The notes under the pieces are model-generated. The model ran no database searches. It saw nothing but the letters and a program-made list of their open reading frames with translations, and was not told where the DNA came from. Positions 1 to 57,166 of a stretch of 57,166 bases of DNA are shown in pieces (within the stretch, counting starts at the first letter, position 1; each line of letters opens with the position of its first letter). The DNA lies in the IMG/VR virus record IMGVR_UViG_3300030433_001734, positions 1 through 57,166 of that record. The stretch is one strand, 5' to 3'. The position numbers and the translations under genes were made by a program. This DNA is from a virus. Taxonomy: Duplodnaviria > Caudoviricetes.

Positions 1-5
1 TATAA

Positions 6-70
6 TAAAAAATAAGAGAGGCGAGTAAGTGTATTAACAGTTAATGGCTTATGCCTAAAATACTCGCCCC
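6..70 (-). terminator. Probable intrinsic terminator (long-loop stem plus U-rich tail) after the VWA gene
   Basis: Minus strand GGGGCGAGTA (70-61) pairs with TACTCGCCTC (27-18), followed by TCTTATTTTTT. Confidence 0.5.
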
Positions 71-77
71 TCATTAT

Positions 78-1403
78 TTATTTTGCGGTTATATAGTCAC
101 CATCTACTTTTGCATCTTGAAATTGACCGTCATTAAAAAACATAAGCTGTTTTTTAGGTAAAAATCTTTTAAAAGTTGCACAAGTACTTCTACATTGTAA
201 TACTAATATAAACATATCTTGATAATAACCATCTGGACCAGTACTAATTCGATCCCATCCATCTGTAATTAGAATAGCAGGTCGTTTAGTAATTCTTGCA
301 TTTGTTATACATTGCTGAATATCAGTGCCGCCACCAATATGAGCAGAAAAGATATGCTCTGTCTGTATCTTTGTTAGAGTATTGCCGTGTGCAAATAAAT
401 ATACATCTCTTAGAATTCCTAATTCATGTAATTTATATGCAACCATTCTAGCTAAATCTCTATAAGTTACAGAAGCTCCATCTAAAGTAAAGTAGCTATC
501 CATAGAACCAGAATCGTCAATATATATATCAAAACTTAAATGATACTTTTTCTCTTTTACAGCAGCATCTAATATTAAAGCAATATGTGAAAATGCTTCT
601 ATATTTATCAAGTCTTCTATATCATCAGAGTCAAAAATTGATTCTTCTTGTGTACTATACTTACCTGTAACAGTAGAAGTAGCGCGATCTATAGTAGTTT
701 TTAGAAATTTATTAAGATCATTACTTTTAATCTTAGTTAGCTTTTTAAGTCTAGGATCAGTAGCAAGCTCAATCATTTTAATTTGAGTTTCTGCATCTCC
801 TTTACCTGCAGCTTTAGAATTTTCTAAACTTTCTATATCTTTACGTAGCTTATTTTGTGCAGAATTAGACATCTTTTGAATGTCTTTTATAAGCTCCTGA
901 TCTCTAGGAGCATTACCACACTTTAAATCTTCATTTAAATCATCTAAATGATCTTTTAGATTATCTCCGTACTTTTTGTACAGCTTTTCTAAAATTTTAA
1001 GAGTAGCATCTGCAGCTAAATAGCTGTAACCAATTTTATCATTTGTAACTTTACGTAATAAATGATTATCTAATTGGCTTAGTAAATAATGCCACCAGTA
1101 TTTTTCTGGTTTTACATTTACAGATTTGTCACCGTGGTACCAGTGTTTAAAGGCATCTAACGTTAATGCTTCTGGGTCATTGTCTCTCAAAAACTGTCCA
1201 TTTTCGTTATGTGCACCATTATATAATTTATTATATATACTAGTAGACAAATTATCATTCAATTTATTTTGAATAACACAGTTTTTTTGATTTGGCCCAG
1301 AAACCATGGAGAAGGCGCTATTGTCATACAGACTTTGCTGCCTCCACCATGAACGACCTGATCCTCTAAGAGAATAAGTGTTATGTATTTCTGGTTTAAT
1401 CAT
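78..1403 (-). CDS. VWA (von Willebrand A) domain protein, ViaA-like partner of the MoxR ATPase
   Basis: MIDAS motif IDDSGSM, GGGTD, ILITDG; directly downstream of a MoxR AAA+ gene. Confidence 0.8.
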   Translation of the reverse strand: MIKPEIHNTYSLRGSGRSWWRQQSLYDNSAFSMVSGPNQKNCVIQNKLNDNLSTSIYNKLYNGAHNENGQFLRDNDPEALTLDAFKHWYHGDKSVNVKPEKYWWHYLLSQLDNHLLRKVTNDKIGYSYLAADATLKILEKLYKKYGDNLKDHLDDLNEDLKCGNAPRDQELIKDIQKMSNSAQNKLRKDIESLENSKAAGKGDAETQIKMIELATDPRLKKLTKIKSNDLNKFLKTTIDRATSTVTGKYSTQEESIFDSDDIEDLINIEAFSHIALILDAAVKEKKYHLSFDIYIDDSGSMDSYFTLDGASVTYRDLARMVAYKLHELGILRDVYLFAHGNTLTKIQTEHIFSAHIGGGTDIQQCITNARITKRPAILITDGWDRISTGPDGYYQDMFILVLQCRSTCATFKRFLPKKQLMFFNDGQFQDAKVDGDYITAK

Positions 1404-1407
1404 ATCT

Positions 1408-2514
1408 CTAATCGTTTAAAGCATTATGACATAAATCTGCTACTTTATTCTCATCATCTTCAATAACTACAGCTTTTTTAACTGTTGCAAGTAAAGCTTC
1501 TTTTTGACTATAATCTAAATTAGAGCCTGCTATACCTGTAACAAGATCTTCTACTAAACCTGTAGATAGTTTCTTATACTGAGCCATCTTTAAAGAATCA
1601 TTTAAAGCAGTACATATCTGACCCACATATAACTGAGAGTATGCATCATTACCGCCTTCAATCACATTCTTAAGAGATTCAATTTGAGATCTAAGGTTAT
1701 TCTCTCTCTTAGATTCTAGTTTTGCTGCTATCTCTGCAACTCTACTAGGAGCAATTAATTCACATGCTTTTAATATTGCGCCAATATCATCTGTTTGCCA
1801 TACTAATTTAATAGCTTTAACAATTAGAGGAACTTGGAAAGCACTACGATCAGAAACAACGCCATATATAACGTCTAAGAATTTCTTCATATGTTTCTTC
1901 TCTATTGTACATGCAGCAATTTCTTGCTGACTAGGAACATTGATTGTTATTTCTTTAAGCTTTGACTCTTTCCACAGTTCGTGCATTGTTTCTACACCAA
2001 CTCTTTCTACTTTTTGTGTCAAAACAAAACGATCCCAGAAAGGATTTTCTAGTTCGTCATCAGGAATAACATTACATGAACCTGCCATTACTTGCCAGTT
2101 ACACTTTTTAATATGATCACCGTAGAAAATAGCTTTCTCTCTCATAATAGAAAGTAAAGTATTTCTAACACCAGACGTACCTTTGTCTACCTCATTAACT
2201 AAGATAAACTCTGCGTCTGCAATAGGAGCATCTAACTTGTATTCTTTATCTTCTAATAAAGACTTCATATTAACACGTCCCTTAATCTCCGAAGTTTTAG
2301 TACCTTCGTCAAGCTCGATAACAAAAGTCTTTTCTGCTACCTGCTCTCTACTATAATTATACTTAGCTGCAGCATAATCTAATAGTGTTTGTGTTTTAGC
2401 CACACCTGGCTCTCCTACCAGTAATACTGGTAATTTAGTACACTCACCGAGTGCTAGTAAGTTAAAAACTTCTTCTTTACCTACTAATCTAGTTTTGATT
2501 GGTCTTTTTTCCAT
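1408..2514 (-). CDS. MoxR/RavA-family AAA+ ATPase
   Basis: Walker A GEPGVAKT, Walker B-like ILVNEVDK, N-x-L-L and WDRF motifs; start placed at MEKRP just after the upstream stop. Confidence 0.8.
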   Translation of the reverse strand: MEKRPIKTRLVGKEEVFNLLALGECTKLPVLLVGEPGVAKTQTLLDYAAAKYNYSREQVAEKTFVIELDEGTKTSEIKGRVNMKSLLEDKEYKLDAPIADAEFILVNEVDKGTSGVRNTLLSIMREKAIFYGDHIKKCNWQVMAGSCNVIPDDELENPFWDRFVLTQKVERVGVETMHELWKESKLKEITINVPSQQEIAACTIEKKHMKKFLDVIYGVVSDRSAFQVPLIVKAIKLVWQTDDIGAILKACELIAPSRVAEIAAKLESKRENNLRSQIESLKNVIEGGNDAYSQLYVGQICTALNDSLKMAQYKKLSTGLVEDLVTGIAGSNLDYSQKEALLATVKKAVVIEDDENKVADLCHNALND

Positions 2515-2515
2515 T

Positions 2516-3511
2516 TTACGATAATTCAAAATTGTTTAATAAAATTGCACCGTCATTATAATCACACGGGTGCGTCCATTGCTGTGATCTTTGATAGAAT
2601 TCTAGTTCATCAATTAGACATTGATAGCCCTTTACAGGACGATCTGTTCCTAACCAATTACCACCACGTCTACCTACGTCTATATCATCGGAGCTCATTT
2701 CAAATACAGCAGGAGGTAATCTCATTGCCATATCAGCTACGATAAATCTAAAGTTGTCTAAAGTATATCCTTCAGGTATAAATTTATCAGTTGCTATAAT
2801 ACCGTCAGTATATATAGCACCTTGTCTAAAGTAACCGTACTTTAAATAACTTTTTCTAAAGTCAAGTATACTTGAACTTGTAGTTTTAATATCGATCGGT
2901 TTAACTGTTTTATTACCGTGATCGATTATAATTCTATCTACAATACCTTTAATCTTATAACCTTTATAGCCTTCCCATTCAAGCTTTACTTGGTCATGTA
3001 TTTCAATTAAAGGATTGTCATCAGATATACCCAAATACTCTTCAGTATAAGGGTCAGTCTTTAAAGCAAAAGCAACTACTGCTGCTTGATCGCTTTCTTC
3101 TTTTGATACTACTGTTTTACCTTTAGAATCCTGCAGAAATTGAAAATAATATTGATTTTCAGGAGCCATAAACTTCTTTTTAACTGTAGCTAAAGGCAGT
3201 TTATAGCCTGATACACTATACGCTGCTTCAAAGCATTCGTCTTCTGTATCTCCATTATCTAAATTTATCAATTGATCATATGTTCTAATGAGATCTCCCA
3301 TCATACCTGACGGTATAGATCCTTTCATTATTGCATATCTATTTTGAAATTCTGTAGGCTCTGTTAGAAAACAGTCTACCATTCCACCTTTTCTAAAATA
3401 AGAGGTGTCTGCGTTTTCAGGTTTTTCTATATATCTTTTGTATGCTGCTGGACCTTCTAATAATAGTCCAAGTCCTGAAAAACTAACTGCGTGATTGTAT
3501 AAATCTTTCAT
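2516..3511 (-). CDS. PD-(D/E)XK exonuclease (RecE/Cas4-like)
   Basis: KGIVDRI...IDIKT and YFRQGAIY motifs. Confidence 0.75.
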   Translation of the reverse strand: MKDLYNHAVSFSGLGLLLEGPAAYKRYIEKPENADTSYFRKGGMVDCFLTEPTEFQNRYAIMKGSIPSGMMGDLIRTYDQLINLDNGDTEDECFEAAYSVSGYKLPLATVKKKFMAPENQYYFQFLQDSKGKTVVSKEESDQAAVVAFALKTDPYTEEYLGISDDNPLIEIHDQVKLEWEGYKGYKIKGIVDRIIIDHGNKTVKPIDIKTTSSSILDFRKSYLKYGYFRQGAIYTDGIIATDKFIPEGYTLDNFRFIVADMAMRLPPAVFEMSSDDIDVGRRGGNWLGTDRPVKGYQCLIDELEFYQRSQQWTHPCDYNDGAILLNNFELS

Positions 3512-4092
3512 TATATTATCTGTATGTTGAATACTAATTTACGTTCATCTGATTCTATATATGTAACTTGACCTGAGCTTCTTACAACTGATACATTGTC
3601 TTCTTCAATTTTTCCCAGTTCAACTAAAGTGTCTAAAAACCACTTAGTCCAAGGCCATTGATTATCACAATCCCAGTTTTGTAAATCTCCAGGTTTATAT
3701 ATATCTAACCATACACGTAAATATTCTCCGCTTTTTAATTTTATTTTTGGTAATTCTTCTATATATTCAGCTAAATAAGAGTGCATCCATCTTGCTACTT
3801 TAGATCTTGCAGTATAATGTAAAGAACCATCGTAAATTCTTTGTCCATTGATAGTCCAAAACTTTGGTTTACCTGCTATTCTTGGGTTAGCAATAACTCT
3901 ATTCTTTTGCTGGTCTATTAAATATCCTTTTTTATCAAATCTATATTTTCCTAATTTTAATCCTTCTCTATACTTTTTTGCTGGTAATGTCTTTTTCTGA
4001 AAGTCTGATTTTTTATAATATCGCGCGCGTCTTCTGCTGCTAATAGGAACTTTGTCCTCGTAATTTGGAATTATAACTTTCCATGTTTTCAT
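3511..4092 (-). CDS. Putative RusA-like Holliday junction resolvase
   Basis: C-terminal DCDN...K..LDTL......EDN pattern resembles the RusA catalytic residues; sits in the replication cluster. Confidence 0.5.
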   Translation of the reverse strand: MKTWKVIIPNYEDKVPISSRRRARYYKKSDFQKKTLPAKKYREGLKLGKYRFDKKGYLIDQQKNRVIANPRIAGKPKFWTINGQRIYDGSLHYTARSKVARWMHSYLAEYIEELPKIKLKSGEYLRVWLDIYKPGDLQNWDCDNQWPWTKWFLDTLVELGKIEEDNVSVVRSSGQVTYIESDERKLVFNIQII

Positions 4093-5078
4093 AATAAATC
4101 ATTTATTAAAATTGATGCATCTTCTATACCATACTTTACTATATAATCGCTTACATCTTTAGTATCGCGAGGCATATATATGCATTTACAATTACCTCCT
4201 AGAAAATCTGCTAGGCTTTGTGCGCCACGTCTACCTGCATCATCGTTGTCAAAAAGAATAACTACTTTATTATAATACGAAGATAATTTTTTCATCATTT
4301 CGTATTGAGTTCTTGTATTCTCTGACTGCGGTGCTACAGCTTGATAGCCCATCTTATTTAAACACATTACATCTTTAAGAGATTTTGTAATAATTAACAA
4401 ATCATCTTTAGTTAAATCTAATTGTTCAAATCCTTGCAGATCCTTATCATCTACATTACTTAACCATTTTCCCGAAGTTTTAGAAAGCGGTCTATATACT
4501 TTTACATGTTTCCCATTAAATTTGTAACAATATATAGGGTTGTATGAAGAGTATGTACTAATAAGCTGTTTATCTAAATAAACAAACTTAGCTGAAAATA
4601 CATTGTATTTTGTTAAAGTTTGTCTGTCTAATCCATATTTAGACCAATATAGTTTATCAGTGTTTGTATACTCTTGAGGTTTAAATTGTATTAATCTTTC
4701 CTTCGCAATTATTTTAGGTTTATATACAGAAACTACCTGTTTAGGAAATACAGTTGGTGTGTTGGTTCCTAGATTCAGATTAAAATCTTGAACGATTAGC
4801 GTTAACGCTTCGCTAAATGTTAATCCGCTTTTCAACATAACAAAATCAAAGCAATTGCCTTGATCACCATTAAAGTCCTTAAATCTAATACTACCTTGCC
4901 TTGTATAATACAAAGCAAAAGATGGACTACTGTCTTCTCTTAGAGGGCTTCTATATGCACGACCTATTTCAAATTCAAATCCTACATAATATCTCATAAT
5001 ATCTTCTTCTGATATTAATCTTAAGATATTGTCTTTAGTTATAGGAGTTGGTTCACTTACATTTCCTAGATTATACAT
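4089..5078 (-). CDS. dnaG: DNA primase (DnaG-like, TOPRIM)
   Basis: N-terminal SPLREDSSPSF...FKDF...GNCFDFV, TOPRIM ITKSLKDVM and LFDNDDAG, KDVSDY. Confidence 0.85.
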   Translation of the reverse strand: MYNLGNVSEPTPITKDNILRLISEEDIMRYYVGFEFEIGRAYRSPLREDSSPSFALYYTRQGSIRFKDFNGDQGNCFDFVMLKSGLTFSEALTLIVQDFNLNLGTNTPTVFPKQVVSVYKPKIIAKERLIQFKPQEYTNTDKLYWSKYGLDRQTLTKYNVFSAKFVYLDKQLISTYSSYNPIYCYKFNGKHVKVYRPLSKTSGKWLSNVDDKDLQGFEQLDLTKDDLLIITKSLKDVMCLNKMGYQAVAPQSENTRTQYEMMKKLSSYYNKVVILFDNDDAGRRGAQSLADFLGGNCKCIYMPRDTKDVSDYIVKYGIEDASILINDLL

Positions 5079-5092
5079 TTGACATAGATTAA

Positions 5093-5125
5093 CTCAGGAG
5101 GGGAGGACAAAGCCTCCCCGCTGAG
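5093..5125 (-). promoter_or_regulatory. GC-rich intergenic stem-loop (weak terminator or mRNA stabiliser)
   Basis: CTCAG/CTGAG and GGGGAGG/CCTCCCC stems between the SSB-like gene and primase; no strong U-tract. Confidence 0.45.
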
Positions 5126-5134
5126 ATAATAACT

Positions 5135-5716
5135 CTAGAATGGCAAGTCTGGTTGGTCAGTAGCTCCAACTTCAGCAGTAGCATTCTTACTAGCAGGTTC
5201 CATTTTATCGTATCTAGGATTGATTTTTAACCCACTAGTTTCTTTAGCTGCATCCTCAACAAACGGAGGGAATCCAGGTAAAGAAGCATAGTCTTTGTAA
5301 TCATAAGTAACTTTTAATCTTAGTGACTTAGATGCATAGTTAGTATTAGCCATTGCTGCCTTAATACCATTACATAATTCACCAAAAGTGTTACCAGTAA
5401 TATTGAATTGAGCAGCAGGTACAAATTGCGTACATATATGCTTAATTCTTACAAGCATTGCATTGATTCTACGAGTAACAGCCTCATCTTGTGTCTCACC
5501 AGTCTTAGGTGTTACATACTGAGGGTTTACTGCAAATTCGTTATGCTTTAACTGATTACCACTAGCATCTTCAAATATAAACTGTAAGTAAGTGTTTCCA
5601 TTCTTATCAGCTGGTGTATTAATTTCAGTTAGTTTGCATCCTTCATTGATGCCAACAGGAATTGCGCTAACTCCTGCAAATTCACGTACTTCTACGTTTT
5701 GATTAATGTTGTACAT
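5135..5716 (-). CDS. Putative single-stranded DNA-binding protein
   Basis: Beta-rich body, acidic C-terminal DQPDLPF tail, position between AAA ATPase and primase. Confidence 0.55.
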   Translation of the reverse strand: MYNINQNVEVREFAGVSAIPVGINEGCKLTEINTPADKNGNTYLQFIFEDASGNQLKHNEFAVNPQYVTPKTGETQDEAVTRRINAMLVRIKHICTQFVPAAQFNITGNTFGELCNGIKAAMANTNYASKSLRLKVTYDYKDYASLPGFPPFVEDAAKETSGLKINPRYDKMEPASKNATAEVGATDQPDLPF

Positions 5717-5734
5717 TTTTTTACTTTTAAATTA

Positions 5735-6316
5735 TTAAAATATATCCGTTGAGTCATAACCATCATCTTCGATAGTAGTACTCTCTTCTATTGAATTTAC
5801 TTGCTCTGCAGGTGTAAATTCTGTACCTGCTTGTAGATCCTCTTCTACATCCATATTGTTTATAGTTTCTTCTTCTGTTTCAGCAGCCTCTTCCCATTCA
5901 GATGCACTTGCTTCTACGTCAGTTTCTTCTACATTAGGTTGTAATGTAATCTTAAAGAATTTATAACCTTCATATTCATTATATTCTATACAATCTTCAC
6001 ATACATATAGTTTGTTTTGACCTGTAGAACCTAAGTCATACTCTGATCTTAAATCTCTGTTATGAGGAACATTCTTAATTACTCCTTGTGGATTAACTGC
6101 TACTCCGTTACCATCAATTGCTTTGTATATCTGCACATTTTGCACAGCATCGCCAGCTTCTGGATAAGCAAATCCTACTTTGTTATCTCCTGGTTTAACT
6201 CCCACTCTTGAAAGTAATGCAGGAGACAACTTCATAAGTCCATTATCTCTTAGTTCGATACATAGATCATCACCAAAAGCATTTAGTCTTTCGACTCTTT
6301 TACCTTGTAGTTTCAT
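5735..6316 (-). CDS. Hypothetical protein with long acidic tail
   Basis: 193 aa ORF in operon; tail ends DSTDIF. Confidence 0.6.
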   Translation of the reverse strand: MKLQGKRVERLNAFGDDLCIELRDNGLMKLSPALLSRVGVKPGDNKVGFAYPEAGDAVQNVQIYKAIDGNGVAVNPQGVIKNVPHNRDLRSEYDLGSTGQNKLYVCEDCIEYNEYEGYKFFKITLQPNVEETDVEASASEWEEAAETEEETINNMDVEEDLQAGTEFTPAEQVNSIEESTTIEDDGYDSTDIF

Positions 6317-6317
6317 A

Positions 6318-7001
6318 TTAATTATAATATTTAGTTACTGATTCTATAACTTTACTTATGTCATTAGGTATTTTATTGTTAGCAAACATTCCCTTAGGAG
6401 TCTTTGCTGTAGTAGTACCGTCAGACTGTGTTACAAATGAATGAGTAATTTTACCTGTCTCGTCAGGACTTACGTCCGTAAACAATACAATAGTAAACAT
6501 ACCTTCCATTGTAATAACATTGTCTACTAGTTTACCGATAGTCTTAAACTTAAGTTTACGATTACCTTGTAAGTCAGTAGAAGTTTCTGCATGACCAATC
6601 ATAATAAATGTAATATCATCACGCATGTTTTTACCACCGTTTGCAACTTCCCATGCATGCAAACCGATCTCTGTAAATTTGTCAAAGCCACGCTCGTTTG
6701 CTCTACGCATATACTCGTTAGCCATAACATACTGAAAATCGTCAACAACTACTGTCTTAATATGTGGCATATTTTCATCAATATGCTTCATAATAGAACA
6801 TATAGTTCCTGAATTATCAGATTCTATATAATTACCTTTAGGATTATCTTTAGTAAGTAAAGTATAATTACTTTTCCAACCTCTAAAAGGCATAGGCTTT
6901 TTACCTACATTAATAATAAATGTAGATTTAGGGTCTAGATTTTCTAAACTAGTGGATTTACCTGAACCACTCTCACCGATTATTAAAATTTCTTGTGCCA
7001 T
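6318..7001 (-). CDS. P-loop ATPase (AAA_24/Sak4-like recombination protein)
   Basis: Walker A GESGSGKS, Walker B VVVDD, C-terminal AKTPKGMF. Confidence 0.8.
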   Translation of the reverse strand: MAQEILIIGESGSGKSTSLENLDPKSTFIINVGKKPMPFRGWKSNYTLLTKDNPKGNYIESDNSGTICSIMKHIDENMPHIKTVVVDDFQYVMANEYMRRANERGFDKFTEIGLHAWEVANGGKNMRDDITFIMIGHAETSTDLQGNRKLKFKTIGKLVDNVITMEGMFTIVLFTDVSPDETGKITHSFVTQSDGTTTAKTPKGMFANNKIPNDISKVIESVTKYYN

Positions 7002-7262
7002 TTAATTTAAATCTTTAGTTCTTATTATTACTACATCTCCACATAATGGATCACTAGTATGCCAGTGTAACATAGTAGCTCTATAATTAATAGGTAAGTT
7101 TTGTAACTTTCCTTCTTCATTACATACTATACTATATCCATCTTGTTTTGAAGGCACTACTTCTATATAACCCCCTACAGCTTTTTGTAAATGGGCTAAT
7201 TGGTTTTCTTGGGGAAGATCTAGTGCAGAATCTCCACCACCTGCATGTATTATTACTGCCAT
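7002..7262 (-). CDS. DUF3846-like protein
   Basis: LQKAVGGYIEVV...NEEGKL..LPIN..AT...LCGDVVI pattern. Confidence 0.7.
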   Translation of the reverse strand: MAVIIHAGGGDSALDLPQENQLAHLQKAVGGYIEVVPSKQDGYSIVCNEEGKLQNLPINYRATMLHWHTSDPLCGDVVIIRTKDLN

Positions 7263-8263
7263 TATATATTAAAATTTAGTTTTCCTGGTTCATAATATTC
7301 ATCAACTCTGTTGAATTTTAAATTGTCTAGCATACTTAATACTAATCCTGATTCGCCTTCTCTATTCTTAATCAAGTGCCAATAAATCATAGATTGCTTT
7401 GCATTCATAGGATTTACAATAGGCAAATTATTAGGTCCATATGTTTGTAAGTTAAGCATATAAGGCTTATGACTTACGATTACATTATCTGAACCGTGGA
7501 ATACAGAATCACTACCGAATATATCTTTCTTCATTGGGTAGTGTAACATAGGATTAGCTAATCTTTCTGCTCTTTCTATTTCTCTATTTAATTGACTTAG
7601 TGCTACTATTATACATTTACATTTTTTCTTTATATACATAAACATTCTATATAATTCAGCTAATAAATGTCTTTCTTGTTGACCGTTTCTACCTTTAGTC
7701 AATAGAGTATGATCTAGAAATATAACTGTTCCATAATCATCTCCTTTTAATTTTAGTTGCTCTTCATGAAATTTCATGATAGTATTGTATACTTGTTCAA
7801 CAGTACCAGGCACATCTACATAGTATATATCATACTTAGATATGTCTTGGTTTACTAACTCTTTAGCAACATCAAAGTCAGCGTCTGTTAGTGCCTCAGT
7901 ACTAGAATATAGCTCCGAAACAGTCTTTTGCATCTTAGAAGAAATCTTTCTACCTACCTGCTTCATAGCAAGCATCTCGAAGTTAAATGATAATACTGAG
8001 AATGTTTGGTCCTCATTATGATCAAATAAACTAGTTTCTAATTCATTTGCAATTGACGATTTACCTGAACCTGACATACCGCCTATAGTTACAATAGTAC
8101 CCCATTCTAATCCTCCCATTATGGATTGATTGAGTTTATCCCATCTTGTAGCTAGCGATTTAACAAGTCCCTGTCTTCTGTGATCCATGTAATTTAAAAT
8201 CTCACCAGAAGCCGTGTCTATTCTTTTATACTGTAATAATTGGCTAGATGAGTTTTCCTCCAT
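7262..8263 (-). CDS. dnaB: Replicative DnaB-like helicase
   Basis: GMSGSGKS, FNFEM, IFLDH, ALSQLNR, IKNREG motifs. Confidence 0.85.
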   Translation of the reverse strand: MEENSSSQLLQYKRIDTASGEILNYMDHRRQGLVKSLATRWDKLNQSIMGGLEWGTIVTIGGMSGSGKSSIANELETSLFDHNEDQTFSVLSFNFEMLAMKQVGRKISSKMQKTVSELYSSTEALTDADFDVAKELVNQDISKYDIYYVDVPGTVEQVYNTIMKFHEEQLKLKGDDYGTVIFLDHTLLTKGRNGQQERHLLAELYRMFMYIKKKCKCIIVALSQLNREIERAERLANPMLHYPMKKDIFGSDSVFHGSDNVIVSHKPYMLNLQTYGPNNLPIVNPMNAKQSMIYWHLIKNREGESGLVLSMLDNLKFNRVDEYYEPGKLNFNI

Positions 8264-8897
8264 AGTTCACGTTTTTATTAGGTTTATTTTTATTTCGTTT
8301 TAGTCCTATCAATATATCTTTCCATATCTCTTCTTTTAACCAATTCTTTAAAGTTTTAAGATAGGCAACATTACCAGTAGCTTTTCTTTTATCTATATAA
8401 AATTTAACAGCTACTTGTAGTTGTTGTGGTGTCACTTTCTGTTCTTGTATAATTTTAATATACAAGTCCTTAATTGCTTTCCTTCCTTCTTTTAAATAAG
8501 AAGTCTGCCCACTCGCGCGTGTAACTTTTGTTGGGTACAGTGCTATGAAGTCTTCAAACTCATCAGCGTATAAACTAAGAGAACGTTCAATCAGATCGTC
8601 ATCTCCTAAGAAAGGATTCTCTGATTTTTCGTCAGCAAAGCTGTCTGTCATTCCCTTAATTAAATCTGTACCCTCAAAAGTTATTTCCCATGTACCTAGA
8701 GTGGCATCTTTCGTTTTTAAATATCCTAATTTTTCTAGATGTTCAAAATTAGAAATATGGATAGACTCAATAGATTCTATATAATTTGTCAACATATCTA
8801 ATTTAGAATATGCATGACAATATAATATAAAATGTTGTGTTACCGAAATCTGCTTATCTTTAAGCAGCTCGATAAATGGTCTACCATATGCAATCAT
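8244..8897 (-). CDS. Putative replication initiator/helicase loader (winged helix)
   Basis: LEKLGYL wHTH-like segment, FEDFIALYP and YLKTLKNWL..E.W; immediately upstream of DnaB. Confidence 0.5.
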   Translation of the reverse strand: MIAYGRPFIELLKDKQISVTQHFILYCHAYSKLDMLTNYIESIESIHISNFEHLEKLGYLKTKDATLGTWEITFEGTDLIKGMTDSFADEKSENPFLGDDDLIERSLSLYADEFEDFIALYPTKVTRASGQTSYLKEGRKAIKDLYIKIIQEQKVTPQQLQVAVKFYIDKRKATGNVAYLKTLKNWLKEEIWKDILIGLKRNKNKPNKNVNYGGKLI

Positions 8898-8900
8898 TTT

Positions 8901-10097
8901 TTAATTATTAAGATTAATATCTTCTACACTTGTTACCCAGTGGGTATTGTAGTCTTTAGCGGTTCTCTTCCTCACCCATGATAGCTCTTGGCTACCTGTG
9001 ACATATAAATTTACATATATTGCTGTCTTTCCTTCTTGTAATCTTAATGTTCTTCCTGTTCTTTGAATATTATCTAGAGCTTTAGAACTACCTGCACAGC
9101 AAATACCTAATGAACATTCTGGTACATTTAAACCAGCGTTCAAAGCTTTTACTGAGCTAAGTACATTGTAATCATTTTGATCACCAAAGTCATCTAATAC
9201 TTGTTGACGTTCTTTCTTCTTTAGTTTACTATGAAATAATAAACATTTATCGTCACCGATAGTATCTCTGACATCAGTAGCAAAATCAATACTCTCACTA
9301 AATACTAAAGCTTTCCTATCTGAAAATTTCTCTATAAGTTCTTTAGTAACTGTTAATTTGTTAGAAGCATTGTAACATAACTTCTTACGTTTCTGCATCA
9401 TCATGTAGAATACATTTGCCCATTTCTTCTTGTCTGGGTCATCAGAATTCTTCCACTTGCCTGCGTTTTCAAATGCTGAAAATCTACCACCTAGTTCAGC
9501 TACTGCCATATTATAGTAGTATTGAACTCCGTTGTATTTTTTAGCTTCTTCTGCAGTAAAAGGTACTCCTAAATTAAATACCTTATACACTGAGATTAAT
9601 CCCAGCGATACAGCCCTGTTTAAATCTGTAGTATAAACAATAGGTGCAAACATGTTTAGAAATTCTAAGTATTCTTCATTTTCAGGTGTTGTTGCAGTTA
9701 GACAGTATATCGTATCCCATGTATTGTGTTCATAGAACTTTCTATACTCAGGAGATAATGTAGTATGAACCTCATCAACAATAACAATGTTGTAATGCTC
9801 ATTTCTATATTTATATGCTGTCTGTATACACTGAAAATCTACTCGATCTAGTAAATGTTTTAGATCCCATTTCTCAAATTCATTTAACCATTCGTTATCT
9901 CGTAAGTTTTCAGTTGGTACAATTATTAGTGCACGTTTAAATGGTTCATCCTCTAAAATATCATTTAGAGCTAACAAACCCATTCTGGTTTTACCTAAAC
10001 CTGTAGCAGCAATAGATGTACCTTTCTTTCCAGCATCGTTCCATCGTAATAGATGTTCTCGCTGTTCTTTATCCTTATTTATATTTAATATATTCAT
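8901..10097 (-). CDS. Superfamily 2 helicase (DExH)
   Basis: ATGLGKT, DEVH, LTAT, GLNVP, QRTGRTLR. Confidence 0.85.
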   Translation of the reverse strand: MNILNINKDKEQREHLLRWNDAGKKGTSIAATGLGKTRMGLLALNDILEDEPFKRALIIVPTENLRDNEWLNEFEKWDLKHLLDRVDFQCIQTAYKYRNEHYNIVIVDEVHTTLSPEYRKFYEHNTWDTIYCLTATTPENEEYLEFLNMFAPIVYTTDLNRAVSLGLISVYKVFNLGVPFTAEEAKKYNGVQYYYNMAVAELGGRFSAFENAGKWKNSDDPDKKKWANVFYMMMQKRKKLCYNASNKLTVTKELIEKFSDRKALVFSESIDFATDVRDTIGDDKCLLFHSKLKKKERQQVLDDFGDQNDYNVLSSVKALNAGLNVPECSLGICCAGSSKALDNIQRTGRTLRLQEGKTAIYVNLYVTGSQELSWVRKRTAKDYNTHWVTSVEDINLNN

Positions 10098-10294
10098 TAA
10101 GTTTCGTATACTTTATTAAAAGTAACTAAAAAGATTCCCCATGTTCTTTTTTGTTCAAGACGGACAGGTTGGCCCCAAGGACACATCCCTGGAACCTTGT
10201 CCATCATATCTAAAATAGCATGCTTTAACCCTTCTAAAGTATCAGCCTCTACAAAGTTATATTCATCAATATCGTTATACATTACTTTTCCCAT
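10097..10294 (-). CDS. Hypothetical protein
   Basis: 65 aa ORF overlapping both neighbours. Confidence 0.5.
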   Translation of the reverse strand: MGKVMYNDIDEYNFVEADTLEGLKHAILDMMDKVPGMCPWGQPVRLEQKRTWGIFLVTFNKVYET

Positions 10295-12165
10295 TTATCA
10301 CTTATATTAGTGTCTGCTTTAAGTAAACCAGATGGTAATATAACACGAGCAGCTTGCTCCATAAGAACTTTCATCTGCTCTTTCCATTCATCGATATAAC
10401 TAGTATGACATACAGTATCTATTTGATCGTGTACAGTCATAACAACTTTAACAGGAACTTTATGTTCTTTTATATACTCATGTATATAAACTAAAGCCTG
10501 TTTTGTCATATCAGCGCCTGTGCCTTGTATAGGTGTATTCTTAGAAGCTCGTTCTATAGTACCTAACAATTTCCATCCATCTTTACTTTGCGATAGTCCT
10601 GGTTTCCAATTATCAAACCATCTGATCCGTTTAAAAGGAGCAAATGTTTTTATGTGACCATGTGACGTTCCATACGTTCCCAAAGATACTAAAAATTTGT
10701 GAATTGATGGAAAAATAGTAAAGTATTTTGATATTAATTCCTCTGCTTCTTCTTGACTGATCTTCAAGGTGTTAGCTAATTTATGAGGGCCCATTCCATA
10801 AGCCAAACCAAAGTTAACTGTCTTAACATTAGTTCTTAATTTACCATGCTTTGGACAATTACATTTCTGTTTATGTGACATGTATGCACAGCCTTGTTCA
10901 GCTGCATCTACCCATTCTTGTCCATAAACTAAGTCTGCGCAAATGGAATGTAAATCTTCGCCATTACGTAATGCTTGTAACCACACAGGGTCTTGCGATC
11001 CTTCAGCAATAATACATAGTTCTTGCGAACTATAATCTGAAGACACAAACTGATAGTCTACAAGCCCTGATACAAAACAATTTCTAAATTCATTTGTACC
11101 AGGTATTTGTTGCATGTTAGGTTTCTTACTTGCAACACGTCCTGTATTAAGTATCTGACTAAAAGAGGTATGTATTCTATTATCATAGCCTACATTTTTA
11201 AGAAAGTCTAGCCCATATGATGTAGCTAGTTTCATAGATTCTTTATACTTAATATAGTCTCTAATTAACGGTATCTTTTTGTGGTTACTTAACTCAAAAG
11301 CACCTACAGCTTCTAATCCAGGTACAAGTACTTTAAATACTTTAAGTACCTGACTAGGGCTATCCCAGTTAACAGAGACTTTTCGAATAGTATCTACAGA
11401 AGCAAATAAATCTGTCTGTAAATACTTTTCTTTAAATTGATGTAGTTCTGGTATATGTAGTACATAGCTATCAAGCTTGTTACCAAGCTCTTTTGCTCTT
11501 TCAGCAGATTTAGCGGCAAGGGTTGACCACATAGTTGTGTCCAATCCTATGCCGTTAAATTCTACATCAGCTAATGCTAATGCGGTTTTGTTTTCTAGTT
11601 CTACGGCAGCTTCCAGTTCATTTGCTGGTATGCCATTAGCCTGTTGAAACTCACGCAATGTTATTAAATGTTCTACATCTTTTGCACCATATATTATTTG
11701 ATCATAAGTAAACTCTCTATCTTTCATATTGATAAAAGTTGTTCTTACATCTTTATCTACATCGATACCTAAGTATCTTTCTGTTAAATCTACAAGTCTA
11801 AATCTTAAATTCTTACCATTATGTATAACTTGATCAACTATCATTGTGTCCCAAATATTATTTAATTCAATATTATAAGCACTTCTGATAAATTTATAAT
11901 CAAACTTAACATTATGTAATACTTTAACAATAGTTTCTGACTCTAAAATATCACGTAATGGTTCAATAGAAACTTGACGAGTATCAATTATAAATTGATT
12001 TGCATCGTCACCTATTTGAAACATTATCATTTTATCTTTTAGAAAATCTAATCCAGTAGTCTCAGTATCTACAGCAAGTACAGATTTATCTTCACAGTAT
12101 TTAACAACTTCTTCAATTGTCGCAGTTAACGACTCAGTATTAGTATGTCCTACAAAATAAATCAT
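10282..12165 (-). CDS. polA: DNA polymerase family A with 3'-5' exonuclease
   Basis: Exo I DTETTGL, HNVKFD; motif A DYSSQEL; motif B KTVNFGLAYG; NTPIQG; motif C VHDQI. Confidence 0.95.
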   Translation of the reverse strand: MIYFVGHTNTESLTATIEEVVKYCEDKSVLAVDTETTGLDFLKDKMIMFQIGDDANQFIIDTRQVSIEPLRDILESETIVKVLHNVKFDYKFIRSAYNIELNNIWDTMIVDQVIHNGKNLRFRLVDLTERYLGIDVDKDVRTTFINMKDREFTYDQIIYGAKDVEHLITLREFQQANGIPANELEAAVELENKTALALADVEFNGIGLDTTMWSTLAAKSAERAKELGNKLDSYVLHIPELHQFKEKYLQTDLFASVDTIRKVSVNWDSPSQVLKVFKVLVPGLEAVGAFELSNHKKIPLIRDYIKYKESMKLATSYGLDFLKNVGYDNRIHTSFSQILNTGRVASKKPNMQQIPGTNEFRNCFVSGLVDYQFVSSDYSSQELCIIAEGSQDPVWLQALRNGEDLHSICADLVYGQEWVDAAEQGCAYMSHKQKCNCPKHGKLRTNVKTVNFGLAYGMGPHKLANTLKISQEEAEELISKYFTIFPSIHKFLVSLGTYGTSHGHIKTFAPFKRIRWFDNWKPGLSQSKDGWKLLGTIERASKNTPIQGTGADMTKQALVYIHEYIKEHKVPVKVVMTVHDQIDTVCHTSYIDEWKEQMKVLMEQAARVILPSGLLKADTNISDKWEK

Positions 12166-12674
12166 GCTTCTAATAAATCCATAAAACGTCCTTCAGCAGT
12201 AGCTCCTTCTGCCATAGCTTCAGTAGCTTGTTTATCAGGGACATACATTCCATTTAATTTATGAAACATCATAAATTCTTTATTTATAGATCCTTTATCT
12301 TTACTAAAAGTGTGAACAACAAGTGCATCTTTACGTCTCTTCTCTATTTTTTCTTTTAATTCTATAGATATACTTTTATTCTTTATTTGTTGTTGTTCAT
12401 CTTCTGTAAGCTCGTTTTGCTCTATCATTACTTTATTAACTTCTGATACAAAAGACACATGTTGTGCTTTAGCTGTTTTTGTAATATATCTTATTACTTC
12501 GTCTGTTATATCTCTAAGATTATCTAATTCTAATAAATCTTGAGGTATAGGCAAAATAATATTTCGATTTTCTTCAGTAGTTATATATAGTCTAGGATTT
12601 AATCCTTTGTTATCCTCTAGAAATTTAAAAACATGTTTTAAAGTTCGTAGTTTATGCTCATTCCACGTTAACAT
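12162..12674 (-). CDS. Hypothetical protein
   Basis: 170 aa ORF with ATGA coupling to polA. Confidence 0.6.
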   Translation of the reverse strand: MLTWNEHKLRTLKHVFKFLEDNKGLNPRLYITTEENRNIILPIPQDLLELDNLRDITDEVIRYITKTAKAQHVSFVSEVNKVMIEQNELTEDEQQQIKNKSISIELKEKIEKRRKDALVVHTFSKDKGSINKEFMMFHKLNGMYVPDKQATEAMAEGATAEGRFMDLLEA

Positions 12675-12951
12675 CTCGTAAATCTAGTGCAATTTGTAAT
12701 AAGACAATATATCCAGCTAAATCAGATAAAGTGTCTTCGGTAGCATCACTGATACCATTATTTTTAATTCTCATTAGTTTGTCATCCATGCGTGCGCATA
12801 AAGATGCAACTGCGTCTCCTTTAGAAAAAATACCTAATGGAAATAGAGCGCTGCTCCCATAAGCTTTGTTCTTTTCTAGTAATAGTTTCTCTAAATCTTG
12901 ACATTTAAGAGATATTAAATCTCTTACATTATTATTTATTTCTTTACTCAT
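12658..12951 (-). CDS. Nucleotide-modification-associated (DUF1599/Nmad1-like) all-alpha protein
   Basis: KNKAYG...RMDDKL.R...EDTLSDLAGY pattern. Confidence 0.65.
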   Translation of the reverse strand: MSKEINNNVRDLISLKCQDLEKLLLEKNKAYGSSALFPLGIFSKGDAVASLCARMDDKLMRIKNNGISDATEDTLSDLAGYIVLLQIALDLRDVNVE

Positions 12952-13193
12952 ACTCTTTCGGTATTATCAGCTCTGTAACATTCAGCAGAACAATATCTAG
13001 TATCGTCTTCTAATTCTTCGCCACAAAAGCCACATTTACAAATATCTATTTCTAAGAGTTCTTCTAGTTGTTCTTCAAACTCTTCTCTAATTTTATCTTC
13101 ATCAAGATATACACCACCACTGTCGTAATCATACTCGACAGTGATAGTGATTCCTTTGTCCAGTCTTTGCTGGTCTTCTTTACTAATTGCCAT
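12948..13193 (-). CDS. Small zinc-finger protein
   Basis: CGFCG...YCSAEC. Confidence 0.6.
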   Translation of the reverse strand: MAISKEDQQRLDKGITITVEYDYDSGGVYLDEDKIREEFEEQLEELLEIDICKCGFCGEELEDDTRYCSAECYRADNTERV

Positions 13194-13320
13194 TTGTTCT
13201 CTTTTTTACATGTTTATCTATTTGACTAGCTGTGTACAACCCAAGTACAAAGCCAATAGCCATAAGACAAAGCATAAAGAATGCTGCAATTACTATTTCA
13301 TCTAGTTCTACATATGTCAT
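13183..13320 (-). CDS. Small single-TM membrane protein (45 aa, not in ORF track)
   Basis: MTYVELDEIVIAAFFMLCLMAIGFVLGLYTASQIDKHVKKRTNGN; ATGA overlap with upstream ORF. Confidence 0.65.
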   Translation of the reverse strand: MTYVELDEIVIAAFFMLCLMAIGFVLGLYTASQIDKHVKKRTNGN

Positions 13321-13469
13321 ATCGATTGCCATAATGCTAACAGAATTATTACAAGAACAATCCCACTAAATCCTATCATAACTAACATGTATGATAATTG
13401 TTTATCTGAATTGTATTTTCTTAATTCTTCTGCTATTTTTTTATAATCATCTTTAGCTTTCTTTGCCAT
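13317..13469 (-). CDS. Small single-TM membrane protein (50 aa, not in ORF track)
   Basis: MAKKAKDDYKKIAEELRKYNSDKQLSYMLVMIGFSGIVLVIILLALWQSI. Confidence 0.65.
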   Translation of the reverse strand: MAKKAKDDYKKIAEELRKYNSDKQLSYMLVMIGFSGIVLVIILLALWQSI

Positions 13470-13617
13470 GATTCATAGATAAATAGTTAATAAATTGATT
13501 CTTTAGTTTTGCATGTTGTGCAAACAAAACTAGTACAGCTATAAATGAAAACATTATACCTGATGCAGCCAATAACATAAATGGCCATGTGTCTGGATGT
13601 GTGATGATAGTGTGCAT
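13453..13617 (-). CDS. Small single-TM membrane protein (54 aa, not in ORF track)
   Basis: MHTIITHPDTWPFMLLAASGIMFSFIAVLVLFAQHAKLKNQ...; AT-rich leader before the ATG. Confidence 0.55.
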   Translation of the reverse strand: MHTIITHPDTWPFMLLAASGIMFSFIAVLVLFAQHAKLKNQFINYLSMNHGKES

Positions 13618-13641
13618 AATAAAATAATTTAATTGGTTTAT

Positions 13642-13767
13642 AAAAAAAGATCACCTACGACTTGCACGCCAAGGTCCACTTCGCCACATATTGCGGTTTA
13701 GTTTTTACACCGTTGCTCACGAGGAAACTGTGCACAGTTATTGTCGGGGCAGAATAGACAGTGATCT
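13642..13767 (-). ncRNA. Candidate ~120-nt structured RNA ending in a U-run
   Basis: Closing stem AGATCAC/GTGATCT followed by a U-run; nested CGAC/GTCG and GTGCA/TGCAC pairs; GC-richer than flanks, no ORF. Confidence 0.35.
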
Positions 13768-13770
13768 ATT

Positions 13771-13817
13771 AAGTAAAGAGAGAAGCCCATGTACATGTTT
13801 CCGTTAAACTTCTCTCT
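13771..13817 (-). terminator. Stem-loop downstream of the 13824 gene
   Basis: 9-bp stem AGAGAGAAG/CTTCTCTCT, 23-nt loop, short U-rich tail. Confidence 0.4.
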
Positions 13818-13823
13818 ATTTAG

Positions 13824-14324
13824 TTAAAATATTGCAAAACCACCTGAATGGTCTGCAAATGTAGCAAATTCTAGTGCATTTTCTACACTAAATGGATAAT
13901 TACTTCTCCAGTCATTTTCATCTAAATCATGTCTTTCTAAATTATAAGATGTACAATATAGATCAAGGTTACCTGATCTTTCTGCTTCTCTTATTCTTTT
14001 AGCTATCTTTTTAGATTTAAGTTTAGATATAAAATGACCATCATTAAATGTACCTGAAGTAATATCTTTTTCTGTTAATATATCACTACATAAATCAGTG
14101 ACATACATCCATAAAGGGCGCCACCACCATACATTATTTCTAAAATAAGTACCAGGTGACAGTGCTTCTATTGTCTGCTCATAAGCCCATACTTTTTCGT
14201 GCTTATCTGCAGTATCCATGTCTGGATCAGATTGAACTAGTTTAATCTGTTTGTGAATACTATTTATTTTCTTCACATTTTCTCTAGGCACAATGGGTGC
14301 CTTACCATATAAGTCAAAGCCCAT
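13824..14324 (-). CDS. Hypothetical phage protein (start corrected to MGFDLYG)
   Basis: FRNNVWWWRPLW and YPF...F..SGGF motifs; the track start at 14387 lies inside the tmRNA. Confidence 0.7.
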   Translation of the reverse strand: MGFDLYGKAPIVPRENVKKINSIHKQIKLVQSDPDMDTADKHEKVWAYEQTIEALSPGTYFRNNVWWWRPLWMYVTDLCSDILTEKDITSGTFNDGHFISKLKSKKIAKRIREAERSGNLDLYCTSYNLERHDLDENDWRSNYPFSVENALEFATFADHSGGFAIF

Positions 14325-14356
14325 ATTAATTAGTTTAAAGTTAATACTAGATGTAG

Positions 14357-14764
14357 TGGAGATGGGGGGAATCGAACCCCCGTCCATCCATGTTTGTTAA
14401 AGTACAGATGTACAAGCTTTTAAGTAATTGGTTTTAATTTCTACACCATCGCGTGGTGTCCCGCATATATTACTTACACATTTGGGCCGCGAAGATATTC
14501 CTAGAAGGTACCACTTCCTCGGAGACTGGTAGCTATTAACAGGCCAGTCTATTGTATTAAGTGACAACTCAATATCATAAAACACTTTTTGAAATAACTA
14601 CCTAGGCAGCTAAAGCAAGTTCTACACTTTGTAGTGGTAGAGCACTAGAGTGAGACTCAGCTCCTATCGGAGTGAGCTTCACCACAGAATAACTATTTTC
14701 GCCAGTTAAAAAGCATCGTGCTTGCCGTACAATCGTCTGCATAGTGTCAAAACCAGTCATCCCC
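14357..14764 (-). ncRNA. ssrA: tmRNA (transfer-messenger RNA), 408 nt, CCA not encoded
   Basis: 5' GGGGATGACTGGTTTTGAC; 3' GGACGGGGGTTCGATTCCCCCCATCTCCA; acceptor stem GGGGATG/CATCTCC with G3.U70 and discriminator A; tag frame 14703-14602 GENSY...ALAA-TAG. Confidence 0.93.
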
Positions 14765-15103
14765 TTTCTGTCCTTCTAAATAAGACATATTATCATCAAA
14801 TCCATTTATATAATCTTGGATAGTATTGTAAATATGCTCTGCAGTCTTTTGACCACATCCATCTAGTTCCTTAAAGCTTGGAACTGTCATAAATATTAAA
14901 TGATTATAGTCTAGTATACTATAATTATCTAATACTTTCTTACCTCTACTGTTTAATCTATCATAGATTACAGATCTATGAAACTCTTTAGCTGCAGCTA
15001 ACTGTTCTTCAGCTTGTTTCTTTTTACATTCACGATATTCTAAATAGTTAGGCCCTTTAACGCCTGTGATAAATCTCCAAAGATTTTTAAATAGTTTGAT
15101 CAT
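14747..15103 (-). CDS. Protein with RNA polymerase alpha C-terminal domain-like (HhH) fold
   Basis: LNSRGKKVLDNYSILDYNHLIFMTVPSFKELDGCGQKTAEHI follows the alphaCTD pattern LSxR...L....I.....L...T...L......GxKS...I. Confidence 0.6.
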   Translation of the reverse strand: MIKLFKNLWRFITGVKGPNYLEYRECKKKQAEEQLAAAKEFHRSVIYDRLNSRGKKVLDNYSILDYNHLIFMTVPSFKELDGCGQKTAEHIYNTIQDYINGFDDNMSYLEGQKGDDWF

Positions 15104-15498
15104 AATTTCAGTTTTAGTTTGTTAATAATTGAGTCCATAATAGCTAGAAATGTTCTATTGTCAAGACATTCTAGCTTAATGTCATGTACAATTGGTTCTA
15201 CTTTCTCTTCTTGTTTAGTTGCTTTCCCATCTGAGATATTTTTAAGCATCTCAAGCATCTTTTCAGGAGAGTCAGCGTCCATAATGTCGTCAATCTGTTG
15301 TTTTGCAGATTGTTCGGTGTCGTTTTCACGCTCTACATAAACATGTAGTTTACAATATACTTTAGCATCAGGATGATCTAGTGCATCCTGAGCTGCTTTT
15401 GTTAATTGTTTAACATAGCCATCTAGTGCAATCTTATCATCAAGAGCATTAAGTTGTCGTAATAAATCCTCATGTTTCTTATTTAAATCTACTTTCAT
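15100..15498 (-). CDS. Hypothetical protein
   Basis: 132 aa ORF with ATGA coupling to the next gene. Confidence 0.65.
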   Translation of the reverse strand: MKVDLNKKHEDLLRQLNALDDKIALDGYVKQLTKAAQDALDHPDAKVYCKLHVYVERENDTEQSAKQQIDDIMDADSPEKMLEMLKNISDGKATKQEEKVEPIVHDIKLECLDNRTFLAIMDSIINKLKLKL

Positions 15499-15553
15499 AA
15501 ATTATTGTTTTATAAGATTATTACTAAATAATAAGTTTAGAAATGATATAATA

Positions 15554-15946
15554 CTAAAATTCATCTTCTTTAGTATCATTAATTATCTTTTCTAACTGTT
15601 CTTTGGACACTATGTCCTCAGGTTTAATTGATTCTTTGCGCATTCCAATTGCAAGATCAGCAACCTGTCTTCTCATACCTTCCATTTGATCAATGTGTTT
15701 TGCTTCTGCGGTTCCCATACCAGCAACAAACACAAAACATATTAATTCTTCTAATGTGTTGTATGTATTTTGTTGTAATACTGCCTCTAATATTTCAGAT
15801 AGTCTAGCTTTGTGGATAGGCTGTATACTATTCATTACTTTACCAAAATGTTCTATTTGATCATCAGTAACTTGAAATAAAGATTGTATCGTTTTGTCAT
15901 CATGACGAAGAGAAATCTGTTTAACTAGTTTGTCTAAATTTTCCAT
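15554..15946 (-). CDS. Hypothetical protein
   Basis: 130 aa ORF. Confidence 0.65.
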   Translation of the reverse strand: MENLDKLVKQISLRHDDKTIQSLFQVTDDQIEHFGKVMNSIQPIHKARLSEILEAVLQQNTYNTLEELICFVFVAGMGTAEAKHIDQMEGMRRQVADLAIGMRKESIKPEDIVSKEQLEKIINDTKEDEF

Positions 15947-15965
15947 ACGATTACAAAGTGTTAAT

Positions 15966-16034
15966 AAAAAAAAGAGATACCAAATATAACAACTAAATCC
16001 CTGAAAATCAAGAAAATAGTTGTTAAAATGGTAT
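15966..16034 (-). terminator. Long stem-loop plus U-tract, overlapping a minus-strand TATATTTG promoter motif
   Basis: ATACCA/TGGTAT and TAACAACTA/TAGTTGTTA stems, then CTCTTTTTTTT; TATATTTG at 15988-15981. Confidence 0.45.
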
Positions 16035-16278
16035 AATTATTAAAAACAAAAACCGAAGTACAGCGTCTAATTTTGACAAGTATCTGTTCAATCTAGTATG
16101 CAGTTTCATCTGTTGTAATCAGAATCATGGCAGTGCAGAATAGTCCTTTGGCCCTTTGGGTAATGACGAGTCTTGAGTAATTGTTTTCCAGTATTTAGTT
16201 TCATTTGCGTAATGGGGTTGCAAATTACTTACATTCTACGCCACGTGAAGGCAACTGTTTATTGTAGAACATATAATC

Positions 16279-16395
16279 CTAGCAAATAAATACTAGAATT
16301 ATTAAAATACAGATGACTAATCTGTAAAATAGGATTTCACGCTTGCATTTTGCAAGATCCCATTTAAGTCGTTTAATAAGTTTGACCTTATTCAT
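16279..16395 (-). CDS. Small basic single-TM protein (38 aa, not in ORF track)
   Basis: MNKVKLIKRLKWDLAKCKREILFYRLVICILIILVFIC, starts just after the GOLLD-like RNA. Confidence 0.55.
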   Translation of the reverse strand: MNKVKLIKRLKWDLAKCKREILFYRLVICILIILVFIC

Positions 16396-16403
16396 AATTA
16401 TAT

Positions 16404-17097
16404 ATAATGGGCTGAGATTACACCATTATGCACACATCTTTCGTTGTTTAGTTCCTATGTAGAGGTTTACAACTTATCCACTATACTCTCATATAGTAAT
16501 GTGCAGTGACGGTTAGTTAGACTAACCACTTCTAATGTTATTACCTACTCACGAGCTACTCAAACGAGAAATAAAGCCGCTAAACTCTAAATCAGTCTTT
16601 CATTCGCAAACAGAATCACCTTGAGGGATCATCCACTCTCCTTCTAGAGGAGATTTAGTCACCTTTCAGTAATAACAGGCCAACACTTGTTCTTCTTTGA
16701 TTATTAATTGTTTTGCACAGTACTGTCCAGGATGTGGTTGGTCCACAAATGCTTCGTCACCTTTTGAGTGACAAAATACATTACATCCCAGGTATAACTT
16801 TCCATCGTTATAGTATTTCATGATAATCTTATTCCCTAAGACTCTCATTTATACTGATATATACGCCTCACTAGCTTGGATACTAGATTGACACTATATC
16901 TACAGTTTTTCTTATTGATGTCACCATCTCACATCCCAATAATCTTAGGATGCACACATACACTCAGACGATCGTCCTCTGTTGCCGTGTGATATACTGC
17001 TTGCTTAGATTGACCATAATTAAATGGCAACAAATGGTGTTTGTGCTCTTGCACCACTGTCTTTAGTCACATTACTGTGATTATCGGGCTAAGCCCC
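16404..17097 (-). ncRNA. GOLLD-like giant ornate ncRNA (~700 nt; 5' end approximate)
   Basis: Hairpin-dense stretch with no credible ORF. Motifs UUUUGUCACUCAAAAGGUGACGAA, GUGGUUAG..CUAACCG, GUGGAUAA and terminal-loop UAAUCUCAG occur in the order I recall for the GOLLD 3' domain; not verified by search. Confidence 0.75.
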
Positions 17098-17134
17098 AAT
17101 ATTTTATAATAATTATTTAATAATTATTTGTTAC

Positions 17135-17169
17135 AAAAAAGAAAAAGAAGGAGCACACGAATGTGCCCC
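17135..17169 (-). terminator. Intrinsic terminator
   Basis: GGGGCACA-TTCG-TGTGCTCC followed by TTCTTTTTCTTTTTT. Confidence 0.85.
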
Positions 17170-17181
17170 AACTTATATCAT

Positions 17182-17712
17182 TTAGTTACCGAATACATCA
17201 TCTGATGTAGATTCAGTAGCTGGCTGAGTATCAGTCTCTTCGAAGTCAGATACTTCGTCAAAAGCAGCTTCACCAGCAATAACACCGTCAGATGTCATTA
17301 GTTGGTGACCTTGAGCTTTAAAGACAGATGTTATAGTCTCGCCCTTCAATACTACTGAAGTATAAGACATAACTTCACGACCGTCAACTGTATAAGGAAC
17401 AACAGATTTAGTCACGATGTCGCCAGGTATATTCTTACCGACAAATTGTTGGATTAAAGCAGGGTTACCAGCTTTCCAAACAGGATTGTCTTCAGAGTCA
17501 GTTGTTTGAGCAATGACTCTAGTTCTTTCTGCGCCAAAAGGGTTAGAAGGGTCTCTAAAAACAGCGATGTAGTATTTTCTACCGTCTGAAGTTAGATTTA
17601 GTTTACCGTTGATGCCGTCTTTATCATCAACTAATTGTGCATCAGCTTTTGCTGATAATCTTGTAGCTACTAATTGTAACTGAGCATTTGGATCGATTGT
17701 GTTCATGTCCAT
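17182..17712 (-). CDS. Hypothetical protein, beta-rich with acidic tail (possible ssDNA/RNA-binding)
   Basis: 176 aa ORF with its own terminator; tail ends STSDDVFGN. Confidence 0.7.
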   Translation of the reverse strand: MDMNTIDPNAQLQLVATRLSAKADAQLVDDKDGINGKLNLTSDGRKYYIAVFRDPSNPFGAERTRVIAQTTDSEDNPVWKAGNPALIQQFVGKNIPGDIVTKSVVPYTVDGREVMSYTSVVLKGETITSVFKAQGHQLMTSDGVIAGEAAFDEVSDFEETDTQPATESTSDDVFGN

Positions 17713-17863
17713 GGTTAAAAATATTTAATTGGTTTATACTTGTATTATACTCTAAAAAGAGAGACAGTTTGCGTTCAAGTGCGACTCCGTTAGGCATCCA
17801 CAATGTCTAGGAACAAATTGGCTTTTATTAAATGGTGTGCTCCATTCCTTTTGATATGGTAAA

Positions 17864-17974
17864 TCATAAATGTCCATGTTTTTTCATGTGGTCATATTTA
17901 GTATGATAATATTCTGGGTCTTTCATGACTCTCCAGAATCCAAATAGATTACACATTTTAATAAGTTTTATCAT
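17864..17974 (-). CDS. Small protein (36 aa, not in ORF track)
   Basis: MIKLIKMCNLFGFWRVMKDPEYYHTKYDHMKKHGHL; ATGA coupling. Confidence 0.45.
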   Translation of the reverse strand: MIKLIKMCNLFGFWRVMKDPEYYHTKYDHMKKHGHL

Positions 17975-18081
17975 ATTCTGATGTATTCGTACTTATTAGT
18001 CTTACAACATAGTCCACGAAGACGGTAATCAATACCGTTGTAGGTGTATGTTGGTCCGAGATACTGTGATGAACTAATCAT
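17971..18081 (-). CDS. Small protein (36 aa, not in ORF track)
   Basis: MISSSQYLGPTYTYNGIDYRLRGLCCKTNKYEYIRI; ATGA coupling at both ends. Confidence 0.5.
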   Translation of the reverse strand: MISSSQYLGPTYTYNGIDYRLRGLCCKTNKYEYIRI

Positions 18082-18230
18082 TTTTTATAGCCTATCTCAA
18101 TACTTACAAAAGGAAAAAGTATAATGAGGCGTTTTGTGTTAGAGAAGTGATCGATACCTAGACCTAAGCCAATGAAAGGCACAAGGTCTATGTTTAGAAT
18201 AAACTTCCCATTGAGTTTAACTAAATTCAT
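18078..18230 (-). CDS. Small hydrophobic protein (50 aa, not in ORF track)
   Basis: MNLVKLNGKFILNIDLVPFIGLGLGIDHFSNTKRLIILFPFVSIEIGYKK. Confidence 0.55.
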   Translation of the reverse strand: MNLVKLNGKFILNIDLVPFIGLGLGIDHFSNTKRLIILFPFVSIEIGYKK

Positions 18231-18344
18231 AAGCGAAATAATTAAGGGTTAAACAATGAGGTAATCACATCAGATATTATTTTGGTTATGATCTAAATCA
18301 ATAGTCAATAGCAATATAATTCTATCTGTTCGTGATAGTTTGTG

Positions 18345-18578
18345 CTACTCGGCAAGAGCAGACTGTGAATCCTGAAGCATTTGAGTAATACATTCAGTTT
18401 CTTGTGTCATTGCACGCTTGTCTTCATACGACAATTCTTCGTGTTTAATAGTATCTTCTAGAGCACTTACTAAAGTTCTAGCTAGTCTACTAAGTTTGTA
18501 ACATTTTCTATCCAATGACTTGATAGATTTATCTCTTTTCTTAAGCGCAGAGATCGCACTATTAATATCCATTTCCAT
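18345..18578 (-). CDS. Hypothetical coiled-coil protein
   Basis: 77 aa helical ORF. Confidence 0.6.
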   Translation of the reverse strand: MEMDINSAISALKKRDKSIKSLDRKCYKLSRLARTLVSALEDTIKHEELSYEDKRAMTQETECITQMLQDSQSALAE

Positions 18579-18778
18579 AACAAAAGGTATTAAGGTTTTT
18601 CCACTAACGCTATATTGTAGTAGTGGATTCTACAATGTCGTTTTCCTAAAAAGGGCAGTTTTGAGGGCTTTGAGCATTAGTATACGCTCGCGCACTCTCA
18701 AACGACCAATGTGAGTGACAAACACACAATGGCCAAGATTTAGTGAGGTTGTTTGATACGTGAGCATGAATAAAATAG

Positions 18779-18846
18779 TTGTTTAAGCCTGGATTGTGTA
18801 CAATAATTATTGCAGATGGTGGTACAAAGTATTTGTTTAAGCCTGG
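18779..18846. repeat. 14-bp direct repeat TTGTTTAAGCCTGG x2
   Basis: Exact copies at 18779-18792 and 18833-18846. Confidence 0.8.
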
Positions 18847-18852
18847 GCAACG

Positions 18853-18881
18853 AAAAGGGAACAGGCCTAAGCCTGTCCCTT
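18853..18881 (-). terminator. Intrinsic terminator
   Basis: AAGGGACAGGC-TTAG-GCCTGTTCCCTTTT directly after the stop of 18888..19253. Confidence 0.7.
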
Positions 18882-18887
18882 GAGCTT

Positions 18888-19253
18888 CTAGAACGGAGCT
18901 TCCTCTGATGAGTCAGCTTCTTCTTCGAAGTCAGCCTCCTCATCGTCTGGAGCGTAGTCCCAGGTGTCAGACGCAAAGGCCAACACATTACCTACTTGTA
19001 GGTCTGCGAGTGGCATTGGCACCTGATCTGCAAACACCGCCTTTACGCGTGTAGGTCTGCAGTCGATGACACCCTTAGGTAATGAATCATCACCTAGTCC
19101 CTGACGGAACTTGAAGAGTGTGTACTCTGTGCCGTTGGATGCAGTCTGCACTACTACTGCGTCAGTTTCTTGAGCTGAAGCCTGACCTGCTTCCTTAACC
19201 ATAGGTGCTACGATTGTAGCGTAGATGGTCGTGCTCGAATTGTCTAAAGCCAT
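18888..19253 (-). CDS. First leftward (early) gene; beta-rich protein with acidic tail ending EEAPF
   Basis: 121 aa ORF, visibly GC-richer than neighbours, own terminator. Confidence 0.7.
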   Translation of the reverse strand: MALDNSSTTIYATIVAPMVKEAGQASAQETDAVVVQTASNGTEYTLFKFRQGLGDDSLPKGVIDCRPTRVKAVFADQVPMPLADLQVGNVLAFASDTWDYAPDDEEADFEEEADSSEEAPF

Positions 19254-19436
19254 ATCAATAAGGTTTTAGATTAAGCTACCCAGAGTTGGAGATTCAATAT
19301 CTCTCTTTCAGGTACGGGGGTAGTTTCCGTCCAAAATTTAGCGGGGGAGTTTGTTTCGTAGTGGGTTAAACGCTCGATTACTTACACATTTTTTTTAATT
19401 TTCTATTTTAAAATTTTTTTTATATATTTTTTTTCG

Positions 19437-19444
19437 TAGTTTTG
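19437..19444 (+). promoter_or_regulatory. Bacteroidota sigma-A -7 element (TAGTTTTG)
   Basis: Matches TAnnTTTG; follows a long T-rich tract and precedes a structured non-coding block. Confidence 0.45.
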
Positions 19445-19680
19445 TCCCATCACCTATTATATGTATAGGGACACATCGCCAAGAGAATAAAGGGTTTAAT
19501 GAAGCGGTGCAACTACGTCTTATGTATGCACTTCTTTAAGACTGCATACGCCACCCACTTTAATTAGCGGGGAAGGACTGAGGTAGAAACTCAGTCTGGA
19601 ATGGAGCCTAAGGTGGCTCCCCCTCTCCTGAGGTTTTCTGGGAATTCGACAACACACTTGCGGGAGGGATAAGGTGTTGT
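19443..19680 (+). ncRNA. Candidate ~240-nt structured ncRNA of unknown family
   Basis: Five stems plus two possible pseudoknots in an ORF-free GC-rich block between two promoter motifs. Confidence 0.5.
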
Positions 19681-19718
19681 ATCTCTACTCATAGCTACTC
19701 AAATACTTATACATATAC

Positions 19719-19749
19719 TTGCATACTAAATTTAAATATTATATATTTG
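19719..19749 (+). promoter_or_regulatory. Bacteroidota-type promoter (TTG-N20-TATATTTG)
   Basis: TTG at 19719, TATATTTG at 19742-19749, 25 nt before the first rightward gene. Confidence 0.7.
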
Positions 19750-19774
19750 TAAAGTATAACTATATAAATATATA

Positions 19775-20146
19775 ATGAAGAGAGTAAAGAAAGAAGTTCT
19801 AAAAAGTGCTGACTTTTACCCGAAATATCTTAAATTGATTAATGTGATCTTACCAGATCCGTTAACTCAACGAGAGATAGATGTGCTATCTGCCTTCATG
19901 AGTTTGAAGGGGGATTTAGTGGAGTTAGATAGGTTCGGCACACAAGCAAGAACTGTAGTACGTAAGAGACTAGGTTTTAAAACTCATTCTAATTTAGATA
20001 ACTATATTAAGTACTTTAAGAACAAGGGGGTTTTAGTGTCCAATCCTAAAACTAAAAAACTAGAACTAAACAAAAGAATAGAGATTCCTAAGAATGAGAA
20101 GGAGGTTTCTTTGTCATTTGTTTTTAATATAAAAGATCATGAGTAA
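19775..20146 (+). CDS. Winged HTH DNA-binding protein
   Basis: LTQREIDVL...VRKRLG.....LDNYIKYFKNKGVL. Confidence 0.6.
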   Translation: MKRVKKEVLKSADFYPKYLKLINVILPDPLTQREIDVLSAFMSLKGDLVELDRFGTQARTVVRKRLGFKTHSNLDNYIKYFKNKGVLVSNPKTKKLELNKRIEIPKNEKEVSLSFVFNIKDHE

Positions 20147-20369
20147 TATAGAGCAAGATACAACGATAGAAGATCATATCAATATACTACTGAGGGATTT
20201 TGTGTTCAAATATGAAGAACGCCCTGAATTAGTAGTATTAGATATAGGATCTGCTTCTGCATTAAAAGAAGAGTTAGGGTTATCTGCATTAGATGAATTG
20301 AAGCGATACTCAGGGATGGATGTTGCTTTCGTAATGGACAGCGATGGACAAACAATCAAGTTTTATTAA
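20139..20369 (+). CDS. Hypothetical protein
   Basis: 76 aa ORF in operon. Confidence 0.55.
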   Translation: MSNIEQDTTIEDHINILLRDFVFKYEERPELVVLDIGSASALKEELGLSALDELKRYSGMDVAFVMDSDGQTIKFY

Positions 20370-20634
20370 AGACTTAAGTAAGAAGTATGACCTACCTGAG
20401 ATTGTAGTTCGTACTGCTGTAAGATCTCAGTTTGGATTTGTAAAAGAATCTATAGAAAAGAAAGATCCAGAGGGGGTTTTATTGCATTCCTTTGGAACAT
20501 TTAGAATAAAACGAGGCCGTGTGCATGGATTAATTAAAGGATATGTAAGAGGTCTTCGAAAAAAAATGGGCAAAGATTTGAATTTAATAAAAAAAATTAA
20601 GTATCTTTGGTCCATAAGAAATAAAGTTTATTAA
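20344..20634 (+). CDS. HU/IHF-like DNA-binding protein
   Basis: IKDLSKKYDL...VLLHSFGTFRIK signature. Confidence 0.65.
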   Translation: MDKQSSFIKDLSKKYDLPEIVVRTAVRSQFGFVKESIEKKDPEGVLLHSFGTFRIKRGRVHGLIKGYVRGLRKKMGKDLNLIKKIKYLWSIRNKVY

Positions 20635-20635
20635 A

Positions 20636-20848
20636 ATGCCAGTAGATGCACAAGAAATGGCTAAGCGATTCTACGAGAGTATGAAAGCAGCCCAACAGAA
20701 AGACCTAGCAGATCTAATTGATGATCAACAAGAACTTTCTGAAAAAGAAAACCAACCAACTGTAGATCTTAGTTCAAAAATTTTAGAACAAGCTAAGAGA
20801 CTACATGATACTGAAATTATTATTAATCAAATTGAAAAATTAAAATGA
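20636..20848 (+). CDS. Hypothetical protein
   Basis: 70 aa ORF in operon. Confidence 0.55.
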   Translation: MPVDAQEMAKRFYESMKAAQQKDLADLIDDQQELSEKENQPTVDLSSKILEQAKRLHDTEIIINQIEKLK

Positions 20849-21105
20849 CAACAGAAGCAACGGTTGGACCAGCACCAACAATGAATCCTCAAGGAGGACA
20901 GTTTGTAACGCCAGAACAAATGGCAGAACACAAAGAAGCAACAGAATTTGCAAAACATGCGCAAATATCTGAATTAAAAATGAGAAAAGCAGGGATTATC
21001 CTGCAGTCTTTATCAATAGGAGGAGATGTAGTTACACCTTTGTTTGATAAAAAAACTCGTAAAGAGTTAGAAGACAAAGTAGCTAATATATTAAAAGATC
21101 TATAA
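20845..21105 (+). CDS. Hypothetical protein
   Basis: 86 aa ORF, ATGA coupled. Confidence 0.6.
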   Translation: MTTEATVGPAPTMNPQGGQFVTPEQMAEHKEATEFAKHAQISELKMRKAGIILQSLSIGGDVVTPLFDKKTRKELEDKVANILKDL

Positions 21106-21356
21106 TGAACGGAATTAAAAATAGAGTAGTAACAGAGGATACTATACAAATGACGTTTTGTGCAAATTGCAAAAACTGTCCTGCAGTAGACATGACTCTA
21201 GAATCTAACGAAGTAATTGTTGGAGGAGAAGAGGAAGGGTTTACATCATTCACAAAAGAGCAATTTAAGCTTTTTATTGAAGAGGCAAAAGCAGGTACGT
21301 TTGACGAAATGCTAAAAGACGTCAATATAAACTGCGATACAGATGGGAGTATTTAA
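21105..21356 (+). CDS. Small Cys-containing protein, DUF397-like C-terminus
   Basis: CANCKNCPAV...FTKEQFKLFIEEAKAGTFD. Confidence 0.45.
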   Translation: MNGIKNRVVTEDTIQMTFCANCKNCPAVDMTLESNEVIVGGEEEGFTSFTKEQFKLFIEEAKAGTFDEMLKDVNINCDTDGSI

Positions 21357-21669
21357 GAATATAGTTGACGGATGGTCTAATTATTATAAGGCGATCAGTG
21401 AAGAAGGTTTACCAGATGAGATTCAGGCAATAGCAGACTCTCGTGCAGAGATCTGTGGTGAGTGTCCTGAGCTTGTGCCGTCAGGCGTCTGGAAAATTTT
21501 CGACCGATTGCTTCCTGATGGCAGGACTATCAAGCAACGCTCGACTGCTATAGCAGAAACAGATAAAGACAAAGAGGTACACAGAGGATATAAGTGTGGA
21601 CAGTGCGGCTGTGCGTTTCCACAGAACGTATATGCTCCAGAAAAAAAGTGCCCATTAGGTAAATGGTAA
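21343..21669 (+). CDS. Zinc-binding protein
   Basis: RAEICGECP...CGQCGC...CPLGKW. Confidence 0.65.
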   Translation: MGVFKNIVDGWSNYYKAISEEGLPDEIQAIADSRAEICGECPELVPSGVWKIFDRLLPDGRTIKQRSTAIAETDKDKEVHRGYKCGQCGCAFPQNVYAPEKKCPLGKW

Positions 21670-21679
21670 AAAATAACAA

Positions 21680-21955
21680 ATGGTAACAGAATTAAAATTA
21701 ACAGGAGATAATATTTTAGTCTATGTAGAGCCTCCAAAAAAGGAAACTGCATCAGGACTTATAGTATCAGAAGAAGTAGCAAGAGAAACTTCAGAATTAT
21801 ACGGAGAAGTTAAAGCAGTAGGTCCTACAGTAAAAGACTTTATAGTAGGCGATAAAGTATTATTACCTCCTCATGGTAGTACACCGACAGTATATAAAGA
21901 TACGGTATATCATGTATTTAAGGAATTTAGTTTATTCGCTAAAATAGAAGAATAA
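21680..21955 (+). CDS. groES: Co-chaperonin GroES (Cpn10)
   Basis: GDNILV, mobile loop ETASGLIV, GEVKAVGP, VGDKVL. Confidence 0.85.
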   Translation: MVTELKLTGDNILVYVEPPKKETASGLIVSEEVARETSELYGEVKAVGPTVKDFIVGDKVLLPPHGSTPTVYKDTVYHVFKEFSLFAKIEE

Positions 21956-22170
21956 TGACAGAAAAAGATTCTCATATAGTTGAGGTCACTGTTAAATCGG
22001 ATTGCGCTGAAATAGTACAGGCTTTTATTTATGGATATTTCGGAGAAAATTGTAATGTAGACAGAAATCCTGAGGCAACATTTAAACTTGTAGTTAAAAA
22101 TGACGAATTAGATTACGAGTTAGGACTAACTAGAGAGAAAGACATAGAACAAGAAAGTGAATTTATTTGA
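21955..22170 (+). CDS. Hypothetical protein
   Basis: 71 aa ORF in operon. Confidence 0.55.
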   Translation: MTEKDSHIVEVTVKSDCAEIVQAFIYGYFGENCNVDRNPEATFKLVVKNDELDYELGLTREKDIEQESEFI

Positions 22171-22705
22171 TTTACAATCCAGGCAAGTGGTCATATCGCC
22201 TGCAGCTCTCTTAATTCCTGAATTTAGGGAGCTGTGGGATCGTGACCAATCTGAAGATAAAGAAAAAGCATTAGCAGAACTTAGCTATGTGTATTTCGTA
22301 TCAGACTATAAATCAGTTTATAGATCTGGAATCTCAGAAGGTGAGTTGCATGCTGTTGTTGCTAAGGACTTTTTAAAGGATGAGGCTTACGAGCCTTGTC
22401 CCCAAGTCCGATCTGCAATGCATAAGTATATGCAACTACAAGAAACTCCTTCAATGAGACTACTTCAGGCATCGTTAAGTACAGTAGACAAGTTAACTGA
22501 CTACTTACAACATGTTGATCTTACAGAAAGAGACAACAACGATAAACCCGTGTATAAGCCGAGTGATATAACAAATTCTTTGAAATCGATTGGTGGTATT
22601 GTAGAGTCTTTACATAAAGTAAGGTCTCAGGTAGAAAAAGAGCAACAACAATCTGGAGCTTTAAGAGGCCAGAGGATGAAAGGTAACAGAGAAGATCCAA
22701 ATTAA
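22157..22705 (+). CDS. Conserved crAss-like helical protein (possible terminase small subunit)
   Basis: 182 aa, GTG start, upstream of TerL; function inferred from position only. Confidence 0.4.
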   Translation: MNLFDLQSRQVVISPAALLIPEFRELWDRDQSEDKEKALAELSYVYFVSDYKSVYRSGISEGELHAVVAKDFLKDEAYEPCPQVRSAMHKYMQLQETPSMRLLQASLSTVDKLTDYLQHVDLTERDNNDKPVYKPSDITNSLKSIGGIVESLHKVRSQVEKEQQQSGALRGQRMKGNREDPN

Positions 22706-22710
22706 AAATT

Positions 22711-23178
22711 ATGAAAAATATAAGTAAACACATAAGTTACAAAGAAGCAACTACAAGCGCAACAGGTCTTAGATTAGGATTAGATAATACTCCTAACGAA
22801 GAACAATTAAAATGCATGAGAGACATAGCAGAAGGTTTATTTGAACCTTTAAGAGAGTGGGTAGGAGGACCTATTAAAATTACTAGTATGTTTAGAGGGA
22901 GACCTGTAAACACAGCTATAGGTGGATCTAAAAACTCACAACATATGAAGGGTCAGGCTTTAGATTTAGATGATACTTTTAAGCATAAAACAAATGCTGA
23001 GATGTATCATTATATAAAGGATAACTTAGATTTTGATCAACTTATCTGGGAGTTTGGTGATGACGAGAATCCTAACTGGATTCATGTTAGCTATGTAACA
23101 CATAGACCAAATAGAAAGAAGCTAACAGTTGCGCTAAGAAAAAATGGCAAAACTGTTTATGAACATAGAGCAAAATAA
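22711..23178 (+). CDS. Peptidase M15A family Zn peptidase, probable endolysin
   Basis: SMFR...N..IGG...SQHMKGQALD...WIHVS. Confidence 0.85.
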   Translation: MKNISKHISYKEATTSATGLRLGLDNTPNEEQLKCMRDIAEGLFEPLREWVGGPIKITSMFRGRPVNTAIGGSKNSQHMKGQALDLDDTFKHKTNAEMYHYIKDNLDFDQLIWEFGDDENPNWIHVSYVTHRPNRKKLTVALRKNGKTVYEHRAK

Positions 23179-23199
23179 TAATTACTAAAAACAACAACA

Positions 23200-23661
23200 A
23201 TGGCAACAACAAAAGGAAAATTTACACTCACCTCTACAGATTTAGTAAGTGATTCTATTAATTTTTATGTAGAAAAATCTTTTAACAAAGCTCCTTACGG
23301 AGATGGCTGTAATGCAACTACAGGATTAATGAGAGTAGCAATTGCAGCAGGAGGAACATATGCAATTCAAGCTACTGATAAAGGAGTATTGAGATCAACT
23401 GCAGTAACTACTCCAGGAACAAACTTTTATAAGAACTATTTATACGTTAAAAACGTAGAAACAGATAACGTTACTTTAAAAATAAAGTTAGACGGATCTA
23501 CATATCAACCAGCAATAGAAGGTTCTGCTCCGTGTGATTTTGTGATAGGTATGTTAGAAAAAGATGATTGGATGATGATCCCTTGGGCAGGAAATATAGA
23601 TATAGTATTTTCTGCAACTACTTCAGCAGAGTGTCTAATGGAATATATGATTATAAACTAA
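23200..23661 (+). CDS. Probable virion protein; paralog of 46625 and 47003 genes
   Basis: Shared MAT...TLTS.D/N..SD start and L....W...PW...E(Y/W) end. Confidence 0.55.
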   Translation: MATTKGKFTLTSTDLVSDSINFYVEKSFNKAPYGDGCNATTGLMRVAIAAGGTYAIQATDKGVLRSTAVTTPGTNFYKNYLYVKNVETDNVTLKIKLDGSTYQPAIEGSAPCDFVIGMLEKDDWMMIPWAGNIDIVFSATTSAECLMEYMIIN

Positions 23662-23801
23662 TGGCACGAAGAGTAGGAGTCGGAGCGGTTTATGAAAAAC
23701 CTGCAAGGAGAAAAAGGCCTGGCGTACACGCTAAGAGCAAGACATCTAATTCAAAAAATTCTAAAAACTATCAAAAAAAATATCGTGGACAAGGAAAATA
23801 G
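23661..23801 (+). CDS. Small highly basic protein (46 aa)
   Basis: MARRVGVGAVYEKPARRKRPGVHAKSKTSNSKNSKNYQKKYRGQGK; TAATG coupling gives the start. Confidence 0.65.
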   Translation: MARRVGVGAVYEKPARRKRPGVHAKSKTSNSKNSKNYQKKYRGQGK

Positions 23802-23817
23802 TGAAGTAAAAAAATTA

Positions 23818-24111
23818 ATGGAAAATGAAAGAGCATTACACATGGCAATGCATAATGCTTTTTTATTAATAACAGGACGTAGATCTTATGAAGATTTTGA
23901 AAATCTTGAAGGATTTTGGTTACCTGAAGGCTTTCATGAACTTGAATCTATAGATAATATTATGGAATATTATATAGAGAAAGAAGATTATGAAAAATGT
24001 GCAGAACTTAGAGATATAAAAGCAAAGATAGCAAGGAAAGAAGCAACAAATAATCTCAGTCATTTATTCAAGACTACTCAATGGAAGATAGACACAGACG
24101 ATCAGATATAA
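23818..24111 (+). CDS. UvrB/UvrC-motif (UVR) protein
   Basis: YIEKEDYEKCAELRD; start moved to MENER to avoid overlap. Confidence 0.6.
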   Translation: MENERALHMAMHNAFLLITGRRSYEDFENLEGFWLPEGFHELESIDNIMEYYIEKEDYEKCAELRDIKAKIARKEATNNLSHLFKTTQWKIDTDDQI

Positions 24112-26150
24112 TCATTGCACAGCCTTGGGAAGATTTAGAAAAATATAAAGATAATCCTGTACGACATACAGAACAAGATTATTTAAAGTTTGTTAATACT
24201 GAAGTTTTCAGTCAGACTTCTAAATATTTCTTAAAGCATGGCGTATATACTCATGCCCCTATGGGAACTTCTGAGTATATAGAGTTCTGGGATGAAGAAG
24301 AAAAAAGATGTAAAGAAGGATACACTGTAGGAGGTGTACGTATTACAGGAGAACACTATGCTTATCTAAACTTTGGTCGTATATTAGCTACTGTTACAGA
24401 AGGTAAGCGACAAAGAAAAGTTGACACATTCCCTAAGTTTCTAGACATGGATTACTACTGGTATCATGAGCTAGAAAAGGCTGAACAAAACGGTGAAGGT
24501 ATGATCGTTGTAAAAGCCAGACGTAAGGGATTCTCTTATAAAAATGCTTTTGGAATGGCGTGGAAATACAACTGGTTTCCTTATTCTATTTCTATATTAG
24601 CAGCATTCGAAAAAACTTTCTGGGCAAATACAATGGAGATGACTAAGAATATGGTCAACTTCTTAAATGAACATACAGACTGGGCTAAAGGATTTTTGCA
24701 TGATAGACAAGATTCATTTAAATCAGGATATGTAGAGAAAGATAAAATCTCAGGTATTAATATTGAAAAAGGTTACAAGTCTGAAGTACTAGCACTATCT
24801 TTTAAAGACTCTCCTCAAAAATCTGTAGGTCGTACTGCAGAGCGAATGTTATTTGAGGAAGCGGGAGATTGGCCAGGACTATTACAAGCATATCAGCGTT
24901 CTTATCCGCTATTTAAAGATGGTAACATTATGATTGGTATTCCCATCATATATGGAACAGGGGGTAATAATAAAAATGGTACAAACGCTGACTTTGAAGA
25001 AATGTTTTACAATCCTTCTGCATATGGCTTACGATCATATGAAAACATATACGATGAAAATGCAATCGGAGAAGCAGGATGGTTTGTAGATGACGCGTGG
25101 TACAGAGAGCCTTTTATAGATAAACAAGGAAATGCTTTACGAGAAAAAGCAATAGAAGATATAGATCTAGAAAGAGAAGAAAAGAAAAAAGCAGATCCAA
25201 ACGCATATAATATGATGGTGACCCAGCACCCTCATACTCCTAAAGAAGCTTTCTTAAGGAACGAAGGATCTATATTTCCTACAGTAGAATTATATAATGT
25301 GCTAGCAAAATTAAAGTCAGACGATAGATATAAAAAGCTAGGAACAGCAGGAGAACTATATGAAGAAGAAGGAGAAGTAAGATTTAAACCAGACTTAGCT
25401 AAGAAGCTATTTCCTATTATAAAACACCCTCATAGTGTTAAAGATCCGCAAGAAGGTTGTGTTGTAGTATATCAACATCCTCCTGAAGATATTCCTTTTG
25501 GATTGTATAAAATAGGACTTGACCCTGTAGCGTTTGATAAATCAGGAAGTAAATCTTTAAACGCGTGTTACGTATACAAATCATATCAAAAATTTGATTA
25601 TGGATATGATGAAATTGTAGCAGAGTATGTAGGACGTCCAGATAATATTGAAATTTATAATAGAAATTTAGAGCTATTATCTGAGTATTATGGAGGAGCA
25701 CAAATTATGTTTGAGAACGACAGGGGAGAAGTCTTGTCGTATTTTAAACGAAGAGGCAAGCTTGGTTTATTAGCAGATCAGCCTGATAATGTTATCTCTA
25801 AAGTGATACAAAAATCAACTGTATCTCGTATAAAAGGATGTCATATGAATGACAAAATGAAAGATGCAGGAGAAAAATTTATACTAAGATGGTTGTGGAC
25901 AGAACGAGGTCAAAGAGAAGATGGAAGTAAAATATATAACATGGATCTTATACCTTCGTCAGGATTATTAGAAGAATTAATACAATATCATAGGTTAGGA
26001 AACTTCGATAGGGTTATGGCATTTATGCAGCTTATGTTCTCAATAGAGGAGCGATATGACGCTGAAATACTAGAACAACCCGCAAATAATCAGTCTGCAG
26101 ACTACTTAATAACTAATATAAGTAAAATGTTTGGTCGAAAACGTAGGTAA
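24081..26150 (+). CDS. terL: Terminase large subunit
   Basis: KARRKGFS Walker A, LFEEAG Walker B, YGTGG, nuclease GLDPV and GNFDRVMA. Confidence 0.93.
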   Translation: MEDRHRRSDIIIAQPWEDLEKYKDNPVRHTEQDYLKFVNTEVFSQTSKYFLKHGVYTHAPMGTSEYIEFWDEEEKRCKEGYTVGGVRITGEHYAYLNFGRILATVTEGKRQRKVDTFPKFLDMDYYWYHELEKAEQNGEGMIVVKARRKGFSYKNAFGMAWKYNWFPYSISILAAFEKTFWANTMEMTKNMVNFLNEHTDWAKGFLHDRQDSFKSGYVEKDKISGINIEKGYKSEVLALSFKDSPQKSVGRTAERMLFEEAGDWPGLLQAYQRSYPLFKDGNIMIGIPIIYGTGGNNKNGTNADFEEMFYNPSAYGLRSYENIYDENAIGEAGWFVDDAWYREPFIDKQGNALREKAIEDIDLEREEKKKADPNAYNMMVTQHPHTPKEAFLRNEGSIFPTVELYNVLAKLKSDDRYKKLGTAGELYEEEGEVRFKPDLAKKLFPIIKHPHSVKDPQEGCVVVYQHPPEDIPFGLYKIGLDPVAFDKSGSKSLNACYVYKSYQKFDYGYDEIVAEYVGRPDNIEIYNRNLELLSEYYGGAQIMFENDRGEVLSYFKRRGKLGLLADQPDNVISKVIQKSTVSRIKGCHMNDKMKDAGEKFILRWLWTERGQREDGSKIYNMDLIPSSGLLEELIQYHRLGNFDRVMAFMQLMFSIEERYDAEILEQPANNQSADYLITNISKMFGRKRR

Positions 26151-26166
26151 TTAAACTTTTTTTAAT

Positions 26167-26174
26167 TATCTTTG
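26167..26174 (+). promoter_or_regulatory. Bacteroidota -7 promoter element (TATCTTTG)
   Basis: TAnnTTTG 24 nt upstream of the portal ATG. Confidence 0.6.
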
Positions 26175-26198
26175 TAAGTACCGTTTATATATACTATT

Positions 26199-28703
26199 AT
26201 GTCATCATATACATTTCCACAACAGAGGTTAAGCTATGCGGCTAAAAAGAAGAACGATTTTCAATGGGGTAAAGATGTACTAGATACTCTTGAACTATAT
26301 GGAACAGAACAGGCTTCTTCAGCTGGCTTTCAAGGTGCAGAAGCACGTAAGAGAGTAAACTATGATTTATTTAACGGTATATTAAACATTGCAGACTTCG
26401 AATATGTATGCAAGCCTTATGGTATAGAAGGTACAGGAGAGCTTCCTGCAGAGATTAGACATTACGATATTATATCTCCTAAACTACGTGTGTTATTTGG
26501 TGAAGAAATAAAAAGACCATTTAATTATAAAGTAGTAGCTACAAATCCAGAAGCAATTACAGAGCGAGAAAAAGCACAGGCTGATATGTTGCGTGAGTAT
26601 ATGCAACAAAAAGTGCAAGCGCAAATCCAACAAGCAATGATGGAAGCTGGCATTAATCCTCAGGGAGGACCACAAGATGCAGCTGATCCAGAAGCAATGC
26701 AGCAGCAGCAAATGCAAATGCAGCAGATACAACAACAGATGACCCCTCCTCAAATCGAAGAGTACATGAAAAGAGAGTACCAAGATCAAAGAGAAATAAT
26801 GGGTAATCAAATTTTAGGGTATCTGAGAAGAGAACAAAAATTAAGAGAAAAATTTGTTAAAGGGTGGAAGCATGGTCTTATTACATCAGAAGAAATTTAT
26901 TATGTAGGTATTGTTAATGGAGAGCCTATTGTTAATACAGTAAATCCATTATACTTTACACACGATAAAGATCCTGATCTAGATTATATAGAAGACGGCC
27001 AATGGGCAAAATATGCAATGAGAATGACTCCAGGATCTGTAGTAGATACCTTTGGAGAATACTTAACTCAAAAACAAATTAAAGATCTATACTCGGATTC
27101 TGCCGCTTCAGGCACGTCCCACGCACTTGGTTCCAAAGAATTTTCCTATGACGCGGACCAATTATTTTCAGAGTCTTTCCATACAGATTGGGACCCTTCG
27201 AGTACTAGAGACTCCAGCGCACGTGGATACATTAATGTAATACACTGTGAATGGAGATCTCTGAAAAAAATAGGATTCTTAACATTTGTAGATGATGATT
27301 TCTCTGAGCAAGAAACGATAGTTGATGAAACATATACGTTAAATAAAGCAGGAGGAGACATTAAAATTAAATGGGAGTGGATTCCTGAAGTATGGGAAGG
27401 TACAAAAATAGGTGACGATGTATATTGTAATATACGTCCTAAACCAAATCAGCATAAAGATATTGATAATTTATATTCTTGTAAGTTAGGTTATGTAGGA
27501 TCAACTTATAATAATTTAAATGCTTATCCTATATCTTTAATTGATAGAATGAAACCTTACCAGTATCTATACAATATTATGATGTATAGATTAGAATTAG
27601 ATTTAGCATCGGATAAAGGTAAAAAATTCTTAGCCGATATTAATCAGATACCATCGTCAATGGGTATTGATATGGAAAAGTGGTTATATTACTTTGATGC
27701 TTTAGGTATAGCATTTATTAATCCTAAAGAAGAAGGTAAGAGAGGAGAACAAAATCACTTTAATCAATGGCAGTCTATTGACTTATCTATGGCTCAAACA
27801 ATCCAACAAAAAATTGGATTATTAGAATATTTAGAGCAACAATGTAGCGAGGTATCTGGAATAACAAAACAACGAGAAGGCCAGGTTGGACCAAACGAAC
27901 TGGTAGGTAATACTGAACAAGCAGTTGTTCAATCTTCAGCAATTACTGAAGAACTTTTTTACACACATAATTCTATTAAAGGTAGGGTCCTAGAGGCGTT
28001 GTTAGATACAGCTAAGGTTTGTTGGGGTGATGGTAAAACCAAAAAAATCCAATATATCTTAGATGACATGACTACCCATTTGCTTACGGTAGATCCAATC
28101 CAATTACCAGAATCATCTTTTGGAATCTTTGTTTCTGATTCTTCTAAAGACAGAGAGCTTTATTTAACTATGAAACAGTTAGCACATGCAGCTTTACAGA
28201 ATCAAACTGCAGAATTGTCTGATGTTATTAAAATGCTTTCTACTGATTCTACTGCTGAAATTAAAACTTTACTTGAAAAAGCTGAAGATACTAGAAAAGC
28301 TAGAGAAGAACAAATGCAACAAATGGGGCAACAAACTCAACAGCAACAGATCGAAGCTCAGAAAGAAATTGAAGCTCAAAAAGCTCAGCTTAAGAAATAC
28401 GAAATTGATCAAGATAACGAAACTAAAATCGCAGTTGCAGAAATCAATGCATTTAGAGGAAAAGAAGATCAGGATATAAACGGTAATCAAATACCTGATC
28501 AACTTGAAATAGAAAAACTAAAAGCACAGATAGACAACAACGATAGAAAGTTAGATCTTGAGAATCGTAAATTAGACGTCAAAGAAAAAGAAATGGAGAT
28601 GAAAGATCGACAAGCTGATAAAAAAATGAGAGAAGATCGTAAAAATAAAGAAGCAGATAGAAAGTCTAAGGAAAGACAGGCTAAAAAGAAAGATTCTAAA
28701 TAA
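26199..28703 (+). CDS. Portal protein
   Basis: 834 aa directly after TerL; FPQQRL start, WIPEVWEGTKIG, SGITKQREG, Q-rich coiled-coil tail, typical of crAss-like portals. Confidence 0.85.
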   Translation: MSSYTFPQQRLSYAAKKKNDFQWGKDVLDTLELYGTEQASSAGFQGAEARKRVNYDLFNGILNIADFEYVCKPYGIEGTGELPAEIRHYDIISPKLRVLFGEEIKRPFNYKVVATNPEAITEREKAQADMLREYMQQKVQAQIQQAMMEAGINPQGGPQDAADPEAMQQQQMQMQQIQQQMTPPQIEEYMKREYQDQREIMGNQILGYLRREQKLREKFVKGWKHGLITSEEIYYVGIVNGEPIVNTVNPLYFTHDKDPDLDYIEDGQWAKYAMRMTPGSVVDTFGEYLTQKQIKDLYSDSAASGTSHALGSKEFSYDADQLFSESFHTDWDPSSTRDSSARGYINVIHCEWRSLKKIGFLTFVDDDFSEQETIVDETYTLNKAGGDIKIKWEWIPEVWEGTKIGDDVYCNIRPKPNQHKDIDNLYSCKLGYVGSTYNNLNAYPISLIDRMKPYQYLYNIMMYRLELDLASDKGKKFLADINQIPSSMGIDMEKWLYYFDALGIAFINPKEEGKRGEQNHFNQWQSIDLSMAQTIQQKIGLLEYLEQQCSEVSGITKQREGQVGPNELVGNTEQAVVQSSAITEELFYTHNSIKGRVLEALLDTAKVCWGDGKTKKIQYILDDMTTHLLTVDPIQLPESSFGIFVSDSSKDRELYLTMKQLAHAALQNQTAELSDVIKMLSTDSTAEIKTLLEKAEDTRKAREEQMQQMGQQTQQQQIEAQKEIEAQKAQLKKYEIDQDNETKIAVAEINAFRGKEDQDINGNQIPDQLEIEKLKAQIDNNDRKLDLENRKLDVKEKEMEMKDRQADKKMREDRKNKEADRKSKERQAKKKDSK

Positions 28704-31700
28704 TGAGAAAGCATATAAATGCAACTACTGCACAAGCCAGAAATAAAGGTTTAGAGGGTGCCAGTCCTGGTACCTCAGCTTCTCTTATATACACAGATCA
28801 TAAAGGACGTACTCTTGAGGGACGTCAATCTTATCCCGTGCGCGTATACGCAGATGGCGCGTATGTAGGTATTTTAAATCCTGGAGAAACTATAGATACT
28901 TTTGCTGCAAGTCGTATAGACGAAATGCCTGTTTATAAAAAAGGAGGTAAAATAAAAGGATCTGACGGTAAAGCATGCTGGAAAGGATATAGATTTGTTG
29001 GAACTAAAAATGGTAAAGACAGATGTGTTAAAGTAATGCAGGATGGTACTGTTGTAGAACAACCTGATTCTGGTCCAGAAATAGTAGCAAATCCAATTGA
29101 TTATACACAATATGAATATATTCCTTCTTCTCATTTTGAGATACCTACAGGAGAATTTACCTATAATTTTAGGAGATATATGGGAGACGATGAAAACGGA
29201 GATCCTATATTTGTAAACGAAGAAAGAACAGGAACACACGATCCTAATTGGTATTCTCCAGATTTTGATCCATATGAGTATTATAAATCAGGACAATATG
29301 AAGGTATGGATTTTAGAGATACTCCTATACGTGATTATGAGAATAATCCCTATATGAAGAATGAAAAAATGACGCATCCTTTAGTGTGGGATGAAGATAG
29401 GCTTATAAAAGAAAACAGAAAAAGGTTTAATCAGTCAGTAATAAATGATATATGGAATGAAGACGGAACTTTAAAACCTGAGTATGAACAAAGATTAGGA
29501 TCAAAAAGATACCTACGTCCTTTTGGGCCTAACTACGAAGACGCTCCTAATGCACAAACAAGCGAAGGAAGATGGGCGTCAGATTGGTTTGAAGGCACTA
29601 AATCAGGGTGGGGAAAGCCAGGTAGTGATAGCAGTTGGATGTATAATGAAGAAGCAGGAACATGGCATACTTTTGTTCCAAATGTCGGAGGAGAAGAATG
29701 GGACAATGGCGACTTTCAAGATTTAACTGAAAAAGAATTAAAAAAATTATATAAGGTATATAAAGAATACCCAGGATTTGGAGATATATCTAAAAAAGAG
29801 TTTATAGAAAGATATAAATCAGGAGATACATTTCATCCTCAAATTGCTGGTGTTGAGCAAGAAAAAGCCTGGATAAAAACTTTTGAAGATAAAGTACAGC
29901 CTTTTAAACAAGGAGAATTTGATGCACAAAAAGATTTTTTTGATGGTGCTATTAGTTCTGATTTATATAGAGAAAAATTAATTGCACAAGGATATGAAAA
30001 TGTAGACGAGATAATATCACAAAGAGAAGCAGCATTAGCTAATGCTAATATGAAGTATGAAAGTACTGCTGAGAGTTATGCAGATGAATATGTATCTACA
30101 GGAGGAGGAGATCAAAGTGGATATAGAAAAGGACTAGAAGGTGAGTATGATAAGCACACTAATGATATATATTCTATCCTTGACAAAAGGCAAATAATAT
30201 ATGATTTAATTGATCAAGGAAAAATAGATATAAGTAATTTAGGTAAATGGGATGCTCAGCAGATTTTGGGTATGTATAATGATTATACTCCTTTTGGAGA
30301 TGAAGCGCCTCCTACTGAGCATGGTTTTTATACTACGGGAGAGAGAGACGCTCTTTTTTGGTCACAGTGGGCAAATAAAGGAATTAACATGTCTGACTAT
30401 TTAAATAGTAAAATAAATGAAGGAAAAACTGGATCAAGAGCTTATGTAGCTAGCCCAGACGGAAAAACAGTTATATCTCCAAGACAATTACAACAACTTA
30501 ATATAGATTTAGGAGGAGAAGGAACTACTGAAGAACTTCATTCTTTTTTAGATGAGGTTTCTGCACACGAGCTTGGTCATCAAATGGGAGCAGTAAATGC
30601 TTCAGAAAAGGTACCCTACGGTCTTAATAAAAATGATCAAAACACTATCCATAGATTAATGGAAGAAAGTGGAATAAACTTAGATGACCTCAACTGGCAC
30701 GATAGAGCAGCATACGAAAGAAAAGCAGATCTTGATGCATTAAGATGGAAAATGTATAATACTATAGGATATGACTATAGAACAACTCCAATGACAAAGG
30801 AGATTCTTCAAGAGTATAAAAACTATATTAAAGAAAACCCAATTCCTAGTTTAGTAAATGATAGGAATTTTGAATTTTTTAAAGATGATAAATTAATAGA
30901 ATTTAATAATACTGTTGCTGATGCTACTAATGAAATAGGAGGTGATGATCTTATGTTTATGGAGCTTACAGCAAATGCTAGATACGGAGGCCCTGCTAAA
31001 TATCAAAATGCAGGTAACGTAGTATCTGATTCTACAAATGTTCAAATACAAAGTCCATATGATATAGAAATGGATCTTATCAAAAGTAACTTTGAAAAGA
31101 CTTTTTCTAAAGAGGATAGGGATTACATAAATTTTATAAATACTAGAACTCCTTTTAGAGATGAAACTACTACAGGAGATGATCCTGAACTTTTTTATTT
31201 AGATTTATATAATACAGAGTTAACAGCTGAAGAATTATTAGAATATTATTTATGGAAAGATGAGATGGCTTACAGAAGATCTCTTTTAAATAAAACTAAT
31301 ATAGAAGAAGAGTTACATAAACTAGATATGGATTTGGGTGCATATGATGTCCAAGGATGGTGGAAGTCTGGAGACTATGAAAACACTGATACAGATGGGC
31401 ACGGTACTGATAAATGGAAAAAACCAAACCATCCTACATTTAGTAATGAATCTAAATACGCATCAAACTACGAGTTACCTGAAGGAGAAGAAGACACAAG
31501 AAGTAATTATTTAGGAGGAACTTGGAGTGAGACAGGAGCTTATACTCCTTCTATACATAATATGTACACTAACGAAAGACTTCATTGGGAATTTAATAGA
31601 GAACCACATCGCCCTGAGCATTTATATATGGGTAATGATTTAATTTATAATCATCAGCATTTTCCTATAATTTATGATTTTGAAAAAACAAAAACTTTAG

Positions 31701-34456
31701 ATAATTATGAAGATGGAGGAGGAGTAAAAAAACAAGAAGAAATTCCTCAGTATATAGAAGAGCCTCTTACAGCAAAGATGCAAGAAAAACTTGATAAAAT
31801 GTATAGAGATAATCTAGGAGCTCCTCAAGATCTTGAAATTAATACATTTGATACAAGTACAGAAGACGGTATGATAAAATATTTAAAACATACCGAAAAC
31901 AGCATTATGAAAGGATATGACCCTAAAACAGATAGGTGGTATCCTCACGATGATGGAGCAGGATATATGACTATAGGATATGGGCACAATATAAACTCGC
32001 ACAAAAAAGATACAGGATATACTCTTGAAGAATTACAAAAGAATGGACTTAGTTCAGCTGAAGTCGAGGATCTTTTAAAATATGATATGAAAAGAGAATC
32101 AGACTTAATTGCAAAAAATGTACCTGGATGGGAAGATCTAAATACACAACAGAAAAATGCATTACTTGATATTCAATTTAATATTATAGGAAATGTTTGG
32201 ACTGAGTTTCCTTCGTTTACTGAAGCTGTTGTTAATAAAGACTGGAAGAATGTAGTTCTACATGGATCACGTGCAGAGTTTGCTAAAAATCCAGACGGTA
32301 CTTTTAAACCTAATCAAAGGAATACTGCTTTTTATAAAAGTATGGTAGAGCCTATGATGAATGCGTGGAGACCTAAAACTAAAAATCCAAACTATGTAGA
32401 AAAATTAGATTTGAGTCATATAACGAGGATTCCTCCTGCTGTTCGAGATAAAACATATGTAGACATGCCTATTTTTCCTACAATAGAAATAGACAAAATA
32501 GAAGAGTTTGAAGATGGATCTGAAGTAACAGGAGATCCTCCATCATACAATTTACAAGATTACTTTACAAACAATTTAATTGAAACAACAACTCGTTATC
32601 CTAATTTTTCTGATCAAGATATTTACAAATTTTATTTAGAGAATAAAAATCCAGAAGAAGGCTTTAGTGTTTTCTTTCCTGATGTTTCTGTTCTAAACGA
32701 ACCTCTTAACGAGTTGACTCCTGTTCCTTTTTACTCTTCTAATTTTTCTACTGCAATAGATACACCAAATTTTTACAGAGAAACTGGAACTCTATGTGCT
32801 TCAAATGGACAATTAATAGAAGGATGCGCAGGAGGATTACAAATAGCATATGAATATAATACTCCTTTAAGTAAAGATCAAGTAAGAAATGTAAATGGTA
32901 TAAAAGGAAATGCATGGCAAATGCATCAAAACGTAGTAGATGCTGGAGGACAATCTTTGTTTAATTACTCAAATTTATTAGGAATAGACGAAGACTGGAG
33001 ATCAAATAATTATAATATGAGCAGCGATGATTTATTTTATGAATTTAACAAAGCTAGAAACAGTTATAATCCAAATGATCTTTCAGGATTAGAAGGTGCT
33101 TTACAAGTTGGAGATTTAGTTGATATATTATACGATGGATCAAGTTATCAACCAGAAGCAATTCAAGATGGATTTGGTACTAACATAAATTCTCATGTAG
33201 GTAAAATTACTGAGAAAAATGGACAGCTATATGTTACTCATAATATTAAAGGTAAATGGTATTCTGATAAATTAGATAATGTATTACAAAATCAAAGATA
33301 CAGTACGGGAGGAAAAATGATGATTGTTGGAGGATACAGACCTAGATATGAATCAGGTTTAATTGATGGTGTTTCGTATAAAAACAGAATAGAAAATCCA
33401 GTAGACGGATATAATAGTTTAGTATCTATGGATTATCTTAATCATCTTGGTATGACAATGCCTAATATACAAAGCGATTTTGGATTTAGTGATAGTGATA
33501 GTTCATTAGTTGCAAAAGCTAGCTATGGAACATTTGGAAAAGAAAGTACTTTTGCAACAGGAGCAAGATGGGATGCTAAAAATTATTCAAGAGATTTATT
33601 GCGTGGTTACAAAGGATTAAACGATCAAGAAGGATTTACACTATCTCCTTTGCATGCTACTATTTCTTATTTGTTAGATAAAAAATTTACAGATGGTACT
33701 TTAGACATGGATAGTTTAAGTGAAGGAATGACTCAAATAAAATTAGATGAGTTTGTAAAAGACGATCATATAGCATCACTTTTTGCAGCTTATAATATTA
33801 CAGACCCCGATGTTTTATACACAACTGAAGGATCAAGTCGAGCAACTGCATTAGTTCATTCTTTAAATTTAAAATTAATCAATGATTATTTTTCTGGTCA
33901 TGATTTAAGCGATCAAGTAAAAATGAATATGATGCACATGGCTTTTAACAAAGGAATAGATAATGTTTTAAGAGATTTTGTAGATGATGAAAATATAGTA
34001 ACTCCAGCTAGTTTCCAAAAAGGACATGACCTTTATAAAAATATACATACAAATGAAGAGTCATATTCATATACTCCTAATAAAATAAGCGGCTATATTG
34101 ACTATGATCATTCAAAAATGAAAGCTAATTCTAATCGTGTGGCTAATTATGATGTTGAATCTTTATCAGGATTTGAACAAGGATACATGGATTTAATGGA
34201 AGAGTATGAAAAAAAGAAAGAAGCATTTAATCAAAGCATTAACGAAAATAAAAGAGAGTTTAATACAAGCCAAAGAAAGATAATGAATAAGGTAGATAAA
34301 CTTATAAAGAAAGCAAATAAAACAAAAGACATAAAGTATATTAATAAAGCAAAACAAAAATTAGAGAATTTTGCTTCTGATATAAATGATGATTTAAACA
34401 AAGAAACTAAAACAGTAAAGAGAGGACTAAAAAAGATTAAATCTTTATTTAGATAA
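28703..34456 (+). CDS. Large virion cargo protein with several putative hydrolase domains
   Basis: HELGH zincin motif, lysozyme-like E...D...TIGYGH, Cys/His (GCAGG..GNAW..GDLV..SHVG) domain, SLT-like ES..GMTQ..AFNKG. Confidence 0.65.
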   Translation: MRKHINATTAQARNKGLEGASPGTSASLIYTDHKGRTLEGRQSYPVRVYADGAYVGILNPGETIDTFAASRIDEMPVYKKGGKIKGSDGKACWKGYRFVGTKNGKDRCVKVMQDGTVVEQPDSGPEIVANPIDYTQYEYIPSSHFEIPTGEFTYNFRRYMGDDENGDPIFVNEERTGTHDPNWYSPDFDPYEYYKSGQYEGMDFRDTPIRDYENNPYMKNEKMTHPLVWDEDRLIKENRKRFNQSVINDIWNEDGTLKPEYEQRLGSKRYLRPFGPNYEDAPNAQTSEGRWASDWFEGTKSGWGKPGSDSSWMYNEEAGTWHTFVPNVGGEEWDNGDFQDLTEKELKKLYKVYKEYPGFGDISKKEFIERYKSGDTFHPQIAGVEQEKAWIKTFEDKVQPFKQGEFDAQKDFFDGAISSDLYREKLIAQGYENVDEIISQREAALANANMKYESTAESYADEYVSTGGGDQSGYRKGLEGEYDKHTNDIYSILDKRQIIYDLIDQGKIDISNLGKWDAQQILGMYNDYTPFGDEAPPTEHGFYTTGERDALFWSQWANKGINMSDYLNSKINEGKTGSRAYVASPDGKTVISPRQLQQLNIDLGGEGTTEELHSFLDEVSAHELGHQMGAVNASEKVPYGLNKNDQNTIHRLMEESGINLDDLNWHDRAAYERKADLDALRWKMYNTIGYDYRTTPMTKEILQEYKNYIKENPIPSLVNDRNFEFFKDDKLIEFNNTVADATNEIGGDDLMFMELTANARYGGPAKYQNAGNVVSDSTNVQIQSPYDIEMDLIKSNFEKTFSKEDRDYINFINTRTPFRDETTTGDDPELFYLDLYNTELTAEELLEYYLWKDEMAYRRSLLNKTNIEEELHKLDMDLGAYDVQGWWKSGDYENTDTDGHGTDKWKKPNHPTFSNESKYASNYELPEGEEDTRSNYLGGTWSETGAYTPSIHNMYTNERLHWEFNREPHRPEHLYMGNDLIYNHQHFPIIYDFEKTKTLDNYEDGGGVKKQEEIPQYIEEPLTAKMQEKLDKMYRDNLGAPQDLEINTFDTSTEDGMIKYLKHTENSIMKGYDPKTDRWYPHDDGAGYMTIGYGHNINSHKKDTGYTLEELQKNGLSSAEVEDLLKYDMKRESDLIAKNVPGWEDLNTQQKNALLDIQFNIIGNVWTEFPSFTEAVVNKDWKNVVLHGSRAEFAKNPDGTFKPNQRNTAFYKSMVEPMMNAWRPKTKNPNYVEKLDLSHITRIPPAVRDKTYVDMPIFPTIEIDKIEEFEDGSEVTGDPPSYNLQDYFTNNLIETTTRYPNFSDQDIYKFYLENKNPEEGFSVFFPDVSVLNEPLNELTPVPFYSSNFSTAIDTPNFYRETGTLCASNGQLIEGCAGGLQIAYEYNTPLSKDQVRNVNGIKGNAWQMHQNVVDAGGQSLFNYSNLLGIDEDWRSNNYNMSSDDLFYEFNKARNSYNPNDLSGLEGALQVGDLVDILYDGSSYQPEAIQDGFGTNINSHVGKITEKNGQLYVTHNIKGKWYSDKLDNVLQNQRYSTGGKMMIVGGYRPRYESGLIDGVSYKNRIENPVDGYNSLVSMDYLNHLGMTMPNIQSDFGFSDSDSSLVAKASYGTFGKESTFATGARWDAKNYSRDLLRGYKGLNDQEGFTLSPLHATISYLLDKKFTDGTLDMDSLSEGMTQIKLDEFVKDDHIASLFAAYNITDPDVLYTTEGSSRATALVHSLNLKLINDYFSGHDLSDQVKMNMMHMAFNKGIDNVLRDFVDDENIVTPASFQKGHDLYKNIHTNEESYSYTPNKISGYIDYDHSKMKANSNRVANYDVESLSGFEQGYMDLMEEYEKKKEAFNQSINENKREFNTSQRKIMNKVDKLIKKANKTKDIKYINKAKQKLENFASDINDDLNKETKTVKRGLKKIKSLFR

Positions 34457-34567
34457 TAAAGATAAGATATATCATAAAAATGTTGTATCTTTAAACTTTG
34501 GCTATAATAATGCCAATAAACTTAAAAATCATAACAAGATTTGTTATGAAATTAGTATAAATTTAAT

Positions 34568-34575
34568 TATATTTG
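34568..34575 (+). promoter_or_regulatory. Bacteroidota -7 promoter element (TATATTTG)
   Basis: 14 nt upstream of the ATG at 34590. Confidence 0.6.
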
Positions 34576-34589
34576 TAAATAGATAAATT

Positions 34590-35882
34590 ATGACAAACGA
34601 GAATCAAACTTTAGATGAAAAACCAATCACTGAAGGAAACGATTCAGTTAGTGCCGTAAATGACATTTGGGACATAGACGAAACTAACTTTGATGATGCG
34701 TTTAATTTAGAAACAAATGCAGATCCTGTTCTAGGTATTGATCTAGGAGAGGAAAAGAAAGAAGAAGTAAAAGCTGAAGAAAAGGCAGAAATGCCTGAAC
34801 CTTTGGACGATACAGAAACTGATGGCCCTAAGGAGGAGGCTCCTAAGGAAGAAACTGAAACTCCAGTTGACGAAAAAGCAGTAGATGCTCTTCTTGACGG
34901 AGATTTAGATTCAGAAGAAAAGTCATCTGATGATGAGGTTGATACGACTGAAGATTCTAAAAAGGCAGACGAAAGTTCAGAAACTAGCGAAGAGGATTTA
35001 AACGAATTCGCAATCTTTGCGCAAATGTTGGCCGATAAAGAACTTCTAGACCTTAATGAGGAAGATTTCGAACCTACTGAAAAAGGATTGCTGGATGCTT
35101 TTGCAGACACAATTGAAAACAGAGTTAAAGAAGAGATTGAATCTTTTCAGAAAACTCTACCTAAAGAAGGTAAAGAACTTCTAACTCATCTTATGAAGGG
35201 AGGCAAGGTATCTAATTTCATGGAAGTGTATAGTACTCCTAATTTTGGCGATCTTAACATTAAAGGTAACAATATTGGAAATCAAAAAGCTGTGCTTGCA
35301 GAGTTTTTTAAATTGAGAGGAGACTCTCAAGAAGATATTGCTGAGATGTTAGAAGATTACGAAAACTTAGGAAAGTTAGAAAAGCAAGCTGCAAAAGCTC
35401 AAGCTAGACTTACTCAATACTACGAGCACCAAAAACAACAATTAATTGTTAAACAGGAGCAAGCAGAAAAAGAAAGAATAGCAAAGAGACAAGAAGTGCA
35501 GAATAACATTCAAACTACTATATCAGAATCCGATGAAATAAAAGGATTTCCTCTTAGTCGAAAGTCTAAGAAAAAGCTGATGAGCTACATGACTGAAGCA
35601 AATGTAAAAATAGAGACTCCAGATGGACCTCAATTTGTAACACAGTTTCAGGCAGATGAAATGAAATCTTCTAGTAACATTGAAGACTTTATTCTAAAAG
35701 CTTATCTGAGAATGACTAACTATAGTTTAGATGGAGTTCAAAAGAAATCTAAATCAAAGCTAGCATCTCAGCTTCGAACGACTTTACAGAATAAGAAGCG
35801 TATGACCGATACGAAAGCAACTTTCGGTGGTAACAAAACCCCAGGCGGTGCCACAAAATCATCAACAGCTTGGGATATTTAG
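34590..35882 (+). CDS. Acidic protein, probable capsid scaffold
   Basis: Very acidic N-half, coiled-coil C-half, immediately upstream of MCP. Confidence 0.6.
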   Translation: MTNENQTLDEKPITEGNDSVSAVNDIWDIDETNFDDAFNLETNADPVLGIDLGEEKKEEVKAEEKAEMPEPLDDTETDGPKEEAPKEETETPVDEKAVDALLDGDLDSEEKSSDDEVDTTEDSKKADESSETSEEDLNEFAIFAQMLADKELLDLNEEDFEPTEKGLLDAFADTIENRVKEEIESFQKTLPKEGKELLTHLMKGGKVSNFMEVYSTPNFGDLNIKGNNIGNQKAVLAEFFKLRGDSQEDIAEMLEDYENLGKLEKQAAKAQARLTQYYEHQKQQLIVKQEQAEKERIAKRQEVQNNIQTTISESDEIKGFPLSRKSKKKLMSYMTEANVKIETPDGPQFVTQFQADEMKSSSNIEDFILKAYLRMTNYSLDGVQKKSKSKLASQLRTTLQNKKRMTDTKATFGGNKTPGGATKSSTAWDI

Positions 35883-35903
35883 TAACTTTTAAAAATTGTT
35901 AAA

Positions 35904-37331
35904 ATGATTAAACAATCAAAATTGACAGTTCTTACTCGTCCATGGCACGCGAACTTTACTGAAACTAATCACTTAGGATCAGCGTTTTTAACTGAACCTC
36001 ATAAGTTTGATAAAGTTTTAACGAGAGTTTTTACAGCTTCTCGTATCGCAGATAACCCATTAACAGCCATGACTAAAGGAATGGGAAGAACTTCAGAAAT
36101 CGAGGGATTCGATTGGGAATGGGAGCTAATGGGAGCTTCAAATCGTCCATTAATTGCAATTGCTAATTCAGGCGCTGCTGCAGGAACTGCTGTAGGTGCT
36201 AATGGATTACCTTTTTCAATTACTGTAGACGAAGACTGGTTTAAGCCAGGTGATGTAGTAACACCTAATACAGGTGCTAACAATGCGAAAAGATTAATTC
36301 GTATTCAAAGCGGTCCTGTAGCTACAGGTGGAGGTTACAAGTACACATGTAAGTTAGTAACTGACGATGCTGCTGCTTCTGTAGTAGTTGATGCAGGTAC
36401 TCAACTAAGCAAAATGTTCTCAGTGTATGAGGAAGGTGGTGATCAAAGTGGATCTACTACTTACGCAATGCCAATGAAATTAAAGTCTCAACTTTCTACT
36501 TACAGAAAAGAGTACTCTATCACTGGTGATGCTGCTAATCAGGCACTAGTTGTTGCATTGATGGATGCTGAAGGTAAAGTATACAAAGACTATAAATGGT
36601 TAAAGTATGCTGAGGCTGAGTATTGGATTCAGTGGCACAAAGAAAAAGAAAGAGGATTATGGTACGGACAAATGTCTAATAACGTTGCAGGTTCTAATGG
36701 TAGAGCTGCAAGAACTGGACCTGGTGTTCAGGAGTTATTAAAAGACTCACACGTGCACGTATATAATACTCTTACTGAAAAATTAATCAGAGAGTATTTA
36801 CTAGACATCTTCTTCGGAAGAGTTGATATGGGTAGCAGAGATATTGTTGCTTATACTGGTGAATATGGTATGTTAGCATTCCACCAAGCAATGTCTAATG
36901 CTTCTGCTCCTTTCTTAACTATGGACTCTAAGTTCATCTCAGGAGAAGGACAAAACTTAGCATTCGGTGGTCAGTTTGTTAAATATATCGGACCTAACGG
37001 AATTACTCTTACTCTAAGACATAACCCAGTTTATGATGATAGAGAAATTAATACACAAATGCACCCTAACAAACAAGTACCATTAGAGTCAATGAGATTT
37101 ACTTTCCTTGATTTCGGTACTAAAGGTGGCGATGCAAACATCAAGTATGTACATAAGAAAGGTGGTTATAAATTAGGTTATGTATCTGGTTTACAAACTC
37201 CTTACGGTGCAAACAAAGGTGGATTAATGAGTAATGCTAAAGACGCTTATACTATGATTGTACATGATCAGTGTGGTATCCAGATTGATGACGTTACAAG
37301 ATGTGGTGAGCTTATCTTAGGTTTACAATAA
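35904..37331 (+). CDS. Major capsid protein
   Basis: 475 aa; FTETNHL start, GPGVQE, YTGEYG, GPNGI motifs and gene order of crAss-like MCPs. Confidence 0.85.
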   Translation: MIKQSKLTVLTRPWHANFTETNHLGSAFLTEPHKFDKVLTRVFTASRIADNPLTAMTKGMGRTSEIEGFDWEWELMGASNRPLIAIANSGAAAGTAVGANGLPFSITVDEDWFKPGDVVTPNTGANNAKRLIRIQSGPVATGGGYKYTCKLVTDDAAASVVVDAGTQLSKMFSVYEEGGDQSGSTTYAMPMKLKSQLSTYRKEYSITGDAANQALVVALMDAEGKVYKDYKWLKYAEAEYWIQWHKEKERGLWYGQMSNNVAGSNGRAARTGPGVQELLKDSHVHVYNTLTEKLIREYLLDIFFGRVDMGSRDIVAYTGEYGMLAFHQAMSNASAPFLTMDSKFISGEGQNLAFGGQFVKYIGPNGITLTLRHNPVYDDREINTQMHPNKQVPLESMRFTFLDFGTKGGDANIKYVHKKGGYKLGYVSGLQTPYGANKGGLMSNAKDAYTMIVHDQCGIQIDDVTRCGELILGLQ

Positions 37332-37362
37332 TAATTAACATTACATAACTAAAATTTAAATT

Positions 37363-38163
37363 ATGAAAGTAGTAAAAAACTTAGTATATGTAAAACCAAT
37401 CATAAAAGAAAGATGGCATGGTCTACACAAGTTAGGCCGTGCCAAATTTCAAGGTACAGCTGATGTAATTCAGGCTGTATACGACAAGAATATCGGAACT
37501 CTAGCTACGGGTTTAGATCCAGAGCAAAGAGAAAGATTGTCAAAAGTAATGGGAGTCAGTTTAGATCCTATTGCAACAAATGAATACTGGCAAGAGTTTA
37601 AGGTAAAGTTAGAAGATAAAACTATGATTTTTGATACTACTATTCCTTTTCAAGAGTTGCAAATTTCTGTGTTAAGAGCAAGTAACTTAGTTGCTAATTC
37701 TCAAAAAGAACACGACTCAGGAATGTGGCCAGATGCTAAATATGTTATATATGACGAGCAACAAGAAGTAGAAAAAGAAGCTAAAACAGCAGAAGTAAAA
37801 GCTAAAGCTGTTCAAGTGTTTAGTAAACTTTCTCCTTCTAAACGTTTAGACATATTAAAGATATTTGGTAAAGCAACAAATAATACTACGGAAGATTTTA
37901 CTTACGCACGTTTGTATGAGATTCTAGAAGAAAATCCAAAACGTTTTACAGAAGTTGCTTCTGCAAAACCAGAGGAAATTAAAGTAAAAGCTTTAATCTT
38001 TGATTTAGAGACTAAAGGTATTTTAAGAACTAAAGGAGCTGCTTATTTATATAATGATCAGCAAATTGGGTTTGATTATGACGATACTGTTAATTACTTG
38101 ATGAATCCTAAGAATCAAGAGCTTTTAATTAAATTAACTGATGACCTAAAAGTTAGATCTTAA
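37363..38163 (+). CDS. Conserved crAss-like protein downstream of MCP
   Basis: 266 aa; position and YLMNPKNQE C-terminal motif. Confidence 0.6.
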   Translation: MKVVKNLVYVKPIIKERWHGLHKLGRAKFQGTADVIQAVYDKNIGTLATGLDPEQRERLSKVMGVSLDPIATNEYWQEFKVKLEDKTMIFDTTIPFQELQISVLRASNLVANSQKEHDSGMWPDAKYVIYDEQQEVEKEAKTAEVKAKAVQVFSKLSPSKRLDILKIFGKATNNTTEDFTYARLYEILEENPKRFTEVASAKPEEIKVKALIFDLETKGILRTKGAAYLYNDQQIGFDYDDTVNYLMNPKNQELLIKLTDDLKVRS

Positions 38164-38906
38164 TGACTGTACAAGAAATGCATTATGACTTTAAGCTTAA
38201 ATTTAATAAGCTAGATAGCCAAGACTATCAGAACTTTCAAGTTCCTGAGATAGACTGGGTATTAAATGAAGCACAAATGCTTTTCATAAAACAGCGTTAC
38301 GGGTTAACAAACCCAAAACAAACTGGCTTTGAGGGAACTCAGAAAAGAACAGATGATTTAAGAAACTTGGTAATGAAAGGAATTTCAATACCAGTTTCTG
38401 CTTCATCTTCTACAAGTTCTATGAAAGGCGCTTTGCCTACTGATTATATGTTTATGCTTAGAGTTGAAGCAGTTGCTCAAAAGATAAACTGTGGTCAGAA
38501 AAACTTAGTATGTAGAATAACCCAACATGATGACTTAAGTAATACTTTAAGTGATCCTTATTATAATCCATCGTATGAGTGGGGAGAAATTCCAGTTACT
38601 TTTGGAACAGACTCAAACGCAGCGGCTGACGCTAATCATATCTTTGGTTATAGTGATGGTTCTTTTAGCATTACAAGTTTCAAACTGGACTATTTAAGAA
38701 CTCCTAGAAGGATAGCTTTCCCTTCAGGCGTGCCTGGAAATACCTATAATTACCCTGGTGCGGTGGCTGTAACGGTTGATCAAAACTGTGAGTTGGCAGA
38801 ACACACCCACAACGAAATTGTAGATCTAGCTGTACAGATTGCAGCAGGAAATGTAGAACATCCAGGATTACAAATAAAGATGGCTAAAACTGCAATGTTT
38901 GAATAA
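38163..38906 (+). CDS. Head-tail ring/connector protein
   Basis: EID..LN.AQ, GFEGTQKRTDDL, YLRTP, CEL..HTH.EIVD.AV. Confidence 0.65.
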   Translation: MTVQEMHYDFKLKFNKLDSQDYQNFQVPEIDWVLNEAQMLFIKQRYGLTNPKQTGFEGTQKRTDDLRNLVMKGISIPVSASSSTSSMKGALPTDYMFMLRVEAVAQKINCGQKNLVCRITQHDDLSNTLSDPYYNPSYEWGEIPVTFGTDSNAAADANHIFGYSDGSFSITSFKLDYLRTPRRIAFPSGVPGNTYNYPGAVAVTVDQNCELAEHTHNEIVDLAVQIAAGNVEHPGLQIKMAKTAMFE

Positions 38907-38931
38907 TGTTTAATTTTTAAAATTTTGAATT

Positions 38932-39963
38932 ATGATTAAAGCTAATAAATTTGTATGTGCATTGACTGCGGGTGTTGCCCCAGCTGCATCTACTGCTGGA
39001 GCTATCAATAATGCTGCAGGTGGTGCTGTAACTACAGCTACTATCCCTGAGGGTGCATTTGCACTTGTTTCAGGTGGTGCAACAAGAGCTAATGTTACTG
39101 CTGCGCTTGCTGCAGACAGTGAGTATTATTTTGTTAAAAACGTAGGAGGAAGATTAATATCAAGTCCTGCATTTACTGCAACTGCTGCTACAATTGCTGC
39201 TAACTTAGAAGCAGTTACTTATTCTGCTGGTGCAAGTACTAAAGTAAGAATCAATGGTATTACTGCAGAAAAACTTAAGTGTGAAGCTGAGTATATGCTT
39301 AAATTAAGATTTGAGTCTCCATGTATAATGAAAACTTACGGATACCAAGATCTTGTTAGAACAGTTAGTTATACTACTGGTTGTTGTGCAGATCCTTGTG
39401 TAGACTGTGGTACTTATCCATGTGATACATTTGCTAGTGAGTTAGTAGCTCAAATTAATTTACAAGCAGGTGACTTAGTTACTGCTGAAGTTGTAGATGA
39501 TGGTGGTTGTGACTTTATTGATATTACTGCAAAAGCTGATACACAAGCTGCATTAGCATGTGGTGTTGACCCAATGGAGTGTAGTGACTTTAATGTTGCT
39601 ATGTTTGTTGGTTTAGAAGGTGCATTCGAATGTTCTGGTGCTGTAGTTAATACTACTGGTGGTGGAACTACTGCTTACGCTCAAGCTGTAGGTACAGGTA
39701 GACAAATCCTTGCAGAAGGAGCATGGGCTGCTGGTTACTACAGAAAGAACGGAACTACTGTAAGAAGTACATTCCCTTACGGAAACGTTGAAAGTGAAGT
39801 AGATGCGTCTTTAAACTATGATTATACAAGAGTTATGTTTAACGAAAGCAAAACAGGTGCTGCTGAAGCTCAAGCTACAGTATGGCCTTTCGAGCTTATC
39901 ATTGCCTACAAAACAGGTGTAGCTGCAATGGATGCTACGGAAGTTGCTGCTTTGCTAGCATAA
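38932..39963 (+). CDS. Virion structural protein (auxiliary capsid/decoration-like)
   Basis: Ala/Gly/Thr-rich, last gene before the strong terminator of the capsid operon. Confidence 0.55.
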   Translation: MIKANKFVCALTAGVAPAASTAGAINNAAGGAVTTATIPEGAFALVSGGATRANVTAALAADSEYYFVKNVGGRLISSPAFTATAATIAANLEAVTYSAGASTKVRINGITAEKLKCEAEYMLKLRFESPCIMKTYGYQDLVRTVSYTTGCCADPCVDCGTYPCDTFASELVAQINLQAGDLVTAEVVDDGGCDFIDITAKADTQAALACGVDPMECSDFNVAMFVGLEGAFECSGAVVNTTGGGTTAYAQAVGTGRQILAEGAWAAGYYRKNGTTVRSTFPYGNVESEVDASLNYDYTRVMFNESKTGAAEAQATVWPFELIIAYKTGVAAMDATEVAALLA

Positions 39964-39977
39964 TTAATTAATTAAAT

Positions 39978-40010
39978 GTAGAGAGCCTCGAAAGAGGCCT
40001 CTACTTTTTT
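39978..40010 (+). terminator. Intrinsic terminator
   Basis: GTAGAG-A-GCCTC-GAAA-GAGGC-CTCTAC-TTTTTT. Confidence 0.9.
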
Positions 40011-40048
40011 ACTAGATTCTTATTGCAAGAATCTGAAAAACGAAAACA

Positions 40049-43000
40049 ATGTCTCAAAGAATTTGTGTATGGTGTGATAATGGTAATGCAGTTTATACGG
40101 CTGCTCCTGCTTTAGATGGAGTATCTCCGTGCTCAGAACCTAATCCAGCAGATTGTCCTTGTGAAAATCTGTTAAATGCTCCTAATGTTCAAGCACAAGG
40201 AGTTACACAAGTTTATACTTCGTTTCATCCAGATCCTAATTTTTCTGTAGTACCTCAGGATTTTAATCCGTGTACTCAACAGAATGCAACTATATGTTAC
40301 ACTTGTAATAATGATAATTCTGGATATTTATCTCAAACTTTAATTAATGGAGGACCTTGTCCTTCAGGATGGTCTAATTCTATTCCTACTTGCGGAGAAA
40401 GTGAGAGTGACCCAACTAACCCTTTATGTCCTCCTCCAGCAAAAGGCTGTGATGTTTGTTATAGCGAGCAGTGTGCTAGTGATGGATCTTTAGAAGTTAC
40501 AATTACATTTGGACAAGGATTAAATAATGTACAAGTACAGATTGGATCTCAAAACATGCAAATATCTCAAGGATGTACTAGTCCAGATAGCAGTAATAAT
40601 CCTTTTACTGTTACTGTATTACCAGGAGATCTTTTATCTGTGAGTGGTTATTGTAGTACTCCATCAATTATAGATGAATGGAATAAAGAAAGAGACGGAG
40701 GAGATGCTCCTTCTTGGGGAGCTGAAGAATGTGGAGATGCAACAGTATCTTCGACTACAAAGATTGTTTGTTTTTATGATACTACATCATTAGGTGCGCC
40801 TGCTCAAGCTAGTATGTATAATGCTGCAAATGAATGGATAAAAACTATTCAAACTGACAGTGGCTTTACAGGAGAAGTATATCACGTAGCTATAGGAGGA
40901 GAAAGATGGGTAATGTGGCCTGCATGGTTATTAGATAATACAGTAGACATTGATGGAATTAATAGAACTAATCTTGCTGCTGCTTGTGGAGTTAATACTC
41001 CTTCAAGTAACTGGGATGCGGGAGAATCTGTATTGCCTGCGTGGAATTCTGATGCAAATGCTTATGTACAAGCTACAGGGTCTCAAGGAAATACTAAAGC
41101 TATGCCTGCACAAATTACTGCAGGAGAAGATGTATTAGTTATTATCTTTGCAGATGAATCTGCAGATCAACCAAATGCTTATACTGTAACTGGTACAGGA
41201 CCTGCTTCAGGAGGTGGTGGAGGACAAGGAATTGGAGGATACCATGGAAGAAACTCAGCAGATAATAATAATGCAGTTATTACACATGCAGATTCTATAT
41301 ACGATATTGTACTTCCTTCTTGTATTAGTGCTACAGGTAATACTAATAACTGGAATCTTTGGGAATTAGATTATAATATTGCAACACCTATAATCGCTGC
41401 ACATAATGCAGGATCAGGAAATATAAGAACTTTTGTATACCCTTCTCAGCCTACAACAGGGTCTATTGGAACTGCAAGACGTCCTTTTCCTTTTCATGTT
41501 TGGGCATCAATTAATTCTGGTTATAATAATACAGGTCTTTTACAAAATGGATCTTCAGCTCCTACTTGTCAAATTGCTGATTTATCTAATTTAGTACAGA
41601 ACGGAGGAGGAACTTTAGTTAACTGGTATGTACAAAATAATGTAGGTAGATTAGATCAATACGGATTTGGAGCTAATGTAGAATGTAAAGCATTTACTGC
41701 ATTAGACTTTGCAGCAGACTTAGATGCTTTTTTAAGTCTGAATAACACAACATGCGACAATACAGATTGTGCTGCTATTAGAGTTGTAACTGAATCGGGA
41801 GTAGGAATTGATTCAGAACCTGTTACTATAAATGGAATTAACATGCTTACAGATGGCCAAGGTTATACTACTTTGGTTAGTGGCTTAGTAGGAGGAGTAG
41901 ATATAAATGGATGTTTACATAATTTTACAGGAGATTGTAGTCAATATTTATTTGAAATAACTAAAATAGAATCTACTCATACTGCAGCTTTAACTTGTGT
42001 TTTAGGCTGTACTGATCCTACTGCTATAAATTATAACCCTAATGCTAACGTAGATGATGGGTCTTGTGAGTATTGTGTATGGGGATGTACTAATCCATTA
42101 TCTTTAAATTATGATCCAGCAGCTACATGTGATGATGGATCTTGTCAAGTATTACCAGACATTGTAGAATGTACTTTGATAAATATGTCTAAAGAAATAC
42201 TAAAACAGTGTCATGACGAATGCGGAGATGTAGAAGCCTATAAAGAATTGCTAGCAGATTACCGAGAAATGGAAGCAATTCTAGCTCAAATATATATGCT
42301 TATCGAATGCGATAAGACTGCAGAATTACAAGCATTAATGCCTAAAATTCTGAGATTAATGGAAAAGTATCAATGTGATAGTTGTTATGAATTCCAAGGA
42401 ACGTCTGGTGATACTACAACTACACAAGACGAAACCTCAGCAACTACATGTGGTGCAGAGTTATCAGGACCTTGTACAAATAAAATGCTTATTCCTAGTG
42501 TAGACGCTTTACAGATAGGTTACCAATTAAATGGTGGCGCTACTGTATATGCATCTACTTCTTCGAATACTGTACTTGGAGATATAACAGGAAATACTGT
42601 AGATGTTACTAGTTATTGCGGACCTACACAAGTAATAAAAACGTTAAATGCATGTGGTTTAGAAAGTATACCAAATGATGCTAACGTATATTGTTTTTAT
42701 GATGTTACTTCTACTTGTGTAGAAGATATACAAAAAATTGTAAACGCAGTAGAACTGTGGTATAAAAGTAAAGTAATAGCAGATCCTACGTATACAGGAG
42801 ATGTATATCATTTACCTGTACACGGAGAAAAGTGGTTAAGATGTGCAGAATATCCTATAGATCAATTATTACATTCAATGTCTTTGCGTTTAGTAAATGG
42901 CTCAGGAAATGCTTTAGGAGGAGGTAACAAAGGATTTTCTACAACTTTAACTGTTGATGTTTTAGATAGAAGCACTATAGGTACAACGCATACAATGGTT

Positions 43001-44554
43001 ACTCAAACAATGTATGGCCCTAAAGCTGGACCTGCAGTTTATAATGATATTGCTACAGGAACAGGAGCTCTTCCTTATTTAAGACCTGGAGGATCGTATG
43101 CAGATCAGGGTACTGCTAGTGGAGGTGCAAGTGATGATAAAGCAGTTGTTTTATGTTTCTTTGATGAAGTAGAAGGAAACCAAGGAGGAGGACCTTACCA
43201 TGATAGAGGGCACGCAGGAGACGGTAGTTATGGATACTGTCCTACAGGAGTTATAGAAGATTTTGGAAATGCTCCAAGAGCTAAATGGAAAACAGATTAT
43301 GATTCTTTTGTAGACAAACATCAGTATTATAGTTTCTTTAAAGGCTTTTTATATCCTGTAATTCCAGGAATACATGTAAGTTCTACAGATTGTGCATCGT
43401 CTTACGATGCAAATAACGCACCTAGTTATAATACAAATGCTTATGCAAATACAGGGAAAATGTTCTTTGTATTAAATGCATTAGCAGGTATACACAAAGG
43501 AGTATGGAATACAGCTACAGATGGACCTGTACCTATTAATCCTGTAATTGCAGCAGCAGCTCATCCAGGAAATGCAACTGTAACAGCTGGAACTTTAGGT
43601 AATTTAAATGCTATCACTCTTGCAGCTAATCCTTACGTAGCTCAAGGATATGATGGACTAAGCGATTATGGCTGGAGTATGGATGCTACAGTAGGTACAC
43701 CAGGAACAAATTCTATTGCAGGAGTATTTACAAGTGGTCAATTTAACAATACTTTAGACTCTTTATTATCAGGAGGAAGTAACTGTAATGGTACAGATTG
43801 TTTAACAGTTATAGTTAAAGATGCAGATACAGGAGCAGTTATAAATGATACATATACTAAGTCTGCAGTTACAGTACAGCCTGGAGTACATCAAATACTA
43901 GATCCTTCTTCTAATGTAACAGTAACTACTGCAGGAGAATGTACTGAGTATGTAGTTACTTTATTTAAAGATGTTATGGATCAATACACAGATTGTGTAT
44001 TAACAACTGCAATAACATGCGGATGTGGAGGCGATCCTTCTATAGTTCTTTCAGTAGGAGCACAAACTCAAATTACAGGTGTAACAACTAATGGAGAAAC
44101 TAAATACGGTACAATAAAGAATGAGACTACAGGAGTTGAAGATGATATTATTTTTGACCCTGATGTAGTAGGACCTTTAACAGGATCTATTACTCTAGAT
44201 AAAACATTAAAGAATAGTAGCTTTTTTAAACCAAATACAGAACTACCAGATGGTAGATATAAAATTACGTTAGATAGCGTAGGAGGAAAAAAGAAAGAAC
44301 TGTGCTTTTTAATACTGTGTGATTCTTATGCAAAATTACTAGATGCATTTGAAAGATACACACTACAGATTGATTGCTGTCCTACTTGTACAAGCCCTGA
44401 AGAAAAATACTTAGAGGCGTACAGCTTATATCGAGCATTAAAAGTAGCAGGAATAGACTGTGGACTTGAACCATGGATAGATAAGAATATTAAAAAATTA
44501 CAAGCGTGTTGTTCTGCATGTGGAGCAGATGCTGATTGTAACCAAAATTGTTAA
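40049..44554 (+). CDS. Large Cys-rich protein with two duplicated VWA-like modules and GCT(D/N)...DDGSC repeats (probable fibre/adhesin)
   Basis: Internal duplication CFYDTTS/CFYDVTS...VYH...GE(R/K)W...F(A/F)DE; two GCT..A/S.NY.P.A..DDGSC repeats. Confidence 0.6.
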   Translation: MSQRICVWCDNGNAVYTAAPALDGVSPCSEPNPADCPCENLLNAPNVQAQGVTQVYTSFHPDPNFSVVPQDFNPCTQQNATICYTCNNDNSGYLSQTLINGGPCPSGWSNSIPTCGESESDPTNPLCPPPAKGCDVCYSEQCASDGSLEVTITFGQGLNNVQVQIGSQNMQISQGCTSPDSSNNPFTVTVLPGDLLSVSGYCSTPSIIDEWNKERDGGDAPSWGAEECGDATVSSTTKIVCFYDTTSLGAPAQASMYNAANEWIKTIQTDSGFTGEVYHVAIGGERWVMWPAWLLDNTVDIDGINRTNLAAACGVNTPSSNWDAGESVLPAWNSDANAYVQATGSQGNTKAMPAQITAGEDVLVIIFADESADQPNAYTVTGTGPASGGGGGQGIGGYHGRNSADNNNAVITHADSIYDIVLPSCISATGNTNNWNLWELDYNIATPIIAAHNAGSGNIRTFVYPSQPTTGSIGTARRPFPFHVWASINSGYNNTGLLQNGSSAPTCQIADLSNLVQNGGGTLVNWYVQNNVGRLDQYGFGANVECKAFTALDFAADLDAFLSLNNTTCDNTDCAAIRVVTESGVGIDSEPVTINGINMLTDGQGYTTLVSGLVGGVDINGCLHNFTGDCSQYLFEITKIESTHTAALTCVLGCTDPTAINYNPNANVDDGSCEYCVWGCTNPLSLNYDPAATCDDGSCQVLPDIVECTLINMSKEILKQCHDECGDVEAYKELLADYREMEAILAQIYMLIECDKTAELQALMPKILRLMEKYQCDSCYEFQGTSGDTTTTQDETSATTCGAELSGPCTNKMLIPSVDALQIGYQLNGGATVYASTSSNTVLGDITGNTVDVTSYCGPTQVIKTLNACGLESIPNDANVYCFYDVTSTCVEDIQKIVNAVELWYKSKVIADPTYTGDVYHLPVHGEKWLRCAEYPIDQLLHSMSLRLVNGSGNALGGGNKGFSTTLTVDVLDRSTIGTTHTMVTQTMYGPKAGPAVYNDIATGTGALPYLRPGGSYADQGTASGGASDDKAVVLCFFDEVEGNQGGGPYHDRGHAGDGSYGYCPTGVIEDFGNAPRAKWKTDYDSFVDKHQYYSFFKGFLYPVIPGIHVSSTDCASSYDANNAPSYNTNAYANTGKMFFVLNALAGIHKGVWNTATDGPVPINPVIAAAAHPGNATVTAGTLGNLNAITLAANPYVAQGYDGLSDYGWSMDATVGTPGTNSIAGVFTSGQFNNTLDSLLSGGSNCNGTDCLTVIVKDADTGAVINDTYTKSAVTVQPGVHQILDPSSNVTVTTAGECTEYVVTLFKDVMDQYTDCVLTTAITCGCGGDPSIVLSVGAQTQITGVTTNGETKYGTIKNETTGVEDDIIFDPDVVGPLTGSITLDKTLKNSSFFKPNTELPDGRYKITLDSVGGKKKELCFLILCDSYAKLLDAFERYTLQIDCCPTCTSPEEKYLEAYSLYRALKVAGIDCGLEPWIDKNIKKLQACCSACGADADCNQNC

Positions 44555-44556
44555 TT

Positions 44557-44880
44557 ATGAGCGCTAATGTATCACCAAATTGTTGTCCATGTTCTACTGA
44601 GTTAGGCCAAATCTTTGGCTGCGACAAGTGGAATAAAGACATGCTTAAACGTTGGTTTGATTATCTTGCTGTAGAGCATAAGTGTGCTCCTAAAGCAGAA
44701 GAGAATCTACATATGTTTTCTAAAGCGTTTTGGTTATTAAGAGCACAGAATCAAAGTGCTGCTAACTTTGGCCCACCAACATCTACTAATTTAACATACT
44801 CTTTTCCTTGGGACGCATGTCCTTATTCATGTGAGTTAATAGAGCGTATAGAAGAAGAGTTATCTGAGGGATGCGTATAA
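44557..44880 (+). CDS. Small Cys-rich hypothetical protein
   Basis: 107 aa from the ATG just after the upstream stop. Confidence 0.55.
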   Translation: MSANVSPNCCPCSTELGQIFGCDKWNKDMLKRWFDYLAVEHKCAPKAEENLHMFSKAFWLLRAQNQSAANFGPPTSTNLTYSFPWDACPYSCELIERIEEELSEGCV

Positions 44881-44931
44881 ATTAATCTAGTAATATAACT
44901 AAGATTGTTAGGAAAAACGCATTAATTTTAT

Positions 44932-44939
44932 TATATTTG
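44932..44939 (+). promoter_or_regulatory. Bacteroidota -7 promoter element (TATATTTG)
   Basis: Only 5 nt before the ATG at 44945, implying a leaderless or near-leaderless transcript. Confidence 0.55.
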
Positions 44940-44944
44940 TAAGT

Positions 44945-45982
44945 ATGAAAAAGTTTGTCTTATCTCTATGTATGTTAGTATGTATAAGCTTAAATGCACA
45001 AGAATTAAAAAAAGCATTTAAGTATTCTACTTTTTATGCAGCTGTAAATGGAAGTAATTCATTGTCTGATATTGATGTATATTCTGTAACAGACGGACTA
45101 ACTACACAAACTATTGCTACGCCATATGATTATAACGTTGCTTTAGGGATAAGAAAAATAGCTAGATTTGGTTACGAAAACAGAGCTAATACTTTTTACG
45201 ATGGTACAGAAACTTCTTATTCTGACGCTGCTACGTTAGGAAAAGTTTCGGGATTAGAGTTCTTGTTTGAAGCAGATTACAAGAGACAGCAAGGATCTAA
45301 CTATTTAGATCAGAACCATTTTATTAGATATGTAGCAGATAAATGGGTAGCTAAAATAGAATATCTAGAAGACGGATTTGCAGATATTAATTATTTTGAA
45401 GCATCGCAAAGATATAGATTAAAAGTAAATAACAAGTTATCTTTTAATATAGGTGCTGCTCAAAGAGTATCTGAACCTTACGGATATAATCCATTAGAAG
45501 AATGGGTACTTAGTACAGGAGATATTCACTATACATATCTAGCTATAGAAGAAGGTTATAATATAGATGTATATAATAGTGTATATACTAATCCAGATGG
45601 AGCTGTAGTTGCAACATCTGTTGACGTATGGAGGGAAGTAGTTATACCACAAGTACTTGCTGACTACGTACAAAAGAAAAGAGAAGAGCTTCCTACGCAA
45701 TGGAATTACTCTTTAGTTATAGGAGCTGATTATTATCACTATACGAAGAGTTTTTGGTTACACTGCTGGGGAAACTTATTGCCTTATCATTATGATGATG
45801 GCGGAGAGTTTTCATACCATGAGTTTAATAATAATGAGCAATGGTATGATTATTCGGGTGGTTTAATTTTTGGATATAAATTAAACAAAAATTTAGGAAC
45901 CTTCATTGAAGGTAAATATAATAAGTACTGGAATAGAAAATGGTACGATTTTAAATTTGGTATAAACTATATAATACTCTAA
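44945..45982 (+). CDS. Putative outer-membrane beta-barrel protein with Sec signal peptide
   Basis: MKKFVLSLCMLVCISLNA|Q signal; Tyr/Trp/Gly-rich amphipathic strands; C-terminal strand FKFGINYIIL. Confidence 0.6.
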   Translation: MKKFVLSLCMLVCISLNAQELKKAFKYSTFYAAVNGSNSLSDIDVYSVTDGLTTQTIATPYDYNVALGIRKIARFGYENRANTFYDGTETSYSDAATLGKVSGLEFLFEADYKRQQGSNYLDQNHFIRYVADKWVAKIEYLEDGFADINYFEASQRYRLKVNNKLSFNIGAAQRVSEPYGYNPLEEWVLSTGDIHYTYLAIEEGYNIDVYNSVYTNPDGAVVATSVDVWREVVIPQVLADYVQKKREELPTQWNYSLVIGADYYHYTKSFWLHCWGNLLPYHYDDGGEFSYHEFNNNEQWYDYSGGLIFGYKLNKNLGTFIEGKYNKYWNRKWYDFKFGINYIIL

Positions 45983-45986
45983 AATT

Positions 45987-46100
45987 ATGAAAAGTAAAAT
46001 ATGTAAATGGGTACAAGCTATAACATTTGGTTTAATATGCTTTGATTGGTGTGTAAAACCTGAAGAATGTGATTTAGGCGACAAGTGCTGTAAATCATAA
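45987..46100 (+). CDS. Small Cys-rich protein (37 aa, not in ORF track)
   Basis: MKSKICKWVQAITFGLICFDWCVKPEECDLGDKCCKS exactly fills the intergenic gap. Confidence 0.55.
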   Translation: MKSKICKWVQAITFGLICFDWCVKPEECDLGDKCCKS

Positions 46101-46104
46101 AGTC

Positions 46105-46314
46105 ATGCCAATAACTAATAAACAAATACATGACGAGTTAACAGACCTAAAAGAAGATGTTAGGTTTATTAAAAAAAGATTGTTAGATCCAGATGATGGG
46201 ACTATAGCAAGAGTAAATAAAAATACGTCTTTTAGAAAAAGCACGCAAAAAACATTGTGGTCTATATGGGTTGCAATTTTAGGAATTATTAGTAAACTTA
46301 TATTCTGGAATTAA
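46105..46314 (+). CDS. Small C-terminally anchored membrane protein
   Basis: Coiled N-terminus plus TM LWSIWVAILGII. Confidence 0.6.
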   Translation: MPITNKQIHDELTDLKEDVRFIKKRLLDPDDGTIARVNKNTSFRKSTQKTLWSIWVAILGIISKLIFWN

Positions 46315-46315
46315 G

Positions 46316-46600
46316 ATGAGTAAAGAGTTAAACGAAGATACATCATTTAAAATTAGTATTAAAACGCTAGCAGGAATTGCTGCACTTATTTTTACTATTG
46401 TAGGTATGTGGTTTGCTCTACAGGCAGATATAGAAGAAGCTAAAGAACTGCCAGTCCCTCCTCCACCCGATGTAACAAGGATGGAGTTTGATATGAAAGA
46501 TAAAAATATCAGACTAACAATTCAAAATACAGCTGATGACGTTGAAGAAATTAAAGACGACATCAAACGTATTGAAGAAAAAATAGATAAACTAAGATAA
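46316..46600 (+). CDS. Single-TM coiled-coil protein
   Basis: TM LAGIAALIFTIVGMWFAL, PVPPPP linker, coiled coil. Confidence 0.6.
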   Translation: MSKELNEDTSFKISIKTLAGIAALIFTIVGMWFALQADIEEAKELPVPPPPDVTRMEFDMKDKNIRLTIQNTADDVEEIKDDIKRIEEKIDKLR

Positions 46601-46624
46601 TTAATAACTTTAAAAACTAATAAC

Positions 46625-46984
46625 ATGGCAACTTATAAAGCAGATCTTACACTTACCTCTACAAATCTGACAAGTGATAATATGTCTGTCGCTGCTTCTA
46701 TAACAAATACATCTGCTAATTACGGAGGTGTAGTTAAACAACTTTTAAAATCAGCTATAAACGTAGCTTTATTTGATAAAGATGCATACTCAGAAGGAGC
46801 TATAGTATATATTATGAATGCAGATTCTGCAGGAACAGTAACTGTAAGTATAACAGCAGCAGAAGAAATAGTACTAGGTGCGGGAGAATGGGCTGCATTT
46901 CCTTGGGGAGACAGAACTACAGATATTCACGTAAAAACTGATCAAGCAGACGGAAGAGCTATTGAGTGGGGAGTATTTAACTAA
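46625..46984 (+). CDS. Probable virion protein, paralog family
   Basis: LGAGEWAAFPW...IEWG motif shared with 47003 and 23200. Confidence 0.55.
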   Translation: MATYKADLTLTSTNLTSDNMSVAASITNTSANYGGVVKQLLKSAINVALFDKDAYSEGAIVYIMNADSAGTVTVSITAAEEIVLGAGEWAAFPWGDRTTDIHVKTDQADGRAIEWGVFN

Positions 46985-47002
46985 TTAAATAAATAATAAA
47001 CT

Positions 47003-47377
47003 ATGGCAACTTTAAACGCAACAATAAAAGTAACTTCTGCAGATATAACAAAAGATAGCTTATCTTTAAGTAACTTAAAAAGTTATACTGTAAATACAGG
47101 AGGTATACTTACAAAGAATATAACAGCAACTACAGAAGGAACAGCTGTTAAGGTTTTTGAATCAACTGAGCACGCTGCTGGTACAAAAATCTTTTTACAT
47201 AATAAAAACGCAACGCGTACTTTAAAAATAAAACTTACTGCAGCATCAACACATGAGATGACTTTAGCTCCAGGAGCTTGGGCATTTTTTCCATGGAAAG
47301 CTGCAGTAGATATTACAGTTTTTGCTAGCGCAGCTGGTGGAACTATTTTAGAATACGGAGCTTTTGCTCAAGTATAA
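47003..47377 (+). CDS. Probable virion protein, paralog family
   Basis: LAPGAWAFFPW...LEYG motif. Confidence 0.55.
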   Translation: MATLNATIKVTSADITKDSLSLSNLKSYTVNTGGILTKNITATTEGTAVKVFESTEHAAGTKIFLHNKNATRTLKIKLTAASTHEMTLAPGAWAFFPWKAAVDITVFASAAGGTILEYGAFAQV

Positions 47378-47381
47378 AACA

Positions 47382-47714
47382 ATGAAAAAATTTGTTTGGA
47401 CAATACTATTGGCATTATTCTCATATACTGCAAATGCACAAATACATGTAATGCATTTTAATGCAGATTGGAATTCTGCTAATGATGTTAAATGGTTTAA
47501 ACAGTTAGATGACGTTGATAAATTTACAACAATTTGCATTGCTGCAAAACCAGATAAACAAAAAAAGTATGAAATTGTAGTTGTACCTACAATTATTATA
47601 TTTAAAGACGGAGAAGAAGTTAAACGCTTTCAAGCAGATATTTCATTTGCTATGAAAGCTAAACTAGAAGATGTGCAAGAAGTTATTAATGAACAATTAA
47701 TGAGTGACTTTTAA
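47382..47714 (+). CDS. Exported thioredoxin-fold protein lacking CxxC
   Basis: Signal MKKFVWTILLALFSYTANA|Q; HFNADWNSAN replaces F.A.WCxxC; KYEIVVVPTIIIFKDGEEVKRF is the thioredoxin cis-Pro region. Confidence 0.75.
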   Translation: MKKFVWTILLALFSYTANAQIHVMHFNADWNSANDVKWFKQLDDVDKFTTICIAAKPDKQKKYEIVVVPTIIIFKDGEEVKRFQADISFAMKAKLEDVQEVINEQLMSDF

Positions 47715-50039
47715 ATGAAAAAAGATATATCTAAAATATTATATGTAGCGTTAATGCTTTTAGTCTTTGGACTAAATTCTGTTTTTGGACAAGGCAAAGA
47801 AACTATTGTAAGTCTAGAAACAGATAGTTATCCTAGTGAAACTTATTGGATATTAATGGCAGACTCTTTATATGGTGATACTATATACGAGGTACCTCCT
47901 GGGCATTATACGCAACCTAATACAGGATATGTAGACACATGTTATATACCTGATAGTGTAAGTACTATAGTGTTTTTATTAAGAGATACTTATGGAGATG
48001 GAATGGACGGTAGTTATTATGTAGCTGTCTGTGGAGATACTATTATTAATAAACCAACTATTACTTTTAATACTGGAATATATCAAACTAGGCTAGTCCC
48101 TCCTTGTTTTCCCAATCCTCCTCCTCCTGGCCCGTGTTTACCTGCTACAGTTATAATTAACTTAGATCAGTATCAATCAGAAACATCTTGGCAAATCACT
48201 GATTCATTAGGGTTTGTAGTAGCAGCAGGTGGTGGGTATAGTACTCAGCCTGATTATGGTACAGTTATAGAACCAGTATGTTTACCTTTAGGACCTTTAA
48301 ACTTTACTATCTTTGATACTTATGGAGATGGTATGCAAGGATCTTTATGGCAAGGACAAGATGGTTCTTATTTTGTAAAACAATGTAATGATACTTTAGT
48401 GTACGGAACTGATCCTGCATTTGGATTAGATAGTACACATACATTTGTTATTGATTCTTGCCCTCCTATATATGGATGTACAGATGATGATTATGTAGAA
48501 TGGAATCCGTTTGCAGATACTGATGATGGTAGCTGTCAAACATTAAAAGTATTTGGATGCACAGATTCAACAGCTTTTAATTACGATCCAAATGCTAATA
48601 CAATGGATCTTATACCGCAGTGTGAGTTTACATTAGTATTGCATGATTTAATGGGTAATGGATGGATAGGATCTAATTTAGAATTATTACTTCCTGATAC
48701 ATCTTTTTCATTTACGCATCAAGGAGGATTTAATCAAGAATATCAATTTACTATAGATGCTCCAGATCCAGCAACGTTTAGATTTAGTATAAGTCCTCAA
48801 GCATCTCTTACAACAATAGAGTGCGGATTTACATTAATGAATCCTGAAGGAGACACTTTAATTAGCGTACAACCTCCGTTTATTCAACCTTTATTTCCTT
48901 ATACTTTTATAACTAATTGTGGAAATACATGTATACCTAAAATATATGGGTGTACAGACTCATTAGCTATAAACTATGATTCCTTAGCAAATACAGATAA
49001 CAACAGCTGCTATTATAATCCTGGTTGTATGAATCCTTTATACTTAGAGTATGATACTTTGGCTGATTACGATGATGGATCTTGTAGCACTTTAGTAGTT
49101 TTAGGATGTATGGATTCGACTGCATTAAACTATGATCCACTAGCAAACGTAGAAATACCTGGATCATGTATAGCAGTAGTAGAAGGATGTATGCAGCCTT
49201 TAGCGTTTAATTATAATCCAAACGCTAATGTAGATGACGGAAGTTGTATACCATTTATATATGGATGTACAGACGCAACTATGTTTAATTACGACTCTAC
49301 AGCTAATACAGATGATGGATCATGTATACCGTATACATATGGCTGTATGGATAGTACTATGTTTAACTTTAATCCTTTAGCAAATGCACCAGATACTTGT
49401 ATTCCTTTTATTTATGGGTGTACTGATCCTAGTATGCTCAACTATAACCCATCCGCTAACACAGAAGATTTTAGCTGTATCCCTTACATTTATGGTTGTA
49501 CTGATAGTACTGCCCTTAACTATGATTCGTTGGCTAATACTGACAACGGTTCGTGTGTGGCTGTGGTTGAAGGATGTATGGATCAAGATGCGTACACGTA
49601 TAACCAACTTGCTAATGTAAACGTAGAAGATTCTTGTTTTTATGACGCAGGGTGTATTACAGGTCCTGGTAATCCTTATTGGTTAAATGACCCTTGTTAT
49701 GCATGGGTTATAGATGTAGATTACTATTGCTGTAACACAAGCTGGGATACATACTGTCAAGCACAATATAATTATTGTGTAGACGGATGGCCTGTAGGAT
49801 TAGAAGATTTATTGTCAAGAGATTCAGAACTTGCAATATATCCTAACCCTACAAGCAATATGGTTTATTTAGCTACCAAGTTAAATGTATATGTTAAAGT
49901 ATACAATACTATAGGTATGGTTATATATGAGGGATTAAATCTAAAACAAATAGATTTAAGTAAAGAGCCTGTAGGGATATATAACTTAACGCTAGAATAT
50001 AATGGCTCTGTTATAAATTATAAAATAATAAAACAATGA
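47715..50039 (+). CDS. Secreted Cys-repeat protein with type IX secretion (T9SS) type A C-terminal sorting domain
   Basis: Signal peptide ..VFG|Q; about 11 GC(T/M)...A.....SC repeats; C-terminus IYPNPTSN..VKVYNTIG..IDLS....GIY.L......KIIKQ. Confidence 0.85.
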   Translation: MKKDISKILYVALMLLVFGLNSVFGQGKETIVSLETDSYPSETYWILMADSLYGDTIYEVPPGHYTQPNTGYVDTCYIPDSVSTIVFLLRDTYGDGMDGSYYVAVCGDTIINKPTITFNTGIYQTRLVPPCFPNPPPPGPCLPATVIINLDQYQSETSWQITDSLGFVVAAGGGYSTQPDYGTVIEPVCLPLGPLNFTIFDTYGDGMQGSLWQGQDGSYFVKQCNDTLVYGTDPAFGLDSTHTFVIDSCPPIYGCTDDDYVEWNPFADTDDGSCQTLKVFGCTDSTAFNYDPNANTMDLIPQCEFTLVLHDLMGNGWIGSNLELLLPDTSFSFTHQGGFNQEYQFTIDAPDPATFRFSISPQASLTTIECGFTLMNPEGDTLISVQPPFIQPLFPYTFITNCGNTCIPKIYGCTDSLAINYDSLANTDNNSCYYNPGCMNPLYLEYDTLADYDDGSCSTLVVLGCMDSTALNYDPLANVEIPGSCIAVVEGCMQPLAFNYNPNANVDDGSCIPFIYGCTDATMFNYDSTANTDDGSCIPYTYGCMDSTMFNFNPLANAPDTCIPFIYGCTDPSMLNYNPSANTEDFSCIPYIYGCTDSTALNYDSLANTDNGSCVAVVEGCMDQDAYTYNQLANVNVEDSCFYDAGCITGPGNPYWLNDPCYAWVIDVDYYCCNTSWDTYCQAQYNYCVDGWPVGLEDLLSRDSELAIYPNPTSNMVYLATKLNVYVKVYNTIGMVIYEGLNLKQIDLSKEPVGIYNLTLEYNGSVINYKIIKQ

Positions 50040-50428
50040 ATATATTAAAAAATATATTTTCTGGCAGTGCTACTGAATTAGTAAAAAGTGTAGGAGGAGT
50101 TATAGATAATCTACACACATCTAAAGAAGAGAAGCTAGAAGCAGAAAAACAAATAAAAGATATGATCATGGGTTACGAAGCAGAGATGCAAAAGCAAGTA
50201 ACTGAAAGATGGAAAGTAGATATGGCATCTGATTCATGGTTATCAAAAAACATAAGACCTTTAGTACTTATCTTTTTAGTAGTATCTACAGTATTAATGA
50301 TATTTATTGATGCTGGTGTTATTGCTTTCGAAGTAAAAGATACGTGGGTAGACTTGTTACAACTAGTATTAATCACTGTGATCGGTGCTTACTTCGGAGG
50401 ACGATCATTAGAAAAAGTAAAAAAATAA
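50036..50428 (+). CDS. Holin (3TM/GTA-holin-like)
   Basis: DSWLSKNIRPL, two hydrophobic helices, GAYFGGRSLEK. Confidence 0.75.
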   Translation: MNILKNIFSGSATELVKSVGGVIDNLHTSKEEKLEAEKQIKDMIMGYEAEMQKQVTERWKVDMASDSWLSKNIRPLVLIFLVVSTVLMIFIDAGVIAFEVKDTWVDLLQLVLITVIGAYFGGRSLEKVKK

Positions 50429-50433
50429 GAATT

Positions 50434-50766
50434 ATGGCTTTTTATAAATCAGGAATAGAAAGACTCATGCAGAGAGCAAGATCTCGTAGAGTTTTATGTG
50501 GCGCTAAATGCGCTAACAATATTGTAAGTGCCTATACTGCGTGGTTAAATTACGATGGAGGTAACGGATCTGTTGGATCTACAGGAGGAAATAATCCTGT
50601 AGGAAACGAACCTTCTGGAAATGGAGGCGGTGGAATGGGTAAAGGAATAAACAAATGGGCGTGTGTTGCTAATGTTGGAAGATCAGGTAATAGCTGCCAG
50701 CAAGTACCTGGAGGTACGTTTGCAACTTTAGCTGCGTGTGTATCAGGATCAGAGTGTTCAGAATAA
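50434..50766 (+). CDS. Gly/Cys-rich hypothetical virion protein (start corrected to MAFYKSG)
   Basis: Shares N-terminal M(A/S)FYKSG with the next gene. Confidence 0.55.
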   Translation: MAFYKSGIERLMQRARSRRVLCGAKCANNIVSAYTAWLNYDGGNGSVGSTGGNNPVGNEPSGNGGGGMGKGINKWACVANVGRSGNSCQQVPGGTFATLAACVSGSECSE

Positions 50767-50784
50767 TAAATAAAAAATAAAAAT

Positions 50785-51426
50785 ATGTCATTTTATAAAT
50801 CAGGTTTTAGAAGAGTGCTTCGTCAGGTTAGTACTGTTCGAGCTAAGGCAACCGAATTAGCAACCAACGAAAAAGCTGACGATATAACTAGAAGTAATAT
50901 AAGCGTAAAAGCTAATGCTAATCAAGCTGCTATAGCTACATTAAACACTGGAGCACTAAAAATATCTAGTGCTACAAAAACAATAGCACAGTGGAATACT
51001 GATGCTGTTAGTGGTACATATACTTTTCCAGATATTGATTTAAGAAAAGATGTAGTATACGGAGTTAGAATAGAGTGGTGGGATCCAAATGCTGCAAACA
51101 AAACTCCTACAGATTTAAGTAATGGTGGTGTTGCAGGATGGATTATGAGTACAGGAGGACACACTAATGTAAACGAAATGCATATCGCATCGTCTAGAAC
51201 TTTTGGAGCAAAGATAGCTAATGGAACAGGAGTGTATATAGAACAAGCAGGAGCAGTAGGGTCTTATGCTAGAACAGCAACATCTCAGAATTCTAATTTT
51301 AATCCTGCTGTTGCTTTGCCTCTAAAATTTAAAATTAATACAGAGCTAGAAGGAGGAACAGCAACACAAAAGTGTAAAATAACTGTTATTTATTCTGAAG
51401 TAATGGATGCTGAAACATATGAATAA
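50785..51426 (+). CDS. Probable fibre/virion protein
   Basis: MSFYKSG start, short coiled coil, then beta-rich head. Confidence 0.5.
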   Translation: MSFYKSGFRRVLRQVSTVRAKATELATNEKADDITRSNISVKANANQAAIATLNTGALKISSATKTIAQWNTDAVSGTYTFPDIDLRKDVVYGVRIEWWDPNAANKTPTDLSNGGVAGWIMSTGGHTNVNEMHIASSRTFGAKIANGTGVYIEQAGAVGSYARTATSQNSNFNPAVALPLKFKINTELEGGTATQKCKITVIYSEVMDAETYE

Positions 51427-51443
51427 AATAAATATATAAAACT

Positions 51444-52076
51444 ATGGATTTAAAAACAGGAAGAGCCTCTTCATGGAAGAAAGAATATGGAGGCAATACA
51501 TATCAACGACCAGATACTAAATTAGATGTAGTAGAGATCAATGGAACTCTTAATACAAATGGAAGTGATGTATGGAAAGTAAAAAGCTATGGAGAAGGAT
51601 CAGGTGCTTATAATTCAACATTTGGATCAGGAGATGAAACAAATCCTACAATTACTCAAGGAGACACAAGTTTTAATCCAACAGCAGCTACTTTTAATAC
51701 TTTTGGAAGATCTGTTAAAATCGAAAGCGCAATGATGTGTGTAAGTAAACAAGGAGGCGCTGCAGATTCTACATTATCAATTGGTATTTCTTATATAGAT
51801 TGTAGAAACGTAACAGATTTAGAAGGAGGAGATGTTGCAGCAGGTAGTGCTTTTGATGGTACAGCTACTACGTTTACAAGTACATTCTTAGCTAAAGCAA
51901 CAGGGCTAGCAGCTCCAAATGCTACTCAAGAATTTAGATGTCATGATATGGGTAGTACATTTAAAGGTCTTGTAATACCAGAAGGATGTATGGTTTATGT
52001 CTGTATAAAAGACGAGACGGGAGGTACAGGAAATGCTATTGGTATAAATGGTTCTTTTACATTACAGATGTTATAG
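51444..52076 (+). CDS. Probable virion protein
   Basis: Gly/Thr/Ser-rich beta protein, 210 aa. Confidence 0.5.
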   Translation: MDLKTGRASSWKKEYGGNTYQRPDTKLDVVEINGTLNTNGSDVWKVKSYGEGSGAYNSTFGSGDETNPTITQGDTSFNPTAATFNTFGRSVKIESAMMCVSKQGGAADSTLSIGISYIDCRNVTDLEGGDVAAGSAFDGTATTFTSTFLAKATGLAAPNATQEFRCHDMGSTFKGLVIPEGCMVYVCIKDETGGTGNAIGINGSFTLQML

Positions 52077-52086
52077 TATTTTTTCG

Positions 52087-52094
52087 TATATTTG
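52087..52094 (+). promoter_or_regulatory. Bacteroidota -7 promoter element (TATATTTG)
   Basis: 27 nt upstream of the ATG at 52122. Confidence 0.55.
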
Positions 52095-52121
52095 TAGGCG
52101 TATAACCTTATAAATAAATAT

Positions 52122-53399
52122 ATGAAATTTGATATTAAAAATTTAAAGAAACATCTACTAGAGAACGGTAGAGACAAAAGCTATAATGAATTAGCACAAC
52201 AGTATGGAATAACTGATAAGAACGGAGTTATTTCTGGAGAAAGAGTGAGAGGCATATGGAGACGACTAAAAGTTTCAAGAGACCCTTCACAAGGTAAAGA
52301 GCTCCCTACAGTAGTAAACGAAAATGGGAAAAAGTTTATTGACTATAAAGGAGTAGAGATTACAAGTTTGGAAGACTTAGTTGACGCAGTAGGTGTTAAC
52401 TTAGACTTCTGGGATGTTAAAGGTTTTAGGGCCTCGACCTGGCAAGACTTTAACGGAGATACAAAATATGCAGTACGTGCGCAGTTTGATCAAAGTAAAG
52501 GAGCCAGAGACAAAGTACGTGAAGAGTTTATAGCAGCGGCAATAAAGCACGCTCCTAAATACAAAACCGTCAAGTACCCTAAAGCCAAAAGCAAACTAGA
52601 TAAAGTTGCGTACGAAATTAATTTACCTGATTTACATTTAGGTAAATTAGGATGGGGAAAAGAAGTTGGACATAGTTATGATGTAAATATAGCTAAAGCC
52701 ATCTTTGCTGAAGCAGTTGATAAGTTACTTGTATATGCAAATAACTTTCATGTTGATAAGATAATCTTTCCAATAGGTAATGATTTACTTAACTCAGATG
52801 GATTACACATGACAACTACTAAAGGTACACCTCAACATGATGACGTACGTTGGCAACGTTCTTTTACATTATGTAGAGAAATGCTTGTAGAAGTGATTGA
52901 CAGGCTAAAACAAGTAGCTCCAGTAGAAGTTATAGTAGTACCTGGTAATCATGATTATGAAAGAATGTTTTATATAGGTGATGCTATATATGCATGGTAT
53001 CATAACTGCAAAGAAGTTGTAGTTGATAATAGTCCTTCTCCTAGAAAGTATACTACTTACGGAGTAAATCTATTAGGATTAACACACGGATCTGCAGAGA
53101 AGCAAGCTGATCTACCTCTTATCATGGCGTCTGAAAGACCTGAGTTATGGGCTAAAGCAAAACATACAGAATGGCATATAGGTCATCTGCATAAACAGAA
53201 GTCTATGAACTGGGTTGATATAGATGAAAGGTTTGGAACTGTTGTAAGAATCTTACCTTCATTATCAGGAACAGATTCTTGGCACCATGAAAAAGGATAT
53301 GTAGGAAATACACGAGCTGCACAAGCTTATGTATATAGTAAAGAGAATGGCTACAAGGGTCATTTTCAAGTTAATATAAATGAATTGAAAAATGGCTAA
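52122..53399 (+). CDS. Calcineurin-like metallophosphoesterase with N-terminal HTH-like region
   Basis: DLHLG, GNDL, GNHD, THG, GHLH motifs. Confidence 0.85.
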   Translation: MKFDIKNLKKHLLENGRDKSYNELAQQYGITDKNGVISGERVRGIWRRLKVSRDPSQGKELPTVVNENGKKFIDYKGVEITSLEDLVDAVGVNLDFWDVKGFRASTWQDFNGDTKYAVRAQFDQSKGARDKVREEFIAAAIKHAPKYKTVKYPKAKSKLDKVAYEINLPDLHLGKLGWGKEVGHSYDVNIAKAIFAEAVDKLLVYANNFHVDKIIFPIGNDLLNSDGLHMTTTKGTPQHDDVRWQRSFTLCREMLVEVIDRLKQVAPVEVIVVPGNHDYERMFYIGDAIYAWYHNCKEVVVDNSPSPRKYTTYGVNLLGLTHGSAEKQADLPLIMASERPELWAKAKHTEWHIGHLHKQKSMNWVDIDERFGTVVRILPSLSGTDSWHHEKGYVGNTRAAQAYVYSKENGYKGHFQVNINELKNG

Positions 53400-53655
53400 A
53401 TGCGAGCATAACTTTGAACCGTCTGATCAATGTCCTCTTTGTGAAAAAGAGAGGACGATCATGCAGTTTGGTGGTATCTGGGCAGGAGATGTAGGATTAA
53501 ACACTGCACCAAAACCTAGAACAAGACTAGGCAGAGATGAGGCTAGGTTTGAAAATATAGACAGAGAAGAAAATCAACGTGAAGCAATGAAAGAATATAT
53601 TTTAAAAAGCTTTACAACAGAACCAGATATAGAAGTAGAAGAAGATGTGGATTAA
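53392..53655 (+). CDS. Hypothetical protein (possible Zn ligands)
   Basis: CEH...CPLC N-terminus. Confidence 0.55.
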   Translation: MAKCEHNFEPSDQCPLCEKERTIMQFGGIWAGDVGLNTAPKPRTRLGRDEARFENIDREENQREAMKEYILKSFTTEPDIEVEEDVD

Positions 53656-54553
53656 AGTTGAAGATACAAAACGCCCTATTACTGGGGTAACTTTAACTTG
53701 GGCTATCGATTTGTCTGTAGACGCAAACGATGTCCCTACTGCTACTTATGGAGAAGTAACTCTTACATCAAGCGCTACTACATTTTCTAGTTATAATACA
53801 AGTTCTGTAATACAGATAAGTGAGTTTGATAATTTAACAGATGAAGTAAACAATACTTGTGAAGAAAGCGTATATTTAAAAGTAAAACAAGTAGTAAGTA
53901 ATAGTGTAATTAAATGTGAAGTATACTGGCCGAAGACTACAAGTGTTAAACTTTTTAATAGATATAAAGCTAGGAAAACAAATAAAAATACTGCAGACGA
54001 GTATAGAGATGCTATGCTTTCTTTGTTAGACGATTTAGTTGAGGGATTAATTCTTGATACAGACTATAAAGTATATAAGCTAACAAACGGTATAAACCAT
54101 AAATGGCAGATATATGATAGTTCTCAAATTTTAAGTATAGTAAATGGTAAAAAAGAACAGACGATAGATGATAATGATATGTATTTTACTACTTGTTGTT
54201 CTTATGCTTATATCGTACAAAGAGAAGACGTTCCTCCTTTATACAATACAAGCGGTACAGTGCAAGGAGCTTTAGGTCCTTTTTTTAATATTGCAGATGA
54301 AGTGTCTACTTTATTAATGGGGTGCGATGATTGTGGAGGAGGATATTATATGGATACTGCAGAAGCAGCTAGACGAGTAGAAGTAGATACAACTACTACA
54401 GGTAATCAAAGTAGTAATATGTATGGATTCAATTCAGATGTTTCAGGAGGAGACGACAGAAGTAACGAACCAAATCCTATATATAATGCAGACGGGTCAA
54501 GAAAAAAGCCACCAATTAAAGATAGTGATTCATCTACTAAATTTTATAAATAG
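53645..54553 (+). CDS. Hypothetical protein
   Basis: 302 aa ORF in operon. Confidence 0.6.
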   Translation: MWIKVEDTKRPITGVTLTWAIDLSVDANDVPTATYGEVTLTSSATTFSSYNTSSVIQISEFDNLTDEVNNTCEESVYLKVKQVVSNSVIKCEVYWPKTTSVKLFNRYKARKTNKNTADEYRDAMLSLLDDLVEGLILDTDYKVYKLTNGINHKWQIYDSSQILSIVNGKKEQTIDDNDMYFTTCCSYAYIVQREDVPPLYNTSGTVQGALGPFFNIADEVSTLLMGCDDCGGGYYMDTAEAARRVEVDTTTTGNQSSNMYGFNSDVSGGDDRSNEPNPIYNADGSRKKPPIKDSDSSTKFYK

Positions 54554-54555
54554 AT

Positions 54556-55257
54556 ATGCAAATAAAAAATATATTATCAAGAGTACGAGCTTTATATAAT
54601 AAAGGAACCGCATCAGATGATTCTAGATTATCTGATAGACATATATATGCTAAACTATGTTCTGCAAGAAGCATGCTTATTAAAAGAGAAATTAATCAAA
54701 AGCGACAGGTATCTGATTGGATTGTACAAACAATACCGTGCTTGCAATTGATAACTGCTCTTCCAAACGAATGCCCTTGTGCTCCTATCCCTGGGTGTAA
54801 AATACTACGATCTAAAAATCCAATTCCAAAACCTGTACAATCTGCTATAGGTCCTGAACTAGAAGCTGTAACAAATCAGAATGGAACTAAGATCTATTCA
54901 AAGACAAATTGGGTTAGACGTAAATATAAATCAGGAGCTAAATACACTGCAGACATTGCAGACTATTTTGTAAAAGACAATTATTTGTTTATAGACGAAT
55001 CTAGTCTGTTAGAGTTTATTTCAATCTCTGGAGTATTTGAAGATCCTCTAGAAGCAGTTTACGCAGACGGATGTAAACCTGCTTGCATAAACCCTTATGA
55101 CGAAGAGTTTCCTTTAGATGAGCATTTAACTGATGCTGTAATTCAAATGGCTACTCAAGAATTATTACAAGTATTTAAATCAATACCTGGCGACCAAGAG
55201 AATGATGCTTTAGATCAACCAGGAGGAGCACCAATAGCTAGCGCTCCACAGAAATAA
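54556..55257 (+). CDS. Tail ring/tubular protein
   Basis: SDDSRLS..I......RSMLIK, GVFEDP, FPLD motifs; crAss-like tail gene order. Confidence 0.6.
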   Translation: MQIKNILSRVRALYNKGTASDDSRLSDRHIYAKLCSARSMLIKREINQKRQVSDWIVQTIPCLQLITALPNECPCAPIPGCKILRSKNPIPKPVQSAIGPELEAVTNQNGTKIYSKTNWVRRKYKSGAKYTADIADYFVKDNYLFIDESSLLEFISISGVFEDPLEAVYADGCKPACINPYDEEFPLDEHLTDAVIQMATQELLQVFKSIPGDQENDALDQPGGAPIASAPQK

Positions 55258-55682
55258 TGAAAAAGAATAATACATTAATAGAAAGTTATAAAGCCTATAT
55301 CGAAGAGAATAAAGATATAGAAGCGCTCTGTATAGATTACAAAACATACAGAAAGCTTTGTGTTGAGTTTAATGAAAAAGTTATAAATAGTATGCTACAC
55401 GAAGCATACGAATTTAAACTTCCTTTTGGATTAGGGACCTTAAGGATTAAAAAAACTCCTAGTAAAAACAAGAAAAGAGTAGACTGGAAAACTACTAAAG
55501 AATATAATACAAAAGTATTTCACCTGAATCTACATACAGATGGATTCTATTATAGGTGGCATTGGAAAAAGAAAGACTCTATACTTACAAATAAAAGTTT
55601 ATATTCTTTTACTCCAACTAGGAAAAACAAAAGGGAATTGGCAGGATTATTAAAAACTAATGATGTAGAATTTTTTGAATAA
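55257..55682 (+). CDS. IHF/HU-like protein of the crAss tail module
   Basis: FKLPFGLGTLRIKK, VDWKTT, NLHTDG. Confidence 0.65.
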   Translation: MKKNNTLIESYKAYIEENKDIEALCIDYKTYRKLCVEFNEKVINSMLHEAYEFKLPFGLGTLRIKKTPSKNKKRVDWKTTKEYNTKVFHLNLHTDGFYYRWHWKKKDSILTNKSLYSFTPTRKNKRELAGLLKTNDVEFFE

Positions 55683-55688
55683 AGTGTT

Positions 55689-56609
55689 ATGGCAAACCAA
55701 GTAAAATTAACAAGTATAGAGAGAGTTATTGCAGGAGTCTATAGAGACCTTAAACCTGTTGTTGAGTTAAGTGAAAATGACTTAATTGAATGGGCAGGTG
55801 AAGCTCTTGAACAAATTGGAGCCTATACACAATTAGAAGAAAAGGTCGTAAGCCTTGACGTAGATGGATATAAAGCGATTCTTCCTTCTGGTATACATAA
55901 GGTTATACAAGTCGCTTATAAGTATACGGAAGGATCGCCATCTACTACTCCTATGCTAACAACCGCATCTCCTTGTACAACATGTAGTGATAATGGGTGT
56001 GACCCTGAATGTCCTACGTGCGCAGATGTGTGCGAGACTTCAGCTCAGCTTATACAAAATGCAGAGTTATTTTTACAATATTACAAGCCTAATTCTTTTA
56101 GAGCTACAGGTTATTACTATGACCATTATAAACCTTTGCGTTTAGCTTCTGGTCCTTTTGCAATACCACATACATCAGACTGTAAAGACTGTACAGGTAT
56201 ATCTGCAAACTGCGATCAAGAGTATTCATTAGACTGGCCTTATATTAAAACAAGTTTTCAAAAAGGATATATCTGTGTTGCGTATGTAGGACAAGCTTTA
56301 GATGAAAGAGGATTTCCTTTAATACCTGATGAAGTATCTTATGTAGAAGCAATTAAAAGATACATTATATATAAGCTAAAGTATTCTGAGTTTTTACAAG
56401 GACAAACACCTGCGCAAGTATATGCAAAACTAGAAGACGATTGGCATTGGTATTGTTCACAGGCAAGATCAAAAGCAACTATGCCTGATACTATAGATAA
56501 ACTACAAAACTTAAGAGATCAGCATATAAGACTTATACCTAAAGTACGTAGATACCAAGGGTTCTTTGGAAACTTACACACAGTAGAAAAACTAGATTTA
56601 AAGAACTAA
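55689..56609 (+). CDS. Tail ring/tubular protein
   Basis: LIEWAGEAL..IG, IKTSF..G.I...Y....DE.G.PLIPD, WHWYC.QA. Confidence 0.6.
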   Translation: MANQVKLTSIERVIAGVYRDLKPVVELSENDLIEWAGEALEQIGAYTQLEEKVVSLDVDGYKAILPSGIHKVIQVAYKYTEGSPSTTPMLTTASPCTTCSDNGCDPECPTCADVCETSAQLIQNAELFLQYYKPNSFRATGYYYDHYKPLRLASGPFAIPHTSDCKDCTGISANCDQEYSLDWPYIKTSFQKGYICVAYVGQALDERGFPLIPDEVSYVEAIKRYIIYKLKYSEFLQGQTPAQVYAKLEDDWHWYCSQARSKATMPDTIDKLQNLRDQHIRLIPKVRRYQGFFGNLHTVEKLDLKN

Positions 56610-56610
56610 G

Positions 56611-57166
56611 ATGGCAGAAGAAAAAAAACAAGGTGGTAATGCCTTTATAAATTCCTTATCTAAAGGAATGAGTAAAGATACTTCAGAAGGAACACAGCCT
56701 GAAGCAACATATAGATGGGCCCTAAACGCTATTAATGAATCTGAACAAGGAGAGTTTGGATTCCTTATGAACGAAGAAGGGAATTATAAGTGTGGTCAAG
56801 TTGCTAAAGATTTAAATACTGATAACTGGGCAGTTATTGGAGGGCAGTATGTTGAGAATGATGAAGTGATTGTTTTTATGGCGCCTAAGAATCCTGCAGA
56901 TTTTGGTAAAGGACGTATTGTAAAAGTTTCTTCAGACTGTACTAGTAAAATTATACTAACAGCTAATTGTTTAAATTTTAGAATTACACATCAAATACAA
57001 TCTATTTATAGAATTAGAAAAGGATGTGAAGTTAATTTATATTGGACAGACGATCTAAATGATATAAGACATATTAATTTAGATGCTTTAACAGATTATC
57101 TAAAACCAGGCTTTACTCAGGCTGATATAGATGCAGGAACTAATGATGATATATGGGACTGTGAAA
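56611..57166 (+). CDS. Tail stabilisation/muzzle-like protein, truncated by the window end
   Basis: Open frame MAEEKKQGG...KGMSKD......TYRWALN...NEEGN...LNF...LYWTD running off the window. Confidence 0.6.
   Translation, partial: MAEEKKQGGNAFINSLSKGMSKDTSEGTQPEATYRWALNAINESEQGEFGFLMNEEGNYKCGQVAKDLNTDNWAVIGGQYVENDEVIVFMAPKNPADFGKGRIVKVSSDCTSKIILTANCLNFRITHQIQSIYRIRKGCEVNLYWTDDLNDIRHINLDALTDYLKPGFTQADIDAGTNDDIWDCE

Follow-up and report, generated by a model that had tools for sequence, protein, structure and literature searches.

The DNA analysed here (the window, 57,166 nucleotides) is an entire IMG/VR virus record. On its minus strand, at 14354-14764, lies a complete one-piece tmRNA gene. The Rfam model RF00023 matches it over its full length (model positions 1-374) with 66.6 bits, above the gathering score of 47, and an E value of 8e-24. 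ARAGORN calls the same gene at 14356-14764, also on the minus strand. A first-pass annotation of the sequence had proposed a complete tmRNA at this place, and both programs agree with it.

The 5' end of the RNA is the G at 14764, and the discriminator base is the A at 14357. The discriminator is followed by CUA instead of CCA, so the CCA end is encoded only in part (A-C-U-A). The 5' strand of the acceptor stem, GGGGAUG (14758-14764), pairs with CAUCUCC (14358-14364), and RNAalifold recovers seven pairs. The alanine identity pair G3.U70, which the annotation had pointed out together with the tRNA-like ends, can be read directly from this stem and is G.U in all eight aligned homologues. Rfam aligns the T-arm, GGGGG UUCGAUU CCCCC, and the 3' acceptor strand behind it (14356-14386, minus strand) with high posterior probability. 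In the RNAalifold alignment of eight sequences, pair 5 of the acceptor stem covaries (GC in five, AU in three), as does one pair of the T-stem (UA in four, GC in three, CG in one).

Helix 2 joins the tRNA-like domain to the remainder of the molecule (alignment columns 38-43 with 406-411), and four of its pairs have changed on both sides. Helix 2d of the phage family, GCAAGC with GCUUGU, is invariant; its GCAAGC lies at 14720-14725 in the window. The region of pseudoknots 2-4 has low posterior probability in the Rfam alignment and is poorly aligned by MAFFT and RNAalifold, which leaves two small covarying hairpins recovered. The other eight of the nine distinct homologues score 64-79 bits against RF00023. 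At 66.6 bits, the tmRNA of the window stands far below host tmRNAs, which reach 111-170 bits.

A further ARAGORN call places a permuted "tmRNA*" at 13733-14447, whose tag begins ENDWRSNYPF. This call is spurious. It reuses the T-arm, runs into the downstream ORF and has no Rfam match.

Genomic setting and distribution

The window carries phage genes for terminase, portal, major head protein, family-A DNA polymerase and helicases. PHROG families for head, portal and terminase are matched at E values of 1e-123 to 1e-190. Matches to the head protein come from 142 phage records (Flavobacterium, Bacteroides, crAssphage, Cellulophaga and uncultured phages), the best at 43%; crAss-like phages of Flavobacterium, Bacteroides and Cellulophaga stand at the top. 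Judged by these genes, the source is a crAss-like phage. It is marine, and its host is probably a member of the Flavobacteriia.

The ORFs flanking the tmRNA gene belong to no PHROGs or Pfam family, and the 20 ORFs scanned with Pfam include no candidate for a protease or adaptor. A search for smpB (PF01668) finds none in three phage records (the window, a 100%-complete relative and a third related record), as the annotation had said of the window.

In the related records L043/L112, G003 and G004, the tmRNA gene likewise lies about 2 kb upstream of the DNA polymerase gene. The family has been recovered in independent assemblies from several collections, and two further pattern scans of IMG/VR returned the same five contigs again. 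Among 50 loci of DNA-polymerase relatives, ARAGORN finds one tmRNA, that of L043. Since ARAGORN misses this tmRNA family, the scan was redone with an nhmmer profile of the family; it again gave L043 only, with about half of the 50 loci ending too near the polymerase to reach the upstream tmRNA region. Four near-complete relatives (93-96%) have no match to RF00023.

A search of the gene by blastn against 50,697 GenBank phage records gives only matches of 30-40 nt to its 3' end, in 12 unrelated phages. It misses FpV4, whose tmRNA is too diverged for this method. An unannotated homologue is nevertheless present in 29 of 29 records of phages of the fish pathogen Flavobacterium psychrophilum in GenBank (FpV4 group, Fipvunavirus), which are cultured. 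FpV4 is the same kind of phage, with a head protein 45% identical to that of the window. Its tmRNA scores 58.2 bits against RF00023, and the context of its resume codon is aligned with high posterior probability. No GOLLD RNA was found next to the tmRNA gene in the FpV4 group.

Most of these long-tag phage tmRNAs are either overlooked or cut short by ARAGORN. The program makes no call in seven loci that bear a homologue, and its calls on FpV4-group genes are inconsistent, starting the tag at nt 137 or nt 170. Because of this, and because of the 29 unannotated GenBank records, surveys of phage tmRNAs probably undercount them and under-report the lengths of their tags.

Integration into ssrA is common among prophages, which then carry the 3' end of that gene. 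In principle the gene of the window could have come from host ssrA, as what is left of the attachment site of a temperate phage or through chimeric assembly, and many of the 102 IMG/VR matches to a 30-mer from its 3' end do lie at contig ends. That origin is hardly credible for a gene that is complete and internal to its contig, keeps its place next to the DNA polymerase in relatives and recurs as a family in independent assemblies. Moreover, blastn against 401 genomes of the bacterial class gives short matches only, nearly all at the 3' end, and the long tag described below occurs in none of the 118 readable bacterial matches listed.

Two metatranscriptome runs of one sample contain an identical contig of 336 nt (14391-14726), and a run of another study contains contigs inside the gene of a relative 90-95% alike. 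Since DNA may occur in metatranscriptome libraries, these contigs are only a hint of transcription. The RNA-library contigs cover 14391-14726 and not the flanks at 14746-15655, a pattern from which absence, ends and level of a transcript cannot be read.

Resume codon and upstream region

Rfam aligns UAACU-GGC of the window to UAAuU-GCa of the model. This makes GGC (Gly; 14701-14703, minus strand), directly after UUAACU, the resume codon, as had been read from the sequence before. The frame-setting U(-5)A(-4) is kept before it; in E. coli tmRNA the counterparts, U85 and A86, set the frame according to the available text of PMC2481249. The context UUAACU-GGC is invariant in all nine homologues, although the pattern used to search for them included codons 1-5, so the invariance of those codons is partly due to the search.

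The same context is found in bacteria. The pattern UUAACU-GGC GAA AAU has at least 120 matches in genomes, all of the listed ones with Bacteroidota names in their record titles, and it precedes a readable frame in 118 of the 120 listed; the other two are cut by the end of the locus. All 118 have tags of nine codons. In a sample from the host family (the family of one Flavobacteriaceae genome), 28 of 30 tags have nine codons. The length of about nine codons that the annotation gave for Bacteroidota tags is thus borne out, and the shared context and GEN start place the phage gene with Bacteroidota tmRNAs, as it had also proposed.

The likeness to Bacteroidota ssrA extends to the one-piece form, the size of about 400 nt, the Gly resume codon, G3.U70, the A[LV]AA end of the tag and helix 2d (GCAAGC in the phages, GCAUGC in hosts). 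The differences lie in between. The phage tag has 33 codons where that of the host has nine (GENNYALAA), two extra hairpins lie in its reading frame, and pseudoknot 1 (PK1) is missing.

The Rfam alignment reduces 26 positions of the model to one in the window, and PK1, which spans about 38 nt in host tmRNAs, is also absent when the 5' regions are set side by side. For this reason the resume codon comes as early as nt 62, whereas the median over 109 Bacteroidota tmRNAs is nt 96 (nt 95-99 in hosts). Helix 2d is separated from the resume codon by a linker of 16 nt, ACGAUGCUUUUUAACU (14704-14719, minus strand). Inspection of the linker shows no pairing that could substitute for PK1. A pseudoknot using ACGAUGC and a relocation of PK1 into the tag insert were both considered and rejected, as no conserved complement was seen.

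The FpV4 group differs from the window in that its resume codon stands at nt 86-91 and the usual upstream spacing is kept. FpV4 itself combines this spacing (nt 91) with a long tag, so the extra codons are not a PK1 that has moved.

PK1 is described in the available text of PMC1168896 as present in nearly all known tmRNAs. A tmRNA without it might therefore work poorly or differently, and the 16-nt linker may be short for the geometry of the ribosome-bound form. The first-pass annotation had missed the absence of PK1, as well as the spread of the family to cultured phages and the existence of tags of up to 45 codons.

The long tag and its hairpins

The reading frame of the tag runs from 14703 to 14605 on the minus strand and is closed by UAG at 14604-14602. 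Its 33 codons read GENSYSVVKLTPIGAESHSSALPLQSVELALAA, exactly as annotated, and end in ELALAA, of which the last four residues, ALAA, are hydrophobic. The usual length of a tmRNA tag is 8-11 residues, so this frame is longer than the short frame normally found. Compared with the host tag GENNYALAA, it contains 24 extra codons (codons 6-29; 14617-14688, minus strand), which are placed between GENSY and ALAA. The description of the tag as host-type ends (GENxY...A[LV]AA) with about 24 codons inserted in frame therefore holds.

A hairpin that resembles helix 5 (14595-14612, minus strand) holds the stop codon in its loop. The hairpin is predicted by folding, and its pairs in RNAalifold are mostly invariant. 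A stop codon within the loop of helix 5 is the canonical layout in the available text of PMC1168896.

The frame is open in nine of nine distinct marine variants, at 32, 33 or 34 codons, and the alignment of homologues that the annotation had proposed shows no stops or frameshifts. One pattern match (L166), in which neither ARAGORN nor Rfam finds a tmRNA, is left out of every count, and a variant cut by its contig end (L154) is represented by its twin (L167). Length varies in the core of the insert (14647-14688). The window has 42 nt there and the other two classes have 45 and 39 nt, each length being divisible by three. The two other frames contain 2-5 stops in each of the nine variants. By shuffling, the chance of no in-frame stop is 0.55, 0.43 and 0.40 for the three length classes. 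Taken together, these observations go beyond chance.

In the FpV4 group, taken together with its uncultured relatives, the frame is open in 10 of 10 loci and encodes tags of 35, 44 or 45 codons. The start of these tags, G-N-x-N-N-S-V-V-x-L, resembles G-E-N-S-Y-S-V-V-K-L of the window. The resume codon is again Gly, here after UAAUU, and the tag ends in VAVAA; some tags of the group differ and end in LAMVA.

The insert of the window can form two hairpins. The first (14645-14687, minus strand) begins about 20 nt past the resume codon and has about 17 base pairs and a GAUA loop, with a predicted energy of -20.8 kcal/mol and a z-score of -2.6. Over 13 of its pairs, 89.4% of the cells in the alignment are paired, compared with 31-55% when the partner is slid; the register of the outer stem is shifted by one base between the window class and the 34-codon class, so some cells are counted as unpaired in this fixed-column count. 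Six of the 13 pairs change on both sides and none of 500 shuffles reaches the observed covariation score, in a comparison of eight sequences from about three clades whose structure was derived from the same alignment. The second hairpin (14621-14641, minus strand; RNAalifold) consists of UCUAC, a loop of 11 nt and GUAGA. It shows one compensatory change from U-A to C-G, in L158 and L161.

ARAGORN itself does not start the tag at GGC. It chooses GCU at 14659-14661, which gives the tag AESHSSALPLQSVELALAA. Translation might then resume at 14661 and yield 19 residues, with 14703-14662 serving as an untranslated stand-in for PK1. Such a start at nt 104 would be near the host median of nt 96, its context UAGGA-GCU likewise has U(-5)A(-4), and the RNA preceding it is structured. 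It is an improbable start all the same. The context is not conserved in the 34- and 32-codon classes, as its UAG is shifted in L161, L162 and L167, which puts the codon five bases on out of frame, and is absent in L160. The GCU also lies within the 3' strand of the first hairpin. The part upstream of it keeps the frame, with indels in multiples of three and synonymous changes, and FpV4 keeps its resume codon at nt 91 despite its long tag. The program that makes the choice calls nothing in the seven homologue loci and is inconsistent in the FpV4 group. GGC is accordingly retained as the resume codon.

Substitutions in the frame can be compared between variants of equal length. Synonymous differences exceed non-synonymous ones (pS > pN) in 19 of 20 pairs (12 of 13 marine, 7 of 7 in the FpV4 group), although these figures rest on very few changes and the pairs are not independent. 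The exception is the window versus L138, which goes in the opposite direction. The four 44-codon variants of the FpV4 group differ mostly at third positions; for instance, L353 and L355 have four synonymous differences and no non-synonymous one. In sequence terms, this excess of synonymous change argues for a translated frame and a constrained peptide.

The annotation had suggested selection on the long peptide, and this suggestion may hold in part. The synonymous excess speaks for it. On the other hand, the insert peptides of the three marine classes, VVKLTPIGAESHS, KVAKFFPIGNSFVA and KLVNLTPRVESTY, differ widely. The RNA of the insert, by contrast, retains a hairpin that covaries, and some of the constraint therefore falls on RNA structure together with an open frame.

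This could be carried further. The tag may be translated although selection acts on the hairpins of the RNA and on nothing else, for instance because they stabilise it, protect it from nucleases or help to load the mRNA-like domain; the peptide would then be a harmless open passenger. The six pairs of the first hairpin that changed on both sides and the divergence of the marine peptides fit such a case, as does the statement in the available text of PMC2481249 that alterations of the tag template in E. coli tmRNA hardly affect rescue. Selection on hairpins alone nevertheless appears rather unlikely, though it deserves to be taken seriously. It does not account for pS > pN in 19 of 20 pairs or for the third-position differences of the 44-codon variants. 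Furthermore, when whole tags of the FpV4 group are folded, two of three fold no better than shuffles (z-scores -0.25 and -0.46).

Proposed role and relation to known systems

The best explanation, which can be held with good confidence, is that a marine crAss-like phage, which probably infects Flavobacteriia, here encodes a working one-piece tmRNA whose ancestry lies in the Bacteroidota. As reconstructed from sequence, the RNA would be transcribed along with the minus-strand replication genes and excised by the tRNA-processing enzymes of the host. Host enzymes would also complete its CCA end and charge it with alanine. As the phage has no smpB, host SmpB presumably binds the RNA.

The tmRNA would then enter stalled ribosomes, and translation would resume at GGC 14703, pass through the two hairpins and end at UAG. 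Rescued chains would gain an alanine and a tag of 33 residues, with a C-terminus that equals the host-type degron. The hairpins may give the mRNA-like domain a structure that was lost with the shortened upstream region. At best guess, the phage sustains ribosome rescue during infection in this way, and the extension changes the manner in which tagged proteins are handled or the protease or adaptor that handles them. The annotation had guessed in a similar vein that the phage may alter what becomes of rescued proteins, or else may make good host tmRNA lost to RNases.

A more far-reaching proposal is possible but tentative. The crAss-like phages of Flavobacteriia may run a trans-translation of their own, with tags 3.5-5 times the host length (32-45 residues) and, in the marine clade, without PK1. 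The long tag would act as a phage-specific signal and the in-frame hairpins would replace PK1 in ribosome loading. Rescued chains would meet another fate than under the nine-residue host tag, for instance another protease or adaptor, or a changed speed of degradation in either direction. Should this be true, nature would have produced a tmRNA independent of PK1 and a virus-specific degradation code.

Phage tmRNAs as such are already known. What sets this lineage apart is the long tag and, in the marine clade, the loss of PK1. Because the phage copy differs from that of the host in a defined and conserved way, it offers a clear handle on the purpose of phage tmRNAs; the conserved difference suggests a need of the phage beyond extra copies of the host RNA. 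The marine clade is also a natural experiment on whether a tmRNA can dispense with PK1, and the long-tag phages are one on what tag length does to the handling of tagged proteins. Both FpV4-type phages and their host have been cultured, so the question is open to experiment.

Unusually long tags also have a precedent in bacteria. According to work attributed to Gur and Sauer in 2008, Mycoplasma tmRNA tags reportedly have about 27 residues and are read by Lon instead of ClpXP. The likeness is the unusually long tag, there accompanied by a switch of protease. Unlike the present case, however, the Mycoplasma gene is chromosomal and belongs to a lineage without ClpXP, whereas here only the phage copy is long and the host tag is short.

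Other phage tmRNAs that ARAGORN called in this analysis have tags of host length (10-15 residues). In the available text of PMC9004378, 402 of 18,146 phage genomes are reported to have a tmRNA. Like the window, mycobacteriophages of the Bxz1 group and Bacillus phage G are described, in the portions of the literature at hand, as lytic-type phages with a complete ssrA and without smpB. Methylophage Melnitz and the pelagimyophages are described there as having two-piece tmRNAs, also without smpB. The roles proposed for phage tmRNAs in the available text of PMC9004378 and PMC4131195 are to sustain the hijacked translation machinery or to tag proteins. In the literature covered, no report was found of a tmRNA in a crAss-like phage, of a phage tmRNA without PK1 or of phage tags of 32-45 codons.

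Mycobacteriophage DS6A has a tmRNA-related RNA that consists of the tRNA-like domain only (available text of PMC4131195). An RNA of this kind, 114 nt long, occurs in the related record G004, about 2 kb from the tmRNA; it scores 45.3 bits and has G3.U and an encoded CCA. None is found in the window between 11500 and 20000 at E values up to 0.1.

A domain-only RNA is said in the same text to inhibit tmRNA, perhaps by titration of SmpB (PMC4131195). The RNA of the window might similarly be a decoy that sequesters SmpB, EF-Tu or stalled ribosomes of the host and so blocks host trans-translation, its frame being a relic. The low Rfam score, the missing PK1 and the domain-only neighbour in G004 could be taken in this sense, yet a decoy is very improbable. 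A relic frame would not remain open in 9 of 9 marine and 10 of 10 FpV4-group loci across six lengths, nor would it keep an A[LV]AA or AMVA end and a stop codon in a hairpin loop. An excess of synonymous change is likewise unexpected for a relic, and the resume context is invariant. Unlike the RNA of DS6A, that of the window has a full mRNA-like domain.

The tmRNA gene and its reading frame

The first-pass annotation had recognized a phage-encoded tmRNA in the window, and the gene stands where it was placed: ARAGORN calls it at 14356-14764 on the minus strand, and the Rfam model RF00023 matches over its full length at 14354-14764, scoring 66.6 bits (E 8e-24; gathering score 47). The 7-bp acceptor stem read from the minus-strand sequence (5' GGGGAUG, 3' CAUCUCC) contains G3.U70, and with the T-arm (GGGGG/UUCGAUU/CCCCC, minus strand) it bears out the tRNA-like ends described earlier; the 3' end is CAUCUCC-A-CUA. 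A second ARAGORN call, a permuted tmRNA at 13733-14447, shares its T-arm with the first, lacks Rfam support and is regarded as spurious.

After UUAACU, the minus-strand frame at 14703-14605 reads GENSYSVVKLTPIGAESHSSALPLQSVELALAA and ends in UAG at 14604-14602, the same tag as was originally read. On four grounds, GGC 14703 is the probable resume codon, the first codon read on the tmRNA. The Rfam alignment sets UAACU|GGC against the model's UAAuU|GCa. Bacterial genomes scanned for UUAACU GGC GAA AAU ARY UAY GC gave at least 120 loci. Among the matches listed, 120/120 have Bacteroidota names in their record titles and 118 have 9-codon tags (GENNYALAA 111, GENNYAYAA 5, GENNYAMAA 1, GENNYALVA 1), the remaining two being cut by the locus end; the expected length of about nine codons for Bacteroidota tags thus holds in all 118 readable cases among them. 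Because these matches have the same context, the host resume context is kept exactly by the phage, including U(-5) and A(-4), whose E. coli counterparts, U85 and A86, are described as setting the frame (PMC2481249).

Homologues can be found with a pattern that joins the six bases preceding the resume codon to tag codons 1-5, which matched 5 IMG/VR contigs and 11 metagenome contigs. One match, L166, has no tmRNA by ARAGORN or Rfam and was left out of the counts; another, L154, is cut by its contig end and was replaced by its twin, L167. The resulting marine clade consists of nine distinct sequences, the window included, all of which pass the Rfam gathering score (64-79 bits).

The frame from GGC is open in all nine variants, at 32, 33 or 34 codons. 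Their variable cores are 39, 42 and 45 nt, all divisible by three, so that the frame is kept without stops or frameshifts, while the other two frames contain 2-5 stops in every variant. By shuffling, the chance of no in-frame stop is 0.55, 0.43 and 0.40 for the three classes, and the joint chance of three lengths that are open and divisible by three is of the order of 0.003, an approximation that takes the classes as independent. Nei-Gojobori counts, which are small and come from non-independent pairs, give a higher synonymous than non-synonymous proportion in 12 of 13 equal-length marine-clade pairs; the exception, the window and the relative L138, has one difference, which is non-synonymous.

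ARAGORN itself reports a shorter tag, AESHSSALPLQSVELALAA, starting at GCU 14661. This internal start does not stand up to the same comparisons. Its UAG context is out of register in three relatives (L161, L162, L167) and missing in a fourth (L160), and the position of the GCU within a strand of hairpin 1 also speaks against it. In seven homologue-bearing loci ARAGORN makes no tmRNA call.

Pseudoknot 1 and the hairpins of the insert

Among 109 Bacteroidota tmRNAs, the median coding start is nt 96 and the median gene length 398 nt, and in a sample from the family of one Flavobacteriaceae genome 29 of 30 start at nt 95-99. The window tmRNA starts at nt 62. Between helix 2d and the resume codon, a Flavobacteriales tmRNA has a pseudoknot 1 (PK1) of about 38 nt followed by AAAUUUAACU; the window phage has only ACGAUGC and UUUUUAACU, and 26 PK1 positions collapse to 1 in its Rfam alignment. 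By these comparisons, PK1 is absent from the window tmRNA, a feature that the first-pass annotation did not contain. Nearly all tmRNAs are stated to have PK1 (PMC1168896), which is described as replaceable by experiment (PMC2481249) and as lying between the subunits on the ribosome (PMC8363625). A natural tmRNA lineage without it is unusual.

The stretch from GENSY to ALAA holds two predicted hairpins and is followed by a helix-5-like hairpin (14595-14612, minus strand) that folds with the stop codon in its loop, an arrangement given as canonical in PMC1168896. Hairpin 1 (14645-14687, minus strand; -20.8 kcal/mol, z-score -2.6) starts about 20 nt past the resume codon. The equivalent stretch of five other variants has z-scores of -1.2 to -3.8, with five of the six tested at -2.4 or below, and the hairpin is common to the three classes despite their differing sequences. 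Pairing was scored on an 8-sequence alignment, the one that had also yielded the structure, in which no more than roughly three clades are independent. Of its cells, 89.4% pair, and sliding the partners by 1-3 columns lowers this share to 31-55%; changes on both sides occur in 6 of 13 pairs, against 0-2 in the slid controls, and none of 500 shuffles reached the observed covariation score. Hairpin 2 (14621-14641, minus strand) has one compensatory change, U-A to C-G.

Carrier phages, relatives and hosts

The window comprises all 57,166 bases of an IMG/VR virus record whose completeness is estimated at 61%. Genes for the large terminase, portal protein and major head protein are present (PHROG E-values between 1e-123 and 1e-190), and the minus-strand replication block includes a family-A DNA polymerase, helicases, a primase and nucleases. 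Matches to the head protein occur in 142 phage records of GenBank, with Flavobacterium phage FpV4 at the top (43%) and the rest named Bacteroides, crAssphage, Cellulophaga, Azobacteroides or uncultured. Because of these genes and matches, the window is classified as a crAss-like phage with a likely Bacteroidota host, probably among marine Flavobacteriia. Its DNA also occurs in marine metagenome runs from several studies. Two giant plus-strand ORFs lie in the structural block: 28703-34456 (1917 aa), one segment of which weakly resembles lysozyme (PHROG endolysin family, E 4e-7), and 40049-44554 (1501 aa), with no PHROG family match.

The tmRNA shares its strand with the replication genes, and the DNA polymerase follows about 2.2 kb downstream. 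An upstream minus-strand ORF (14747-15103) extends 18 nt into the 5' end of the tmRNA; a downstream one (13824-14324, minus strand, product MGFDLYG...) begins at ATG 14324, 30 nt past the tmRNA, and is kept in relatives. Neither belongs to a PHROG or Pfam family. G003, a 92-kb record that is 100% complete, belongs by its head protein (88% identical) and polymerase (59%) to the same phage group, and in it and in the related record G004 the tmRNA has the same position as in the window. RF00023 has no match in four further relatives that are nearly complete (93-96%) and have polymerase identities of 55-56%, and a family-profile search recovered the gene from just 1 of 50 loci of polymerase relatives. 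This patchy presence means that the gene marks certain lineages and not the whole group.

A further example can be found in FpV4. RF00023, run on whole records of relatives, gave a 58.2-bit match at NC_041872.1 81947-82361, minus strand (L319 1501-1915 (-)), within a 2.3-kb stretch without annotated features; ARAGORN does not call it. Rfam identifies UAAUU|GGA as the model resume context with high posterior probability and finds a 45-nt insertion in the tag, which from GGA at nt 91 has 35 codons, GNTNNSVVSLEDNAQVEANMNMAFSLIREDVAVAA. The tmRNA is 100% identical across all 29 F. psychrophilum phage records in the collection, and 0/13 annotated records mark it.

A degenerate pattern on the first FpV4 codons found 10 IMG/VR contigs. 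Tags in the FpV4 group have 35 codons in five loci, 44 in four and 45 in one, and all ten frames run open from the GGA to a VAVAA or LAMVA end; the 44- and 45-codon tags with LAMVA ends occur in L353, L354, L355, L356 and L359 (IMG/VR). Five of six loci scanned pass the Rfam gathering score, with L359 below it; on the same six, ARAGORN calls four and truncates their tags, which it starts at nt 137 or nt 170. pS exceeds pN in 7/7 equal-length pairs, and L353 and L355 differ by 4 synonymous and 0 non-synonymous changes.

The FpV4 tag starts with G-N-T-N-N-S-V-V-S-L, compared with G-E-N-S-Y-S-V-V-K-L in the window, and a tag extension ancestral to both is tentatively suggested. The extra codons might alternatively be a relocated PK1. 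Since FpV4 has a long tag together with the usual upstream spacing, they are not, and PK1 loss appears as a later event in the marine clade. This is a phage tmRNA lineage with tags of 32-45 codons, PK1 being lost in one clade, and the usual finder, ARAGORN, systematically misses it.

Other phage tmRNAs were also seen. A third type (L060 8002-8408 (+), L077 1503-1909 (+); 93.3 bits) has an upstream region of PK1 length and, from UAAUU|GGC at about nt 93, a 35-codon frame, GDESLDGLVIDWHLAEYDVPSEPIGDYQPTYAYAA, with the same tag in both copies; ARAGORN reports only its last 11 residues. In addition, 102 IMG/VR viral contigs (L052-L153) share an exact 30-nt tmRNA 3' end. ARAGORN reads many of them as permuted, two-piece tmRNAs whose tags are of the ANDExFALAA type. 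Several of the matches are at contig ends, as is expected where prophage attachment sites fall in ssrA.

Of the 61 genomes in one Flavobacteriaceae genome's family, 59 carry a tmRNA (111-170 bits). Tags have nine codons in 28 of 30 loci examined from this sample, the other two being one 8-residue call and one odd ARAGORN call starting at nt 165. The phage gene, compared by blastn with 401 genomes of the bacterial class, gave short matches only, nearly all at the 3' end. Within the genomes searched, the long tag does not appear to be a host trait.

Expression, possible roles and neighbouring RNAs

Two metatranscriptome runs from a single sample contain an identical 336-nt contig that spans 14391-14726, and contigs of a 90-95%-alike relative cover 14392-14548 and 14553-14703 in an RNA run of another study. 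These give only a hint of expression, as RNA libraries may hold DNA and contigs show neither ends nor levels.

Sequence elements for alanine charging, frame setting and termination with a hydrophobic C-terminus are all present. Host factors would process, charge and deliver the tmRNA. A search for SmpB (PF01668), on which control genomes score, found none in the window, as had been noted before, or in G003 and G004, and host SmpB is presumably used. Translation would resume at GGC, ribosomes would then pass through two hairpins, and rescued chains would gain a 33-residue tag with a C-terminal ALAA.

The length of the tag may reflect a role of the peptide itself, which could serve as a spacer or additional recognition element and so alter the protease or adaptor for the product; long Mycoplasma tags go along with a change of protease to Lon. 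Alternatively, it may be the RNA hairpins that count, with the tag peptide as a passenger. The sequences compared here show both peptide and RNA-hairpin constraint. Roles proposed for phage tmRNAs in PMC9004378 include upkeep of hijacked machinery and selective tagging, and both would fit the window tmRNA.

Phage tmRNAs as such are known: PMC9004378 reports them in 402 of 18,146 phage genomes, and PMC4131195 lists ssrA-bearing phages. A literature search that covered neither subscription papers nor supplementary tables found no paper that goes beyond routine use of ARAGORN in tying tmRNA to phages of the FpV4 or crAss-like type; a prior mention is possible.

Other non-coding RNAs lie nearby. 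A GOLLD RNA (RF02032; 218.6 bits, gathering score 150) is found at 16409-16791 on the minus strand of the window, 1.6 kb upstream of the tmRNA and on the same strand. It is kept at the same place in five relatives (L112, L138, L155, L158, L167; 212-225 bits), and metatranscriptome contigs over 16564-16900 have the top word depth of the stretch examined. Pistol, a self-cleaving ribozyme (RF02679), gave no match between 11500 and 20000 of the window with E values of up to 0.1. Three relatives have it immediately upstream of GOLLD (L155 11396-11471 (-), L158 3661-3749 (-), L167 690-756 (+); 67-69 bits against 34.5), which gives them a cluster of Pistol, GOLLD and tmRNA. Finally, G004 has, between polymerase and tmRNA, a 114-nt RNA that consists of the tRNA-like domain of tmRNA only (G004:C1:16162-16275, the same as L291 1501-1614 (-)). 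It has G3.U and an encoded CCA, scores 45.3 bits with RF00023, just below the cut-off, and receives no ARAGORN call; mycobacteriophage DS6A has a comparable domain-only RNA.

Follow-up and report, generated by a model that had tools for sequence, protein, structure and literature searches.

How is a protein-coding gene to be understood when its stop codon lies inside the tmRNA gene that follows it? Such an arrangement occurs in the window analyzed here, by which we mean the whole 57,166-nt stretch of viral DNA in IMG/VR record IMGVR_UViG_3300030433_001734, where a 118-aa open reading frame (ORF) enters the 5′ end of a tmRNA gene on the same strand. The 5′ end of tmRNA is made by RNase P. The initial annotation of the locus proposed that maturation of the tmRNA from a shared transcript would leave the upstream message without a stop codon, and that the encoded protein would be tagged and degraded as long as trans-translation works and would accumulate when it fails. 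E. coli arfA served as the precedent, and its regulation through a nonstop mRNA was reportedly described by Garza-Sanchez et al. in 2011 (cited in PMC4131195). The question is therefore whether the overlap is real, whether it is inherited and whether it is a regulatory circuit or a consequence of how the genes are packed.

Results

The tmRNA lies in a conserved gene row of a crAss-like phage

The 57-kb contig is estimated to be 61% complete. PHROG matches were obtained for a portal protein (1.4e-190), a large terminase (3.6e-128) and a major head protein (7.6e-123), as well as for a family A DNA polymerase and a helicase. A tblastn search with the portal returned 160 phage records, the best of which (Flavobacterium phage Fpv1) was 40% identical, and other records came from Bacteroides and Cellulophaga phages and crAssphage. 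On the basis of the portal, terminase and major head protein, the contig is assigned to the marine crAss-like phages, with a probable host among the Bacteroidota. The 3′ end of the tmRNA was tried as a guide to the host and discarded as uninformative, since the exact 29-nt end occurs in more than 120 genomes from many phyla.

Transcription diverges near 19.5 kb, and the tmRNA is located on the strand of the replication genes. The same-strand row consists of a GOLLD RNA, ORFs of 130, 132 and 118 aa, the tmRNA and a 166-aa ORF (Table 1). GOLLD heads this conserved row, the order of which is the same in four other viral contigs (L002, L009, L011 and L013). The downstream 166-aa ORF, for which no Pfam or PHROG match was found, is found in synteny in every relative with a tmRNA. 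In the window, the tmRNA has no spacer on either side. Among 14 consecutive minus-strand ORFs at 78..12951, 6 of the 13 junctions overlap, by 1, 4, 4, 14, 17 and 20 nt, and these lengths may be overestimates because the ORF starts were assigned mechanically.

Table 1. Features of the gene row around the tmRNA (positions in the window).
Feature	Position	Strand	Description
GOLLD RNA	16791..16409	-	Rfam RF02032, 218.6 bits (gathering 150); about 1.6 kb upstream of the tmRNA
130-aa ORF	15554..15946	-	First ORF past GOLLD in the row
Upstream 132-aa ORF	15100..15498	-	Homologous to the ORF at the same position in L011
118-aa ORF	15103..14747	-	alpha-CTD/HhH-like core (FKELDGCGQKTAEHIY); without its own stop before the tmRNA
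ORF-tmRNA overlap, 18 nt	14747..14764	-	Last five sense codons and TGA of the 118-aa ORF are tmRNA nt 1-18
One-piece tmRNA (ssrA)	14764..14354	-	Rfam RF00023, 66.6 bits (gathering 47), model positions 1-374 of 374
Tag reading frame	14602..14703	-	Resume codon GGC 14703..14701, tag GENSYSVVKLTPIGAESHSSALPLQSVELALAA, stop TAG 14604..14602; from the Rfam alignment
Downstream 166-aa ORF (MGFDLYGKAP...)	13824..14324	-	Starts 29 nt past the tmRNA 3′ end

Searches for relatives of the row outside the contigs named above were carried out from both of its ends. No isolate phage was matched by 13600..16900 in a blastn search. The downstream ORF has distant homologues in 19 loci, none of which holds a tmRNA at the gathering score (0/19); GOLLD is present in three of them, and the upstream genes are unrelated in the five loci read. 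The alignment of the noncoding block 3′ of the 166-aa ORF was too poor for folding.

The tmRNA is complete and encodes a long tag

ARAGORN placed the same tmRNA at 14764..14356 on the minus strand. Read from the sequence, the acceptor stem pairs GGGGAUG with CAUCUCC, including a G3.U pair, and is followed by discriminator A; in the L011 tmRNA the stem carries a compensatory change from A5-U to G5-C. The tag frame that had been read from the sequence at the outset, with resume codon GGC at 14703 and a peptide starting with GEN, agrees with the Rfam alignment, and the frame is open from GGC in all six aligned tmRNAs despite a 3-nt indel. The encoded tag is long (33 aa) and terminates in ...VELALAA before TAG. 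In the tmRNAs read, the tags end in LALAA or LAVAA and resemble degradation tags.

The resume codon of ARAGORN is located later in the same frame, at 14661 (AESHSS...), and the ARAGORN tags of eight of the more than 120 genomes sharing the 3′ end were of no help in fixing this codon. Two further candidates were rejected. A permuted tmRNA at 13733..14447, the second ARAGORN call, takes its "tag" from the C-terminal end of the conserved downstream ORF, and its score for Rfam tmRNA_permuted is only 19.5 bits. A 52-aa frame (14760..14602), which begins with an AUG at tmRNA nt 5 and continues through the tag, is open in the window only and is closed in L002. SmpB (PF01668) was not found at E <= 1 on the 57-kb contig, which is 61% complete.

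The 3′ end of the 118-aa ORF is part of the tmRNA

By direct reading, the 118-aa ORF ends with GAA GGA CAG AAA GGG GAT GAC TGG TTT TGA. The first base of its GGG codon is G1 of the tmRNA (14764), and its TGA corresponds to tmRNA nt 16-18. The original description of five codons and a stop as the first 18 nt of the tmRNA was thus confirmed by the sequence, Rfam and ARAGORN. The position of G1 exactly on a codon boundary was likewise found at all five homologue loci, the window included, and it carries little weight, being a one-in-three chance. Of the other two frames across G1, one stops at tmRNA nt 6-8 (UGA) and one enters the tag frame. The arrangement is therefore an overlap of the type described for Carsonella, in which a same-strand upstream CDS has its stop 3′ of G1 of a valid t(m)RNA.

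The 118-aa ORF has the marks of a gene, and its product remotely resembles alpha-CTD/HhH proteins

The start ATG of the 118-aa ORF overlaps the stop of the upstream ORF (ATGA, by direct reading). A search of 5.8 billion clustered proteins returned seven homologues with 59-93% identity. In the alignment of eight sequences, 57 columns are invariant and every indel is in frame, and dN/dS of the family is 0.27-0.41 (5 pairs). Judged by this conservation, the ORF is a real gene. The family profile gave six matches among 1.84 billion representatives, through which one distant member (P0009, 149 aa) and two fragments were added; the non-members were fragments or HhH repeat proteins. In this profile search the family was found only beside a tmRNA. 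P0009 and P0007, when used as queries, yielded no new viral loci.

No family was matched by the 118-aa ORF in Pfam or PHROGs, and a PDB sequence search found no solved relative (best E 1.4). The AlphaFold2 model built from the eight sequences reached a pLDDT of 44 and was too poor for a fold search. In the whole library, the family profile matched P0011 (E 9.1e-5), a protein of four RNA polymerase alpha-CTD repeats that itself belongs to Pfam PF03118 (E 3.8e-28), and hhalign of the family against these repeats gave E 5.7e-4 over 53 columns. The profile was also aligned with the alpha-CTD core of an ORF in L009 (E 1.9e-3, 42 columns) and, over only 12 columns, with the alpha-CTD ORF of L011. 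The top Atlas match of the 118-aa ORF is an alpha-CTD cluster (0.86), which was taken as a lead only. PF03118 itself had no match in the six family members scanned (window, P0009, P0002, P0003, P0004 and P0007), and P0009 matched HHH alone in Pfam (E 0.072). The positional counterparts in the sister lineages reach PF03118, with 35.0 bits for the L009 ORF and 27.1 bits for the L011 ORF (cut-off 23.8). The 118-aa protein resembles a divergent alpha-CTD/HhH-like protein that stands outside PF03118, and the likeness is remote. By comparison with Pfam, PHROGs and the PDB, it has no likeness to ArfA or any rescue factor.

The run-on is inherited throughout the known ORF family

A stop inside the tmRNA, together with G1 on a codon boundary, was observed at all five homologue loci (window, L002, L003, L006 and L007); seven additional contigs (L004, L005, L008, L010, L012, L014 and L015) are repeats of counted contigs and were left out. 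Since L002 and L006 hardly differ (their tmRNAs are 100% identical) and L003 is closely related to L007, the five loci represent about three independent DNA lineages. The overlap is 18 nt long in the window. In the other four it reaches 30 nt, since two extra bases in their tmRNAs move the stop to a UAG at nt 28-30. At the protein level, G-D-(D/S) is found at the junction in all nine family proteins with a C-terminus, five of which have the tmRNA at the junction inferred from the peptide. The tmRNA-encoded tails are GDDWF, GDDWI, GDDLDFD(T/R)L, GDD (P0007, perhaps cut by the contig end) and GDSEFDSL (P0009), and across the family the stop codon occupies three tmRNA positions (nt 10-12, 16-18 and 28-30). 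The tail beyond G1 tracks the tmRNA's own indels, indicating that the protein does not hold those residues, and tail residues that depend on indels in this way are as expected for a run-on.

Homologues ending before the tmRNA had been named at the outset as the sign of a chance run-on. None was found within the ORF family (5/5 loci, 9/9 proteins), and on this conservation the run-on is more than chance. The tail from the conserved MSYL motif to G1 is hypervariable. Its indels, of 1, 3 and about 14 codons, preserve the frame, and a single base change would turn most of its codons into a stop (in the window GAA, GGA, CAG and AAA). A stop before G1 has been gained in no lineage of the family. Since neutrality would predict some stops in the tail, their absence hints at selection for reading into the tmRNA, with the sequences being few and related and the test accordingly weak.

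Upstream genes of sister lineages have ordinary stops

A 22-nt piece of the tag region led to three further viral contigs, L009, L011 and L013, all of which contain GOLLD and a Pistol ribozyme according to Rfam. Rfam detected the tmRNA in L011 and L013 with 75.2 bits, and ARAGORN misses the tmRNAs of the sister contigs; that of L009 is cut by the contig end, and its 5′ 192 nt were read directly. Identity to the window tmRNA is 65% over the full length for L011 and 75% over 186 nt for L009, and the tag core is the same.

L011 and L013 are identical across this region. Their row comprises GOLLD, a 172-aa ORF, a 161-aa ORF homologous to the 132-aa ORF of the window (BLASTP E 1e-10), a 125-aa ORF (PF03118, 27.1 bits), two small ORFs, the tmRNA and the downstream ORF as in the window. 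In L011, the stop of an unrelated 58-aa ORF lies 5 nt before G1, the alpha-CTD-type gene is two genes further up, and the next ORF begins 27 nt past the tmRNA. In L009, an alpha-CTD ORF (PF03118, 35.0 bits) is directly 5′ of the tmRNA; it ends with its own TAA 90 nt before G1 and is followed by a terminator-like hairpin (14 pairs, then T8). By gene order, the 118-aa ORF occupies the place of an alpha-CTD gene, and in the sister lineages that gene ends normally. The ordinary stops in L009 and L011/L013 show that the overlap is needed by neither the tmRNA nor the alpha-CTD-type gene.

Transcripts and transcription signals at the locus

An identical 336-nt contig was present in two metatranscriptome runs of one sample (X10 and X12) and corresponds to 14391..14726, the tmRNA body. 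RNA-library contigs cover the tmRNA body and GOLLD; among the RNA contigs listed, none lies over 14727..15680 and none bridges G1. These contigs show neither transcript ends nor levels and consequently say nothing for or against co-transcription. Position 14726 was considered as an RNA end and rejected, as a contig from a DNA run breaks there too, which marks an assembly branch point.

Sigma-70-like sites were not above chance (38, versus 31.8 +/- 5.8 in shuffles), and the strongest of them, at 15164..15137 upstream of the 118-aa ORF, was dismissed because it is kept in only one of four aligned loci. Within 400 nt upstream of G1, a perfect TAnnTTTG (Bacteroidota-type) was found in none of six sequences; one-mismatch forms only were seen, in coding sequence. 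Near the tmRNA, the direct repeats in 12900..20500 revealed no shared motif. Terminator-like sites were likewise absent between the 118-aa ORF and the end of the tmRNA. The virion-polymerase early transcripts of the crAss-like phage phi14:2 are described as having no common upstream motif (bioRxiv 10.1101/2020.03.07.982082), and for this reason motif scans cannot exclude an internal start for the tmRNA.

Discussion

A tolerated by-product of gene packing as the most likely reading

Because the stop of the 118-aa ORF lies inside the tmRNA and the row is tightly packed, the message of the ORF must run into the tmRNA. We infer that the tmRNA is matured from the same long transcript as the ORF. 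Once a transcript reaches the 3′ end of the tmRNA, the tRNA-like domain would fold and host RNase P would cut at G1, thereby stripping the last five sense codons and the stop from the ORF and leaving a message that ends in ...GGA CAG AAA. Ribosomes on this stop-less message would be rescued through trans-translation by the tmRNA of the host or the phage, and the product would carry Ala followed by the tag GENSYSVVKLTPIGAESHSSALPLQSVELALAA. The yield of the 118-aa protein would be lowered to the extent that some fraction of the messages is cut. The ORF itself may have lost its own stop or may never have had one. The overlap would then be a tolerated and inherited by-product of tight gene packing and not a purpose-built ArfA-like sensor, an interpretation that we judge as having about an even chance of being correct.

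What remains of the proposed nonstop circuit is the overlap, which is real and conserved in every known homologue; the circuit itself finds no counterpart in these data. The shared transcript and the loss of the stop are logical expectations, as there is no intergenic space on either side, but both co-transcription and cleavage are deductions from the gene layout. The analogy with ArfA is not supported, since the protein is unlike ArfA or other rescue factors and the upstream genes of the sister lineages have ordinary stops.

Alternative explanations

Selection could have shaped the run-on as a feedback or timer, in which the alpha-CTD-like protein is tagged and degraded during normal trans-translation and builds up once rescue capacity has run out, or in which advancing processing switches off an early gene. 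Every known member of the family, including the most distant (P0009), retains the overlap, with three stop positions; the hypervariable tail is rich in near-stop codons and yet has gained no stop; the ORF family is seen only with a tmRNA; and the tag end (LALAA or LAVAA) is like that of degradation tags. Inheritance of a harmless run-on would give the same pattern, however, the protein lacks likeness to rescue factors, and ordinary upstream stops occur both after the alpha-CTD-type gene of L009 and after the unrelated small ORF of L011, so that we consider such a device unlikely. The stop could instead matter for the tmRNA, as the initial annotation also suggested. A terminating ribosome shields roughly a dozen nucleotides on each side of the A site, and ribosomes at the stop of the 118-aa ORF might cover the 5′ strand of the acceptor stem, allowing the fold and the RNase P cut mainly when translation of the ORF is sparse; tmRNA output would then rise when ribosomes are scarce or stalled. 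In every lineage the stop is within or just past the acceptor-stem strand (nt 1-7), as this would require, but its position varies (10-12, 16-18, 28-30) and no fixed geometry is kept. L011 and L009 moreover carry a related tmRNA without such an overlap, and this gating of maturation by translation, a matter of pure inference, appears very unlikely to us. An extension in which both sides are joined is slightly less doubtful, though still improbable: a selected run-on would link tmRNA maturation with a small DNA-binding-type, alpha-CTD-like protein, which may be a transcription factor, and would link both with ribosome traffic, such that busy translation shields the acceptor strand and gives full-length protein, and sparse translation releases the tmRNA and leaves a nonstop message and a tagged product.

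It may also be that no nonstop message arises in practice, either because most of the tmRNA is transcribed from a start within the ORF (e.g. by a virion RNA polymerase) or because ORF transcripts are translated and have decayed before the tRNA-like domain forms, and the overlap would then be a mere shared stretch of DNA. The early transcripts of the phi14:2 virion polymerase, described as lacking a common motif (bioRxiv 10.1101/2020.03.07.982082), are compatible with a start of this kind, and the hairpin before the L009 tmRNA suggests an own start or read-through there. Against it, no conserved promoter-like site was found in the sigma-70-like and TAnnTTTG scans, and a full-length ORF message must hold at least the first 18-30 nt of the tmRNA, with no terminator-like site after it; we regard this possibility as rather improbable. 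An open-frame artefact, with a spurious ORF or a mistaken tmRNA call behind the overlap, is hardly credible. The ORF has no Pfam or PHROG family and its AlphaFold model has a pLDDT of 44, but dN/dS of 0.27-0.41, in-frame indels, 57 invariant columns among eight sequences and the ATGA start coupling speak for a gene, and the tmRNA covers the full Rfam model with a score above the gathering threshold and has a compensatory change in its acceptor stem.

Relation to known systems

The idea that tmRNA maturation creates a nonstop message is already published for smpB-ssrA of Carsonella (PMC4131195). There, too, the tmRNA gene is entered at its 5′ end by a same-strand CDS, whose mRNA should lose its stop on maturation, and the C-terminal residues are "apparently random", being set by the depth of the CDS intrusion; the overlap is treated as a possible, unproven feedback (PMC4131195). 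The Carsonella case concerns a reduced endosymbiont and ours a phage, and the upstream gene of the window is alpha-CTD/HhH-like and not SmpB, which precludes a self-referential loop. The survey in the same source lists 250 same-orientation overlaps with the CDS upstream in 115,660 t(m)RNA genes, or about 1 in 15,000 mRNAs (PMC4131195). It considered Pfam-positive CDSs, and the 118-aa ORF, being without a Pfam family, would stand outside it.

E. coli arfA is regulated through a nonstop mRNA (PMC10107115). The likeness is that a processing cut in the coding region would yield a stop-less message and that the product is placed under the control of trans-translation. The cut in arfA is made by RNase III at a hairpin, whereas here RNase P is predicted to act at the tmRNA. 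ArfA is also a rescue factor in its own right, and truncation leaves it active; the 118-aa protein has no ArfA likeness.

A parallel outside bacteria is the tRNA punctuation of animal mitochondria, in which the RNase P cut at the 5′ end of a tRNA sets the 3′ end of the upstream message and may remove part of its stop. In mitochondria the stop is rebuilt by polyadenylation, whereas a bacterial message stays stop-less; we know of no stop repair of the polyadenylation type in bacteria.

Phage-encoded tmRNAs are known from the OM43 phage Melnitz and pelagimyophages, and the same source gives tmRNAs in 2.3% of phage genomes, with only 2.5% of one-piece phage tmRNAs being marine (PMC9004378). Those of the mycobacteriophage Bxz1 group and Bacillus phage G are listed in PMC4131195. 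As in Melnitz and the others, the window holds a complete ssrA inside an operon of a lytic-type phage, with no SmpB found on the 61%-complete contig. It differs in that its one-piece tmRNA belongs to a crAss-like phage, stands beside GOLLD, has a 33-aa tag and has a CDS over its 5′ end. Literature searches on phage tmRNA and nonstop messages, and on RNase P and tRNA-gene overlap in phages, brought up no phage case of such an overlap. Searches on GOLLD with tmRNA and on crAss-like phages with tmRNA brought up no description of the cassette, and supplementary files may list such phages.

Implications

The window adds a well-conserved phage example to a published kind of gene overlap and documents a one-piece tmRNA with a long tag beside GOLLD in marine crAss-like phages. 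If the run-on did couple the alpha-CTD-like protein and tmRNA maturation, the phage would have built a connection between the control of transcription and the capacity for ribosome rescue. If the cut occurs in the manner deduced above, the family would be a natural, clade-wide case of RNA processing that makes a defined nonstop message in a phage. The sister lineages are ready comparators, one with a stop 5 nt before the tmRNA and one with a stop and a terminator-like hairpin. Together they offer a clean system for the cost that RNase P processing of embedded t(m)RNAs imposes on neighbor genes, and for whether phages exploit that cost.

Tag reading frame and gene order of the tmRNA locus

The tag reading frame of the tmRNA (window 14602-14703, minus strand) encodes 33 amino acids counted from GGC, and that of the sister-lineage contig L011 encodes 34, an unusually long tag. 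Both ends of the tag are conserved (start GENSY, end ALPLQSVELA[LV]AA) and the middle is variable. The lineages are separated by an indel that keeps the frame, which supports translation of the whole tag frame. A second ARAGORN call, a permuted tmRNA at window 13733-14447 (minus strand), was rejected as a false positive because it reuses the T-arm of the real tmRNA and takes the C-terminus of the conserved downstream ORF for a "tag".

The same-strand row in the window begins with a GOLLD RNA and has the tmRNA at its end, and the order GOLLD, ORFs, tmRNA is retained in all tmRNA-bearing relatives. RNA-library contigs from two runs cover window 16564-17000 and further. A Pistol ribozyme (67-69 bits) was found upstream of GOLLD in the sister-lineage contigs L009, L011 and L013, and none was matched in window 12600-19800 at E ≤ 1. 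In L009, a terminator-like hairpin stops 12 nt short of the tmRNA's G1; the tmRNA there must therefore depend on read-through or on a start overlapping the hairpin.

Coordinates of features in the window and related contigs
Feature	Sequence	Position	Strand	Remark
GOLLD RNA	window	16409-16791	-	218.6 bits
GOLLD and Pistol ribozyme	L009	1867-2241 and 2550-2616
GOLLD and Pistol ribozyme	L011	10630-11034 and 11396-11471
Terminator-like hairpin	L009	205-236	-	14 pairs, then T8
Noncoding stretch 3' of 166-aa ORF	window	about 13650-13790	-
Counterpart	L002 (related contig)	about 4400-4512
Counterpart	L011	about 6950-7110	-
23-nt direct repeat	window	13620-13642 and 17716-17738		copies 91% identical
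Giant ORF, 1917 aa	window	28703-34456	+	structural module
Giant ORF, 1501 aa	window	40049-44554	+	structural module
Repeat-flanked element	L011	6216-6329	-
Same element	L013	2947-3060

Other elements of the window and related contigs

Beyond the 166-aa ORF, the noncoding stretch contains blocks common to the lineages, ATAGATCACTGTCTATTCTGCC and GTGGACCTTGGCGTGCAAGTCGTAGGT, and had no Rfam match at E ≤ 1. Its four-locus alignment was too ragged for folding, and the stretch seems to be absent from L014, a duplicate of one of the related contigs. Both copies of the 23-nt repeat, read on the minus strand as TATAAACCAATTAAAT(T/A)ATTTTA, immediately precede the start codons (13617 and 17712) of minus-strand ORFs and may represent a common leader or promoter element.

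A virion RNA polymerase is typical of crAss-like phages, and one of the two giant ORFs may encode it; the longer one contains a lysozyme-like stretch (PHROG endolysin match, 3.7e-07).

The L011 element is bordered on either side by one direct repeat of ~26 nt (AAGAATAGAATGAGTAAAATACATAT). It is reminiscent of the TLD-only tmRNA found in mycobacteriophage DS6A, mentioned in PMC4131195 as possibly inhibiting trans-translation.

Follow-up and report, generated by a model that had tools for sequence, protein, structure and literature searches.

A compact GOLLD RNA in an uncultured marine crAss-like phage

GOLLD RNAs belong to a small set of natural RNAs known to assemble into cages without protein. 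tRNA genes are frequent neighbours of these RNAs, a typical and not a defining feature, and in Mycobacterium, in work by Morgado from 2020, GOLLD is reportedly found inside tRNA arrays, with a linker that can hold a tRNA. Two members of the family have been solved: GOLLD env-38, 833 nt long with a 5' domain of 420 nt, forms a D7 14-mer nanocage (PMC12286853), and the 700-nt GOLLD of Streptococcus agalactiae, which is without P9, P11a-c and P21b, forms a dodecamer (2026 review, PMC12990946). The solved GOLLDs are described as RNA-only assemblies (PMC12286853), and the differences in helices between the two are linked to the oligomer state (PMC12990946); the same two sources present a variable 5' domain as a trait of the family.

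The locus and its family

The window analysed here, by which we mean the whole 57,166-bp IMG/VR virus record (estimated to be 61% complete), carries on its minus strand, at 16404-17097, what is very probably a GOLLD RNA gene in working order; the phage is marine, crAss-like and uncultured. With the RNA of S. agalactiae it shares the Rfam family, the length (about 695 vs 700 nt), a reduced 5' domain and a single hairpin in the P21 arm, but that RNA comes from Firmicutes and ours from a phage of a Bacteroidota-type host. With env-38 it shares a marine origin and the conserved 3' domain, where the UCAAAAG loop, GAAAGGUGACUAA, the invariant loop of the terminal hairpin and the helices of long-range and pseudoknot type all recur, and presumably also, as judged through the typical GOLLDs L007 and L008, a 5' junction motif; it falls short of env-38 by about 140 nt, its 5' domain measuring about 305 instead of 420 nt and its linker about 48 nt, has one P21 hairpin in place of L21a and L21b, and has no tRNA upstream. 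The tRNA-array GOLLDs of Mycobacterium are alike in family and in their mobile-element or phage context, whereas the window and two near-complete GOLLD-bearing relatives are without a tRNA gene. The features of the locus, all on the minus strand, are as follows.

16404..17097, minus strand: GOLLD RNA gene, whole conserved unit of about 695 nt (limits of conservation among relatives, Rfam and fold energy)
16792..17097, minus strand: compact 5' domain of about 305 nt with 15 helices (RNAalifold and covariation)
16409..16791, minus strand: conserved 3' domain (Rfam RF02032 match, model positions 1-416)
16679..16726, minus strand: short A-rich variable linker from the first 3'-domain hairpin to the long-range helix (gap in the Rfam alignment)
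16558..16602, minus strand, approximate coordinates: P21-region arm, a single hairpin (Rfam alignment and local folds)
16404..16429, minus strand: terminal hairpin, its invariant loop GUAAUCUCAG being L27 in the published structure
17150..17169, minus strand: intrinsic-terminator-like hairpin closing the upstream 176-aa gene
17106..17134, minus strand: weak and uncertain sigma-70-like promoter match, 9 nt 5' of the RNA start
16278..16394, minus strand: 38-aa ORF, starting 9 nt past the GOLLD hairpin
15947..16277, minus strand: conserved ORF-free spacer
14354..14764, minus strand: phage-encoded tmRNA (RF00023 and ARAGORN)
17182..17712, minus strand: 176-aa gene, syntenic marker upstream of GOLLD

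A preliminary description of this DNA, made from its letters alone, had proposed a GOLLD-like RNA at 16404-17097, and this extent coincides with the limits of conservation in the alignment of the relatives, where conservation sets in abruptly at GGGGCUUAGCCC (17097) and stops behind the terminal hairpin (16404). The family assignment is equally clear: Rfam model RF02032 (GOLLD) matches 16409-16791 on the minus strand over its full length (positions 1-416 of 416) with 218.6 bits (cut-off 150, E 1.5e-60). At gathering thresholds, a scan of the whole window with Rfam 15 gives two matches, GOLLD and a tmRNA, and a permissive scan of 15900-17250 adds nothing credible beyond GOLLD. ROOL RNA (RF03087), also a large phage RNA that builds RNA-only cages and has a similar genomic habit, differs in sequence and fold, and its model matches neither the window at gathering score nor 15900-17250 at E<=10. 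That RF02032 covers only the last 383 nt fits the published split of GOLLD into variable 5' and conserved 3' regions (PMC12286853). The conserved blocks of the 3' domain, namely the UCAAAAG loop, GAAAGGUGACUAA, GAGUA twice, GUGGAUA and the terminal loop GUAAUCUCAG, all fall on upper-case positions of the Rfam consensus. Three stems pointed out earlier, GUCAC/GUGAC with the loop UCAAAAG (16772-16756), UCUCCU/AGGAGA (16653-16637) and GGUUAGU/ACUAACC (16527-16511), are present in the sequence and recur as helices of the GOLLD alignment or the covariation scan; of the terminal hairpin AUAAUGG/CCAUUAU (16429-16404), which recurs in the same way, the stem stands as described but the loop, UGUAAUCUCAGC, is slightly larger than had been thought. 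The RNA also folds better than by chance, with a minimum free energy z-score of -3.43 and none of 20 shuffles folding as well.

The RNA occupies a stretch that is, as had been noted, free of ORFs: between the stop of the 176-aa gene (17182) and the start of the next conserved gene (15946), there is no ORF of at least 40 aa except two short frames inside the RNA. The terminator reported upstream is there too, a terminator-like hairpin at 17169-17150 with eight pairs, five of them G-C, and a T run; hairpin and T run are also kept before GOLLD in L003 and L004 and, with a differing stem, in L005. The 176-aa gene has no Pfam or PHROG family and also occurs in relatives without GOLLD. GOLLD itself heads a leftward gene block with helicase and DNA polymerase genes, and the neighbouring small proteins have no family in Pfam or PHROGs and no SmpB-like match among them; the genes that could be named lie further off (helicase by Pfam; DNA polymerase, portal, TerL and head protein by PHROGs). 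Against 50,697 phage records, neither 15900-17200 (blastn) nor the 1917-aa protein (tblastn) gave a match.

Homologues, covariation and fold

Sixteen related IMG/VR contigs carry the same RNA, which with the window makes 17. A search of IMG/VR with the 176-aa protein gave four of them (L003-L006), with GOLLD in the same position in all four at 212-222 bits, and a 20-nt DNA pattern from the 5' domain hit 17 IMG/VR loci, 13 of which are GOLLD loci: four on the L003-L006 contigs and nine new ones, confirmed by Rfam at 198-226 bits. Three further carriers, L059, L096 and L097, came from TerL relatives. The other four of the 17 pattern loci (L012, L013, L018 and L026) were dropped as chance hits, having no Rfam GOLLD and only short nhmmer matches at the pattern; the sites in L012 and L013 lie inside long ORFs, and L018 and L026 share the short motif match of L013. 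L022 and L025 are identical over the GOLLD region. A DNA pattern from the 3' domain led only to L007 and L008, a nearly identical pair of typical GOLLDs.

The homologues covary strongly in both domains. In the 5' domain (RNAalifold, 13 sequences), 80 pairs in 15 helices are predicted and 33 of them show compensatory change; in the 3' domain (15 sequences), 52 of 84 pairs have changed on both sides, so that compensatory change is seen in 85 of the 164 predicted pairs of both domains together. The 5'-domain pairing is specific to the proposed partners, with 98.6% of cells paired, a share that drops to 31-43% after sliding the partners by 1-3 columns, and with only three to seven compensatory pairs in these slid controls. 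The covariation score of the 5' domain was reached by none of 500 shuffles, a count that overstates the significance because the sequences are related, and the slid controls are the fairer comparison. The same changes bear on whether the region codes for small proteins, as two minus-strand ORFs inside the RNA (16666-16848, 60 aa, and 16929-17057, 42 aa) might suggest: stops interrupt the first frame in all 12 relatives and the second in 11 of the 12, and substitutions track base pairs, not codons, which makes a coding region vanishingly improbable.

Outside the range of the Rfam model, the relation of the 5' half to that of other GOLLDs has to be sought separately. With an nhmmer profile of the clade's 5' domains, the typical GOLLDs L007 and L008 give marginal, collinear matches (E 0.012-0.016). 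A covariance model of the clade's central 5' junction (R1; 112 positions, 26 pairs) matches the same two over its full length (29.7 and 27.1 bits), on the correct strand and 169 nt upstream of their 3' domains, whereas its best match in loci without GOLLD reaches 20.7 bits; the E-values of R1 are rough. One could argue from the marginal nhmmer likeness, from the 5' half being about 115 nt shorter than that of env-38 and from Rfam modelling the 3' half only that the RNA belongs to a distinct class of large RNAs, with a GOLLD-like 3' module and an unrelated 5' half. We regard such a class as very unlikely, given that the junction model finds typical GOLLDs collinearly, at 27-30 bits against the background of 20.7, and that variability of the 5' domain is described for the family as a whole (PMC12286853; PMC12990946). 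The comparison of sequences instead suggests, with moderate confidence, that the clade's 5' halves are homologous to typical GOLLD 5' domains.

In the 3' domain, the covariation scan recovers two long-range or pseudoknot pairings, both of them kept: GGUGAC (16663-16658) with GUCACU (16510-16505), and CCAAC (16741-16737) with GUUGG (16684-16680), with three covarying pairs. Between UGAGUG (16966-16961) and CACUCA (16770-16765), a further helix was judged spurious, its bases already being part of a covarying stem. The linker of about 48 nt is missing some 25 positions of the Rfam consensus and differs in length among the relatives, and the first hairpin after it is shortened in the Rfam alignment.

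The P21 arm consists of one hairpin, versus two in the Rfam consensus, and this is true of all 15 clade members; the pair of loops L21a and L21b is thus not found here. A single P21 hairpin does not disqualify the RNA as a GOLLD, since that of S. agalactiae is also without P21b (PMC12990946). In nine of the 15 sequences, the single loop contains a 4-nt palindrome: GAUC in L010, L014, L016 and L020, CUAG in L011 and L023 (and in L015, scanned outside the 15-sequence set) and GGCC in L059, L096 and L097. The window's own subclade (the window, L003-L006 and L022) has the P21 loop UUUAGCGG, with no 4-nt palindrome. In env-38, the two P21 loops make the self-kissing contacts that join the half-shells (PMC12286853), and with no palindrome in the loop of the window's subclade, one contact of this type may be missing.

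In the terminal hairpin, the loop motif AUCUCA is invariant in 13 of 13 sequences, and a pair of the stem covaries (GC in ten sequences, CG in five). The preliminary description had this loop pair with UGAGAU at 16931-16926. The motif is indeed there, but the 6-bp pairing is complete in only three of 13 relatives, with the proposed partner reading UGAGCU or UGAGUU in nine and deleted in L011, and the base that varies changes together with its partner in a local hairpin (GAUG/CAUC, GCUA/UAGC and GUUG/CAAC; alignment columns 208/217). In the published structure, loop L27 pairs within the 3' domain (PMC12286853). The 6-bp pairing was rejected. A contact of the terminal loop through the invariant UGAG is still conceivable. 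The complementarities UGAG/CUCA and CUGAG/CUCAG are conserved, with both sides invariant and hence uninformative for covariation.

By homology to the two solved GOLLDs, the transcript of about 695 nt would fold into two domains, a 5' cap and a 3' ring, and would self-assemble, without protein, into a closed two-layer cage. As the compact build, with its 5' domain of about 305 nt and one P21 hairpin, is like that of S. agalactiae, we would expect a 12-mer-like cage and not the 14-mer of env-38.

Transcript ends, neighbours and distribution

Judging from the relatives, the RNA would need a defined 5' end right at helix 1, and in the window, the terminator and the AT-rich start region would supply it. 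The promoter match upstream (GTAACA-17-TATTAT, nine of 12 consensus positions) is a hint only, since promoter-like sites in the region are no more frequent than in shuffles (23 vs 19.8); no canonical Bacteroidetes promoter was found 5' of GOLLD on inspection by eye. In L006, L010 and L022/L025, a pistol ribozyme precedes GOLLD (67.6 and 69.4 bits, cut-off 34.5), its end either abutting GOLLD helix 1 at 1-2 nt or lying 43 nt from it, and pistol is described as cleaving in the strand after its P3 stem (PMC4604425). Small ORFs precede GOLLD in these loci, and no terminator hairpin like that of the window aligns there, as judged from the alignment and not from a terminator scan. These arrangements suggest two interchangeable ways to a defined GOLLD 5' end, an own start after a terminator or a pistol. 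Processing of a tRNA may be a third, the typical GOLLDs L007 and L008 being located downstream of a tRNA-Met.

At the other end, no terminator-like site was found between 16404 and the next genes, and with the 38-aa ORF beginning 9 nt beyond the last hairpin, the 3' end of the RNA is left undefined. Both observations would also suit a structured region that acts mainly as the cis-acting leader of a downstream transcript (the 38-aa ORF and beyond), as would the presence of this ORF, found by tblastn at 63-72% identity, in L003, L004 and L006. We nevertheless consider a leader unlikely. L005 has the RNA and no small ORF, what follows GOLLD in the L011, L014, L016 and L020 subclade is unrelated, and in L059, GOLLD sits on the other side of the 176-aa gene and upstream of a different gene; moreover, the GOLLDs that have been solved are assemblies of RNA only (PMC12286853). 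The spacer beyond the small ORF (15947-16277) is about 82% identical in three relatives, whereas the next protein is just 41-45% identical, and it has 78 predicted pairs, 12 of them compensatory, in four sequences. A permissive scan of it finds no Rfam family, and its conservation pattern is such that it could possibly be a further structured RNA together with the promoter of the gene that follows.

A tmRNA had been named as the neighbour of the RNA, and RF00023 indeed matches at 14354-14764 on the minus strand (66.6 bits, cut-off 47), 1.6 kb downstream of GOLLD; ARAGORN agrees and gives the tag as AESHSSALPLQSVELALAA. A second, permuted tmRNA call by ARAGORN was taken as false, as it overlaps a conserved 187-aa ORF. 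The window, L003, L005 and L022/L025 all have a tmRNA downstream of GOLLD and on its strand. L006 has only a weak tmRNA match (9.2 bits, E 0.88), cut by the contig end, and L059 has, 115 nt upstream of GOLLD, an 83-nt match confined to the two tRNA-like ends of a tmRNA; no tmRNA was seen downstream of GOLLD in the available sequence of L016, L020 and L023, nor by ARAGORN in G005. For tRNA genes the earlier observation holds, with Rfam and ARAGORN finding none in the window. The two GOLLD-bearing relatives that are 97-100% complete, G001 and G005, had none either, by ARAGORN on 20-kb pieces, from which a gene split by a piece boundary could escape.

Portal, TerL and major head protein are all named in the window (PHROGs), and GOLLD thus resides in a phage record. 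The major head protein matched 142 phage records, the best being the group of Flavobacterium phage FpV4 (43%), and TerL matched 160, of which the named ones are nearly all crAss-like or infect Bacteroidota; its best matches are to ICTV Crassvirales (Suoliviridae) at 37.6%, with Cellulophaga phi14:2 and Bacteroides crAss phages lower. These TerL and head protein matches support the crAss-like Bacteroidota phage of the preliminary description; the host itself we infer. Near-identical DNA is present in marine metagenomes, and contigs from marine RNA libraries contain a share of up to 0.51 of the words sampled from a 1401-nt stretch, which carry-over of DNA could also explain. RF02032 has no match in FpV4 and five named Crassvirales genomes, an absence that can be trusted since the same search finds GOLLD in the window and in G001. 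Of six relatives with a completeness of at least 92%, two carry GOLLD and four do not:

G001: TerL 82% identical to that of the window, GOLLD present
G005: TerL 73% identical to that of the window, GOLLD present
G002: TerL 80% identical to that of the window, GOLLD absent
G003: TerL 81% identical to that of the window, GOLLD absent
G004: TerL 79% identical to that of the window, GOLLD absent
G006: TerL 38% identical to that of the window, GOLLD absent

Being absent from four of six near-complete relatives, GOLLD is dispensable, and it is found in carriers (L011, L015 and L016) whose TerL is just 37-38% identical to the window's; it is not a core gene but an accessory and movable cassette of one genomic region. 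The patchiness among close relatives, together with an RNA shorter than typical GOLLDs, might be read as the mark of a decaying relic without present function. We find this extremely unlikely: the model is matched over its full length with few non-standard pairs, compensatory change has accumulated in 85 of 164 predicted pairs, the random indels and broken helices of a decaying gene are not seen in the relatives, and the RNA has been kept in phages as distant in TerL as those just named. The observations instead fit a GOLLD RNA gene that is still at work.

Possible function and significance

What the RNA does can be approached from its surroundings. Kretsch et al. cite pull-downs of ribosomes and GOLLD expression that rises during lysis, and with these and the tmRNA neighbourhood in mind, one may speculate that GOLLD is an accessory RNA whose target is the translation machinery of the infected cell, where it might hold or shield ribosomes, say, or RNAs that resemble tRNA. 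Such an action could be independent of phage tRNA genes, which are absent in these phages. That phage tRNA genes are lacking speaks against a role linked to such tRNAs, and carriers without them weaken the idea that the cage serves phage-encoded tRNAs.

A wider generalisation is possible, though we put it forward as a tentative one. In this tRNA-less crAss-like clade, GOLLD may be a free-standing, exchangeable cassette that obtains its 5' end from its own start site or from a pistol and has tmRNA, either in full length or as the 83-nt tRNA-like domain, as its recurring partner. Our literature search found no paper tying GOLLD to crAss-like phages, Bacteroidetes phages or pistol, though the original description of 2009 or supplements may list such a case.

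The RNA of the window adds to the known range of the GOLLD family and is no new kind of element. The clade provides a compact natural variant of about 695 nt, known from 17 sequences and with rich covariation, and its close relatives with and without GOLLD (two of six near-complete genomes carry it) form a natural comparison set, while the tmRNA neighbour and the 5' pistol offer handles on the maturation of the RNA and on a possible link to the ribosome. If the cassette reading is true, the link between GOLLD and tRNA arrays would reflect shared RNA processing and a shared target, the ribosome, and not a need for phage tRNAs, and the compact one-hairpin GOLLDs would form a cage with other subunit numbers or contacts.

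Pistol ribozymes and the P21 loop of GOLLD

In four of the related contigs carrying GOLLD, the large phage RNA that the window encodes on its minus strand, a pistol self-cleaving ribozyme lies directly ahead of the GOLLD 5' end:

L006:5257-5323, pistol ribozyme
L010:837-912, pistol ribozyme
L022:11396-11471, pistol ribozyme (same in L025)

The matches score 67.6-69.4 bits, against a cut-off of 34.5, and near the cut site the consensus GGU is replaced by GAU in L022. In these relatives GOLLD is preceded by small ORFs, and no terminator resembling that of the window aligns ahead of it; the window itself has no pistol ribozyme.

Within the 3' domain of GOLLD, the P21 arm (16558-16602 in the window, with its counterparts in relatives) has a single hairpin, whose loop carries GAUC, CUAG or GGCC across five subclades, and such switching between palindromes is as expected for a self-kissing loop. 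In the window's own subclade the loop is UUUAGCGG, without a 4-nt palindrome.

tmRNA, tmRNA-like sequences and a large protein

14354-14764, minus strand, phage tmRNA with predicted tag AESHSSALPLQSVELALAA
13824-14387, minus strand, conserved 187-aa ORF after the tmRNA
L059:2188-2270, minus strand, 83-nt tmRNA match (51.8 bits)
28703-34456, plus strand, gene for a 1917-aa protein, directly downstream of the portal gene

The start of the 187-aa ORF and the 3' end of the tmRNA share 34 nt, so the true start of the ORF is probably further in. A second, permuted tmRNA called by ARAGORN (13733-14447) overlaps the same ORF and is probably false. Among the proteins encoded near the window tmRNA, none resembling SmpB was found. 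The match in the relative L059, which lies 115 nt ahead of a divergent GOLLD, consists of the acceptor and T-arm ends only, without a tag reading frame, and received no ARAGORN call.

The sole recognised part of the 1917-aa protein is a lysozyme-like stretch (residues ~1070-1180), and a tblastn search against 50,697 phage records gave no match to the protein.

An ORF-free spacer and its 87-nt element

15947-16277, minus strand, ORF-free spacer downstream of a 38-aa ORF
16184-16270, minus strand, 87-nt element forming the first part of the spacer and including CCTTCACGTGGCG
L098:2801-2887 and L099:9611-9697, copies of the element in two other phages (97.7% identity to the window)

The spacer retains ~82% identity across three relatives, while the next protein retains merely 41-45%; its predicted fold has 78 pairs, 12 of them compensatory (RNAalifold, four sequences), and the spacer matches no Rfam family. 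Its 3' end, immediately upstream of the ATG at 15946, reads TTTG, 19 nt and ACACTTTG, similar to the form of the Bacteroidetes promoter.

In L099, a twister-P1-like match (10081-10135; E 7e-8) lies ~380 nt downstream of the element, under the cut-off with 43.4 bits versus 67.2; it ends a stretch without a long forward-strand ORF, and the next gene starts just after.

The terminase large subunit of one of the two phages bearing the 87-nt element is just 25% identical to that of the window, and no GOLLD was seen in the sequence examined of either contig. A motif related to the element is located upstream of GOLLD in L014, L016 and L020. The element could be a mobile element, a regulatory element or a cassette boundary.

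Follow-up and report, generated by a model that had tools for sequence, protein, structure and literature searches.

A putative type IX secretion substrate encoded with a phage-only trio of predicted envelope proteins in a marine crAss-like phage

The locus lies in a 57,166-nt stretch of DNA (the window) from an uncultured, marine, crAss-like phage. Its open reading frames (Table 1) occupy the positions that an earlier note on this DNA had assigned to them; the observations made there were confirmed, and the interpretation was supported in part only. The note had also called the phage lytic, a label that we do not retain: no integrase was found in the record, yet the record is just 61% complete.

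Table 1. Features of the locus, with positions in the window
Feature	Position	Strand	Remarks
Promoter-like motif TATATTTG	44932..44939	+	5 nt upstream of the barrel ATG, within a 64-nt gap
Exported outer-membrane beta-barrel, 345 aa (trio member 1)	44945..45982	+	Phage-only family; AF2 model and fold matches
Cys-rich small ORF, 37 aa	45987..46100	+	Not conserved; tblastn 9/160 loci
ORF with C-terminal hydrophobic helix, 69 aa	46105..46314	+	Not conserved; tblastn 16/160 loci
94-aa protein (trio member 2)	46316..46600	+	N-terminal TM, Pro-rich linker, charged helical C-terminus
119-aa protein	46625..46984	+	Paralogue of the 124-aa neighbour; no signal peptide; 15/160 loci
124-aa protein	47003..47377	+	Paralogue of the 119-aa neighbour; 24/160 loci
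Exported thioredoxin fold without CxxC (trio member 3)	47382..47714	+	Alternative TTG start at 47364
Candidate T9SS type A substrate (cargo), 774 aa	47715..50039	+	Leader, sorting-domain models, repeats, AF2
Type A C-terminal sorting domain, cargo residues 708-774	49836..50036	+	PF18962, TIGR04183, CTD superposition
Holin	50036..50428	+	ATG overlaps the cargo stop codon by 3 nt

The barrel, thioredoxin-fold and cargo proteins carry the leaders that the note had described (LNA/Q, ANA/Q and VFG/Q), each with an N-terminal hydrophobic stretch by Kyte-Doolittle analysis, and the Gln after the cleavage site is kept in 118/118 barrel, 110/117 thioredoxin-fold and 97/102 cargo homologues. As for the upstream motif of its own that the note had attributed to the set, the octamer TATATTTG, which we take to be a Bacteroidota -7-type promoter-like motif, is present before the barrel gene, and it also closely precedes + strand gene starts at 19742, 34568 and 52087. 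However, the window shows no excess of the general motif TAnnTTTG (83 occurrences versus 77.6 +/- 7.3 expected, with 24 of 100 shuffles reaching 83), so that the motif by itself is weak evidence for a promoter.

The 345-aa protein, previously described as barrel-like, was modelled by AF2 as an outer-membrane beta-barrel (pLDDT 81.8, pTM 0.74) of about 14 strands with an insert at residues 180-250. Every top Foldseek and VIA match is an outer-membrane barrel, with NanC (E 1.4e-5) and Omp33 (Z 10.0) at the head and PorV merely one among many barrels at Z about 8. Its leader is of the signal-peptidase-I type. Searches of Pfam, NCBIfam and PHROG gave no match to the protein, nor did PF11751, and a profile-profile comparison with 12 PorP/SprF proteins yielded a probability of 10.8% over 19 columns. 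The family is known from genomes of 44-120 kb and has 335 clusters in the representative library at E<=1e-3; the 30 nearest Atlas clusters are viral without exception. When one genome per species was searched (185,579 species), the barrel was found at 8 loci, all on MAG contigs, and three barrel variants found no match by tblastn among 50,697 GenBank phage records.

The small transmembrane and Cys-rich frames reported as interspersed in the locus (37, 69 and 94 aa) are all real, with only the 94-aa one being conserved (tblastn, 143/160 loci). The hydrophobic segment of the 94-aa protein spans residues 21-35 (KD15 2.41) and is followed by about 60 residues past the TM helix; Pfam searches returned no family match for it. 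In the 69-aa frame the predicted TM segment is C-terminal (residues 53-67, KD15 2.14). Gene pairs resembling the 119- and 124-aa paralogues adjoin the thioredoxin-fold gene at another locus (L172).

The thioredoxin-fold protein comprises 110 aa from its ATG (starting MKKFVW) or 116 aa from the TTG. Taken alone, it scores under the cut-offs of Pfam PF00085 (20.8 bits versus 23.5, E 4.1e-4) and TIGR01068 (E 2.2e-5). A family profile of 69 homologues matches PDB thioredoxins (2vim_A, E 5.1e-10) with the CGPC loop deleted, in agreement with the note's thioredoxin fold without CxxC. As in thioredoxin, the cis-Pro-Thr is invariant, the invariant residues of the family being N37, N40, P75 and T76. 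Unlike thioredoxin, the protein is exported and no Cys is conserved. The deletion of the CGPC loop and the lack of a conserved Cys exclude redox activity, and having no Cys at the active-site position the fold cannot form or shuffle disulphides.

The cargo protein consists of a signal peptide, three beta-sandwich domains (residues 28-127, 141-246 and 302-399), a series of two-Cys repeats, a helical Cys-rich domain (655-703) and the C-terminal sorting domain (CTD). The repeats, put at about 11 in the note, number exactly 11 by regular expression (residues 254-303 and 412-641), and the protein has 38 Cys in total. Its AF2 model has an overall pLDDT of 72.7, with individual domains in the 80s. 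The type A sorting signal of the earlier reading was upheld by two profile searches above curated cut-offs: PF18962 at residues 708-772 (E 6.6e-7, 30.0 bits versus 27) and TIGR04183 at the C-terminus (29.1 bits versus 23). The modelled CTD fits that of NucA in the F. johnsoniae translocon complex (8glk_D) with a target-normalised TM of 0.74 and an rmsd of 2.3 A over 73 columns at 25% identity. Judged from its sequence and modelled fold, the cargo has every feature of a type A T9SS (type IX secretion system) substrate. Among its relatives, 71 of 111 distinct C-terminal 100-aa pieces match PF18962 at E<=0.01, and in 38 of 120 distinct four-protein sets the cargo ends in a short tail unrecognised by Pfam, so T9SS export is not assured across the whole cargo family.

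The cargo has 2722 relatives for its N-terminal part and 1301 for its C-terminal part, all of them unnamed metagenome proteins. In the window's clade its length varies from 636 to 1388 aa, and the N-terminal domains differ. Its Cys repeats are common to a 1501-aa protein of the tail region and are also found in a gene of Synechococcus phage S-CAM3 annotated as a virion structural protein. Both occurrences, together with crAss-type structural proteins among the weaker BFVD fold matches, would suit a virion fibre or decoration whose CTD is merely an Ig-like sandwich resembling that of T9SS substrates. We regard this as most improbable, since an exported protein cannot enter a virion assembled in the cytoplasm and the hydrophobic, Sec-type leader is kept in 100 of 102 distinct complete homologues; the domain also passes both curated sorting-domain models at the extreme C-terminus and superposes on a translocon-bound substrate CTD.

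Co-occurrence of the genes was borne out in the window's clade. Of 160 related viral loci, 127 contain the barrel, the 94-aa TM protein, the thioredoxin fold and the cargo, all encoded on one strand; in the other 33 every miss is at a locus or contig end. Only three gene orders occur, all cyclic permutations, which place the cargo at three sites around the trio (54, 38 and 35 of the 127 loci). We then have two divergent clades, each of 80 loci searched with HMMs, which were fetched by barrels 34% and 28% identical to that of the window. The barrel is present in 80/80 loci of each, the 94-aa protein in 75 and 69, and the thioredoxin fold in 72 and 74, respectively, and a type A CTD gene was detected by HMM in 0/160 of these loci. 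PF18962 is likewise absent from five whole trio-bearing genomes, four of which reach 90% completeness or more. The first divergent clade has, between the barrel and 94-aa genes, a conserved, exported small protein with 9 Cys (69/69 loci). In the second, 69 of 80 loci have the tight order 94-aa protein, thioredoxin fold, barrel, and 0/69 have a further exported ORF (90 aa or longer, same strand) near the trio; no capsid protein detectably shared with the window phage was found there. The window capsid protein matches only two of the five whole trio-bearing records (28-30% identity), which places the trio in two lineages or more.

The barrel, the thioredoxin fold and the 94-aa protein are thus an autonomous, phage-only trio that occurs without the cargo, and the barrel and thioredoxin fold are not helpers dedicated to the cargo. 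We are confident that trio and cargo are separable units. This speaks against the earlier proposal that the two proteins serve as the cargo's own anchor and chaperone. In its fullest form, that proposal would be an integrated display system, with the barrel as a dedicated outer-membrane adaptor or anchor, in the manner of PorP/SprF-like barrels with type B CTD proteins, and the thioredoxin fold as a periplasmic holdase for the Cys-rich cargo, bringing a phage protein to the infected cell surface for exclusion, adhesion or T9SS blocking. The linkage of the four genes in the window's clade, the direct abutment of the thioredoxin-fold and cargo genes in the window, and the different exported Cys-rich partner of the first divergent clade all favour it. 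Against these stand the second divergent clade, where the trio is alone, and the whole genomes lacking PF18962, as well as a thioredoxin fold incapable of disulphide chemistry. The barrel, for its part, resembles PorV no more than many others and has neither PF11751 nor more than the short PorP/SprF alignment given above. We consider such a display system rather unlikely. Nevertheless, the 9-Cys partner and the cargo staying by the trio through three rearrangements leave room for a functional link of the trio to an exported partner.

A second association of the trio is with a holin. The window holin matches phrog_3427 (E 8.1e-32) and scores slightly below the cut-off of PF11351 (24.3 bits versus 24.8); its overlap with the cargo gene makes translational coupling of the two possible in the window. 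In the second divergent clade a holin is present in 61/80 loci at a median of 465 bp from the trio, 60 of them within 2 kb, and of the loci flanked by 5 kb or more on each side just 1 has none; for the first, the corresponding figures are 47/80 and a median of 509 bp, with every holin inside 5 kb and 3 loci without one. The window's clade has it in 49/155 loci (45 within 5 kb), with no holin in 35 loci having at least 5 kb on both sides. At L172 the order is 94-aa protein, thioredoxin fold, two small genes, an endolysin-like gene (phrog_33083, E 1.9e-15) and holin, and at a further locus (L275) it is 94-aa protein, thioredoxin fold, barrel, two small genes and holin (PF11351, 57.4 bits). The holin family is identical across all three clades, and a single cassette, passed on by descent or transfer, could explain the linkage instead of repeated selection. 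The window endolysin (Peptidase_M15_3, 22711-23178) is about 22 kb from the trio. Tail-fibre genes also adjoin the trio, so its position may signify merely that it is late.

The same tail-fibre neighbours, and the Cys repeats shared with the 1501-aa tail-region protein, could be accommodated by superinfection exclusion or receptor masking, whereby the trio would alter or occupy the outer membrane and block adsorption of further phages or progeny to the infected cell or what remains of it, with the cargo forming a second surface layer. Virulent phages usually have their exclusion genes among the early ones, and the place in a late structural and lysis block with a close holin tie fits this poorly. 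Phage outer-membrane proteins are discussed in such terms in the available text of a preprint (10.64898/2026.10.24.761521, which cites lambda Lom blocking LamB), but Pfam, NCBIfam and PHROG searches gave no similarity to known exclusion proteins, and we hold this reading to be distinctly improbable.

We tentatively favour, at somewhat under an even chance when the functions are included, a reading in which a modular T9SS substrate has become inserted in an envelope trio linked to lysis. The locus would be a late-operon set of host-envelope proteins built from two separable units. The first, the trio, would comprise a bitopic inner-membrane 94-aa protein with its helical tail probably facing the periplasm, a periplasmic thioredoxin fold minus the CGPC loop, and the outer-membrane barrel; we infer this membrane topology, as well as any contact among the proteins. 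Accompanying a holin in several phage lineages, the trio most likely acts on the envelope as infection ends, for example as a spanin-like device aiding outer-membrane breach. That it serves lysis is conceivable, though doubtful. The barrel leader is not that of an o-spanin lipoprotein, and the stretch after the TM helix of the 94-aa protein seems, by our own estimate, short for spanning the periplasm. The second unit, the cargo, would leave the cytoplasm by Sec, probably acquire disulphide bonds in its repeats once periplasmic, and be passed by means of its type A CTD to the T9SS of a putative Bacteroidota host, by which route it likely exits; it would arrive at the cell surface or in the medium shortly before lysis.

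A literature search found no description of the trio. Among known systems that resemble it are the two-component spanins Rz/Rz1, in which an inner-membrane protein with an N-terminal TM and a helical tail pairs with an outer-membrane lipoprotein, beside holin and endolysin genes. The trio likewise has a predicted inner-membrane protein with an N-terminal TM and an outer-membrane partner encoded beside holin and endolysin, but that partner is a 345-aa barrel rather than a small lipoprotein and there is an extra periplasmic thioredoxin-fold protein. Sequence similarity is absent: the spanin family PF03245 occurs in 0/5 trio genomes, PHROG gave no lysis match to the trio, and its members show no resemblance to known spanin, holin or endolysin families in Pfam, NCBIfam or PHROG. 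In the SprB/SprF type, the gene for a type B CTD cargo adjoins that of an outer-membrane barrel of about 300-350 aa. The window has a T9SS cargo near a barrel of comparable size; unlike SprB/SprF, its CTD is type A, and its barrel is without PF11751 or PorP/SprF profile similarity and exists without cargo.

As with lambda Lom and the outer-membrane proteins of huge phages (10.64898/2026.10.24.761521), the window phage makes a signal-peptide-bearing barrel for the host outer membrane. The available text of that preprint describes 1,603 such proteins, mostly 8-stranded and OmpA/OmpX-like with bacterial homologues, from genomes >200 kb, whereas the window barrel has about 14 strands, no cellular homologue found, smaller genomes (44-120 kb) and a place in a trio; the preprint text contains none of the terms T9SS, 'type IX' and thioredoxin.

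Phage T9SS cargo is already known in print, and the note's statement that no such phage system had been described is too strong in that respect. Gut crAss-like contigs (de Jonge 2019, PMC6949934) combine, like the window phage, a crAss-like lineage with a T9SS sorting domain, in ORFs with putative carbohydrate-binding repeats. These are BACON-repeat proteins upstream of head genes, and the paper's available text describes neither their function nor an envelope trio. 'Cryophage' (Bellas 2020, PMC7468147), an uncultured Bacteroidota phage from cryoconite, has type A sorting-domain genes that vary between variants, for which its authors propose hijacking of the host T9SS. Its cargo proteins are an endoglucanase, a GH39 and a PA14 protein, with a barrel, thioredoxin and membrane-protein set going unmentioned in the available text, whereas the window cargo is a Cys-repeat, beta-sandwich protein that sits in a conserved trio adjoining a holin.

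The three exported ORFs that the earlier note had read in this cassette, their leaders and the small ORFs interspersed among them lie exactly where it had placed them. The largest product, the cargo, carries exactly 11 two-Cys repeats, the number that had been estimated, and 38 cysteines in total. Its C-terminus was confirmed as a type A sorting domain (CTD) of type IX secretion (the T9SS) by both PF18962, at 30.0 bits over a cut-off of 27, and TIGR04183, at 29.1 bits over 23, and the domain occupies the extreme end of the protein, residues 708-774 of 774 (the last 67). At the other end, MKK is followed by a hydrophobic stretch (KD15 2.18, residues 5-19) and VFG↓Q, a Sec signal peptide by heuristic only; a hydrophobic leader was present in 100 of 102 cargo homologues. 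In the AlphaFold2 (AF2) model (overall pLDDT 72.7), three beta-sandwich domains (residues 28-127, 141-246 and 302-399) and the repeat stretches are predicted to be followed by a helical domain rich in Cys (655-703) and, at the C-terminus, by a further sandwich (706-773, pLDDT 80-89). The latter superposes on 8glk_D, the NucA CTD bound within the F. johnsoniae T9SS translocon complex, with a target-normalised TM of 0.74 (rmsd 2.3 Å, 73 columns, 25% identity). That a protein with such a leader and sorting domain serves as a virion fibre seems to us very improbable. The three beta-sandwich domains matched generic folds alone (C2, CUB or galectin-like, all at very low TM), so no binding specificity can be named for them.

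The best named BFVD relative of the cargo comes from 'Virus NIOZ-UU157', which also has an annotated crassvirus muzzle protein, and one viral relative is already named a sorting-domain protein among UniProt-derived names. A tblastn search of GenBank phages with the cargo returned five records, matching in the Cys repeats only, and blastn of the region found nothing. Cargo-type two-Cys repeats also turn up in Synechococcus phage S-CAM3, in a gene whose annotation is virion structural protein, and two of them occur at residues 651-699 of a 1501-aa protein of the window's tail block (best BLASTP segment, 56% identity over 54 residues). Over the repeat region (48500-49700), metagenome contigs skip and back-join among repeat units many times, as expected from assembly across near-identical repeats or from variants that would differ in repeat number.

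Coordinates of the features (+ strand where a strand is given)
Feature	Record	Position	Particulars
Endolysin	window	22711-23178	Peptidase_M15_3
1917-aa protein	window	28703-34456	endolysin-like segment, residues 1082-1183 (phrog_7, E 3.7e-7)
1501-aa tail-block protein	window	40049-44554	
Barrel	window	44945-45982	345 aa
s94	window	46316-46600	94 aa
Small paralogue 1	window	46625-46984	~120 aa, starts MAT
Small paralogue 2	window	47003-47377	~120 aa, starts MAT
Trx fold	window	47382-47714	110 aa from the ATG, 116 aa from a TTG at 47364
Cargo	window	47715-50039	774 aa
Holin	window	50036-50428	phrog_3427, E 8.1e-32
ORF after holin	window	50344-50766	
ORF after holin	window	50785-51426	
TATATTTG copy	window	19742 (+)	gene start 19775 (+)
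TATATTTG copy	window	34568 (+)	gene start 34590 (+)
TATATTTG copy	window	44932 (+)	gene start 44945 (+)
TATATTTG copy	window	52087 (+)	gene start 52122 (+)
9-Cys protein	L172	9056-9775	
Small paralogue 1	L172	12975-13343	
Small paralogue 2	L172	13373-13738	

The barrel was likewise upheld as a predicted outer-membrane beta-barrel (AF2 pLDDT 81.8, pTM 0.74), with about 14 strands and an insert at residues 180-250. It matched no family, Pfam at E ≤ 0.1 included; its fold matches were all outer-membrane barrels (NanC, E 1.4e-5; Omp33, Z 10.0; EstA, 9.9; TamA, 9.5; OmpG, 9.4), and Omp33 superposed on it with an rmsd of 4.3 over 165 residues. The Atlas returned unnamed viral clusters only, the nearest named entries, autotransporter/OmpG barrels (0.93-0.94) and DUF2730 (0.82), being leads at best. 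A leader was present in all 118 barrel homologues. As a rule, outer-membrane barrels carry a C-terminal aromatic residue as beta-signal; the final residue of the 118 homologues was Phe in 75, Arg in 20, Leu (also that of the window copy) in 18 and another in 5. Identity with PorP/SprF (PF11751) was rejected, with no Pfam hit at E ≤ 0.1 and an hhalign probability of 10.8% over 19 columns for the barrel alignment against 12 PorP/SprF proteins from three Bacteroidota MAGs. No specific likeness to PorV stood out, 6h3i_F (Z 8.2, rank 18) and 8gl6_F (TMq 0.32) matching no better than unrelated barrels. The prediction of a complex between the barrel and the last 99 residues of the cargo scored 0.00 against a mark of 0.32, which says nothing either way.

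A different leader type was seen in 28 of 118 barrel and 2 of 102 cargo homologues (loci L004, L005, L018, L066, L081, L083 and others): a lipobox-like Cys, then xxPKKCC, then a small residue and Gln. This suggests that some barrel and cargo variants are lipoproteins, or that they have a swapped leader in common.

The thioredoxin fold proposed for the 116-aa protein was recovered at the level of its family: the profile of 69 homologues (A4) matched 2vim_A with E 5.1e-10 and 82 PDB sequences at E ≤ 0.01, and the window protein alone stayed below the thioredoxin cut-offs of TIGR01068 and PF00085 (20.8 bits vs 23.5 for the latter). The CxxC that had been noted as missing is indeed absent, the CGPC loop being deleted in the alignment with 2vim_A and no Cys being conserved; N37, N40 and the cis-Pro-Thr are invariant in the family. 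For s94, the sequence alone predicts a transmembrane (TM) helix at about residues 21-35 followed by a charged, heptad-like tail. The two small paralogues of the window, which lack a leader or family hit, adjoin the Trx gene, and a similar pair sits between the Trx gene and an endolysin-like gene in locus L172.

The viral-contig scans returned 84 relatives with the barrel query and 112 with the cargo query, and the best 80 of each were kept (160 loci, the window clade). From these, tblastn recovered the barrel at 149 loci, the cargo at 145, s94 at 143 and the Trx fold at 139; hits to the holin were confined to 48 loci, and those to the other small ORFs to 9-24. All four conserved genes were present in 127 loci, representing 120 distinct protein sets and always on the same strand; the genes that the earlier note had grouped do travel together, with s94 as a fourth conserved member. 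Only three orders were seen, barrel-s94-Trx-cargo (54), s94-Trx-cargo-barrel (38) and cargo-barrel-s94-Trx (35), all cyclic permutations. In each of the 33 incomplete loci, the absent genes would fall past the end of the locus or contig. The cargo tails of the 120 sets comprised 78 full type A CTDs, 38 short tails of ~45 residues, 3 that were cut off and 1 other. Pfam matched 71 of 111 distinct cargo tails and left the short tail undetected; compared by hhalign with the type A CTDs as a possible shortened CTD, the short tail (39 of 110 distinct tails) gave E 0.0072 and a probability of 2.3%.

We then asked how far the barrel, s94 and Trx genes (the trio) depend on the cargo. In a representative library of 1.84 billion proteins, 335 clusters matched the barrel at E ≤ 1e-3, with identities as low as 26%, and ten divergent cluster members had no Pfam family. 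Judging by these clusters and by the 2722 relatives found for the N-terminal part of the cargo, the module is plentiful in viral DNA from the ocean. Two divergent barrels, P0012 (34% identical to the window barrel) and P0050 (28%), were used to fetch 80 + 80 more viral loci; the four viral scans gave 84-130 relatives apiece, and the best 80 of each went forward. In both of these clades the trio was retained and no type A CTD was found. Where the Cys-repeat hits of the P0012 clade were inspected, at L172 and L180, they fell in tail-fibre-like ORFs lying upstream. In the P0050 clade, s94, Trx and barrel were tightly packed in 69 of 80 loci, none of which contained any other ORF on that strand, 90 aa or longer, with a leader of the exported type. 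PF18962 was found in none of five whole trio-bearing records (44.4, 56.9, 71.7, 72.9 and 87.9 kb; four at least 90% complete), and the short-tail HMM had no match at E ≤ 1e-3 in the loci of either clade. The window capsid protein matched both P0012-clade records (28-30% identity) but had no match in the three P0050-clade records. Because the clades and records show no type A CTD and the capsid match is confined to the P0012 records, the trio is an autonomous unit of at least two phage lineages.

Trio members, cargo features and holin in the three clades (members and cargo features by HMM)
Clade	Barrel	s94	Trx	Type A CTD	Cys-repeat hits	Holin	Median trio-holin distance	Nearby	No holin despite ≥5 kb both sides
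P0012	80/80	75/80	72/80	0/80	5	47/80	509 bp	all within 5 kb	3
P0050	80/80	69/80	74/80	0/80	0	61/80	465 bp	60 within 2 kb	1
Window						49/155	2.2-2.7 kb	45 within 5 kb	35

The earlier note had interpreted the barrel and the Trx fold as perhaps the cargo's own outer-membrane anchor and periplasmic chaperone, an integrated display system. The co-occurrence that it proposed to check stands, but the two proteins are not cargo-specific helpers, as the trio stands without the cargo. All loci of the P0012 clade in which s94 follows the barrel (69 of 69, among L170-L249) have a conserved exported protein with nine Cys between the barrel and s94. It has 182-310 aa and, by eye, an LDL-receptor-A-like Cys/Asp motif, and it matched neither PF18962 nor any other Pfam or PHROG family. 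Its tail was weakly CTD-strand-like against the type A CTDs (hhalign E 0.0028, probability 10.9%, 14 columns). A visual likeness of the L172 tail to the short cargo tail was unsupported, since the short-tail HMM found nothing. The trio is thus paired with some exported Cys-rich protein in two of three clades, which keeps the display reading alive in a weakened form; we rate it as unlikely.

The four genes belong to a late block that has the tail genes on one side and, on the other, the holin, whose ATG overlaps the stop codon of the cargo by 3 nt. Distances between trio and holin were measured in all loci with a three-sequence HMM of this holin family (see the clade table). In locus L275 the order is tail fibre, 77-aa ORF, s94, Trx, barrel, two small basic proteins, holin (PF11351, 57.4 bits) and phrog_3108. 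The L172 order starts with the barrel and the 9-Cys protein and runs on, after several genes, with s94, Trx, the two small paralogues, an endolysin-like gene (phrog_33083, E 1.9e-15) and holin. The endolysin of the window lies far from the trio. No Pfam or PHROG lysis family matched any trio member, and the Rz family PF03245, the one spanin family tested, had no match in any of the five trio genomes. An internal Met of the first frame after the holin and the start of the second share an opening motif (M, A or S, FYKSG), and the two look like paralogous N-termini. The 1917-aa protein may be a virion-borne wall hydrolase, judging by its endolysin-like segment.

The octamer TATATTTG is located 5 nt ahead of the barrel's ATG, and its general form is not enriched within the window. 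Each of the four exact copies lies 5-34 nt upstream of a gene start that is preceded by a gap, and we regard them as candidate late promoters.

The window record is a linear IMG/VR viral contig of 57,166 bases with a CheckV completeness of 61%. Among its genes are those for a large terminase (phrog_6681, E 3.6e-128), a portal protein (phrog_6547, E 1.4e-190), a major head protein (phrog_11589, E 7.6e-123) and a DNA polymerase; an integrase was not found in this incomplete record. The head protein matched 142 records in all, Bacteroides, crAssphage and Cellulophaga records among them, and is 43% identical to that of the crAss-like Flavobacterium phages FpV4 and relatives. From this capsid identity and the Gln after the cleavage site, we infer a Bacteroidota host. 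Pieces at least 99% alike were found in marine metagenome contigs of several studies. Contigs of the metatranscriptomic library X20 lie over the junctions of the 69-aa small ORF (s69) with s94 (46111-46368) and of the cargo with the holin (49941-50206), which is no proof of transcription; they fill 9 of 30 bins, and uncovered bins carry no meaning. Three barrel variants had no match in 50,697 GenBank phage records. A scan of one genome each for 185,579 species gave eight loci (L162-L169), all on MAG contigs (labelled Parvibaculum, Nitrosopelagicus, Rickettsiales, Maricaulis, Winogradskyella, Sphingobacteriales and Flavobacteriales). As the same phage genes occur on all eight, these are most simply mis-binned phage contigs; several of the labels are implausible as hosts and probably reflect binning errors.

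The predicted leaders and TM helix place the four proteins in the inner membrane, the periplasm, the outer membrane and, by way of a genuine type A CTD, on the T9SS route. Sec would export the cargo, its 11 repeats would probably acquire disulphide bonds in the periplasm, and the host T9SS would then carry it to the surface or the medium. The trio would assemble across the envelope and act as infection ends. Displayed just before lysis, the cargo might cover receptors on debris or stick the dying cell to particles. Flavobacteria are among the major degraders of particles in the sea. If this scheme is true, flavobacteria would undergo a surface change of a new, virus-driven kind, in which the phage puts a variable protein of its own on the host T9SS minutes before lysis, and Bacteroidota phages would have a new way through the outer membrane in a barrel-based device next to the holin.

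To our knowledge, the spanins of Bacteroidota phages are poorly known. One survey says only that these phages use unimolecular spanins (PMC12596118). The statement in the earlier note that no such phage system had been described was too strong for the cargo: phage T9SS cargo genes are already in print for 'Cryophage' (PMC7468147) and for gut crAss-like contigs (PMC6949934). Phage outer-membrane barrels were surveyed in a 2026 preprint (10.64898/2026.10.24.761521), the accessible text of which mentions neither T9SS nor thioredoxin. In full-text searches of the main texts of papers, we found no description of a trio of barrel, dead thioredoxin and membrane helix or of its link to T9SS cargo. The cargo is a kind of protein already reported in phages, and the trio, for which we found no description, is an abundant envelope set confined to phages. 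Since the trio is autonomous, is assigned to three compartments and is linked to the holin, its most likely function is a spanin-like breaching of the outer membrane, a reading that position alone supports and that we hold tentatively and with less than even confidence. Superinfection exclusion or receptor masking, as the role of the trio, we consider quite unlikely. The fuller proposal, a third kind of outer-membrane-breaching phage device in the form of a barrel-based three-part spanin analogue, in wide use among marine Bacteroidota phages of more than one lineage and in some accompanied by an inserted hypervariable T9SS-displayed protein, is on balance rather doubtful. Like Rz/Rz1, the trio has a lysis-cassette position, near the holin; whereas the outer-membrane subunit of Rz/Rz1 is a lipoprotein, the trio has in its place a barrel of 345 aa whose leader ends LNA↓Q.
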